From: Zootoca vivipara
Lineage: Eukaryota
Direction of reading: 5' to 3'
Length of the DNA stretch: 64,000 nt
Assembly (NCBI RefSeq): GCF_963506605.1
Contig: NC_083289.1
Span: 28,396,001 to 28,460,000 of the forward strand
Positions 1 to 64,000 of the stretch are shown here, piece by piece. How positions within the stretch are numbered: position 1 is the first letter of the stretch; the number at the start of each line of letters is the position of its first letter. The notes beneath the pieces are model-generated. The model did no database searches, was not told the origin of the DNA, and worked only from the letters and a program-made list of their open reading frames with translations. A program made the translations under genes and the position numbers.

Positions 1-12500: not shown

Positions 12501-15500
12501 GCATACTGGGCAGGGGGGAGCTGTGCTGCATTGCCGGCGGCCTTTCCCCTTCCTCGTTCTCTCCCTTCCTGGCCTTGGGGGAGAGGACGGGGAACTACGT
12601 GCAGGGCAGGCACTGCTTCGGTGCACTCCTGCTGCCGTCTGCACCACACTCCTGGCTGCATACCATAAGGTCACGAATATAAGCCACACTTTACACGGTC
12701 GGAATTTGGGGGGAAAGTGTGGCTTATATTCAGGCCAACAAGGTATGCCTGTGTTGGCAGACATAAAGTAGCCTTGACACTGCAATGTGATTTATATGCC
12801 TTTATTTTTTGGTTGCAACAAATGAAGGTTTCCGTGTTGGTGGGTTCCGTGTCTGTGTTTTTTGGGTTGCACCCACATGCAGGCACACCTAGAATAGCAC
12901 CTGCCATTTTCCAGAAAAAGGTTTTGCTGCTGTCTGGGAGTTGGGTGTTTGGGGATTAGACATCCATAACCACTAGAGATTCCTTTTGCATGGGGCAGGG
13001 TGTCTTCATACAGCACCAGCAATGAAATGGACAGAAGCCTGAAATGGTTTATGCAGGCACCTCTATCAAACCCAAGGCTTGTTTACTGTCTTGTTGGAGG
13101 TGTGATGTTGAAGCTTCCTTTTTCCACAACTGCTCAGTGTGCTTGTGTGTGTCTTGTGCATGGACACCTGAGACAGGGTGGGCAGAGGATACCCAAGCAA
13201 GCTGCTTTCTTAGTAGCAACTGGCAAACAACCTTTGAGGGTAAAGGAAGGCATCAGCTGGGCCTTGCTCCACCCTGAAGATGACTCACCTTTGCCTTTTC
13301 GCTGGGCTCACTGGCCGTGCCATAAGGGGTGTTGTGCAGCTCCTTGGAAACAACACAAAGGAATTCGGCCTGGTCTTCATTCCCATAGTTATAGGAAGAT
13401 CCAATGCTGACTAGCTGGAGGTGGGAAAGAGAGACAACTGAGGGTGACTGTTCTTGTGCTTCAGACAGAACTTAATAAGGGATTACAACCAAAGCTCTGA
13501 CAGTCAACATTCTAGGCTATTAAATAAAGGTGGAGCTCTCTCCTTCCTGTTCCCACAAGGGGCATCTAGCATTAAGAGTGGCCCCTGTCCCTTCCTATAA
13601 TTCATGCTCAGGCAGAAGAGTGTGGCAATGTGAAGATAGGAGGCTTCAGTGTTTCACATGGAGTGTAAGCAGTCCTGACCACACAGAGCTTTGACTGTGT
13701 AAACACACAGCTACGAAACTCCTAGAATGTTGCACAGAAGGAAGACTGCAGGCCTAGAGCCATCCACAATGGATGTACAAAATACAGGCCCAGAGACAGA
13801 GTTGTGGGGAATCCACACTCTTCTTTGCTCTTAGAGAGCTAGTGCCTGTTGAGGGACAGTTCTGACCCAAAAAGATTTTTCTTGATTCCTTCTTCTGCTC
13901 TCCAAATCTTCATTAACTGAGAATCTTCCACCACAGAGAGCTGCGGTGCTTGTACAAACAAATACCCGTGATCCAATCAGTACTGCAATACTGATGGCAG
14001 GATCTGAAGCACTAGCCCTGACATGGCATCTTGGTGGACAAACATCACTACACGGCTACAGTTTGGAGCAAGCATCCCCAAACTGCGGCCCTCCAGGTGT
14101 TTTGGCCTACAACTCCCATGATCCCTAGCTAACAGGACCAGTGGTCAGGGATGATGGGAATTGTAGTCCAAAACATCTGGAGGGCCGAAGTTTGGGGATG
14201 CCTGGTTTAGAGCCTAGTTAGGAGAATTTCTAATTTTCCAACCAGAGCAGCACACACACACACAAACAGGTAACAGTGTTCATATCACCACCAGAGTTAA
14301 TTCCAGAGGACTATGCTTCCAAGAGCTCTCTATATAAAAAGTGGAGCAAAAGGATCCTTGCCTTGAAACGGCTACCTGGCACAGTGCTGGAAGAATGAAG
14401 TGCTTGGTGCCTGCTGTGTGATTTAACATGGAAATGCCAAGAACTAAGAGGCTGAGAGTATAAGCTGCAAATCAAGCATCTCCTAAGGCACAAGCTCAGT
14501 GGCATATCCAAAGGCTTATTCCCAGTAGGGAAATAATGATATTGTCCTTCTTTACAGAGTTACTTTAAGAAACAACTAGCATTAATATGTGACACACTTT
14601 AAGCAATCCGGCAAACTGCAGTAAAAGTACAAGATAATAATATTATTTGTCTGAGTTTCCTGACCATTCCAGGACCCAGGCCCACAACACCCAGAATTAT
14701 TCCAACTCTCACACTCCTCTCACCTGCTTTTTTGTTTGTTTGTATGGTCCTTGAAAGCTTGAACAGTTTGCTTCCTGTTCTCTTACCTGCTCAAATTTCC
14801 AGCCATCAGACATGGTGGAGACCATCTGAGTCAACTCCTCTTCCTGGCACTGCAGCACCCTGTAAACGTGCTTGACTGGCACCTTTGGTGAAAAACACAG
14901 AGAGACATTCATGAAATATGAATGGCCACTGGTTTCAACCATCATGTCTTCCAAATGAGCCCCTTCCCCGTTACCACTGAGCTCCAGAGTGCAAAAAAGC
15001 CCCTTGCCTCAGCCTCTGAGGCCTGCCCAGCCGGCAGTGAGATCTCTCTGCTGCCCTCCTCCCCTTGGCATTGCCACAAGCACAAACATTTCACTCATGA
15101 AAGGAAAAAGGGCATCTGATATCACCAGAAGCCACTTCTCATAATTCCCTCAGTTTGGGCACCAAACACAACCACACATTCTGAAATGAAGTCAAGCCAA
15201 GGCTATCTCAAAAAGAAATCTTTTTTAAAAAAACTAGCAGGTCCTACCTGTGAGATTTTGCTGTCTCGTTCCCTTATTTTGTCCTTTACAAGTTTGATTA
15301 AGGATGTGATGTTGTAGAATTCAGCTTCTTCAAGCACACCTGATTGGAGGGGAACACAAAGTCAAAAGAGGGCCTCATAAAACTCCAGCTGCTTGTGAGA
15401 AAGTCTGTGTCACCAACAGGCCCTGGGAGGCACTGCATGGCCAAGTGGCAGACTGTCCCTCTGAAGCGTTGCCCTGGTCAGGATGAGGCAAGGCCTCTGC

Positions 15501-18500
15501 TCCAAGACCAAAGCAGAAAGAGAAAGCCCAGGAGGGAGGAGATTGTTCCAGGTAGGTCATGCACCAGCCAACAACCTCCCCAAACACAGTGACCTCACAG
15601 CACTTCAGGTGCCAGAACCTGATTTCTAAAGGTCTCAAGATCTGAAGGCCACTGCAAGTTGCAGAGCAATGCTACAAACTAGCCCAGCCCAAACAGGCTG
15701 CCATGCTTTGCATATGTGGGACCAATTACACCCAAAGTGATTTTTCACAGCTGTGATCAAACATTAAAGCAGTTTTCCTAAACAGCAAAACATACCTTCC
15801 TCTGCGAGGTCTTTATTGATAACCAGTTTCCCGTGTCGGAGATAATTCAACACCGGTCCAAAGTAGGTTGGATCTCTGTCTATTAAGTAGGCACCTGTTT
15901 CATCCTAATTAAAATATGTATGTTACTTATTTATATAGAAATTGTCTTATCACACTTAAGCCATCCTATTCCCAAATCAGCCAACTAAATTAAAATACCA
16001 GATTAAATTAGTGTGAGACCCACAGAGATCCTGACATTCCAACCCTGACATCCCCTCATCCATGTCATAAATCAGAAGCTTCCACCATGGATTCAGTGCA
16101 CAGCATTAATGAATAATCAGAACTTCAGTTTGGAGGTCTTAATTGTGAAACAGAGCTACTACTCAGCTAGTTTCTCATCTGTAATCAATTACCGCAAGAT
16201 TTTGTGAAAATTAATAATTTGGCTCAAATGACAATCTATATTAATGTGGGGTAAGAAAAGCTTAATAACATTTATCCAAATGAAAACAATCCATTTCATT
16301 CAACCAGTAGTTATGGTCTTTATACTGAAAATAATAAACCTAAAATTGCAACCAAAGCAATAAAGCCCTCAAATCTCCGGGTTAGATTCCAGGCTTAGAA
16401 ATGTAATGAATGGTTCCTACAGTTCATAAAATGCACACTGACTGAGTTGAGGTATCCACTGCAGGAAGAGGGCTTTCTCCAATTCCCCCTGCAGACCCCA
16501 GCAATCTCCCCTACCCAAAGGTTCTGGTGGGTCCCTCAACCATCTGGAGCAGATTTTTGGAAGGCAAAAGGAACCGAACAGGAAATCAGCAAAAAATCTC
16601 CTCCTCCTGTCAAGAAGAGTGGCTGTTTAATAAAACATCAAAGGGGCTTAAAAGGTATTTTGTTACACATCTGAACAGATATATGATTTTGTAGAAGGTT
16701 GCCAGAGCCCTCTGAATTTACATTATTTTTATGAGCTGAACACAAAAATTCACCATCCAAAGCTCACAGCATTTTCCTGAACAACAATTTTGTTATTGTG
16801 CTTTCTCATAGGAGTGGTTCCAATTATTAAAATTGCCCTGATATCATTTGTTTTTATTACACTGGCTTCAATATTTGCAATTTATAATATTTAGAGGGGG
16901 GAAATGAGTTGGTGGGGGCATGGCAGAAGTGTATAAAATTATGCATGGTGTACACAGAAACCTCTCCCTCAAGACTCAGGGCCACACAACAGGTTGAACT
17001 TTTGAAGATTTAGGACAGACAAAACGAAGGACATTTCATTCATTTTTCCTTGATATAGAAATATGGATGCTGTGACAGTAATAATAAATAATAGTGAAAA
17101 TGCAAAAACAACACTAAAATAAAGGAAATCACAAGAACTGAATTTCCACTAGGATTTTTAAAAAAGAATAAAGGAAGGACTTCTTCACATAGCAACTACA
17201 GAATTTACTCCTGCAAGAAGTAGTGATGCCCACCAACCTGAACAGCTTTTTAAAAGGATTGGACAAATTTATGGAAGATACGGCTACCAATGGCTACTAG
17301 CCACAATGGCTATGCTCCACCTCCACTGTCAGAGGTGTTATGTCTCTGAAGCTCAGTTGGAGAGAAACCCAAAAGGGAGAGTGCTACTGCTGCTGTGTTC
17401 AGGTCATGCTTGTGGCCTATTCATTCGAGCACCTGGTGAGCCCAGGGTGCTGGACCACGATGGGCTCTTCCTATGTATTGTATGCTACTGCTTCTACGGA
17501 AACCACATTGAGAGTTTTTTACTCTGAAATGAGGAATCCAACAATAAATAAATATGGTGGCAGAATGCACTACAAAGATCATGGATCCAGTGTTTTGTGA
17601 CATTACCATACTGCAAAAACCTAGATTCTAGGTATGGTTCTTCTTGATTCTTAGAAAGCAGGTCACAAAAATCTACCAGATGCTCACAACCTGCATCCAT
17701 CCCCACTGTTTGCATTGAAAAACATAATATTCACTATCTTTCGCTTCTGCAGGGGCTAGAATGGTAGTTCTCAGGAAAAGAAGCTCAGCATTTTTTAAAT
17801 AGAGAAACTCAAAATCCACTGCATAATCACAGTCCACATCTAATACCATGACAGTTAACTGATATCTTATTTTAATTTTGGGGTTTTTTGATTGTATAGT
17901 TGTATAGTTTTATGCATTATTGTAAACTTTGATTTTTTTTAATGAAATAGCAGTATATAAGTATTCTTTTTATCCCATAGGAATATAGAGAAACATCAGA
18001 CACATTTTTACATGAAAATGCCCCAAATTCACTATCAAAAGACAATGAACATTATAAAATTGTAAAACTAGTAATATGTGATGCTTGTGGCGCAAAACCA
18101 ACAACAACTGGGAATGAAGAAGCACTGATCTTCATACATCATCTTTTTTTTTAAGAAATAGAACCCTTGACCACCTTTGTCTGATCATTATAGTTCACAC
18201 CTCTGTTTACTCACCACAAAAATCAGCTTCTTGTTGCTGTACACAGCCCATTTCTGATGGCCAGATCATGACAGATCCATGTAATGATTAAATGTAAACT
18301 CCAATCCCACTCTGGACATTAATGGATCAACAATTCAGTGTCTGTTCTGGTACTTCCAGGACATAACATACAATATTTGTAGCATGATGCTACAAGGTCT
18401 CTTGCATTCTTGTTGCACACTTCAGGCCAATAATTTTTTTGGTGCTCTCAGTCCATGCTGTGAAAATCCACACTGAAGGATCCAGGTCCTGTTGCATTTA

Positions 18501-21500
18501 TTGGTATCTTACAATAAATATACAGCCTACTTGTGGATGGATGGGCTTTGAGGATGCTAATTATCTCTCTAAGTATGCAACAACTGCATTGCAAAACTCA
18601 CAATTCTGGTGAGTCTTTGCACCACTAGCAAAAACATGAAACCTGGAAATGGCTTTTCTTGGATCTGAATGAGTTTTACTGTGGGTCTAATTTTTGGCAC
18701 CATGATGAACTGTGATTTTTATGGAGAAGCCCATGGACAAAGATAGGCATTGATTTGATAGTGGATTTGAGGCACCTTCATGTAAAAACCATGGATCCAT
18801 GAGAATCTATCCAGCTCCCCCCCCCCACTTCATTAGGCTTGCCACAGTTCCAAAGTTAGGAAGCAGAGTTTGGCACAGAGGTGTACAATGTGCAGTCCAG
18901 CAGCACTGGATTTTACTGACCCCATGATTTAAGAGCACAATCAAGAGCACAGCTCTATTCTTATCAGAAAACAAGTCTGAGTAGACTCTAATCTTGCACT
19001 GCTGAGCTTACTCAACTGATCTAATAAATATTTGCTCCATAAGGATCTGATTACTATTATGCTTGTGGTTGTGTGGCTAGAATTAGCCAAGCAATGGAAA
19101 ATACTACAGTGGGGAGGAAACTGTAGAAATAGCTTACTGTATCTGAGAAACTGACATACTGGGGTAATAGTCATACTGACACGACAAATTGTTTTTTTGC
19201 TTGGCAGTACTTATGCTACCGGTAATAGGAGCAACCTGAAAGGTGGACTCTCTCCCCCTGCTACAATTGTCTGATGAGCAAATACTGTATGGCAAGACAT
19301 ACTGGGAGACAGCTGTTTTGACAGTCTGATTTTCTTCGTGTATGCCCACTGTTTATGAAAGTAGCTACTCTACTTTTTCAATGAATATTTAAAAAGTTAA
19401 GTAAGAACCAGCATCGACAAACAACATGATCTAGGCAAGTTCAGACTTGCCCTCTGAGGCAATACACAAGGGGGGTTGGGTTATCAGCAACAAAAGGGCA
19501 AGGAGAGGTAGCTCACTTGAGTCATTAAAAGCAAGCTTAAGCTATGTGCCAACTGAGTCTTTTAGGACTGGAGTGCAATCTGACCACTGCCAAGGCACAA
19601 TTAACTAAGCAGCCTGGGGCACTATGAAGACTGTAAGCTTTTATGGACTAGTGTCTACCTCATCAGATACATTGCATGCCACTGCTAGATAGGTGTAGAG
19701 AAAGAAATACAAACAGTGAGATCATATGGAAATGAAATGCAAAAAGTGATGTCACATTAGCATTAAAGCTTAAAATCCAACAGTTTCACAACCCCTTTGA
19801 AGTTTTCTTATTCAAGTCCAGGAGCAACCAACATGGTGCCTTCCAGTTGTTGCTGAACTACCACTCCCAGCTTCCCTGACCATTTGTCACGCGGGCCGGC
19901 ACTGAAGCATGTCACAGTCCAACATAAGGAGGACACCAAGTTAGCTATTCCTGAGTTAGTCTGTCGGGAGCAGACTTCCTGCATGTTGCCTTCATCTATG
20001 AGTCCAACCAGAAGATAGAATAACAACTTTACTCCAGAGAAAAGGAGACAGCTCCTAGGAGCCAAGGTCTCCTTCGACCTCCCCAATAAAATATTGGGGG
20101 GGGGAGTTGATGGGCATTGCCATTCGAATGGTGTGTTACACTGCATCATGTGATCAATTATGAGGACTGGAGCTTACCTCCCCCCCAAAAAATATTTGAT
20201 TCAAGTTGGCATCCCTGCCCCAGAGAAAAGGAACCTGTCTGGTGAAGAGAAGTCAAGGCCTGGAGATGCCCAGAGCCCAGGTATGCAGAGTCTAGAGCAG
20301 CCTTTGCTAATCTGGTGCTCTGCAGATGTTGCTGGACTCCAACCCCCATTAGCTCCTGCTGCCAGCCATGGATGATCGAAGTCACACCCCACCAGCATTT
20401 GGAGAATCATAGGTCCCCCCACCCCTGGGTAAAACAAGAGAACCTTCAGTCTACTAAAAGAAGACCGGAGACAAAGCTGTTTTGAACAAGCCTTTTAGAG
20501 TGACTCTCAAGAAATACAGTCTCTTTCCCAAAGCTGATTTTCTGCATCAACAGTAAGTTTGATGGCCCTCCTAGATTTAAAAGTGAAATAATACTACCAT
20601 GTCTTGTTACTTCTGTTCTGCCTAAGAAATCTGTCTTTTGTCTAGGGTGTTAGAAACGTTAGGGTTATAAGTCAGGCTTTATTTTCTCAAATCATGAGGA
20701 CATAATCCCAGGTGGGTCACCTGGTTCATGTAGCCCCTGGGATGGAGTTTGGCCTGTATCTCCAAGCTAGAACTGAAACCAACCAGCTGGCCACATCAAC
20801 TATATTTAGGTTTGATTTTCCCTCATAAAACCTTGCTTTGTGTGTTAATATCTTGCTTGCTAGAGAGTTCTGATAAACTGAAAACGTCTCACACTTTAAA
20901 GACTTGTGGGCTTTGGTGGGGCCCAGCTCTTCAGTACTGGAGTCTCTCACTTGCAGTATGCCTAGGGACCAGCAGCATGCCCAGTGAGGCCCAGGTGGGC
21001 TTTGCACAGGCATAGGAAGGCTTCATTTTCTAGAAAGGGGGCTACCGCTGATGCTCCACTTCAGGCAGCAAGATTCTTTGAGCTGGCACTGAGATCTCCC
21101 TACAACCCCGTCGCTCCACACCCTCTGCTCAGTGTGGATCCCTCGTGAACTCGCAGTGCAACCCTATGCATGTTTCCTCGGAAGGAAGACCTACTGCGCT
21201 TAATGCATACTAATTACACATGCTCAACATTTAAAGTTGGCTGCCTAGATGCGGGAGAAAAGGCGGCCAACCACCCGGGTAACCGACCAGAAAGGAGCGA
21301 CCACGGTTAACGACGGCGCCCTGACACAAGCGGCCTGAGTGGCTCTTTCTCACGCAGAGGCCCGGCACTCCGGAAGGAACCGTGGCAACAAAGCGGGGGC
21401 CCTCCAGCCTAGTGCCCGCGGTGGGGCGGCCAAGCTATGGGGTCCTCGCCCGGCTTGTCCCCGGAGCACCTGAAGAAGTCGGCGGCGGCGGCGGCGCCCC

Positions 21501-21838
21501 CTCACCTTGTCGGAGTCGAGGTCCGGGTCGGCCTGGCAGAGGCGGAAAAGGAAGCTTTTGGGGTCCCTGCATAGCGTCTGCCGGGTGGTGAGGAAGCAGG
21601 TACCTCCCACGTTCAGCCGGACCCATTTCCCGGGCACGCCGCCCGCGACGGGAGGGGCCGGGGGAGCGAGGCAGCCCCCGCACGACGACGACGAGGACGA
21701 CGACGAAGGCGAAGAGAAGGACGACGACGACGAACTGGAGCTGCTGCTACAGCGCCGGCAGGAGGCGGAGGGAGCCCCGGACAGGCCAAGCCCTGCCGCC
21801 GGCACCACCGGCAGCTCACAGGAGCCCTCCGCCGCCAT
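6475..21838 (-). CDS. KCTD5: KCTD5, BTB/POZ domain Cullin3 adaptor; 6 coding exons, 261 aa
   Basis: Exons 21838-21506, 15904-15796, 15339-15248, 14882-14787, 13414-13289, 6504-6475. All introns GT-AG with consistent phases. Translation WVRLNVGGT...[35 protein letters not shown].../[32 protein letters not shown]/.../ILQERGSRM* matches KCTD5, and it sits next to PDPK1 as in human. Confidence 0.96.
6925..7092 (+). mobile_element. CR1 LINE 3' end fragment
   Basis: CR1 3' motif CCTTGGAGGTTTTCAAGCAGAGG...GGACTAAATGACC...ATTCTATGA. Confidence 0.75.
9741..9799 (-). CDS. KCTD5: Candidate KCTD5 alternative cassette exon encoding [14 protein letters not shown] (coding part 9799-9755)
   Basis: Long polypyrimidine tract plus CAG acceptor. 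In frame (phase 0) with exon 5, CpGs retained, stop TAA at 9757-9755, donor ATG|GTGAGC at 9740. Confidence 0.55.
12386..12743. mobile_element. Tc1/mariner-type non-autonomous element
   Basis: TIR CC(G/A)TATTGGCCC.AATATAAG; TA flanks; related to 36137-36624. Confidence 0.75.
13289..13414 (-). CDS. KCTD5: KCTD5 exon 5
   Basis: 126 nt, [42 protein letters not shown]. Confidence 0.95.
14069..14204. mobile_element. 136-bp hAT MITE (family with CAGGCATCCCCAAACT TIR)
   Basis: Palindromic; 8-bp TSD GTTTGGAG/GTTTAGAG; sister copies at 43927, 45473 and 56792. Confidence 0.85.
14787..14882 (-). CDS. KCTD5: KCTD5 exon 4
   Basis: 96 nt, [32 protein letters not shown]. Confidence 0.95.
15248..15339 (-). 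CDS. KCTD5: KCTD5 exon 3
   Basis: 92 nt, [31 protein letters not shown]. Confidence 0.95.
15796..15904 (-). CDS. KCTD5: KCTD5 exon 2
   Basis: 109 nt, [36 protein letters not shown]. Confidence 0.95.
17170..17530 (+). mobile_element. Degraded CR1-like LINE 3' fragment
   Basis: ...TTTAAAAGGATTGGACAAATTTATGGAAGATA.GGCTACCAATGGCTACTAGC... typical of squamate CR1 ends. Confidence 0.5.
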
Positions 21839-22230
21839 CCTGGCTGCGCGCCGGAAGGTCCGCTCTCAAAAGGCGTCCTCTCCGGGCCGTTGTCCCAGCG
21901 GGCTCTCTGAGAGCGCATGTGCGGCGGCGGCGATGTGGCTCCGCCCCCTACCGTCCGGAAGTGAGGGAGGAGAGCGACCCCTCCCCTTCTGCGGGCTGCT
22001 TCTCCTTACTGGGTGCGCCAGAGGGAAGAGGAGCGCAGGCGCTGATTAACGCAAACTCTTTGCCTGCTGGCCGCTTTTGGCATCCAACCCTCGCCTCGCC
22101 TGGTCTCCTCTTCATCTCCTCCGATGGAGGGGAGGCAGCGGGAGCTCTATGCGAGGAGACCGTGCGCGCAGACAGCGCTGTATTCTCCCGCCTCCCTGCC
22201 TGAGTTTGCGGGCGAAGCGGAGGGCATGTC
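21250..22230 (-). promoter_or_regulatory. KCTD5 CpG island promoter
   Basis: CpG-rich stretch spanning exon 1. ETS CCGGAAGTG at 21955-21963, GC box ~21940, NRF1-like GCGCATGTGC ~21913. Confidence 0.8.
21506..21838 (-). CDS. KCTD5: KCTD5 exon 1 (poly-Ser N-terminus and start of BTB)
   Basis: MAAEGSCEL...[41 protein letters not shown]|GTGAG. Confidence 0.95.
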
Positions 22231-22249
22231 AACACCCACACTATGCCCA

Positions 22250-23600
22250 CATTTATTTAGTTAAATTGAATTTCTGTACCGCCCTTCAGTTTTAGGCTTG
22301 CAGGGCGGTTTATAGCACAAAAGCACTTAACATAGCAGTAAACAAAAACAATAACCCACCCACCAAAATAATTTTAAAGACCTTGGATCAATCAGTCAAA
22401 GGCCTGGGAGAAGAGGAACGTTTTTGCCTGGCACTTAGTAATGAAGGCACAAGGCATAAAGGGGGAGCCTCTGCAGAAAAGGCCTGTTCTCATGTTGCTA
22501 CCAGTTCATATGAGAAGAGGCTGTCCTTGAGGTCCTGAGTAGTTTTAAAGGCTTTATACTTCTAGGTCAAAACCAGCACTTTGAATTGGGCCTGGAAACT
22601 TGCGTATTTTTAGTTGGGAAAGGATCGGTGTTATATGCCCAAAGCATATTGTCCTGGTGAACAACCTGACTCCTGAATTGTGCCCACTCATTTTCGAACC
22701 ATCTTCAGAGGCAGCCCTGCCTACTGGTATAACACATTGCAGTAGAGGTTACCAGAGCATAATCAACTGAAGTTAGGCTATTCCTGTATAGACAGGGGTG
22801 CAGCTGGGCCACCAGTCTGAAGTTGATGGTTAGAGCATAGTGCTAACAATGCCAAGGTCCTGGGTTTGATATGGGCCACCTACATATTCCAGCATTGCAG
22901 GGGGTTGGACTAGATTACCCTCAGGGCACCTTCCAATTCTATAGTTCTATAATTCTAAGGCACTCTGTGCTACTGAGACCACTTGAGCCTCAAGTGACAG
23001 CAATGGATCTAGAAGTACCCTCAAGCTGTGCATTGGCTCCTTTAAACTCCCTCAAGAGCAGGCAACATCCCATCCATCTGGTCTAGGGAACTGCCTCAGT
23101 CTTACCGGGATTAAGCTTCAGTTTGTTGGCTCTCATCCAAGCAATGGCCAAGGCATGACAACAATCCAGCACATCCACTGCCTCACCTGCAGATGTAAAG
23201 GACTAGAGCTGTGTGTTGTCCACATATTGCTGATAGCATACTCCAAAATTCCAGATAACCCCTCAGCTGCTTCATGTAGCATGGGGGATAAAATCGAACA
23301 TGAGGAACCCCGCACTGAAGGCTCCACAGAGCTGAAGAGCACTCCCCAAGCATCACCCTCTGGAAATGATCATGCAGAAAGTGGTGACAGCCACTCCAGA
23401 AGGATACCATGGCTGATAGCATTGAAAGCCACTGACAGGTCAAGGAGAAGAGGCACATTATCTCTGTCAGCAGAGGAAATCATACAGTGCCATAAAGCAG
23501 TTTTTGTGCCAAAGTTGGGCCTAAACCCCCGACTGAAATGGATCTGGATCACATTGCCTGGACTGGCTTGGGGCTTCATGGTTAGTAGAGTAACACATGG
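22250..23600 (-). mobile_element. Degraded L2 LINE (RT to 3' end) between PDPK1 and KCTD5
   Basis: Minus-strand translation GFRPNFGTKTAL...LLLDLSVAFNAISHGILLEWL resembles L2 RT; an L2-like 3' tail lies near 22250-22330. Confidence 0.7.
22826..22957 (+). mobile_element. tRNA-head / CR1-tail SINE inserted into the L2
   Basis: TGGTTAGAGCA...GGTTTGAT head; CR1-like tail ATTCTATAGTTCTATAATTCTA. Confidence 0.6.
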
Positions 23601-23979
23601 CAGGTGTTTTGCTGCCAGGGTGGGTGGAAATGTCCTTTGTGGGGGGGCGGGGTATAGCACTGGCTACGTTCTCATGAATACACTTATCTGATGTTGGCCA
23701 TTACAGCCCTAATTTCTTCGAAACGTTAGCCTTAAACCTAAAAAGCAGCTTTTAAAATACCTTGGGGGGGGGGAGTAATGTTTGACACTGCAGGCCTTAC
23801 TCTAATGCAGCCTGTGTGTTCTTTTCCCACTCAGGACCCAGCAGCCACTTATGGACCACATTATGACAATAAATGGCCCTCACACAAAAATGGGGCTGGG
23901 AACTGGAGACCAACCTCCTTTCACCTACCCAGCTCCTGAAAAATAAGTGAATTATGCAAGCCAATGTGGATTGTGGGAC

Positions 23980-23984
<5 letters not shown>

Positions 23985-24059
<75 letters not shown>
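23985..24059. repeat. (GA)n microsatellite
   Basis: ~37 perfect GA units. Confidence 0.95.
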
Positions 24060-24061
<2 letters not shown>

Positions 24062-24294
24062 CTAATCCATTGACAGACTGATACAGGAAGTCATGGATCC
24101 ACCAGGATTTTGCTTTAAAGATAGATCAACATTTTACTTCAGCAGTTTCCAATATAATTCCACAGGACATACTGGCAATATGTAATGCAGATAGGGGAAT
24201 TCAGAAGTTTTGAACCATGGAATATGCAATGTTTACTTATCCAAACCTAAATTTGCTTTGCTATTTTGGGAACATGAATGAAGTGCAGATATGT

Positions 24295-24448
24295 TTTATT
24301 CAAACATGCAATACAAATGTTGTGTGTTAGAGATGAAACAGCAAGCTGCTGCATCTCAAGTTATAAAACTCTTAGGTTTTGCACTTAGAAAGAAATGAGG
24401 AAATAAAAAAGTTGAAACAATCACCATAATAAACAGGAGGGTTTTATT
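24295..24448 (-). terminator. Candidate PDPK1 polyadenylation signals (AATAAA at 24448-24443 and 24300-24295); 3' UTR ~3.5 kb
   Basis: Two tttatt on the plus strand at the end of an AT-rich UTR-like region. Confidence 0.5.
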
Positions 24449-27400
24449 ATCTGGGATTAGAAACAGTCTGCAGACATAAGCATCATCATGCAGCAACAGA
24501 AGGAACTCAAATTTTAAGAGGAAAAAGCTCAGAAATAAATACCCCTATAATGAAACTATGAAGTAGCAATAAAACTGGATATTGCTACAACTTTTACTAT
24601 TGGAGAGGCTTGATCACCACTTAAAAGTATGTGCACTCCTATGTACACTTACCTGGGAGTAGGTCCCATAGACTCAGTGGGATTTGCTTCTAAGTACCAT
24701 GCATACCAAAAGGTTGCAATTGCTTATAATAATTGTAGACAAGAATTAGCTATCCCAAGCTAATTTATATCACTACCCCATGAAATAATTCATCACTGAA
24801 GATACTAACCTAGGTCTCATGTTTATTTCTATAACCAGAATTAATGCCTGAAAAACCCAGAGCTTCCCATTTGGAACTTTCACTTTGAGCTTCATGGACT
24901 TCAGAAACAAGTTTGCATAAACTGAAACAAGCTTTTCACACATTAGTTCGCTCCTTAACTGATGGGAAGCTTCCAAACAATTCTAGTTCTTTCACAATGC
25001 AGAAGGAGGGTGAATCTGAGGCAAGTCAGAAGCAGAGTCAGAGGCTGGGTTTGGGGCACAAAAAGTTTGTGCCACCGTTTTACGAGTTAGCAGACCCAGC
25101 TTGTCTTCCTGGACCAAATACCTGATGGTGTTGTCTATGTGGTAATTTCAACAGAACTTTTTCCAAAACACTCAGCCTTATGTGTTGTTTATTTATATAC
25201 ACTTGATAGTAAAAACAACAACCACAACCACCCCTCAAAGCAGTTTAGTAATACAGTCAAATGCAACAGCAAAATGCTACCCGCCTCCCAAGGTCTAATA
25301 TTTGCAGCAGTGTGAACTAACTGTGACAAACACGGCTTTTAAGACTATTGCACTTGTCCGGAAAGTGGCTGAAGAGAGATGATTTACTTGAGAGCAGGAG
25401 TATGGAGAGTGCTGTTAACTAGATACCTCAACCCTAGTCCAGACTTGAATTATATTATATTATCACCTACTCTAAAGATGTCCACTCAGCCACCTGAACC
25501 AGCATTTCCGCTTTCTTGCCTTTTGAAGCTTCAGACCTGCTGTGAAAGTGAGATGACTGGATCTCTTTTCCCTTCTCTGCTCCTCCTGTCTGTTCCCCCT
25601 TGGTCCAAACTGGCTCTTCCCCTTTAGTGCTATTCTTCTTATGGTCCTCCCACTGGCTCTACTCAAGGCTGGGAGAGACTGCCTGACAGGAAGAGATGGG
25701 ACACCATTTTTAATGGGGCAGAGATGCTTCCTCTTAATCCAAGTAAATAGCAGGATGCAGCCAGCAAATTTAGGCAAGCCAAGCAGAAAAAATGTGTCCT
25801 CTGGAGCAGTCGCAGAGCAGTTCTGCCAACATAATACTGTTGCTGGACATTTCTTACTAGAAAGACTCCTTGAATCATTAGAGAGATGACTTGTGCACAA
25901 CAATTATCATCCATGGGAGAAGTCAAATCTCTGTGTGTCATCATTTTCCAGAGAGGAGCTTCCTAGCACATCTCCTGAGATAATCTAACACAGTTGTGGG
26001 TGATGCTAAGTTGCCACTTGCTTTCACCCGATGGGATTCAGTTTTACCAGGGGGTGGGGGGTGGGGAAGGAAGAAAAACCACCAGCATGACTGACAGCTG
26101 TTGGAAGGGGATTCTCACTGCCAAAAGCACTTCTACTTGGCTCCACTACTTCTGGTGGCTTGTTAAGAGTCATGGTTGTGCTGCCTGGCTGCAGGAAAAG
26201 AATACATCGAAGTTCCATGTGATGGCTATTGCAGACAGTGTACATGTATGAACAAACACATGGGTGTGTCAAAGCTTTACAGGAAAAATGGTCCAATTTG
26301 TAGACAGAACTAGATAACAGTAGACCAGCCTCATCTGCTCCAGAACTGCTATTCACCTTGTGCTGGTGGAACTTTGAAAAGAGCGGATTCTCTTCTTTCC
26401 AGCAACAACCAGACACTCTCCACTTCCAAGTCTACTCCTGACTTTAAGGGTAAGAGAAAACCTCACCTTCAAAATGGAACCTAAAACTGACACGTCTTGC
26501 TCAGCACTAGTGAAATATTATATCTTACAGTACAAGTGAAAAGTGAACAGAAGTGGTAACAGTACTTTTGGGGGTGAGAAAGAGAACTAGTGTCTGGGCA
26601 AGAACCTGTTCCCCTCCCTGCAAAAAAAGCTTAGGCTACCCAGATATCAGAGCACACCATAGAGAAAGGATGCTTGCAGTGAGAAAGCAATATCTTTGCT
26701 ATGTTACAAGAAATGTTTGACCATAACAGTTTAATAGGAAAAGGACAAAAGAACGATATGAAACATTTGATAGATATGACTCAAGTACCATACACTTCCC
26801 CTCCTTTGTATCAACATTTTTACATAAACACAACAATTAGTCTGATTAGTGGAGGGGCTTAAATATATTTAAATCATGTAAAATATTTTCAAAGTTGCTA
26901 AAAGGTCTGACGCTTTGCCATTGAACAAGACAGGAATATATTTGTACACCTCATTATACAGAGACAACAAATCAAGTCATCAGTTGTACAACCGCACTTC
27001 TCTCCCCAGGCACAACAGGCCAGCCCCCTGCAGTGCTCCACCCTGGAAAGAACCAGCTTGCTCCCCTGCTCCCCCTCTTCAGAAAAGGTGAAGAGTCTAT
27101 TTACTACATCAATACAGCTTGGTACTAACTAGGCAACCTCTCAGTTAGTATTAGTTAAAAGCATGCTGGTAACTTTAATGCTCCTTAGTTCAACATGTAA
27201 ATGCATCAAATTAAAATTCCATGTTTAAAATTGTACGAAATCTGATTTCCAGGATTAAGTGCCACATTCAAATTTTCCCTCTCTTACCACCTGTGCCGGA
27301 GTGTATCTATCTGCAAAACATGCAATTAGAAGTACCATCCATGGAGAATCCTGCAACTGGACATGGCCTGAAGGGTTCGGCAAGGGCGTCCATCTGCTTG

Positions 27401-27869
27401 CAGCAGCGGTTACAAGTGCTGGATACCAACTAGAGACCAACTAGAAGGGAGGAAGTGGCAGCAGAAACAATGGTGGCCTCTCACACGGAGGTGTTTCAAA
27501 GCTCCCTGACGAAACACAGTTGCATGATAAAATCGGAAAGTCACAGTAATAATCCCGCCCCACATGATCTGGGCTGTGCGCGTGGCTTGGCTTAACTCAT
27601 CTACACTGAAGTCAGCAGTTTACAGCAGAAGCCAAAGGAGTCTCACGGCAGCAAAGAGAGCTGTGCAAGTGTGTGTGTGTTTGGAAGCCTCAACAGAAGC
27701 ACAAAAGCAAGCAAAGCGACCCTGAATTCCATTGGTTGGGCTTTTCCTTAGAGAAGGAACTAGTTTTGGCCCTGGAGATGGATGTAGGCTGGGCTGGGAA
27801 GAGTCCTCAGGCTGGGAGCATGTGGCGCTCTAGCAGCAAGGAGGGAGGCAGGGCACTGGGGGGGCAGTC

Positions 27870-27977
27870 TCATTTCGCAGTGTTCTGGTGGTATATGTGT
27901 CGCCAAACCTCATGTATCTTTTTGCACCATTTATGAGCGTTCCCACTTGGGTCCATCAGGTAGTATGTCCTGTTAGG
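27870..27977 (-). CDS. PDPK1: PDPK1 exon 14 (terminal coding exon)
   Basis: [35 protein letters not shown]. Confidence 0.94.
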   Translation of the reverse strand, partial: PNRTYYLMDPSGNAHKWCKKIHEVWRHIYHQNTAK

Positions 27978-30900
27978 CTACAAGTAAACAAAGGTTTAGT
28001 GCCTACTCATTCCTGAAGCAAGAACCTAACTAAGCTGACCAAGGCCAGCAGGCAGTGCATAGGCTTGGGCCTCCCCTCCCTCCCCTGGGGATGAAGGCCA
28101 CACAAAGCACTTTGTGCATCAGAAGTATCCCACAGTAAAAACCAGACAACGGGCAGGAGCTATTAAAAGGCAGAGGTGGCTGTGTGAGCCAACTCTGGCC
28201 TGAGAAGGTACAAGAGTCATCAGTGTGTGGAGCTGTGTCACTGGGGAGTTGCTACTTCAGGAAGTTCTAGATCCATTTTTCAAAAAAAGGGGAAGGATCC
28301 CACAGCCAATTAAAAGTACTCTGGTTCCTCAACATCTCCAGCACCTCCCAGGAAGCACTGGCAGCTGAATGGGCCCTGCTAATACCACACCTGCAAGAGC
28401 CCACAGAACGGGACCGGCTAAGCCAGAACTTGTCAGCAGGAAGGGGTCACTTACTGTGTGAACAAAGAAGGTCTTGAAGTTCTTGGCTTCCGGCCGGAGT
28501 TCCAGCGACCAAGGGATCTCTCCTTTCAGAATTTTGTTGACAGGGTCCACATAGTACAAGTGTGGCCCTTCAGTGAGCAGCAGCTGACGCCTGCGAGCAA
28601 AGAGCCCCTGCAGAGGAGGGCACAACACTTAGAGCTAAGCCGGCAGCTTCAAAGAAAGGGTCAAGAAAGGCAGGATTCTAGCACCATCACAGGATACTGC
28701 TTAGGACTCAACGCTCTTGTTATAGAGCACAAAGGGATCATCACATCTTCTGAGCAGCTAGTTTACTCTGCCTTTCTGCCTTTACCACATGCAGCACAAC
28801 CAGCTCACAGGACGAGGAAGGGGAAGTACCTATTATATTTTTTGCCTTTCCTGGAACAGTCTCCAAACCAATTTTTGGACAATTGATGAAAGGTTTTCAA
28901 AGCTCAAACTCTCTTCTGGGCAACACTCTTCTTCCCTGAGACCCTCGTTCCCTATGACAGCAGGGGAACTGTCATCATGGGAGTGGCACCTCCTTGAAGG
29001 CCCCATCCAACTCTCTCTGCCTCTTTTGCCATTTCCAGGTCTGGGAACCAACTTGTTCCTGGAGCTCACTGTACTCTACTCACTGTACCCACGACATCTG
29101 CCCAATGGGAAGATAGTCAAATATATGGTAGGCTCATCAAAACACTAGAAGGCCCCCCTCTCTCCCCGTTAGTTAGTTTGTTTTTGGGTATTAGTTACCT
29201 AATTAACCCAGGTGACCCAGGTGGCGCTGTGGGTTAAACCACAGAGTCTAGGGCTTGCTGATCAGAAGGTCGGTGGTTCGAATCCCTGCAACGGGGTGAG
29301 CTCCCGTTGCTCGGTCCCAGCTCCTGCCTACCTAGCAGTTCGAAAGCACATCAAAGTGCAAGTAGATAAATAGGGACCGCTCCGGCAGGAAGGTAAACGG
29401 CGTTTCCGTGCGCTGCTCTGGTTCGCCAGAAGCAGCTTTGTCATGCTGGCCACATGACCTGGAAGCTGTCTGCGGACAAACACCGGCTCCCTTGGCCTAT
29501 AGAGCGAGATGAGCGCCGCAACCCCAGAGTCGGACACGACTGGACCTGATGGTCAGGGGCCCCTTTACCTTTTTACCTAATTACCAACCACCAGGTACAC
29601 ATGGAAGAGCATACAAATAAAATTATGAAATGTAGAGGTCAAGGAGAACAAACAGGGTTACACGCCCCACCACAAACTACTACATTTGGATAATCTGCTT
29701 TTGGTTTCTCTTAATATCTGTTTCTTTCCCCTCCACTACTCTGCAGGTTGTACTTTAGACTTACAAGTACAATTATTTAAAGAATGAATCTGAGGCACAG
29801 GATAAGGTGACTTACCTTCCGTTTGTCAACTGGACCCATTTTCAGTATTAGATTATTTTCTACAAACTGGTGCCTGAGAAGAAAACATCACCTTGTGTTA
29901 TTTCCATCAAACCATCATTCATTGCCAAGCCATTCACTTACAGGCTTTTAGAGACAGAGTGTCAAGGAGAGGAGGAAAAGTAGCCAGCAGCCAGATGGGT
30001 GCTCCCTGCTCAGGGCATTGTCCTCAGCACGCACCTCTGGGTCAGATCCCATGGCAGAAATTGGCTGCATTTCTAAGCTCTGACCAATTCAAATGGTCCT
30101 GGTTCTCCCTTTTCTAAAGCCATTATTAGGAACACGCAGGTGAGGTGCAAGTGATGAAGCTGAACTTTATTTGTGGAGCAGGATGTTACTCAAGAGAGAG
30201 AGAGAGAGAGAGAGAGAGAGTGCAAGTGCAAGCACATGCGTGCACACACATTTGCATAAGCCACTCTATGGGGAAGAAACCCCACACCCCACAGTGCTTA
30301 CCAGGGATTTCCACCAGCCTGCTTTGCCAAGAGTAACCTTTTCTCCTTTTCAGAGAACTGGAGGTCCAGCTCAAAGGAATTGCTGTCGAGGTTGTGAATG
30401 TATTGCTCTATGTTGTTGCTGCTGCCTGAGGTTTGTGGGGTGGACGTCTCCGGGGAAGACAAGGACTGAGAAGAGGCGGAGCCAGACACTTGCAGGCAGC
30501 CAAACTGACTCAGGAGATTGTCATACTATCAAAAAAAGAAAGATAGTTTTCAGAATAAATGGGGGGAATAAATGTGGCATCTTTTCTTCTGACTAATATT
30601 TCTGCCAACGTAATATCCAAGTTGTCTTCAAGAGTAAATCCAGTAACATTAATGGGCCTAAATTAGATGTGCCAATGAATGTGACTAACAATGGATATAA
30701 CCAATGTTATATTATTTATTTATTATTCTGAATGCTCTCTTTAAGCTACTAGTACTATCATGTATTTACGCTGTATAAACATTGTAACCCCATACTTTAG
30801 GAAAGCAACACATTTCATCTGCAAGAAAACAAACGGCTTCAAACATATCATAAAATACTGTATTTTCCATGTATAAAACTATATTTCCCCCAAAAAATGT

Positions 30901-33900
30901 AAGTTTAAAATTGGGGGGGTGTGTCTTATACACAGAATGTTGCAATTATTTATTTCTTAATTTAGGCTAAAAAAAAAATCATCTTATACATGGGGGCATC
31001 TTATACACGGAAAAAATACGGTAACTGTGTGGCCATCTTTTATTTTACTCAGTACATATCTTTTGCAATCAAGGCAAAATCCCACTCATTTTCTGGCCAC
31101 TTGTTCTACTGTTAGTGATATTCCCCATTTCTTTGCTTAAGAACACTCTTGCTTCAATTCACAAATGGGACTAATTCCTTATGCTCTGTCTTACTGAGGC
31201 TTCAACACAATTTAGTGAGGACAGGACCTAGAGAGGTTTGATAATCTATAGACTGTAAAATGCTTGATCTGCTTCCACTTTTTAATAATAACCACCTCCC
31301 TTTTCCTGTTGACACTTCCAGCACATGCTTGTACCGGACTCCTAATTTCTGAATGATCAATAGTTCTGCCTTGATTGATTCAATCTATGTATCAGAAAAA
31401 TCCCCATCTCCAAATTTTAAAGCCTCTATCTCTTTCACAAATTTCACCAGTGATCCCATATTTTTAACCAACTGCAAACTAGAACATTTCCTTTTACTTG
31501 CTTTGTTCTATTTCATTATCTCCTCACAGTACATCTATGTATCACCCTTTAACCCTCCACTTGCATGCACAAATTCTGAGAGAGAGGAAGGAAGCTGGGA
31601 AGGAGCTCTGCTTTCAGCTCAGCATCTGCTCTCAGCCTCTGGTCATGTGAACTGGACAAGTGAAAGTGAGGGTGACAGAGGAGCCAATGATTAGACCAGA
31701 GCAAGAACTACAAGCCTATTTCTCTCTTGAAGGATGCAAGGGTATTGAAGAGACCTCTATTGAGCATGATAGATCAAGATGGGCACTCCTACTGTGACTG
31801 CTGAGATGGATGGAGAAGGATGTGAGGCACTCACAAGGGCAAACTGCCCTTCAGGAGTCTTTTATCTCCCCTGGCATCAGTATCAAAGCCTGCACTTACA
31901 TTTCCATAGCAATCCTCATCATCTTCTGACATTGCAGGCAAATATGCAGTGAGCTTGGGTGGCGTCTGAAGATGCAGATTCTCCCAGGTGATGGATTCGA
32001 AAAAGGGGTGGGCCTTCAAGGGCTCATATCCTCCCATTTCTTCACAGCCTAACCTCTTGGTAGCGTCTTGGACCTGGTTAAGTGAAGACACAGTTACATT
32101 TTCCCTGGAAAGACTCGGGGGGGGGGGGGTTTCCCCCTCTGGCTCCACTCCCTGTCATTTCAGATCTTGGTTACTCAGTCAGTCCACCTCTGTGGACAAT
32201 CTGTTAATATGGGACCTTTGATGTACCTAGTAGAAGTGAGACTCCAGGAAGGAGGAGGACAATTGAGATTTCTTCTCCAAGCACCCCTTCATGGTGATTC
32301 AAAAGGGGCTTTTGCAATAACCCGTGAAACAAAGGCTTGTATAGGTTTACCTGGCATAAAGCAACGGGATAGAGATCCTCTCAAGGAACTGGTCATGAAG
32401 TCAACTTGCTTTGCTCCGCTTCCTGGAGCAAGTGGGAGGCAAGTGGCCAATTAAAAGAGAAAGGAGGTGGAAGGAGACAGGCAAGAGGGAAAGGAATGCT
32501 AGCTGCTGGCCTTGAGGCTGACATCTGTATCATATGGTTCTTGTGGTGATAAAACCTTGAACACCAACTGACTGAAAAGTTCCAGCTAGTTTGGGAACAA
32601 AGCTAACAGTCTAGTTCCATGAAGAGAGGGAAAGTAGGGGGGGCCTTAGCTGGAAATTAATACCTCAACACAAGGTATAGAGGAGTATATCTGTGGGTCG
32701 GGGTGAGGCTGGGAAATGAGAGGGCAGAAAACCCCATGGGAAGGCGGTGGGGACTAAGAAACAAGGCCCTGAAGATGCTTTGTGGAAAAGCAGGAGGGAC
32801 AGGGAACAAGTCAAAGGGGCAACAATTGGGGGGGGGGCGGGACTCTGAAGCCTAGAGGGCCAGAACACCGGTTGGGTAGAACAGCAGCAATGAGTACCAC
32901 ATTTTGTTATCTGACTGGAGGCTTCTAGCATGCATTTGAAACATTTGACAATACAATTCATTTACCAAGAGCTTTTCTACGAGGTCTTTTGCCTTCGGAA
33001 AGAACTTCTCTGGGAATTCATACTCCAATTTGATTATCTTCTGGAATATGAGATATTCATTTCTGCAAAAAGGATGGGAAAAAGTATACTCACATCTATG
33101 CAAACATTTCCTGTAAGTCTACTTCAAGGTTGAAACTATACCATCCTATGGGTACACGGGCAAAAACTAACTTAGTGGGAAGTCTGGCACTGGTGTGCTT
33201 CAAAGTCTTACCCGGCTCTGAATGGTGGTAATCCTGCTACAAGCTGGTATACAATGCAGCCAAGAGCCCAGAGATCCGAACTTCATCATCAAGACAGGCA
33301 AAAGGATGAGGAGGCAAAGCAGAAGAGTTAGCACTGTGGGCATATCCAATTTCACCATCTTCTAGTTCAGGCACCCACAACAAAAGCATACAACATATTC
33401 CCTTTCAGGCAGAGCTGCAAATTCCCCTGGAGTATCAGGCTCTAATTTACTTGGAATGCCTGGTAAAGGCACCTTGAAGAAAAAGTGTTCATCCCTGGGC
33501 GTTTCCCAAGGATCTGATGCAGAAGCTGCCACTGTGCACTTTCTGAACCAGATCTATGTATTTCCTCATCTTGGATTAGGCTCCCATAGGAAGGATGGAA
33601 ACAGCAGAAGAGATACTTCAGCAAGATCCCAATAGGGCTGAGCGATATCAGCTTTTCAACATCGCAGTGTATCGCCAGCCAAACATCGCAGTTTGGTGAC
33701 ATACTGCGATGCTGGAAAAACAAGATGCATTGGCCTCTCCCTGCAAAACACTGGGTGCTGAGGCAGTTTCACCCAGACTCGTGGGTTAATACAATGCAAC
33801 TTGTTTGCACCGGGCTGGGGGCTCCTTTAACTGCTCGACTGAGGAAAGGGTAACTGCACACTCCTATGCTGAGCAGTTGAAAGATGCAGAGGGGAGGAAA

Positions 33901-36900
33901 CAGCTGTTTCGGCTCCTTGCCAATAGAGCTTGTTTCTCCCTCTCCATTGTATGAGGGCTGTATTGGGACCTAGGCCTGGGTGATATATTGATCTATTGCC
34001 CAGGACTGGTATGAGGAGCAGACCGCGACATCGGCTTCGCTCAGCGGTATATCGCTGGTGAAACTGCTCCCAAGTCCCTCTGCTAGCAGCGCCTGATGGA
34101 GGAAGGACCGGTCCTGGGCAATATATTGATATATCGCCCAGGCCTAGATCCGAATACAGCCCTTTGAAGAAGATCCCAAGCTGAATAGGTGCTTAAAAAA
34201 ATAAAAATAAATGAAATGGCCCACAAAGAGCTTTCTAATTCTCTATCTGTCTTGTTTAATGTAGTGGCAAGAGATTACAGCAAGAAAATATGATGGCAAT
34301 GCTTAGAACATCTTGTATCATGTTTTGGTGGTATGTTATGTTAAATCCAAGGGCTAATGAACTATTCATGTTACAGAAGAATAGACAAAAGCAATCCTAA
34401 GAGCCATTGTCATGTGGTTTAAAATATTTCCATGTTGATTATGCAGAAGGCACTGAGGCAGAATAATGGAGTACACCCTAATGGAAATAGACCTCACCCA
34501 TTTGCATTGAAGATCTCTCTCACAGTCATAAAACCCCTCTACAAAGGCAACGTATGTAACTCACCTTTTGCAGGCAGATTTCTCTGTTAACAACTCTGGA
34601 GACACATACTGCGCTGTCCCAACAAAGGAGTTCGCTCGTGCTGAAGAACCCAAGATGCAAGTAAGCATTTAATCATTAAAAATGTTCTTTCAAGGTCCTC
34701 ATGAAGGCTTGGATGCGTTCATTTGAAAACAATGCTTTCATTTTTGTTGTGCAATTCAAATTTCATCAGCTTTCATTAACTATATTTGTAGACATCCAAT
34801 GTTACATAATGACTATTGTTTTTCAAGTGCTCCCCGCCCCTTCAACTCTAAGCATTACTAAGCAGTATTTCACCCCATGGGCACCCCATTATCTCCTGAT
34901 TTCAGCCGCCCCATTTTAGTAACTCCCCAGGATTCCTCTCTGATGTCATCTCCTACAGTATAGCCATTTTACCTTTACTCAGTAAAAAACCATCATAAAC
35001 CCCATTGAGACATAGCATCGGATACTGTGGTCAGTTTTAAGAAATTTGAAACTGCAGAAGGTTGTTTTAGTCATTCACAGGTTGAGAAATTGCACCCACC
35101 TCGCTTGCTGTCTGCAGACAATACTTTTGCTGTCCCAAAGTCTGTAATCTGAATGTGCATGTCTCCGCTGAGCAAAATGTTCTCTGGCTTCAGGTCCCTG
35201 CAAAAGGCACAGTTGGGAATAAGCCATGCAGGCACAGAGTCATGCCCTCACCAACTATTTGTGTCCCCTGGGGAAATCCCAACTTCTCAATGTAATGCCC
35301 AAACCATGCAAAGCTGATTCTCCCCCAGGCTTCTAAAGTAACAGATTCCTACCTGCTCCTCTGCCTGGCATTGGGAGCTGCTTCCCAAATGATTAGGAGG
35401 GGACTGGGCAGCAGGGGGACATGTAGCAAATCTGAATGTTAGACCATGCTGAGTTCTTCTCTTCTGCCTTCTACTGCAGGCAGACAAAGAATACGCAAGA
35501 ACTACATTTACTTTGCTAGAGACCTGGCAGAAAGGGACGTCCCTCTCCTCTACAAAAAAAACCAAGGTGAAAGGCAACAGAGGGAGGGAAAGAGAGATAT
35601 TTCAACTGGCCAAAATCCCCATCTAGTGCTGGATACTTTGTACTCCAAGGCAGCCAATGCCTTGTGCCAAATTAACTAGGCTGGTGTCACCACAGGTGAG
35701 GAATGCAGGAAAGCCAGGAAGTCTCAACAAAGGTACCTAATACACTGCTTGCTTTGGAAACTTTTGAGTTTTGAGCCACCAGGAGGGCAACAAACGGTAA
35801 CTATGACAACAGCAACAAGAACCAAGAATAGATGGATTTGAATTCATTACATTACCTGTGAATGATTCCCTTTCCGTGCAAGTACTCTAATGCAGACACA
35901 ATTTCAGCAGTATAAAACCTAGTACATGTCTCATCAAATGAGCCAATCTTCCGGATGTATTTTAGAAGCTCTCCATTTTTGGCGTAGCTAAGACCAAAAT
36001 CTGAATACTAAGTTAAAGATAATTTATACTGTGAATCTCTAGATCCCAAAACACAAAGGCAGATAATCTGGGGCAATGTTAGAATGGATAGGTGGTGATG
36101 TGCTTGGAAGGCTGGACTCTGCACACAGCCAATTTACCGTATTGGCCCGAATATAAGTTGCACTTTCCCCCCAATTTCAGACCCTGAAAAGTTAAAGTGC
36201 AGCTTATATTGGTGACTTTTTACCGCATGCTGCTGAAAGCAGCAGGGGAGTGCTTGCTTGGCGGGGGGGGGGGGGGGCGGCAGAGCCTCCCAGCTAGTTG
36301 GGAGGCCAACCAGCTACGCAGCATGCGCACCACCAACCAACAGGGAGGCGGGCACTCCACGCCACCCCACCAAGCAGCTAGGGAGCGTGCACAGCCTCCC
36401 AGCTGGTTGCTGGTGCGCACACTCCCTAGTTGGTTAGCCTGTGCACGCTCTCTCCCCCCCCCCCGCCAAGCAGCTAGGGTGCTGGCGCTTAGCTCCAATT
36501 GTGCTCCGTGCCTGCCTCCTGGCACTACTGCCCCGAACGGGGGGTGGCCAGCACTAGCTTGGTGGCCGCACCTGCAAATAAACCTTGAATTTTAAGTGTG
36601 CAGCTTATATTCAGGCCAATACGGTACAATGGTTAACTTAGTCTCCAACCATTTTGGGACAAGAGGCAGATTTGGCGATAAAAGAAACTTGTGGACACCA
36701 CAAAATACACATTCCACAGAAGAAAAAACTGATGGTATTCAGAAACAGCCCCATACACCTAAAAGGCAAAACACAGACACCTCGAGACAAATAAAACACA
36801 GTAAAAACAACAACAAACCTCCTCCCACCACAAAAACTAGGCAATCTTATCAAACAAAAAAGATGTAAATATCAACTAAAAAATAGAACGTGGGAGAGGG

Positions 36901-39900
36901 AGGCTGAGTGGGGCGCCTTAAGGCACTGTCATACCCATGGGGGGCCCAAGATTCGTCCTCTGGCAGGTTTACAAGATTTAAGATTTTTCACATTTGTATC
37001 CTGCCTAAGAATTCTGGTACAACTATTTTGAAAACATCACTGGGTTAGCAAATGAAGTAACATTGTTCTTTTTTTTCACACACATTATCCCAACAAATAT
37101 TACCATGAAACATTTCCATCCAGAAGGATACAGAGCTTCTCATCATCCTGAAAGGTGAAGTAGAGATTGACAAAGAAAGGGTGATCCAGGCAAGACATTA
37201 TATCTTTCTCCCTATTCACGCACGGCACCTTGCCCTCTTTTATGATGTGGCGCTTCTCCAGAATTTTAACTTTTGAAAAGACAAATAAGTTACAACACAC
37301 TTGGGAAATACACAGTGAAGCTGCAAACTCATCTGCACTGCTTGACTATGAAGCTACACTTAGAGAGCAGCTTCCCACAACAGCAGCAGCAGCAGGCGTA
37401 ACCTAGACTTCCTTTGGCTCCATTATGAGGACAGGACATCATCCATCTAAAATCCACACCCTAATGAAGAAAGGGTTACTCACTGGCATATTCTCTGGAG
37501 GTAGACAATTCTCTGGCCAAGAAGACCTGTTAAATGGGAAATAAGAGCTGCCTTATGTTTTGCACGCAACTAAGATCCCGCAAAAGATCTCCAACCTACT
37601 GAGGGGGTGAGTGGAAAAGGGGAATTCCGCTCATTGGAGCCCAGGGCCCCAAGGGACCATTGCTCTATCCATGCCAGTTACATCGGCCAGTCTCATACAC
37701 ATTCCCAGCACTTCCTAAAGACAACATGGAGGGACTGTTCTGGCGGTTCTCCTGACTTCCTAGGGCAGGTTTTTTTTCCTGGGGGGTGGTGGAGTAGGAG
37801 TCACTGCACTGGCCTTTGCTAGAGTGCTTGGTTAGTTGAATCTGGTCCTATATGTCCAGAAGGGAAGAGGCAAACCATCATTTTGTAAGAAGTCCTAAAA
37901 TTCAGGAATCCTAAGCATCACAGGGGTGGAGAGACAAAACCTACCAATGGAACATGTGCACAACAGCAGGGGCTCAATGAGGACAGACAGAGGTGGTAAC
38001 CTCATCACACTAAAAGTCTGGTGTGAGACTGCAGGAGCCACAAGAGGACAAAAAGCATCATAACAGCCAACAGCTGTGAACATTATTTCTCTGACCTCCT
38101 GCAGAGCCAAGTAGAACCTTCCTCTGGGCAAGCTGGTGGGCAAAGTGCTTTACAGTGGAACCTCGGTTTACGAACACCTCCGTTTACAAACGCTGTGGAC
38201 CTGGAAGTATTTACATCTGGGTTCCGCGGCGTCAGATGCGCAGAAGCGATCTGCGCAGCGTGTGCGCAAAAACGCTCTATCGGCGCTTCGCGCACGTGCA
38301 GAAACGTACCTTCGACGAGCAAACACCTCCGCGAGCGAACGTCTCCGCAGAACGGATTGCATTCGCAAATCGAGGTACCACTGTACCTAGAGAATGCTAA
38401 GTGGGGAGGGGAGAGGGGGGAGAACTGTCTGAATGATACACAAAGGCCAAATGGCTGGCTTCTGCCATGACACTCCCAGAACTCACAGTTGCAGTAGATA
38501 CTCACTGTTGAGAAAGACCCTTCACCCAGAATCTTGACAAAGTTAAAGTCCTCTGGGCGTTTCTTTCGAGGCTGTGGAGGTTGCTGCAAGGATTTTTCAC
38601 TTCCCCTTGGCTCAGCCGTTGTGCCCTCCATGCTCAGTCCCTGCCTGCTGCCACAGGGAGCAGCAACAGGTGAAGGGCTGGGATCTGCCTGGTTCCTCAC
38701 CATTGATGGTGATGGGCAGGAACATAAAACCACGCTGGACTGGATTGGAACAGCATCATACTGAAGGAAAGAAAAAGAATGTACATGATGTGGCAGCTTG
38801 CAGTCTATTAGCCACACATCCCCGTATACAAGTTGGAAATATGCAAAAGTTCAGGAGTACTGCTCCCCACAAATAAGGGGGGGGCTACAGGTACCTACTG
38901 GTGATCATGGCAGCTATGCTACATTGCCGTGATCCCATAGATCAAGCATGTACAAAACACACAAAAATGGCCACCTCATGACTTGAATTTCAAGAGTCAA
39001 GAGTTGCCACCTTACTACTTCACAAATGATTACTATTAATTAAGACACCCTTCACCCTAAGGTCCCAGCATATACTTGAATCTATAAAAGCCAAAGTCTT
39101 TCAGATCACAGCACGTCTGCAGAGATCTGAAGGCTAAAGGAATCAAACCCACAAAGTTCGGTAGCTGCCTGAAGAACTTGGCAAGTCAGGCATCCAATTA
39201 GCTAGAGAGAAACTGAAACAGTCTAAAACCATTTGGTGTTTTAATATTTGACACGCAAACCAGTGAAAAGAGAAGCTTACTCAAATGAAATAATAATTCT
39301 GCAATTCATAGCTTAAAAATATTCTTACATAACCAGACACTCAAGATGGGACCTTCTGCATGCAAAGCAGGTGCACTACCTACTAACTTACAATTCCTCC
39401 ACTATTTTATTACAGTGTGCTCGTATGACCTCTGGTCATTCTGTCATCTTACAGTAGAATAGTAGCCTCCAAACTACATTCTAATAAGAATTATGAGAAA
39501 CAGTAAATGTTTTTGACTGGAAGCTTAGCATATTGAAGACTGCTATAGTGAATGTATGGAATTGTGTTTCACTGATTGCTTGGTGCCTGTTTTTTCATTG
39601 AAACACAGGAAACTACTGATACCAAGTCAGGCTAATTGGTCCATCTAATTCAGTATTGTTTACATTGAGAGGTATTTCAAATATCCAAAGTCAAGCAGCT
39701 TCCCCATTTATATCAGGAAGCTTTTCATTATCAACAATTTCCTTTCAGACTTTCCTTTAGACTCTTAACTTTAAGGAAATTAAATGAATGATTAATTCTT
39801 TCCTTCCTTCAGTGCTGCTATTTCTTCAGGTGAGAGAGGTTTATAAGATGTCAAGGCTCCTCAGAAAACCCAAGTTTCCACATCAGACTGGCTGAAACAT

Positions 39901-42669
39901 TCCTATCCATTTGACATCGCCATTTCAATTTCCTCTGAACAGCTTATCAAAGTCTGCCATCTAGGTCTGAATCCAGTTTCAGAGTAAAAATAGTGTTCCA
40001 GATTGAATAAATGAGCTAACTTATAATGGGCCATGGCTTTAATGGCTGCCTTATTATGTCCCACTTGCTCTTGCCAATGCCAAATAAAAGTACCAAGGCC
40101 AGGTATGTGTGGGTTTCAAAGTGTTATAAAAATCATGCTGACACACAGTGAATAGAAATACTATTGCCTAGATGGCAGTTCCTCAACTTATGTAGCTTAT
40201 TACTTCTAACATGATTTTAAAAATGAACACACCCTTGTTACACTTACCCAGCAACTGAAATTTTATGCTGGTTTCAACCCCCATCTGAATTTTGAGTCCA
40301 GCCCATGTTTTTCATTAAGTGTCAAATGCTATATATCAGCAACAGACCACAGATAAAAAGCATCAATATGGCATGAAGCTGCTTTTAATTAACTACTGTT
40401 GCTTTTATTAATCACTTCTGTTTTAACTGTTTTGTTTAGTTTTAAGAGGTTTAATGTGATTTTAATGGGATGATTATTTTATTATGCTTTATCTTTAGAA
40501 CAATTGTGCTCCAAGAGAAAATATACACAGCAGATAATTAAAAATCAACATAATAAAGAATCTCCAGCTCTCTCAGGAGTCACAGCATGTGGTTGACTTG
40601 CCCAGGCAATGAGTTCTGTAGCTGGATAGATGGTATATAATTCAGCAGCTGCTGCCACTGCATACATCCAGCCTTGAGAAGTCTAGGATCAACAGTGAAA
40701 TGCAAGTTTGTTTTGTTGCAGAATGATAACATTTTGGCAAGTGCAGTATTTTATGCTCACAGCAAAGAGCAGGCAAACTGCCCCCTGATAATTAATTGCA
40801 AATACATTGCCATGCCCTGGCAATATACAATGGAGCTTCTTCTTCAGTATGGAACTTAACAGTTTGTGAACAGGGCCTACAAATTTCAAGGCAGAGCAAT
40901 CCCTGGACTCAGAATACCCACCATGTGGGATGCTAAAATCCAAGAAGCTAAGACACCCTTCCTCAACCTAGTGCCCTTCTGATGCATTGGACTATGATTT
41001 CAGCACAGCCATGCTGGGTGCAGCTAATAGGAATTGTAATAAAAATATGTGGAGGGTATCAGGCTCAGGAAGTTTGATCTAGTATGGTGTTACATCTGCC
41101 TGTGTCTGGGGAACACAGGATAAGCAAGTGTACACTCACTGCACACAATACATGATGCTAGGCAGATGCACACACAAACTGCACAAGAAATCTGGAATCA
41201 TTTTCACTTTTAAGTCATTCTACAGTACTAAGAAAAGTCAAGTAAGCTGATGAAAGTGCAAACGACACAGGCACACCTGTGACACCTTGCTACACACCTG
41301 TTTGAAGTCTGAAGGTGGCATAAGGTCACACAAGTCTGCAGAAAAGGCCATAAGTGTTATAGAACTTGTAGTTTGCATGTATAAAAATGCCAGGCTCTGT
41401 TCCATTCAGACTGAACTACTGTTGCCCAGCTCACGGAATTATTGGTTGGATGAGTCATTGATTTGATTCAATACAAGGCGGAGTCTTCTATGCCTCCTAT
41501 GGCATATGTACTCATGGCTGGCATTTGCATTTTTAATCCTGCTGATAGCAAGGGGTCATATGAAAACAACATCTACACTACCTCAAACACAAGTGACATA
41601 ATGTGAGGACTGGGTAGCTGCCTGTCCTGTGCCAGTTTTCACCAGCTGATATGTATTTGTAAGTAAGCGGGAATAGGTTGGAGTTGGTGCCACAGAACAA
41701 TGGGCACTTTTTACTAAATGACACATGAACAGCCATGACAGTGGCCAACTGTGTTAATGAAACTACTGGGAAGAACAGCAATTACTCAAGAACTTTAAAT
41801 CAGGATTTGAAACGAATTTGAAGTAAAACAGGCTGAAAACGAATGTCTCTGACAACAAGCAGAAAGAAATAAAGAATTCGCTCTACAGCAGCACCTCCTG
41901 AGGGCTGAGCGTATTAGATCTCACCTCAGCTGTGAATCAACTGGGCATCCTTTGCATGACATCTGCCTTACAGAATCACTCCTTTAATATATAAGAAGTT
42001 TCTTTGACCACTGGAAGATTCAGCTTTTCAATCGCTCAGGACTAGCACGGCCCCCAAAACGGTGGGCCAAGGCGACACACTGCTCTACCGCTAAAGCTAA
42101 GCCCGGAATGTGGCCGAAATCGCAGCCTCCGTATCGCCCGCGACAGTCGGAAGCCCCAACACCCAATGCACACCGGAAGGCGAGCTGCCCTCTCCGTTGC
42201 CGGCGGGGGAAGGAGGTGAAATTCCGAGGGCAAATGGGCGCGCCCCTCCCCGCCTAAGTGGGGCATTCACTTCACGGGGAACCCCGCGCCGCCACGCAAA
42301 ACAAGGGAGGCTCTAACCGAGGCCTGCCTGCCTGCCTGCCAGTCCAGGTAAGATGACAGGAGGCCAAACACCAGGGGGGAGCTCAGGCCCGGCCGGCTCC
42401 TCCGCAGCTTTCGCTTCCGCGCTGTAGCCTGGGCCCCGCCCCTCTCCGGCCAGGATCCCAGGCTGACCCCGAGGCGCCTGCAGAGCCCCTGGCCGAGGAG
42501 ATCCAGGGACGGGGAGCGGCGAACCCCACCTTCCCTCCGCCAGAGGTTCCGCTCGCGCCGCGGCCTCCCGGAAGGCAGCGCAGGCCAAGCGGCCGCTCCT
42601 CTCCTCCCCTCGCCCCTTCCCCGCCGACTCCCGCGCGGAGCTTACCAGGGGGCTGCCGGTGCTGGCCAT
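27870..42669 (-). CDS. PDPK1: PDPK1 (PDK1), 3-phosphoinositide-dependent protein kinase 1; 14 coding exons, 553 aa
   Basis: Exons 42669-42646, 38760-38506, 37526-37484, 37269-37132, 36000-35856, 35197-35100, 34640-34565, 33280-33212, 33062-32966, 32073-31900, 30525-30302, 29873-29816, 28607-28455, 27977-27870; sum 1662 nt, open frame. Kinase motifs GEGSFS, AIK, HRDLKPEN, DFG, ANSFVGT, plus the PH domain. Confidence 0.97.
28455..28607 (-). CDS. PDPK1: PDPK1 exon 13
   Basis: 153 nt, [25 protein letters not shown]...FFVHT. Confidence 0.95.
29206..29572 (+). mobile_element. Sauria-type tRNA-derived SINE, full length
   Basis: A/B boxes (GTGGCGCTGTGG, GGTTCGAATCC), ACCTTT tail, TSD TTACCTAATTA (29195-29205 / 29573-29583). 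Confidence 0.9.
29816..29873 (-). CDS. PDPK1: PDPK1 exon 12
   Basis: 58 nt, [19 protein letters not shown]. Confidence 0.95.
30302..30525 (-). CDS. PDPK1: PDPK1 exon 11
   Basis: 224 nt, [14 protein letters not shown]...KQAGGNPW. Confidence 0.95.
30858..31021. mobile_element. Mariner-type MITE
   Basis: TIR C(T/C)GTATTTTCC.TGTATAA; TA flanks; sister copy 54433-54598. Confidence 0.7.
31900..32073 (-). CDS. PDPK1: PDPK1 exon 10
   Basis: 174 nt, [27 protein letters not shown]...DEDCYGN. Confidence 0.95.
32966..33062 (-). CDS. PDPK1: PDPK1 exon 9
   Basis: 97 nt, [32 protein letters not shown]. Confidence 0.95.
33212..33280 (-). CDS. PDPK1: PDPK1 exon 8
   Basis: 69 nt, [24 protein letters not shown]. 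Confidence 0.94.
33633..34146. mobile_element. hAT-like non-autonomous element with internal palindrome
   Basis: Ends TAGGGCTGAGCGATAT / ATATCGCCCAGGCCTA; 8-bp TSD-like GATCCCAA/GATCCGAA. Confidence 0.65.
34565..34640 (-). CDS. PDPK1: PDPK1 exon 7
   Basis: 76 nt, [25 protein letters not shown]. Confidence 0.95.
35100..35197 (-). CDS. PDPK1: PDPK1 exon 6
   Basis: 98 nt, [32 protein letters not shown]. Confidence 0.95.
35856..36000 (-). CDS. PDPK1: PDPK1 exon 5
   Basis: 145 nt, [49 protein letters not shown]. Confidence 0.95.
36001..37131 (-). other. U12-type (minor spliceosome) GT-AG intron 4 of PDPK1
   Basis: 5' splice site GTATCCTT. Branch point TCTTTAAC lies ~10 nt upstream of the AG, with no polypyrimidine tract. 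Confidence 0.9.
36137..36624. mobile_element. Tc1/mariner-type non-autonomous element inside the PDPK1 U12 intron
   Basis: TIR CCGTATTGGCC(C/T)GAATATAAG; TA TSD; internal inverted sub-repeats. Confidence 0.82.
37132..37269 (-). CDS. PDPK1: PDPK1 exon 4
   Basis: 138 nt, [46 protein letters not shown]; followed by U12 donor GTATCCTT. Confidence 0.94.
37484..37526 (-). CDS. PDPK1: PDPK1 exon 3
   Basis: 43 nt, [14 protein letters not shown]. Confidence 0.93.
38153..38383. mobile_element. Tigger/pogo-like MITE, CpG-rich (young)
   Basis: TIR CAGTGG(A/T)ACCTCG; TA TSD. Confidence 0.82.
38506..38760 (-). CDS. PDPK1: PDPK1 exon 2
   Basis: [22 protein letters not shown]...[20 protein letters not shown]. 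Confidence 0.95.
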
Positions 42670-43330
42670 GGGCACGGGCTGCTCGTCCGTCTGCCCGCCC
42701 TCCGAACGAGGGAACGACTCGGCCGCGCTCCAACCAGAGTCCGACCCAATGGGACGCCCGCGTCCTCCGTGAATGACGTCGGCCACAACAATGCCCTCTT
42801 CCGCTAGGGGAGGGCGGGACTTCCGCCCGCCTCCCTTCAGCACTGGATGGGCACCGAGGCACTCAGCCACGTCTCGCCGGCTCACGCGAGACTGTGTTGC
42901 GCTTGCGCCAAAGAAGCCGGGCGGAGGGAGGGGGGCGAGTAGAAAGAGGAGCAGGTCAGCTGACCAGCCGGCTCCGCGGGAAGCGGGAGTGAAGCAGTGC
43001 GCCACGCCCACTCGTTTTACCCACAATGCGTCTGGTTCGCCTCCAACCTACGTTCCTGTGATGCACCACGCCCCCCTTTCGACGGTGGCAAACCGAAGGG
43101 GGAGAGCTGTTCGGTAGAGAGGCACCCCGCTCAGGAGCAGTCTGCCCGGGCACGCCTCCCTCGGAGGACCCGGAGCCAGCTGGCCTGTTGGCTTCCTTCA
43201 TCCCTTTGGCTCGGCTGGAGCTCGGGAAGCCGGAGGGCGGCGAAGAGGCTTGCCGGCCCGGGACTCGACTTCTCCGTCTCCTCTCTTCCTGGCTCAGCAG
43301 CGAGGAGACCCTCCTGCTGCTGTCGCTGTT
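42040..43330 (-). promoter_or_regulatory. PDPK1 CpG island promoter
   Basis: CpG-rich stretch spanning exon 1. CRE-like TGACGTC 42774-42780, CCAAT ~42746, GC boxes and ETS-like ACTTCCG ~42810-42830. Confidence 0.8.
42646..42669 (-). CDS. PDPK1: PDPK1 exon 1
   Basis: MASTGSPL|GTAAG, 24 nt, in a CpG island. Confidence 0.85.
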
Positions 43331-43720
43331 CTTACTCTCACAAAAATAGTGCAAGAGCCCCTGAGTCCACCACCCTTCAATATAAATATTCTCAGGGCTA
43401 CTGGCACCAATAGAAAGCATCAAATATAACAAGATACTGTAATATTAATTTCATCTCCTCATTCCACAAAGATCTCATTGCAATTTATATAATTACAGGA
43501 AAAGTATGCAGCAGAGGTTTCCAAACATTTCATGTTGGTGACACACTTTTTAGACAAGCATCATTTTGCAACACAAATCATTTGATAACAAACCGGAGGT
43601 TAAACTAACCCCTTTCCAGCTCGGGGAACAGCCCAGGGACTGTTCGCACAACACACACTGCAGCTGTTGTAAACAAAATCTGCCCTTATTCCCTTACAGG
43701 GTATACAAGAGCCCTTATAG

Positions 43721-44113
43721 CAGGGGTAGGCAACCTAAGGCCTGTGGGCCGGAAGCTGCCCAATCACCTCAATCTGGCCCGCGGACGGTCCGGGAATCAG
43801 CGTGTTTTTACATGAGTAGAATGGGTCCTTTTATTTAAAATGCATCTCTGGGTTATTTGTGGGGCGTAGGAATTTGTTCATATTTTTTCCCCAAAAATAT
43901 AGTCCAGCCCACCACATGGTCTGAGGCAGGCATCCCCAAACTTCGGCCCTCCAGATGTTTTGGACTATAATTCCCATCTTCCCCAACCACTGGTCCTGTT
44001 AGCTAGGGATCATGTGAGTTGTAGGCCAAAACATCTGGAGGGCCACAGTTTGGGGATGTCTGGTCTGAGGGACAGTGGACTGGCCCACAGCTGAAAAAGG
44101 TTGTTGACCCCTG
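43721..44113. mobile_element. Non-autonomous hAT element hosting the MITE
   Basis: TIR CAGGGGTAGGCAACC / GGTTGTTGACCCCTG; perfect TSD CCTTATAG. Confidence 0.85.
43927..44062. mobile_element. 136-bp hAT MITE nested in another hAT element
   Basis: Perfect TSD GTCTGAGG on both sides. Confidence 0.88.
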
Positions 44114-45472
44114 CCTTATAGAGTCCTTTGTAGGTTCTCCATCAGTAGGAGAAAATAACAGAGGCCAACAAGAGAATATTGAGAAGCAAAGCAGCTAGTA
44201 AGCCTCATCTTTATTGAACTAACAGGCAGGAGAAAGAAGGACCCAGAACAAAGGTGTGCCTGCCCTTATATAAATTGCCCACCCTGGAGTCCAAGACCAC
44301 CCCCAGAAACCTCATACATACATAGATCACAGAAGGGGTGTAGCCCAAGACCACCACCCAGATACATCATACCTACATCACAGAAAAGGCGGTCTACAAC
44401 AAATTTGAATGTTGTTGTTTTTCCTGTCTGCCAGGCTATCTGATAATGCCTTATCTGATTGCCTTTTCTGGTAGTCTGTGTTAGGATTTTTATCTATCCG
44501 AGCTTCTCCAGCGAGGGGTACTATGATTTGTGGATGTCATAGTGCCAAGTGGGTATCCTTGGGAGGGGCACTCCTGAAAATACCCTTTCTCCTGTACTGG
44601 AGGGGGAACTCTGAAGAGAAGAGCCTGGCTTTCAGATTAGATATATGATCCATCTAGTCCAGTCTGCTGTGTTCACAAAAGCCAATCGGATGCCCCAAAG
44701 CAAAGTTCTCAAGCAGGACCCTGGTGTACCAGCCCACCTGCAGTTTCTAGCAGCTGGTGCTATTCAGAAGCATACACCCACTGGCCATGCCAGCAGTGAT
44801 CCAATAGGAGAGCACATGGAATAGGTTTGGGTTGAGAGCCACTTCTTTCTCCTCAGCTTCTTTCTCTGCTCTCCAGCATTAAAAGGCCATACTGTATACT
44901 GTAATGGGTATGGAGGCAGGCAGGAACCAGACACAAACAGTTACTTCCTTTAAACTTCTGTAATTTCAAGAATGTACTACCAGCAGATGTCGCCTTTTGT
45001 ACAGGCTGCTTACTGGATGCATTTCTAACTTCAATGAATAGTCATCCCACATTCAAAAAGAAGTTCACTAGGGCACTTTGAAGGGGATGGGATGTCCAAA
45101 GTGGATTCAAGAGGTTCTCTAGTTGGATTTCTTAGTGGGCATCATTGTCAAAGCCACAAACACAGCCCCTGTGCCAGACTCCAAGCTAAAGTGAAGATCT
45201 AGAAAACATTCAGTCTCTGGTACATTAGTAACTTGAGGGAAGGGGGCACTCCTTCCCCAGGAAATAAAGTTTGATAACAATGATAGCCAGCCATTTCCTT
45301 TCTCCTTGGATGTGAATGCCTGATCCTCTCCCCCTGCCCACACACATCCTGTCCTGAAACTATGCCACCCCGTTCTCTGTGGGCATCGTCCATGCAGTGA
45401 AAGAGTATAGATGTTGTAGGGTGGTACAGGGCTGAAAGATGGTCATATTTCACTATAGCTGAGGGTCCAGTG

Positions 45473-45608
45473 CAGGCACCCCCAAACTTCAGCCCTCCAG
45501 ATGTTTTGGACTACAATTCCCGTCTTCCCCGACCACTGGTCCTGTTAGCTAGGGATCATGGGAGTTGCAGGCCAAAACATCTGGAGGGCTGCAGTCTGGG
45601 GATGCCTG
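45473..45608. mobile_element. 136-bp hAT MITE
   Basis: Same family as 14069-14204; TSD not preserved. Confidence 0.8.
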
Positions 45609-46579
45609 AGCTAGAGATAGAACACAGGTCCTACGGGTGTGAACCTGGAAGTCATTGATTCAACTCTCAACTCAGCCATCTTCTCATGGCAGGAGAACAT
45701 CTAACTGGTTTTTCTGGCCTTTTCTGCCTTTTGGTTTTCTGACCCCAGAGGGTATGAGGCTCTAGTCTACGGATGTCTGCACTCATGAGATAGCCTGGGC
45801 TGTACTTTCAAAACAATTAACCAGCTTAGATCTTTGCATGTGATTTGAACATATCTTTCTTGAAAATGCTGAGCAGAGCAGATCGGAGCTTCTGAGTAGA
45901 GCTCTGATTGGCACTGATTAGCATCTGTGGCTGTATCACATGCCAGGAAGGGATGGGGTTGAGTGAGGCAGGCATCTGCTCAAGGCTGCCAGGTGCTGAG
46001 CTAAGGTGAGGAGAAGGTGTTTGGCGTTCATTGGGTTAGAAATCTCTCAGTATCTTACCCTCCTACTATCCTTGCTCCCCAACTTGGGAAGAGTTATTGA
46101 GCTGGATGAAGAAGGTCTAAGAGAAAGGAAGCACAGTTGCCAAAGGCTGGTCGGCTCTCTCCCCCTCCCCCAACCTCCAGCAAAAGACTTGCATGATGCT
46201 GCTTGCATTTGCCTGAGGCAATATTATCATTGCACCTGGGGGTGCTTTCAGCGCTGATCTACTGATTGCTGCCCTCCCTCACAGCAGCATGGAAGAGGTC
46301 TGCAGAGATGTGTGTTGCTGCTGCCACTGCTGCTGCACCGCACAGATAATAAAACATCCTTCCTGGCAGCAGTCATGGAAGATAAACAGCCCCAGCAGTT
46401 GGCCACTCTCACACTGGAGGCAACACAATCTAATTTAGGCTGATACCGGTAGTACCTGTTGTGAAACCCCTCCCACCTGGGAAAGACATGGCCAAGACTA
46501 GCCAGTTCCTCATACCAGATCAATAGCAATTCGGTGGGGGTGGGGTGGGGTGGGGTGAGTGTTTTTCCTCTGACCTCCA

Positions 46580-46785
46580 TGGGAATGGAGCCGAGCTGAC
46601 GGAGGTAGTCTTGAGTGTGGTATTGGAGAATCCCTTCATGGCAGTTTGGGCGGCTTCAATGTCCATGCTGAGGCTGTCTCAGATGGGCCAGCCTAGGACT
46701 TCATGGCCCATATGATAACCACGAAGCTGTCTCAGCACATCACTGGGCCAGCACATATGGCTGGGGGTGGGCTTCACACGCTGTA
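46580..46785 (+). mobile_element. L2 ORF2 endonuclease fragment
   Basis: Degenerate translation ELTEVVLSVVLENP...GGFNVHAEA...DFMAHM.T..LSQHITGPAH.AG resembles the L2 APE domain. Confidence 0.55.
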
Positions 46786-47515
46786 AGCGGAGTGTGGGGT
46801 GGGGGCTTATTGTGAATCCATCATCACCGACAGAACATTCCCTGGTGAGGTTTGGGCAGAAGGCAGCTACTGCATGCTGCAGTGCTGGAGGAACTCGAGA
46901 TGGACAGCCTTCAGAGGCCAATGGAATCTGATGGATGCTTGAATTCTCTGGGGGATTTGCAGATATTAACACACACACACACCCCGCAATACAAGAAACT
47001 GCACCGAGAGCTGTTTCAAGGATACAGCTCGACCCTCCCTAGCTCCTTGATCTTCTTGCCTTGTGTTGTGGGTGGCAGCTAACAGGCCCAGCAGCTTCAG
47101 ATGCCCAGGAAGGCTGGGCCTGTGATCCACTACCCCATCACCTTTCCCAAGGGGTGGCAGTAGCAGCAGAAGCACTGCAGGGTTCTGGTGGGGGACAGGG
47201 AGCAGAGAACGCAAAGGGCCTCTGTTCTGAGTGTGACTTTATTGCAGTTGCAAGCAGAACTCACTGGAAAGAAGCAGGCACTACCCCCTGCCAACCCGGC
47301 TGCACATGCTCCAACTGTCAGCTCTGACTCTCCCACTGCAACACAGCTCCCAAATGTTCCCCTTGCCTCCTTCCTTCCAGGGATGCCCCCTTCCCAGCCA
47401 TCAAGTCACACTGACAGTCTTCTTGTCCAGCCCCACTGGGGAAATATCCATCCATCGAGACATCAGCCCAGCCATGGTCAGGGCAACAGGGCTCGCCTTG
47501 ATCTGTGGGTGGGGG

Positions 47516-48052
47516 TCAGACATGGCCAGTGGGGCCCAGAACAGCCTGGGGGGAGTCCTTTGCAGCCTGGCCCGGGCCCCACGCTGAGATGCTCTGCAGC
47601 AGCTGCTCAGCAGCAGGCCTGGAGCCTGGCTGGCTGTGGCCACCTCCCAAGGAGCAGTAATCATTGCTGCCAAAGAGGAGGAGAAGGGCGGGTGTCTCCG
47701 TCTCCAGTGGGCCCTGCTTTTGGAAGGTGAAGCCCCACTCGCATGGCAAAGAAGAAGAGCCCTCCTGCTCTGCTTCCCCAGAGGGAAGGGGTGCCTCTGC
47801 TTCAGGCTGCGGCTGCTTCAGGTCTCCCCCGAGGCCTCTCTGTTTGCTGGCCATATATTGATAGTCTGGCACCTCAGGCGGCGGGCAACTGCTCTCTTTG
47901 GACAGGGCCTCAGCCTCTGGCGGGGGCTGGCAGAAGGAAAGCCGGGAAATGCCTGCTGGGGGGGCATTCTCCTCCTCGCCCCCCTTGCTGTGGCCCCAGG
48001 GCATCTCCTTGTCCTCGTTGCCACCGCTCTTTTCTGCCAGGCCAACCCAGCG
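47516..48052 (-). CDS. IL9R: IL9R-like terminal cytoplasmic exon
   Basis: RWVGLAEK...DYQYM...SNDYCSLG...GHV*; AATAAA downstream at 47243-47238. Confidence 0.8.
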   Translation of the reverse strand, partial: RWVGLAEKSGGNEDKEMPWGHSKGGEEENAPPAGISRLSFCQPPPEAEALSKESSCPPPEVPDYQYMASKQRGLGGDLKQPQPEAEAPLPSGEAEQEGSSSLPCEWGFTFQKQGPLETETPALLLLFGSNDYCSLGGGHSQPGSRPAAEQLLQSISAWGPGQAAKDSPQAVLGPTGHV

Positions 48053-51000
48053 CTGGAAGAGAGCAGAAAATAGCCTCAGGTTCCCCACCTGGAATGGCTT
48101 TCCATGCCGGAAGCCAGCATGAGAATGATCCCGCTACCCCCTCGGCTACTGCTGGAGTCAGTGTGCACCTCTCGGGCTACCTGCTACTTGCAGGATGTGT
48201 GTGTATGTTCATCCCTAGATACCTGGAGAACCTGGTTGGTTGAGATTAGTTTCTTTTATTTACATGATTTACGTGCTGCTTCAGATTTCCAAAACTACAT
48301 TTCGGAAACTACAACTAATGCAGAATGCAGCAGCTAGACTGGTGACTGGGAGCGACCGCTGGGACCATACGCACTGGTCCTGAAATACCTACATTGGCTC
48401 CCAGTACGTTTCCAAACAAAATTCAAAGTGTTGGTGCTGACCTTTAAAGCTCTAAGCGGCCTTGGCCCTCTATACCCGAAGGAGTGTCTCCACTCCCATT
48501 GTTCAGCCTAGACACTGAAATCTAGCGCTGAGGGCCTTGGGCGGTTCCCTCACTGCAAGAAGCGAGGTTATAGGGAACTAGGAAAGGCTTTCTCAGTAGT
48601 GGCCTCCACCCTGTGGAACACCCTCCCATCAGATGTCAAGGAGAAAAGTAACTATACAACCTTTAGAAGGCAGCCCTGCATAGGGAAGTTTTTAATGTTT
48701 AATGTTTTTATATATGCTGGAAGCTACTCAGATTGGCTGGGGCAACCCAGTCAGATGGGTGGGGTACAAATGTTGTTGTTGTTGTTGTTGTTTACAACCT
48801 GCCTCCAAGTGAGGCGGCCAGGTCCTGCCTAGGCCACAAAGCTGCCAGCCTGACACCCACATCTCCCCACCACTACCAGAGAGGGACCAGGAAGACTCCC
48901 AGGCGGCAATACCAAAACCTTGCCCAGAAAGCCATCTCTGTAGCTGAAACCCTCTTCTCTTCTGAAAGGATGGGAGGCCCACTTCTCCATGGCAGCCTGA
49001 GAATTACACCCCGCCCTCCCCAGCTTGGTACTCAGCCATCATCAGGTTCTATGTGGCTGCTCCCGAGATCATGGTTGTTACCTTGAAATCCCCACTGTGT
49101 GAGAGATAAAGGGGCTGGAAATAAGCTGCTGGGCTGGGGATGTTTGCGCTGCAATGGCCCTTGGATCTGTGGAAAGAGAGAAGCGCAGCCCATGGGAAAA
49201 CACCCCTTCTCTTCCTCCAGCCTCCCACAGTCCATCCTCCCTGGGTGCTGGTGGTGTACAAATAATTGCCTCCTCCTCCTCCTGCAGAAGCATTGAGCGC
49301 CCCTATTCCACCTCCTTGGTGCATGTCAACCCCAGTGAGGAAAAGAGAAAGCACAGGCAACCTCCTGCCCACCTGCTGGGCCAATTTGGAGCTGGAGAGT
49401 GGTCTGGTTGTATGCAAACGCCCTCGAAGGGCTGGTGTTCACACAACTGAAGGAAGTACCTCCATGCACACAAAAGGCTGAGCATCAGCCATACCCAATC
49501 TGAGAGCCAGTTCCCACTTCAGGGCAGGGCAGAAGGAGATAGATATACTGCAGTCTGTGTGCCTTTTATGTGACAGGCACTCCTTTCCTGCTGTGGGAAC
49601 CACAAAAGCCTCCCTTTCCTGTGTCTCTGTTTTCTGCGCTTGTGCATGCACTAGGCACATTGTGTGGGTGCGAGGGAGTGCAACTCAGGGTAGCAAAGCC
49701 CTGGGCCAGAGACCCCAACTCCTTCTCTGACCTCATGTGATGAGCAAAACACAAATACTGGTGCCTGGGCCCTCCTGGCTGCCTGTATGCAACATCTCCA
49801 GGTGAAATGAATGAATGAGTGAGTGATATACCTCCAGAAGATTGTGAGTACCAGGAGCAGGAACAGTAGGATGCCCAGGCAGAGAAAGAGCGGGTTGAAC
49901 ACATGCTTCAGGAGGTGGGATTCCCAATGCTGCTGCCGCTCGTTGCCTGTGGATGGAATCATCAGCACATCAGTATAGTGGAGGATTGCCCTCGGTTTGC
50001 CAAAAAAAGGAGCTGGTGACCGAAGGAATGAGCACAATTGCCTTTTTGTGGGTTTCACTTTGGAACGGCAAACAAGCAGACACGCATTTCACCAAGAGCT
50101 TATGCAGCCTGTGTGGTGTGTGGGATATATTCAGCTCCAGTAAAATACTAAATAAATCTTTGGGGGATGAAACTGGTAGCCGCAGAGAGTCTGTGTCTTG
50201 CCTAGAAAGGCAGATTTTAAAAACCTGTCCCTTAAGAAGCTTACGTGGCTAGTTCCGAGGAACACCAAAGACGACCTTTCCCCCCAAGAGACGTGACCCT
50301 GTGTTTTTTTTAATGCGGGGGGGGGGCCTTTGTTGGTACTTTGTTTTGTGAGTTGTAACTTGCCTTTGAGCATAAGAAAACAAAACCTATAACACAAATG
50401 AGTGCAAGCAAGAGAAGTGGAATTTTTGTGTGTGTGGACCTGGGTGTGTGGCACATCAAATGCAGCACAGCTTTGTACCAGACCTGGGGGAACTTTCCAC
50501 TTGGTGGTGGCACTCCACGGACTCCACTGGCTTCTGTAGTGCATATTCACATCTGGAGTTTTGCAGCGAATTCTTGCCACATACTCTATGCCAGACTCGA
50601 ACTCGAAGCCCTCAATTTCCACCCATGTTTCTTTGTTGACCCAGACCTTGTTCTGTGCCTGCTGTGAAGGATCGGAGCACAAGCAATGTTTCCATTAGAC
50701 AAAATTCAGTTGAGCAGGCCCTGTAAGCCATAGCAAATACCAGAAGGAGATGGGGGCTTCCGGGTGGAGACCTTGCCTTGTGCCGCTAACAGCTTGTTCA
50801 GACTCAACGTTTGCTTGTGCTTTCACCCAACCCCATTTTCTCAGTTGTAGATATCACTGCTGCTCAGCCATTTGCCATCCACGTCAGTGTGCAAACCTTG
50901 ACTGGACGTCTCTGTGCTGTGTGTCAGCCAAGACCCCTCATGTCTCCTATCCTCCAGGGCACCGTGATCCTTGAGAAGGGAAGAGGTGGTGATACACCTT

Positions 51001-54000
51001 CCGCTCTCAGCCCATTTCAGTGGCCTCTTACCTCCCAGGGTACTTCTGTGGTCTTGAATGCCAGTTCCCATTGCCAGTCGTCCAGAAAAATGTCTTCATA
51101 GGCCTCTGGCCTCCTCCACTGCATCCAACACTTGCTGGAACTCATGTTGCTCTGCAGGTCAAACGGTGGCTCACATTTGACTGGAAAGAGATGGAGAGCG
51201 GAGAGGAGGTGCTGCCGAGAGCCAAGAAGACCCCACCCACCCAAAAGCAACACTGTGTGTGTGTGCGTGCGCGCGCTCCTGGGACATCCTCCAGGGAGCT
51301 GCTGCTGCTCAGGGAGAACTCAGCAGGGCTCACCAGGATGTCCAGGGCTGGAAAAAGCTCAGAAAGAGGTGGAGGGGAGGGAAAAGGCTGGGGGCAAACA
51401 GTGTGTCCCCAGCAGCTGGAGTACACATGGACCCTTGCCTCCAACCATGGCCACTCTCCCGTCCTGGAGAAGTTTGAGTCAGTCCCTCCACACGCAAGAA
51501 GACTCACTGTGCAGCCTGGGCTCATACATCGCAAAGACTATGAGTCCATTTCCGGAGGAGGAGGAGGCATACAAGGAGACGCTGTACTCATCGTTCTCTG
51601 TGAACTCGCCCTCTTCACTATTCACAGAGCAGCTGAACAGGTCCAGGGCCTCCTCAGAGAGATGGCAGATGAGGTCACTGTAGAGACCGAGGAGGCTGCA
51701 AAACAGAGGAGAGGGGGAAGAAGGTCCTTCCTTGGGGTGGCCGCTGGGCATGAAGCATGGCTGGGGGGAATGTGGCCAGGCTGGGGGAATGTGGCCAGGC
51801 TGGGGAAATGTGGCCGGCCGCCATGAGAGGAAGGAGAGAATGCCTCTGAGCATATGGAGAGTAACTCCTATCACAACACTCATTTACCTGGACTTCCTGA
51901 CTGTGTGTCCAAAAGGGACAAAAGGAGGGAGGGACAGGGATTTGTTTCCAGGCAACCTGAAAATCTAAATGTGCACTTTGGAGAAATTAAGGATTGCCCA
52001 GAGGTGGAGAGGGTGAAGAGGCCATTTTGCAAAGGTGGTTGAGAGCCCACTCGCCCATCTGGGAGGAGTGGGAAGGGTCTACCCACCAGGGAAGGGACTC
52101 GAACAGATCCCTGGGGGCTGGGATGGGCGTGATATTGGGCAGAGCAGCCTTTGACTCTGTGGTTGTGCCTAGCACCATGGGCATTTTCTCCCAAGAGGGT
52201 ATACCCTGCTGTGGCTGTTGCTTTTTGCCCCTTGTGCTCCTGCCAAAGTCCTGGGAAGTCTGCTCTCTGGCTCCTGAAACCCATCAATCACCAACATCCC
52301 CTGGACTCTGCAGGCACCTCCTTTCCCCCCCACAGCTTGCAACCATGAGAGATACACTCCCCAGGAACCCAGAACCACCCTGCAAGAAACCTGGCTCCTG
52401 CCAGCTCCCAGTCACCCAGCAGGGAACAGGGCTTGGTGTCCCTGCCCTTACTCAGAGAAATTGAGGTGGAAGGGTCCCTCTCCCAGGATCTCCTCACGGC
52501 GGTGCCATGTGCAATTTACCCTGCGGCCCTGCAGCCCATAATTGTTCAGACATCGCACACTGTTGTTGGAGAGCCCTGCCAGGAGACAGAGAAAAGGGGA
52601 GAAGGGGTTCAGGGCACCGTTAGACGCCAGCTGCACCCTCATCAGTCCAGCACCACTCCCGCCCTCCTTCCTGAAATTTGGCTTGCGTTTATTCCAAATG
52701 TGCCATTAGGAGGCACTGGGAAGAAGAGGTTGCAGATGCTTTGGGGACAAGAGCATAAGAACACAAAGAGAGCCCTGCAGCTGGATGAAACCAGTGGTTC
52801 ATCTAGTTCAGCCTCTGGTTCTCACAGTGGCCAACTAGATGCTCCAAAGGGAAGAAGCCCATAAGCAGCCGGCATTAAGAAGCATTCCTGCCTTGAGCAG
52901 AAGATGAAAGGAGCAATCTGCCCCTCTGGGTTGCTGGGAGGTTTCTGGAGGAGAGACCTGATTTGGGGATTTCAGTGGACAAGCTGCTATGCACTTGTGT
53001 GTTCTTCTGCAACCTCCTGCTTCTCACCTGTCTCTGAGCATGCCCTGTCCACTGCACTGGATGAAGGAAAAGCCCCTTCTCAGAGAGAGGGTGTAATCTA
53101 GTACAGGGCTAGTGCTCAGCAGCGCTTTCTGATATTTTGAATTACTTTATTAAATCATCTTGATGAATTTGTTTTGTCGTATGCTACTGTGTTTGATATT
53201 ACAGTCAAACCTTGGTTCCTGAATGCCTCTGTTATCGTACGTTTCGGCTCCCGAATGCTGAAACTTGGAAGTAACTGATCCGGTTTTGAATGATTTTCGG
53301 AAGCCAAACAGCTCCTGGGGAGGTTTTTTATTTTTATTTTCATTTTTCTCCATTGACTTTGCTGACCGCCCTTTGATCCTCATTTTGGAAGTTGAACTGG
53401 CTTCCAGAATGGATTACGTTCGACAACAGAGGTTTGACCATACAGTGATTGCATTGTTCGTTGTTTCTTAACGCTACTGAGATTATTGTGAGTCGCTTTG
53501 AGCTCAACACGTGTGGTTGGAAAGGCAGAATACAAATATTACATCAAAAATCTAAACAAATGTAGAAAGGGGACTCTGTAAAGAAAACAGCAAAGACCCT
53601 AGGGACCTTCCACTTCCTCAAAGGGGCCAAAGCCGGGAAAGAAGCCCAGAGATGGGTCTGGATATGTTCACAATAGGGTGAACAGCAGCATTTTAATCTG
53701 GAAAATGGCCAGGTGGAGAGTTAAAGACACTGCCCCCTCTTTCAACAGTGCTTTTCTGGACAAAATGGAACCCCTGCCCCCCACCCCAACTACTTTTAAG
53801 TTAAACCCTAACACATCCACACGCATTGAGACCAGGAGATGTCCTGAGAGACCTTGTGGTGCCTTTTGAGCTCCGCTCTGGTCACAGGTCCTCAGACGTA
53901 CATCCTATTCTCTGTAGGTCCATTTGGTGGCCAAGAACCGCTCCCCTCCCCACCTACCTGTTTGCTGTATTTCCTCAGCCGCAAAGAGAGGGAAGAGGAG

Positions 54001-54045
54001 CACCTGCAACAGGCAAGTGGTCTGACAGCCTTCCCCCATGGCCAT
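47516..54045 (-). CDS. IL9R: Interleukin-9 receptor alpha-like class I cytokine receptor; 8 coding exons, 487 aa
   Basis: Exons 54045-53958 (signal peptide), 52575-52452, 51695-51508, 51180-51032, 50661-50484 (WSPWS), 49946-49832 (TM), 49166-49082 (Box1 IPSPAAYFQPLY), 48052-47516 (NDYCSLG). Phases are consistent and sum to 1464 nt. Box1 and the NxYCxLG motif resemble IL9R more than IL2RB. Confidence 0.8.
48310..48792 (+). mobile_element. L2 LINE 3' fragment in the last IL9R intron
   Basis: LQLMQNAAARLVTG...LHWLPVRF...FKVLVLTFKAL motif; ends in (GTT)n. Confidence 0.8.
49082..49166 (-). CDS. IL9R: IL9R-like Box1 exon
   Basis: 85 nt, SKGHCSANIPSPAAYFQPLYLSHSGDFK. Confidence 0.85.
49832..49946 (-). 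CDS. IL9R: IL9R-like transmembrane exon
   Basis: VFNPLFLCLGILLFLLLVLTIFWR. Confidence 0.82.
50484..50661 (-). CDS. IL9R: IL9R-like exon with WSXWS
   Basis: YVARIRCK...YRSQWSPWS; NAGNAG acceptor, weak donor GTCTGG. Confidence 0.82.
51032..51180 (-). CDS. IL9R: IL9R-like exon, D2 first half
   Basis: IKCEPPFDLQSNMSSSKCWMQW...WELAFKTTEVPWE. Confidence 0.85.
51508..51695 (-). CDS. IL9R: IL9R-like exon, D1 second half
   Basis: DLICHL...FSCSV...FTENDEYSVSL...YEPRLH. Confidence 0.8.
51759..51817. repeat. 3x ~19-bp G-rich tandem repeat (GGCTGGGGGAATGTGGCCA)
   Basis: Directly visible tandem array in an IL9R intron. Confidence 0.8.
52452..52575 (-). CDS. IL9R: IL9R-like exon, D1 first half
   Basis: GLSNNSVRCLNNYGLQGRRVNCTWHRREE... 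(C..CxW pattern). Confidence 0.8.
53202..53440. mobile_element. Tigger-like MITE
   Basis: TIR CAGTCAAACCT / AGGTTTGACCA; TA flanks. Confidence 0.7.
53958..54045 (-). CDS. IL9R: IL9R-like signal peptide exon
   Basis: MAMGEGCQTTCLLQVLLFPLFAAEEIQQT, phase-1 donor G|GTAGGT; acceptor ttctag just upstream (exon starts 54053). Confidence 0.65.
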
Positions 54046-54432
54046 AATGACTCCTAGAAAACAGAAGGACAGAAGGGGCCCGGTCAACCCACTGCTAAGC
54101 CAGCTCCTCTCCCTGCAGATGGAAAGTGACTTCCGATGGCGAGGCACTAAGGTCTCTCTGTGGCAATGGGGCCAGGAAGCTTATACTGCACATGGCATGC
54201 CAAGCCCCAGGGAGGGAGACAGGATGGATTCAGAAGAGCTTTTTCACCTGCTTTATTCCCACTGAAGGCTGTTGTTGCTGTGTGATACGCAGGATAGTGG
54301 TGAACGTGGGGGGATGCAGAAACACCCCCACCCCACCTTATATAGAACATTCCTTAACAGCTATAGCCATCTCAGTTGTGGAGACTTGCTATATATCTAC
54401 ATCTATCTATATTATAAAATTGATATGATATA

Positions 54433-54598
54433 CCATATTTTTCCATGTATAAGACTCCCCCTACTTTTGTGGTGTATATTACTCCCCCATGTATAAGACG
54501 CCCCCTACTTTTGGGGACCCCAAATTTATAAGACACCCCCAGATTTTAACTTTGTTTTAAAGTAAAAAAACTTAGTCTTATACACAGAAAAAATACAG
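54433..54598. mobile_element. Mariner-type MITE
   Basis: Same TIR family as 30858-31021, with internal TGTATAAGAC repeats. Confidence 0.7.
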
Positions 54599-56791
54599 TA
54601 ATTATATCTATATGTTATAATTGCATCTCTACCAGCCCTGTAACAGAGCCTCAAAAGGACCCAAGGACTCCCAGTAATTTGGAGGGGGGTGGAAATTCTT
54701 ATACCACCCAGGCTGAAATCTCATGGACGCTTACATGAAAGGGAGCCCCATTGATCACAGCTATTATATAAATTATATCAGCCCTCCTCTGTGCCTTGAC
54801 CAGACCCAATGTGACTCTTACCCAGAGCTCCTTGGGGGGGTCTCTCTCTCTGGATAGATTTCGTGGGAGGCAGAAAAGCAGTCCAGAAAGCAATGGCAAG
54901 TGGCTGCAGATGGACTCTGTGGTTCTTCCTCTCCTGGAGCTGCTCCAGTGGCAATTTGCTCCGTCTTGGCCCCTGGGCTGATTAGAAAGAACAGTTTGTT
55001 TACCAGGCAGGGGGAGGTCTCTTCTCTATTGAGGCAGATGTTGGCGATAAGTTTCGCAGGCTATGGAGATTGTCTCTAAGATTGTCAAACCAATTTTGAG
55101 GGGTATGAAGGCATTAACCCTGTGGGTCCCCAAGCATGAGCCATGTGCCTGAAACCTGCCTGAGCCCTGGTTTTTGCCCTACATTTTTGCTACCTCATGT
55201 AAGGAGACATCTGTGCTTCTTCTGATCCCAAAACAGAGCTGGCCCAACCATTAAGCAAACTGAGGCAATTGCCTCAGGTGGCAGGTGCTGGGGTGGGGCA
55301 GCAGCCCCCACATTTTCATCTAAAGCCCTCCTCCAAGCCATTCCCCTGTTGCTGCGTGACCTGTCCAGAAACTTGGGTCTGGTCTGCTGTGTCAAGTATG
55401 GTGTGGAGGGCTGAATTAAGAGTCAGCTGCCAATCCACTCGTCTTCTGTATATTGGATTTGGGGAGGGGGCGTTCCATCTTTCCTTCTTTGCCACAGGCG
55501 GGCAGTTGAATATATTGGGCCGGTCGTGCCCACAGAGGAAGGTTGTCTCCCTGGGGAGAGGAGGAAGACATCCAGAGCCATCCTTGCAGCCTAGAAAGGG
55601 AGAAAGAGCACCAGTGAAGACTTCAGGACTCAGCTGTACAGCTGCAAATATAATGTTTTAAGTGCATTATACAAATTTCACACTAGATGGCGATAGTGAG
55701 CTTATGGCAGATTCAATATATTTTTCAAAACACTTTTTTTAAAAAAAGCATTTTCACTGTGTTTTTTAAAATGTGTCTAAATTCCACCCAGTCAGGTGGA
55801 AAAGAAGTAGCCCAAAGGGGTTGTGGCCAGGCAAAGGGGCTCTCAGGGAAGTAAGAAAGGAAGGCTCACAGACAGACAGCTGAAGCTGCACAGCTGCAAC
55901 CATTGAACTGGCAAGTGCAGCTGCCTGGCTGGCCTCTTGTCCTGCAGGGACCCTGTGCTTTTGCAGCACACACACAAGGTTCCGTGTCAGGCTGCCCTGT
56001 TAAATCAACTCTTCCTTGTTAGCTATAGGTCCATGGGGTGACTAGCTTCCCCTGAAACGCCTGCAGCCCAGATGCCCTGGCAGGGATACCAGTTTGCAAA
56101 TCCACCCCCCTCTCTTCTAGAGCAGAGCCCAGCTGTGTTCAGCTCCTCTGCTCCAGACACTTCCTCTGATGGCTCATCCATAGCAGTTCCAACAGGATGC
56201 GCCTCTTGCATCCTCCCAAGGCAGGAGAGTCTTTCAGGATGAAGAAAGAAGACCTTGGGTGTATGCCAGGGAGGGAGGTGTTGCGCCTTTTCTCTGGCAA
56301 CAGGGATGGGGAGGCTGCTTCAGGCGGCCTCCACATACAAGTGTTAGTCCAGGCCAGTGGGGGATGGCAGGCAGCTTCAGGCAAGGTGTAAGGTTGTGGA
56401 CATCAGTCCCCGGTGAAAAGATCCCGCTATGCCAGGCCGGGAAAAGCCAGTGCAGCAGAGGCTGCAGCCTGGTTCAACAGCAGGGGATTTCTTGACTGCT
56501 TCTGCCTCCTGGAGGAACTTTAGGCTCAGGCAGGCAAGCCCTGGTATATGGCCCTTCCAAGGGGCAAGATGGCCAGCGGAGAGAGGGAGGAAATAATGTT
56601 GTGGTTGGGGGGGGGGAATAGATGTCTGGAAGAAGTTAGGCTTGCTGGGCCGCTTCAGGGCACACAGGAAAAGCTTGGTCCGGTGGCCCCTTCGCTTTGG
56701 AACTGCCTTCGCACTATTTCTCTTGAAGGCCTCCCTTGGCAACAAGCATCTGAAGGGGCTCCAGGGGAGAGGCTGCTAGGACCATCTAGGG

Positions 56792-56927
56792 CAGGCATAG
56801 GCAAACTCGTCCCTCCAGATGTTTTGGGACTACAACTCCCATCATCCCTAGCTAACAGGACCAGTGGTCAGGGATGATGGGAGTTGTAGTCCCAAAACAT
56901 CTGGAGGGCTGAGTTTGCCTATGCCTG
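56792..56927. mobile_element. 136-bp hAT MITE (variant TIR CAGGCATAGGCAAACT)
   Basis: Palindromic; TSD ATCTAGGG/ATCTAGTG. Confidence 0.85.
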
Positions 56928-58757
56928 ATCTAGTGGGCTCAGCTTTTTCCACCTGCCTTGCCCCACCCCTTTGCCTGGGATCCTTTTAAAGTGAAGATGC
57001 TGCTTAGGTATTTTTGTCTTAACTTTTTTCGTAGGACCACCAATGTGTTTGGTTTGTAATACTGTTGGAATGTTTTGAATGTGTATAATTCTGCATTATT
57101 AGTGTATGCATTATTGCATTTGTGTGTACACTATCTGCTAATTCTTGGGAGCCTTTCTGGCTAAAAAGTGGCATATAAATAAACAATAACATAAAGTAAC
57201 AATGGGGGATGCTTATTCCAGCCTGCACCAGTACTGGGTTTGAAATAGTTTTTTAATATGCCTTGATTGTTAAAGCGCTTTGGCACGTTTCCCAGGAAGA
57301 GGTTCTTGAATGAAACAAAGAAATGAAGTTTATCACCAAGTTAAATGTTGAGTATAATTGTTTAATTGCAGACTGAAATGGAGAATGTCTGCATGTATAC
57401 TGCTATGGGTTTAACACTTGAAAATTCCATTGGGGAATGCTAAAGCTCTCTAAGCTTCTAGCTGGGTTAATGATTAACTGTTGATACTCTCTACCCTTTT
57501 CATGAGAGTGTTTAACCTTAGACCAGATGTTTACAGTATTCAATTGCAAATCTCCATTTTGAAGGGAGCTGCCTTTGGTTTCTTATTTCCCAGGAATAGT
57601 GGGAGAAAGATGTGCAAATAAGTCTTTCCATGAGATACAGCTCCAAGCTAATGGAGACTGTAGGGAGAGACCTTTGATTCTAGGTCTGTTTAGAGTCATA
57701 TTTCTATGATATTGAGCCTATGCTTGGACAAGTCTTATGGAATTACTTGGAGTTATCATTATTATTATTATTTTGTACTGTACCAGTTTTGAAGAAGTTC
57801 TGGTTAGTAAAGCTTTGAATCATATTTATGGGTCTGGACAATTTTTATTCCGAAAGGAGTCTGCTTTTATGCATCCAATTGCTTCAAGCTACGCAATATT
57901 AATATGTGCAATAGTAACCCCTCCACCCTATGCCAGACCCACCAGCTGCTTTTCAGTTTCCAATCCAGGCTTGGACTTCCCTTTGTGGAGGAAACTCTGT
58001 CCTCCTAGTCTCCTTTTTCTCGCCTTTTGCCTTGGCCTTCACTCCCCCAATCAATGGCCATGCACACGCCCCACTAGTCACACAAATCACCACAACTGTG
58101 ATGGACCTTCTTTATTAAGTGCTATACAACAAATGCCAACATAATTGGTCCCTGCCCAGGGCTCACAGCCTGAAGTGTGGTGGCCCCCAAAAAGAGGAGG
58201 AAAGGATAAGGAAAGAGGGAGGGGGAAGGTTGGGGGTCCTCTGGGCCTCTTCATGGAGCGTAGCTGCTGCTGCAGAGAGTCCAGCTTTGGTGGTGGTGGG
58301 GACTCCTTCTGATTGATGCTGGCCTTGAAGACTACAATTTTCTCCCCACCAAAGGGGTGGAGTGAATGTGATGGGCATGTCTCCCTCTCTCTGCCCAGCC
58401 CAGCCCACCCCACCCCACCCATGTGCACCCCCTGTGGCTTGGAACTTGAAGTCTGGTTTGTGGTTGACACTCCCAACTTCATCCAAATATTTCATATTTG
58501 TAAAAAATATTCACTTTTTTAAGCAAAAAGGGGAATTTGTCAAGGAGGGGGGGGAAACAGCTTCCAGTCCTGGGGTGGGTGGGTCTCCTGGGGCAAAGGA
58601 GGTGTCTGGTAGTGGCAGCAAAGTCTTCCCTGCTTACATCTCTCTTACACAGGAGAAAGCAGAGCATCCAAGCAAGGCCCATAGATCTTTGCAAGGAGTG
58701 AAGGAGCTTCACGGTGGCCTCGACAGGTTCTTAGCTCCTGCTTCCCCTTCTGTGCTT

Positions 58758-59612
58758 TTAACTGGGCTGCACTCTGTTGTGACAGGAGGAGACCCACTGC
58801 TTGACATAGCTGGGCAGGAGCTCTTCCCCTGTCTCTCCGCTTTCCACACTGAGGGGTTCAGACCCACAGCCTGTCGGCCTCCTCTCGAACTCAGAGTCCA
58901 CAGGGCTCCCACAGTCACACTCTGCAAAGCCACTGTCAATGGTATCCAGATCCAGGCCATTGGCAAGGAGGTCCCCATCTGCATCCAAGTCAGGAGAGAG
59001 CAGGTCTCGGTAGGAAGCCAGGTCCTCCTCCTCTGAAGACAAGAGGCCTTCCAGGGTCCAGGGCTCAGGAGACAAACCAAAAAAGTCCACCTCCTCCCCA
59101 GACTTTTTTCTGCCCAGGGAACCGCCAGCTTGCGAGAAAGGGGCAAGAGTCTTGAGGAGAGGGTCTCCGGACCAGGACTCCAAGGCAGACAAGAAAGCCT
59201 TCCTCTGGGCTGCTGCTGGTGGGACCATGTCCACCAGGAGCAGATTCTCGGAGATCTGGCCCCCATTGAAGAGGATGCCCTGGTAGGCATCTCCCTTGCC
59301 CTGGCCCTCCTCCAGAGCGCAGCATGCTGTGGCCCCCTTGCACCTTGGGCAGCAGGCGGTAAACTCTCCAGCCACAGTGACGGTGTCAATGGAGAGGTGG
59401 CCGTAGGCCTGCTCATGGGTGGCGTCTTGGCTCCCAGGTGGGTGGGAAGCGAATGTAGCAGGGGAGGGTGCATGACCCCCACTCTGCTGCTCCTTGGCAG
59501 GGCTGGGGGGAAGGGGCTTTTGGCCCATCCCAAACACATCCAGCAGGGCTGTGCTCCATTCAAAGTTGTCCAACATGGCTCCGGGGTGGGAGATGCCGCC
59601 GCCCAACCACTT
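58758..59612 (-). CDS. IL21R: IL21R terminal cytoplasmic exon
   Basis: KWLG...SIDTVTV...DSGF...SYVKQWV...*; candidate AATAAA at 58116-58111 and 57849-57844. Confidence 0.92.
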   Translation of the reverse strand, partial: KWLGGGISHPGAMLDNFEWSTALLDVFGMGQKPLPPSPAKEQQSGGHAPSPATFASHPPGSQDATHEQAYGHLSIDTVTVAGEFTACCPRCKGATACCALEEGQGKGDAYQGILFNGGQISENLLLVDMVPPAAAQRKAFLSALESWSGDPLLKTLAPFSQAGGSLGRKKSGEEVDFFGLSPEPWTLEGLLSSEEEDLASYRDLLSPDLDADGDLLANGLDLDTIDSGFAECDCGSPVDSEFERRPTGCGSEPLSVESGETGEELLPSYVKQWVSSCHNRVQPS

Positions 59613-59618
59613 CTGCAC

Positions 59619-59680
<62 letters not shown>

Positions 59681-62647
59681 TCAGCAGGCAGTGGCCAGAG
59701 AAACAGCAGGTGTGGGCCTTTTTTTAACCATCTGGGGAATGGAAGGAATTGCATACCTTCAGAAGGACATATCCCAGGAGAGGAGCTCCTTCCTCCAGCC
59801 CAGGCTGTGCAACAAAGTGCCCACTTATCAGCTACCCCACCATCTCCTGGGATCTTTCTGTGCAAAGAGGAAACTCCTCCCCCACCTGTAATGTACCTGG
59901 TGGCTGCAAGGGCAATGTGCTTTCCACAGGACTCTGCCCAAAGCTCACTTTTTCAGAGAGGATCCTGCCCCATAGGGATGGGAATTGGGGTGAGAGAGAA
60001 GCAGGCAGAGCCCCTGCTGTGGGGAGGGGGACATGGAGAAAGCCTGGAGGGGGGGAGAGAAGGCCTTGTGTCACAAGGAGGCCCCCACCCCTCCACCAAG
60101 TCCCCAACTTCTCTGCAGACTATTAGGCAGCCTGATGTCCTCCCTCCCACCGACACATACAGGTACTTTCTGCCCTGGGTGATGCCTGGAGGATCTATAG
60201 GTGCCTGTGGGTCAATTCAAACAGCCACTCCAACATCCTCCCCTCCCCCTCCTGTGTGGTGGCTAGGAGTCGCTTGTACCTTGAAGTCTCCATTGTGGAT
60301 CAGGTAGAGGGGCCGGAAAAAGGGGGCCGGGCTGGGGATGAAGATGTCCAGCTTCTTCCACAACCTGCCAGAGGGAAAGGAGAGATGGAGGCCTTATGTG
60401 GGGAGTGCCCAAACTTCATCCCACCCACGGGAGGGACTAGGAGCATGGCCAGGCCTTGAGGCATTGGCGTCTCAGGCTTGCTGCCCAGCAACTGGCTTGT
60501 CCAAGGAACCTCATGGCTTCCCTTTCCAGGGAACTCAGCCACCCACTGCCACAAGCAAGCAAGCCCAGGCCTGGTGCTCTGTAGACTGAGGGAAAGAGGG
60601 AACGGGCTTGGTGGACTTACCTGAGCACGGCTTCTTGGGAGGTGATGCCTCCCCCACCCACCATTTCCTTTCTCTGTGTAGGGTAGGTCATCTAGCTGGC
60701 AAGTGGGCAGCCTGCGGTCACCAGAAGCTCTCAGCAGCCCCACCACCCCAGCATCCAACTCCCACACTCACCTCTGATGCTGCCAGCCCAGGAAGACCAC
60801 AAGAACAACCAATGGGCTGAGCACCAGCAGGAACCACAAGGACCAATTGTCTCCTGCCCTGTCCTCCACGGCTGAGGAAGGAAACCAGAAATATCAGTTG
60901 CTTTCCTTGGTAGTTCCACTGGGGGTTGCCAGGGTGGGCTGGGCTCTGGGGCTCAGTCAGGATGAGTTTCCCTGGAATCATGGCCAGAGCTCCCTCCTAG
61001 GGCAGCAGAGTAACAGGAGGGGGCTACTTCTTGACAGGAAAGAAGAGAGGCTGCTCCTCTGATCTGCCATGGATTCATGGTCTCAAAGGTGCAGAAGGCC
61101 CCCCTGGACTGGGAGAGGGGCTTATGAACGGCCTGTGATGGGAAGGTTCAGCCCTCCTTGTATGGGCAGGGGCCAAGACCCCCTCGTGCGGAGGGAGGGG
61201 GAACTCACCCCTCGGCAGCGTCCTCAAGGTCGTTTTGGGGCTCCAGTCGCTCCAAGTGCCCTGGTATGAGGAGCCTTCCCTTGGCTTTGCCCGAACCTGG
61301 AGTTCGTAGTCTGTGTCCCCTTCTAACTCCTGGGGCAGGAGCCACAAGGTCTCGGTGTCCTGCAGAAGATGGTTGTGTCCCTGCAGGAAAGGGAAGAAGC
61401 CAAAGGGCTGGGAGGAATTCTGGGAAACGCTCCCTACCTCTGCCACCTTCATGGCAATTAAGAGGAGTTACTCAAAATGATCCTGAAATAGCCCCATGGC
61501 TTCCCAGTGCCCCTGAAGCCCAAGTCCAGAGAAGCACTAAGAAACTTTGGGGCTGAGCTCCAGGGTGGCCAGCCAGCCATTGAGGGCCTGACCGGGCAAA
61601 TGGTGCCCGCCGCCATCTAGCTCAGGATGGCCCTTGCCTCCTGGCTTACCTGCCAGGGATGTCCCTTCTGCCGGTAGCGCAACTCATACTGCAGCTCCCT
61701 GTCCAGGTCTCGGTAGAAGTACTCATCGTGCTGGTATATGGTGCTCCAGGAGAGGTTGTAGCCCTCAGGGGAGGCAATAGCCCTCGGGCTGAACGGCGGG
61801 TACGGCTTAACTGGGGAAAGAGTCAAGGTGGGGCTCCTGAGGACATGTGGCAGACAGGACTTGGCCCACACCCACTGGGTGAAGCAGCAATGACACCCCC
61901 AAATCCCCAGGGTGTAGTTGTGGTGGGAAGCCCCTGCAGGGCACGACAGGGGGATGTCCCTCCAGCCTCCAAGTGGAGCAAGGTGAAAGCATCTGGGGCT
62001 GCTGGGGTTGAATGAAAGGCAGTGGGTTATTCATTCATATTCATTCATTCATTCACTGAATACACCGCCCTTCATCCGAAGATTCCCAGGGCAGTTTACA
62101 ACAGAAAAACATAAAATACATAATGGCGGCGGGGGTGGATTGAGAATAACCCCGTCAAAACATTTAAAAGGCCCCAGGTTGTTTAATCAGCCCAAGGTTA
62201 GCTGGCTGTAGGAGCTTGAAAACTCCTTGCCTTCAGCCTTGTAAATAAACCCAAATCTCAAAAAATGCCACCACCACACCCGTAAGTGAGGAAGGGTCTC
62301 TGAGCCCAGCTGCAGCAAACCCCTTTCTCCCTGCGCCAGCAGCCCCTGTGTGTGTCCTCCTTCTCCCAGTCCCACTCATGTGTCCAGACGGGCACAGAGT
62401 CCTGGACCACCCCTTGGGGCTTGGGTGGGTGCCGAGGGGGGGCTACCCACTTACCCCCCCATACTTACTGTGTTCTTGGAAGATAAACTTGTTCTTACAC
62501 ACTTGCCGTTGCTCATCCCCCAGCTTCACGGCCACCTCAAAGATGTTGTTCCCATAGCACATATCCTGCTCTGCAAAGCAGGTGTATCGGGCGGCGGCAG
62601 CACCCTTGGAGGTGAAGGAGCAGTTGCCGTCTTCTTCTCCGCAGTCC
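58758..62647 (-). CDS. IL21R: Interleukin-21 receptor, 3' six coding exons (5' exons beyond the window)
   Basis: Exons 62647-62469, 61810-61650, 61380-61209 (YQGTWSDWS), 60871-60772 (TM), 60364-60280 (Box1 IPSPAPFF), 59612-58758. IL21R signature motifs YGHLSIDTVTV, LDLDTIDSGF.ECDCGSPV and SYVKQWV. Confidence 0.92.
59621..59677. repeat. (GA)n microsatellite forming the polypyrimidine tract of the last IL21R intron
   Basis: ~28 GA units ending ~8 nt from the acceptor AG. Confidence 0.95.
60280..60364 (-). CDS. IL21R: IL21R Box1 exon
   Basis: 85 nt, LWKKLDIFIPSPAPFFRPLYLIHNGDFK. Confidence 0.9.
60772..60871 (-). CDS. IL21R: IL21R transmembrane exon
   Basis: WSLWFLLVLSPLVVLVVFLGWQHQR. Confidence 0.85.
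61209..61380 (-). CDS. IL21R: IL21R WSXWS exon
   Basis: LLPQELE..TDYELQVRAKPREGSSYQGTWSDWS. Confidence 0.9.
61650..61810 (-). CDS. IL21R: IL21R exon, D2 first half
   Basis: IKPYPPF...YNLSW...LQYELRYRQKGHPWQ. Confidence 0.88.
62469..62647 (-). CDS. IL21R: IL21R exon, D1 second half
   Basis: DCGEEDGNCSF...YTC...VCKNKFIFQEH; phases fit the neighbouring exons. Confidence 0.8.
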
Positions 62648-62749
62648 CTGCGAACACCAAAGATGCAAACACCCCACTCAGTGTGGGACAGCCATGGCTG
62701 CTCCCTCCGTGAGCCAGGAAAGTCCCACAGCTGCAGCCATGATGCTCTA

Positions 62750-63084
62750 AAAAGGTAAAGGGACCCCTGACCATTAGGTCCAGTCGCGGATGACTCTGGG
62801 GTTGCGCCGCTCATCTCGCTTTACTGGCCAAGGGAGTCGGCGTACAGCTTCCAGGTCATGTGGCCAGCATGACAAAGCTGCTTCTGGCAAACCAGAGCAG
62901 CACACGGAAACACCGTTTACCTATTTATCTACTTGCACTTTGAGGTGCTTTCGAACTGCTAGGTTGGCAGGAGCTGGGACCAAGCAACAGGAGCTCACCC
63001 CATCGTGGGGATTCGAACCGCCGACCTTCTGATTGGCAAGCCCTAGGCACTGTGGTTTAACCCACAGCGCCACCCGCATCCCTT
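62750..63084 (-). mobile_element. Sauria-type SINE, near full length
   Basis: Reverse complement of the 29.2 kb SINE; TSD ATGATGCTCTA (62739-62749 / 63085-63095). Confidence 0.9.
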
Positions 63085-63099
63085 ATGATGCTCTAGAGG

Positions 63100-64000
63100 A
63101 CCCCAATTGGGGCAGCCGTGGTGCGAGACCCAGGCGCAGGCGCCCTGAGTGGCTTCGTGCAGTCTGTCGGTTCCCGAGTAGGAGGCAACGGCAGTACCTG
63201 AGGTGCGGCCTAGTTTGTGAGGCGCTGCTGAGTCACCCCGCGTTTTCTGCAACATGAGTATTGGCGCCTTGGATCGGAATGAGGAGTTCTATCAGCAGCT
63301 GCGGCTGCAGGAGCTGTACGGCAAGAAGGGCGAGGAAGGCGGCGAGGACCCTTTCACGTACACGGACCCGGCGGACGGGATGCAGTATGAGTGGGATCCC
63401 AACAAGAAGCCCTGGTTCCCAAAGGTTACTGAAGTTTTCCTGGCAACATATCATGCTAACTACAGCTTTCCCACTGAAAGTTCAGATAGTTCATCTGCAT
63501 CTCTTACAAAGACTGAATCTAAAACGCCTACAGATTCAAAGGCTACCAAGGTCAGCAGGCAACAGGTCCAAAAGCATCTCAGGCAACGGATCTTAAACCA
63601 AAAGGAGAGAGAATAAAACCTGGCGCAGGATGGTTTCATGTTGAAGAACATATAAACACAAATGTATATGTGACAGGTTTACCGCCAGATATTACAAAAG
63701 ATGAGTTTGTGCAGGTTATGTCAAAATGTGGTATTGTTATGCGTGATCCACAAAAAGAGGAGCATAAAATTAAACTTTACACAGACAAAGAAGGAAATCT
63801 GAAAGGAGAAGGGCTCTGCTGCTACTTAAAGAGAGAATCTGTTGAACTAGCATTCAAACTATTGGATGAAAATTAAATTAGAGGCTACATATTGCATGGG
63901 GAAGTTGCACAGTTTCAACTGAAGGGGGAGTATGATGCCAGCAAGAAGAAAAAGAAATGCAAAGACTACAAGAAGAGTCTCAACAACAAAAACTTCTGGA
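63100..64000 (+). pseudogene. HTATSF1: HTATSF1 (Tat-SF1) processed pseudogene in an IL21R intron, antisense; runs off the window
   Basis: ATG at 63254, then NEEFYQQLRLQELYG...YEWD..KK.WFPK.TE.F.ATYHANY, GWFHVEE..NTNVYVTGLPPDIT.DEF...GLCCYLKRESVELA, FQLKGEYDASKKKKKCKDYKK. Intronless. Frameshift between ~63480 and ~63560, in-frame TAA at 63874-63876, second frameshift ~63976. Confidence 0.92.

What the first reader, a model, noticed from the sequence alone, without database searches (positions are those of the whole stretch)
37132..38545. Concentrated divergence of the PDK1 N-lobe / alphaC / PIF-pocket region in an otherwise intact, conserved kinase
Seen: exon 4 reads [27 protein letters not shown], and exons 2-3 read [10 protein letters not shown] and VFLARELS. 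From memory, human PDK1 reads KENKVPYVTRERDVMSRLDHPFFVKLY, EDFKFGKILG and VVLARELA. That gives about 11 changes (human numbering K83N, G85V, V97F, A103S, N122G, Y126C, T128N, R131K, V133I, R136C, K144N), while the next exon (48 aa) and the activation loop match human. Established: R131 is part of the phosphate-binding site next to the PIF pocket used to dock S6K/SGK/RSK/PKC, and Y126/R129 on alphaC contact pS241. The hydrophobic PIF residues (K115, I118, I119, V124, V127, L155) are retained here. Inference: lineage-specific remodelling of PDK1 allostery or substrate docking in the insulin/TOR pathway, possibly with new redox-sensitive cysteines.
Basis: partly seen in the sequence, partly recalled or inferred. 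Interest (0 to 1): 0.7.

Follow-up and report, generated by a model that had tools for sequence, protein, structure and literature searches.

The report
Lizard PDK1 with rewired control lobe
Wall, sand and common lizards share nine amino-acid changes in the control lobe of PDK1, an essential insulin-signalling kinase whose lobe barely changes in other land vertebrates; the docking pocket's core is kept, so the changes likely retune how docking switches the enzyme on, which is untested.

Summary
The window holds a single-copy, 14-exon PDPK1 that translates exactly to the Zootoca vivipara protein. All 11 differences from human are there, in independent DNA and in relatives' spliced transcripts. 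Nine (K83N, G85V, V97F, N122G, Y126C, T128N, R131K, R136C, K144N) map to one branch, the stem of Zootoca, Podarcis and Lacerta; A103S and V133I are common vertebrate variants. That branch has 9 N-lobe versus 9 other changes; other amniote branches have 14 versus 131 (p=1e-4, post hoc). Y126C arose three times (lacertids, skinks, coelacanth) and R131K three times, each with or after Y126C. The catalytic residues, the PIF-pocket core and the client docking motifs I found are intact. The changes sit on the rim of the pocket and its alphaC relay. Best reading: retuned docking-to-catalysis coupling, fixed in one episode. Positive selection is not shown: no outgroup DNA was available, and a rough domain-wide dN/dS is below 1. 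Not found in the papers searched.

The parts
27870..42669 (-). PDPK1 coding span, 14 exons, 553 aa (kinase + linker + PH domain)
   Evidence: Exon chain translates exactly to P0001; Pfam Pkinase and PH_3
42646..42669 (-). Exon 1 with start codon, inside a CpG island
   Evidence: spliced loose ends at 38761
38506..38760 (-). Exon 2: weakly constrained N-terminus plus beta1; K83N at 38542-38544 (AAC), G85V at 38536-38538 (GTC)
37484..37526 (-). Exon 3: beta2-beta3; V97F at 37521-37523 (TTC), A103S at 37503-37505 (common variant)
37132..37269 (-). Exon 4: alphaB, alphaC, beta4; N122G 37232-37234, Y126C 37220-37222, T128N 37214-37216, R131K 37205-37207, V133I 37199-37201 (common variant), R136C 37190-37192, K144N 37166-37168
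35856..36000 (-). Exon 5, identical in protein to human (beta5, hinge, alphaD-alphaE)
35100..35197 (-). Exon 6: catalytic loop and DFG; lacertid-stem N214S (35167-35169) and Q236R (35101-35103)
34565..34640 (-). Exon 7: activation-loop phosphosite S241 and APE-equivalent motif, unchanged
30302..30525 (-). Exon 11: linker with NYD motif and the linker's own hydrophobic motif (M386L, shared with Rhineura and geckos); start of PH domain with lacertid-stem D418N and E433K
   Evidence: motif defined in PMC8986801 (passages)
27870..27977 (-). Exon 14: end of PH domain with lacertid-stem R546I and the stop codon

Best explanation
This is the single, spliced PDK1 gene of a lacertid lizard, in which nine residues on the regulatory N-lobe changed on one ancestral branch while the catalytic residues and docking-pocket core stayed fixed; the changes likely retune, rather than abolish, the coupling between motif docking and kinase activation. 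Shown: the changes, their branch, their clustering, the kept core, and the recurrence of Y126C with R131K. Inferred: Y126C removes the hydroxyl of the alphaC relay (Y126-T226) and the ring proposed to stack on the linker's F383. K144N removes a charge whose mutation lowers PIFtide binding. N122G loosens the alphaB-alphaC loop. G85V and V97F add hydrophobic bulk on beta1/beta2. K83N, R136C and K144N take the lobe's net charge from +3 to 0. R131K, T128N and V133I are states common in distant PDK1s and would act as tolerated or compensating followers. Predicted outcome: weaker binding of, or weaker activation by, hydrophobic motifs (clients' and PDK1's own linker), shifting the balance between docking-dependent clients (S6K, SGK, RSK) and AKT. 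Fixation probably needed some selection, as a few drivers plus compensation.
For: Branch: 9 unambiguous N-lobe changes on the lacertid stem, at most 3 on any other amniote branch. 9:9 versus 14:131, Fisher p=1e-4; binomial 1.6e-5, 8e-4 when I multiply by 48 branches. ML stem length 0.163 in the N-lobe versus 0.034 elsewhere; next amniote branch 0.041. The lobe changed as fast as the weakly constrained N-terminus of the same exon (9 of 80 versus 6 of 65). Six of the new residues plus C136 occur in no non-lacertid record among 354-373 scored. In 107 distant PDK1-like kinases C126 occurs 1, G122 1, V85 2 and C136 0 times, while K115, L155, T148 and Q150 are well conserved there and kept here. Y126, R131 and K144 are three of five kinase residues named as linker contacts in a simulation of autoinhibited PDK1, which also cites K144E/A as lowering PIFtide binding (PMC12101721 section 12). 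4 of 18 stem changes hit that model's 26 interface residues versus 5 of 148 on other amniote branches (p about 0.01, post hoc). R131 and Y126 are the two ends of the described alphaC relay (PMC6327997 section 5). All 3 R131K origins lie on or below a Y126C branch (p 0.005-0.02, post hoc); Lerista C126/R131 versus Tiliqua C126/K131 gives the order in skinks. Constraint persists in living lacertids: 0 N-lobe differences among 3 genera, against about 12 expected for one lacertid pair if neutral.
Against: No codon-level test was possible (no outgroup DNA). A rough estimate, using the 0.061 intron distance and recalled divergence times, puts N-lobe dN/dS on the stem near 0.4-0.6, below 1. With free window choice the clustering p is 0.003-0.006, or 0.13-0.28 after 48 branches, and the gene was picked from a genome scan. 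The stem is also about three times faster than Rhineura outside the lobe (0.034 versus 0.011). The linker-contact list is one simulation cluster, not a structure, and the experimental paper has the linker motif binding in trans (PMC8986801, passages). The linker partners D368, D371, D377 and F383 did not change. One unnamed divergent fragment (P0273) and 52 of 107 distant kinases carry K131 with Y126, so K131 does not need C126. Conservation of the nine new residues themselves is weakly tested (P(0)=0.25). No functional data.
Confidence: 0.47

Rival explanations
1. Transient relaxation plus compensatory drift: one mildly destabilising change was fixed, compensating changes followed, and the enzyme works as before.
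For: Rough domain-wide dN/dS below 1 (inference and recalled dates). K131, N128 and I133 are common in distant PDK1s (71, 34 and 21 of 107). R131K is reported as tolerated. The predicted fold is unchanged (TM 0.97-0.98 to human PDK1). The stem is generally fast.
Against: The excess is confined to one normally conserved lobe. Four new residues are nearly absent among distant homologues. N122G needs two base changes at a site with Asn in 365 of 373 records. The lobe is invariant again in living lacertids.
Confidence: 0.3
2. Escape from an antagonist: a pathogen protein or dietary toxin that bound the N-lobe surface drove the changes, with normal signalling preserved.
For: A burst of radical changes with loss of three positive charges and a kept catalytic and docking core fits this pattern. 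Client docking motifs are unchanged.
Against: No antagonist was identified or searched for. There is no continuing turnover among three genera. Y126 is a relay residue rather than a plain surface site.
Confidence: 0.12
3. New redox or lipidation switch: C126 and C136 were gained as sensor cysteines.
For: Two new cysteines on alphaC; C126 arose three times in vertebrates.
Against: They are ten residues apart on one helix. Skinks and coelacanth have only C126. It leaves seven other changes unexplained.
Confidence: 0.07
4. Artefact or non-functional cause: assembly error, a hidden canonical paralogue, or a local mutation or gene-conversion hotspot.
For: The changes fall within 1.4 kb. The assembly has gaps elsewhere, and the genome search scored 78 of 429 candidates.
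Against: Identical in four protein records from three genera. Zero differences in independent DNA, and spliced transcripts in relatives. Only one locus matches exon 4, and every match above 62% identity to Rhineura PDK1 lies at this locus. The weakly constrained part of exon 2 shows no comparable excess: 6 changes, versus Rhineura 3 and anole stem 11. GC3 is like the rest of the gene, 0.56 versus 0.50 and 0.59.
Confidence: 0.04

Closest known systems
Vertebrate PDK1/PDPK1 (human structures 1H1W, 4RQV, 4RRV)
   Same: Kinase-linker-PH layout; K111, E130, HRD, DFG, S241; PIF core K115, I118, I119, V124, V127, L155, F157; phosphate site K76, T148, Q150; predicted fold TM 0.97-0.98; neighbour KCTD5.
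   Different: Nine N-lobe residues changed on one branch, seven of them seen in no other scored vertebrate-type record; N-lobe net charge 0 versus +3 in Rhineura.
Skink (Tiliqua, Lerista) and coelacanth PDK1
   Same: Y126C in all three; R131K in Tiliqua and Latimeria.
   Different: They lack K83N, G85V, V97F, N122G, T128N, R136C and K144N; independent origins by parsimony on a recalled species tree.
Laboratory PDK1 mutants Y126C, R131K, K144A/E
   Same: The same positions. Y126C is listed among mutations affecting activity or modulator response (PMC12006859 section 14); R131K tolerated (PMC6327997); K144A/E lower PIFtide binding (PMC12101721).
   Different: Here they occur together, naturally, in the only copy found of an essential gene. 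I saw only secondary statements; the primary papers were not held, and the direction of the Y126C effect was not given.
Rapid evolution of the insulin/TOR network in reptiles (McGaugh et al. 2015; title seen only in a reference list)
   Same: Reptile lineage, same pathway.
   Different: From recall, that work stresses hormones and receptors with a conserved intracellular core; this is a core kinase. The paper was not held, so whether it flags PDPK1 in lacertids is unchecked.

Membership tests
PDK1/PDPK1 orthologue | AGC kinase domain followed by a linker and a C-terminal PH domain | tested here: met
   Pfam Pkinase 81-328 and PH_3 446-546; best PDB matches are PDK1
PDK1/PDPK1 orthologue | Intact catalytic motifs and S241 activation-loop site | tested here: met
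   K111, E130, HRD, DFG and S241 are not among the differences from human
PDK1/PDPK1 orthologue | PIF-pocket hydrophobic core and phosphate site | tested here: met
   K115, I118, I119, V124, V127, L155, F157, K76, T148, Q150 kept; R131 is Lys. Sequence only; binding not measured
PDK1/PDPK1 orthologue | Single copy, conserved neighbourhood, spliced transcript | tested here: met
   One locus found; KCTD5 downstream; splice joints in reads
PDK1/PDPK1 orthologue | Phosphorylates AGC kinase activation loops in a docking- or PIP3-dependent way | not testable with these tools
   Needs kinase assays
Episodic positive selection on a protein surface | Excess amino-acid change on one branch and one region | tested here: met
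   9:9 versus 14:131, p=1e-4; ML 0.163 versus 0.034; post hoc
Episodic positive selection on a protein surface | A site class with dN/dS above 1 on the branch | not testable with these tools
   No non-lacertid DNA available; rough domain-wide ratio is below 1
Episodic positive selection on a protein surface | New states conserved afterwards | tested here: inconclusive
   Lobe as a whole constrained (0 versus about 12 expected); the nine codons alone P(0)=0.25
Relaxed duplicate or pseudogene | A second canonical copy, or frame or splice damage | tested here: not met
   No second copy found; intact frame and splice sites
Kinase-substrate co-evolution | Changed hydrophobic motifs in client kinases | tested here: not met
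   PKN2 and SGK1 motifs match human chains; AKT-, RSK-, PKC-, SGK- and S6K2-like motifs look canonical against recalled motifs; the S6K1 motif exon was not found beyond an assembly gap

The most novel reading that the evidence does not exclude
Lacertid lizards carry a naturally selected allosteric variant of PDK1. The Y126-R131 relay that turns motif docking into catalysis, and the contacts for its own linker, were rebuilt, shifting output between AKT and S6K/SGK/RSK. Skinks and the coelacanth took the same first steps (Y126C, then R131K), revealing a repeatable evolutionary path for retuning the insulin/TOR master kinase.
Probability: 0.3. Interest if true: 0.75.

Novelty: new variant of a known kind. 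Interest (0 to 1): 0.5.

Why it matters
PDK1 is essential and its N-lobe is nearly invariant in amniotes: 14 changes over all other amniote branches sampled, against 9 on this one. How the PIF pocket, the linker and the PH domain control PDK1 is still debated, and the pocket is a drug target. A viable vertebrate carrying Y126C, R131K and K144N together in the only copy found is a ready natural experiment on which contacts matter. Lerista (C126/R131), Tiliqua (C126/K131) and Rhineura (ancestral) supply intermediates. If function is unchanged, the result still shows these residues can be compensated. If it is changed, a core node of insulin/TOR signalling was retuned in a major lizard radiation.

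Tried and rejected
Second PDPK1 copy: none found. Intermediate states in other lacertids: the short-protein search gave 6 hits, none with lacertid residues beyond K131 in P0273, so the timing along the stem is unresolved; no teiid, Gallotia, Eremiadini, agamid, varanid or tuatara sequence appeared among the listed records. First structure model (22 close sequences) failed, pLDDT 32; the second (88 sequences, pLDDT 82) gives fold and secondary structure only, no contacts. No complex prediction was sent, since a pass would follow from solved PDK1-peptide structures. S6K1 motif loss: the exon is missing from 40 kb searched, but a 200-N gap lies about 850 bases after the previous exon, so this is not evidence. 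The run search listed no indexed holder on record as RNA; raw RNA runs were laid instead. Papers not held: McGaugh 2015, Rettenmaier 2014, Engel 2006, Sadowsky 2011, Schulze 2016. The ML script stopped with an error after printing branch lengths and two of three coupling estimates; its list of recurrent substitutions was not produced. One search failed and was rerun. Earlier findings of this scan: nothing relevant.

Full report
What is there. The stretch 37132-38545 lies in exons 2-4 of PDPK1 on the minus strand. Fourteen exons from 42669 to 27870, all with AG/GT splice sites, translate exactly to P0001, the Zootoca vivipara protein XP_034987388. The window is G000:C14:28396001-28460000. The activation segment is not identical to human: P232A, E233D and Q236R.

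Is it real? Contigs of run X3, from another sample and study than the possible source, cover 36900-38175 and 38274-38800 with no other letter. Raw RNA reads of organism B and contigs guessed to be RNA from B and C join exons 2-3-4-5 and carry exon 4 with one synonymous difference. All 8 exonic differences I could read in the two tables are synonymous; 9 and 61 rows were not shown, so this is not a full count. Organism A's own RNA joins exons 2-3 (5 reads) but hardly touches exon 4. The same N-lobe is in Podarcis (P0121, P0123) and Lacerta agilis (P0122). Exon 4 matches one place in the genome (1 of 9 scored candidates). With the Rhineura protein, every match above 62% identity lies at this locus (76 matches, 78 of 429 candidates scored).

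Which changes are special? Among 397 retrieved vertebrate-type records, 354 could be scored for exons 2-3 and 373 for exon 4; these include isoforms and are not species counts. N83, V85, F97, G122, N128, C136 and N144 occur only in the 4 lacertid records. C126 occurs in 10 (lacertids, Tiliqua, Lerista, Latimeria, one unnamed) and K131 in 9 (lacertids, Tiliqua, Latimeria, one unnamed divergent fragment). S103 (38) and I133 (34) are common. Searches see only cluster representatives, and at most 15 members per cluster were listed, so many squamates are unsampled.

Branch test. I aligned 35 proteins and used 31 on a recalled species tree, dropping Liasis, Xenopus, Nothobranchius and platypus for poor gene models. 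Parsimony puts nine unambiguous N-lobe changes (83, 85, 97, 122, 126, 128, 131, 136, 144) on the branch from the Rhineura split to Lacerta+Podarcis+Zootoca; no other amniote branch has more than three. That branch has 9 N-lobe and 9 other changes, other amniote branches 14 and 131 (Fisher p=1e-4; within the kinase domain 9:4 versus 14:39, p=0.007). With window position and width free, p=0.003-0.006, or 0.13-0.28 after 48 branches. ML lengths agree: 0.163 in the lobe, 0.034 elsewhere, next amniote branch 0.041, Rhineura 0 and 0.011. The weakly constrained residues 9-73 in the same exon 2 took 6 stem changes (Rhineura 3, anole stem 11) and GC3 is ordinary, which argues against a local mutation hotspot. 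In living lacertids the lobe is constrained: no difference among three genera, against about 12 expected from a 0.061 mostly intronic distance between organisms A and C (five contig pieces). None of this is a dN/dS test. Using recalled dates (stem about 100 million years, crown about 30-35), neutral expectation is roughly 17-25 changes in 190 non-synonymous sites against at least 10 seen, a ratio near 0.4-0.6: several times the rest of the protein but below 1.

Where the changes sit. A model from an 88-sequence alignment (pLDDT 82) matches human PDK1 at TM 0.97-0.98; such models are insensitive to point changes, so this only places them. In human numbering 83 and 85 are on beta1, 97 on beta2, 122 in the alphaB-alphaC loop, 126-136 on alphaC, and 144 just before beta4. 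The pocket core and K76, T148, Q150, R129, E130 and K111 are kept. In 107 of 148 distant representatives that passed my filters (coverage, K111, E130, identity above 45%, SFVGT motif), K131 is the majority (71) and N128 the commonest state (34), while C126 (1), G122 (1), V85 (2) and C136 (0) are rare. The lobe's net charge falls from +3 in Rhineura to 0.

What the literature says about these sites. A review describes PIFtide D16 binding R131, moving alphaC, and R129, Y126 and E130 passing the signal to S241, T226 and K111; it also reports that R131K, unlike R131A/M, leaves compound activation unaffected (PMC6327997, section 5 and passages). A simulation of autoinhibited PDK1 has the linker in the pocket through F383-I118, F383-Y126, K76-D377, R131-D371 and K144-D368, and cites K144E/A as lowering PIFtide binding (PMC12101721, section 12 and passages). 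Experiments show the linker motif F383-M386 promotes autophosphorylation, modelled in trans (PMC8986801, passages). Y126C is listed as an activity-affecting mutant without direction (PMC12006859, section 14). PMC7614687 (passages) does not mention these residues. Four of 18 stem changes (126, 131, 144, 546) hit the simulation's 26 interface residues, against 5 of 148 on other amniote branches, two of which are the skink parallels; within the lobe 3 of 9, p=0.04; outside it no enrichment, 1 of 9. This is post hoc and rests on one model.

Parallel change. Y126C arose on the lacertid stem, the skink stem and in Latimeria; R131K on the lacertid stem, in Tiliqua and in Latimeria. All three R131K events are on or below a Y126C branch, which covers 17-22% of tree length (p=0.005-0.01; without lacertids 0.014-0.019). 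Lerista has C126 with R131, so in skinks the cysteine came first. Against strict dependence, 52 of 107 distant kinases have Y126 with K131.

Partners. Twenty Pkinase_C matches and three pattern searches recovered client tails. The PKN2 motif equals the human chain and the SGK1 motif matches too. AKT-, RSK-, PKC-, SGK- and S6K2-like motifs look canonical against recalled motifs. The S6K1 motif exon was not found, with an assembly gap just after the preceding exon. No co-change in clients was seen.

Reading. The enzyme is an ordinary, working PDK1 orthologue by every sequence test. What is unusual is a one-branch rebuild of the rim and relay of its docking pocket. I think it most likely (0.47) that coupling between docking and catalysis was retuned, with a few selected changes and compensating followers. 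Compensated drift with unchanged function is the main rival (0.3).

Novelty. Searches for PDPK1 with lacertid and positive selection (0 papers), with lizard/reptile/insulin/selection (1 unrelated; passages read), with genus names (none of 40 listed of 1,126 mention PDPK1), with McGaugh/amniotes (1 of 25 listed of 42 mentions it once, an anole microRNA paper), lacertid with PI3K selection (1 anole paper) and with branch-site/skink/coelacanth (none of 25 listed of 66) found no report; apart from the tortoise paper these were seen as listings only. McGaugh 2015 and the supplements of lacertid genome papers were not seen and may list the gene. Verdict: real, a new variant of a known kinase, with mechanism and selection unproven; interest 0.5.

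Noticed in passing
window 49082-51181 and 60265-60357, minus strand: Exons of a type I cytokine receptor upstream of PDPK1 (WSPWS motif; best PDB match interleukin-9 receptor, E=0.002). A second match near 60.3 kb suggests a tandem copy.
   Followed up: partly
window 13256-21628, minus strand: KCTD5 exons downstream of PDPK1; many public gene models fuse the two genes.
   Followed up: partly
window 38150-38390: High-copy interspersed repeat in PDPK1 intron 2; very high contig depth, and partly skipped in a contig of organism C.
   Followed up: no
window about 37380-37395: Short CAG run in intron 3, three units longer in organism C.
   Followed up: no
L025:1455-1610 (G000:C8 about 85016600-85016760): Intron-less fragment resembling two joined S6K1 exons, probably a processed retrocopy. 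The parent gene on C15 has a 200-N gap after the first of these exons and its motif exon was not found.
   Followed up: partly
proteins P0125 and P0127: Anolis sagrei has two annotated PDPK1 proteins on different contigs, one with extra N-lobe changes; possibly sex-chromosome copies.
   Followed up: no
window 30302-30525 (exon 11): The linker's own hydrophobic motif has Leu for Met386 in lacertids, Rhineura and geckos; it predates the N-lobe burst.
   Followed up: partly
window 36000, run X22: Five reads leave exon 5, follow the end of exon 4 for about ten letters and then run on unlike it; a library chimera or a rare alternative 5' end.
   Followed up: no
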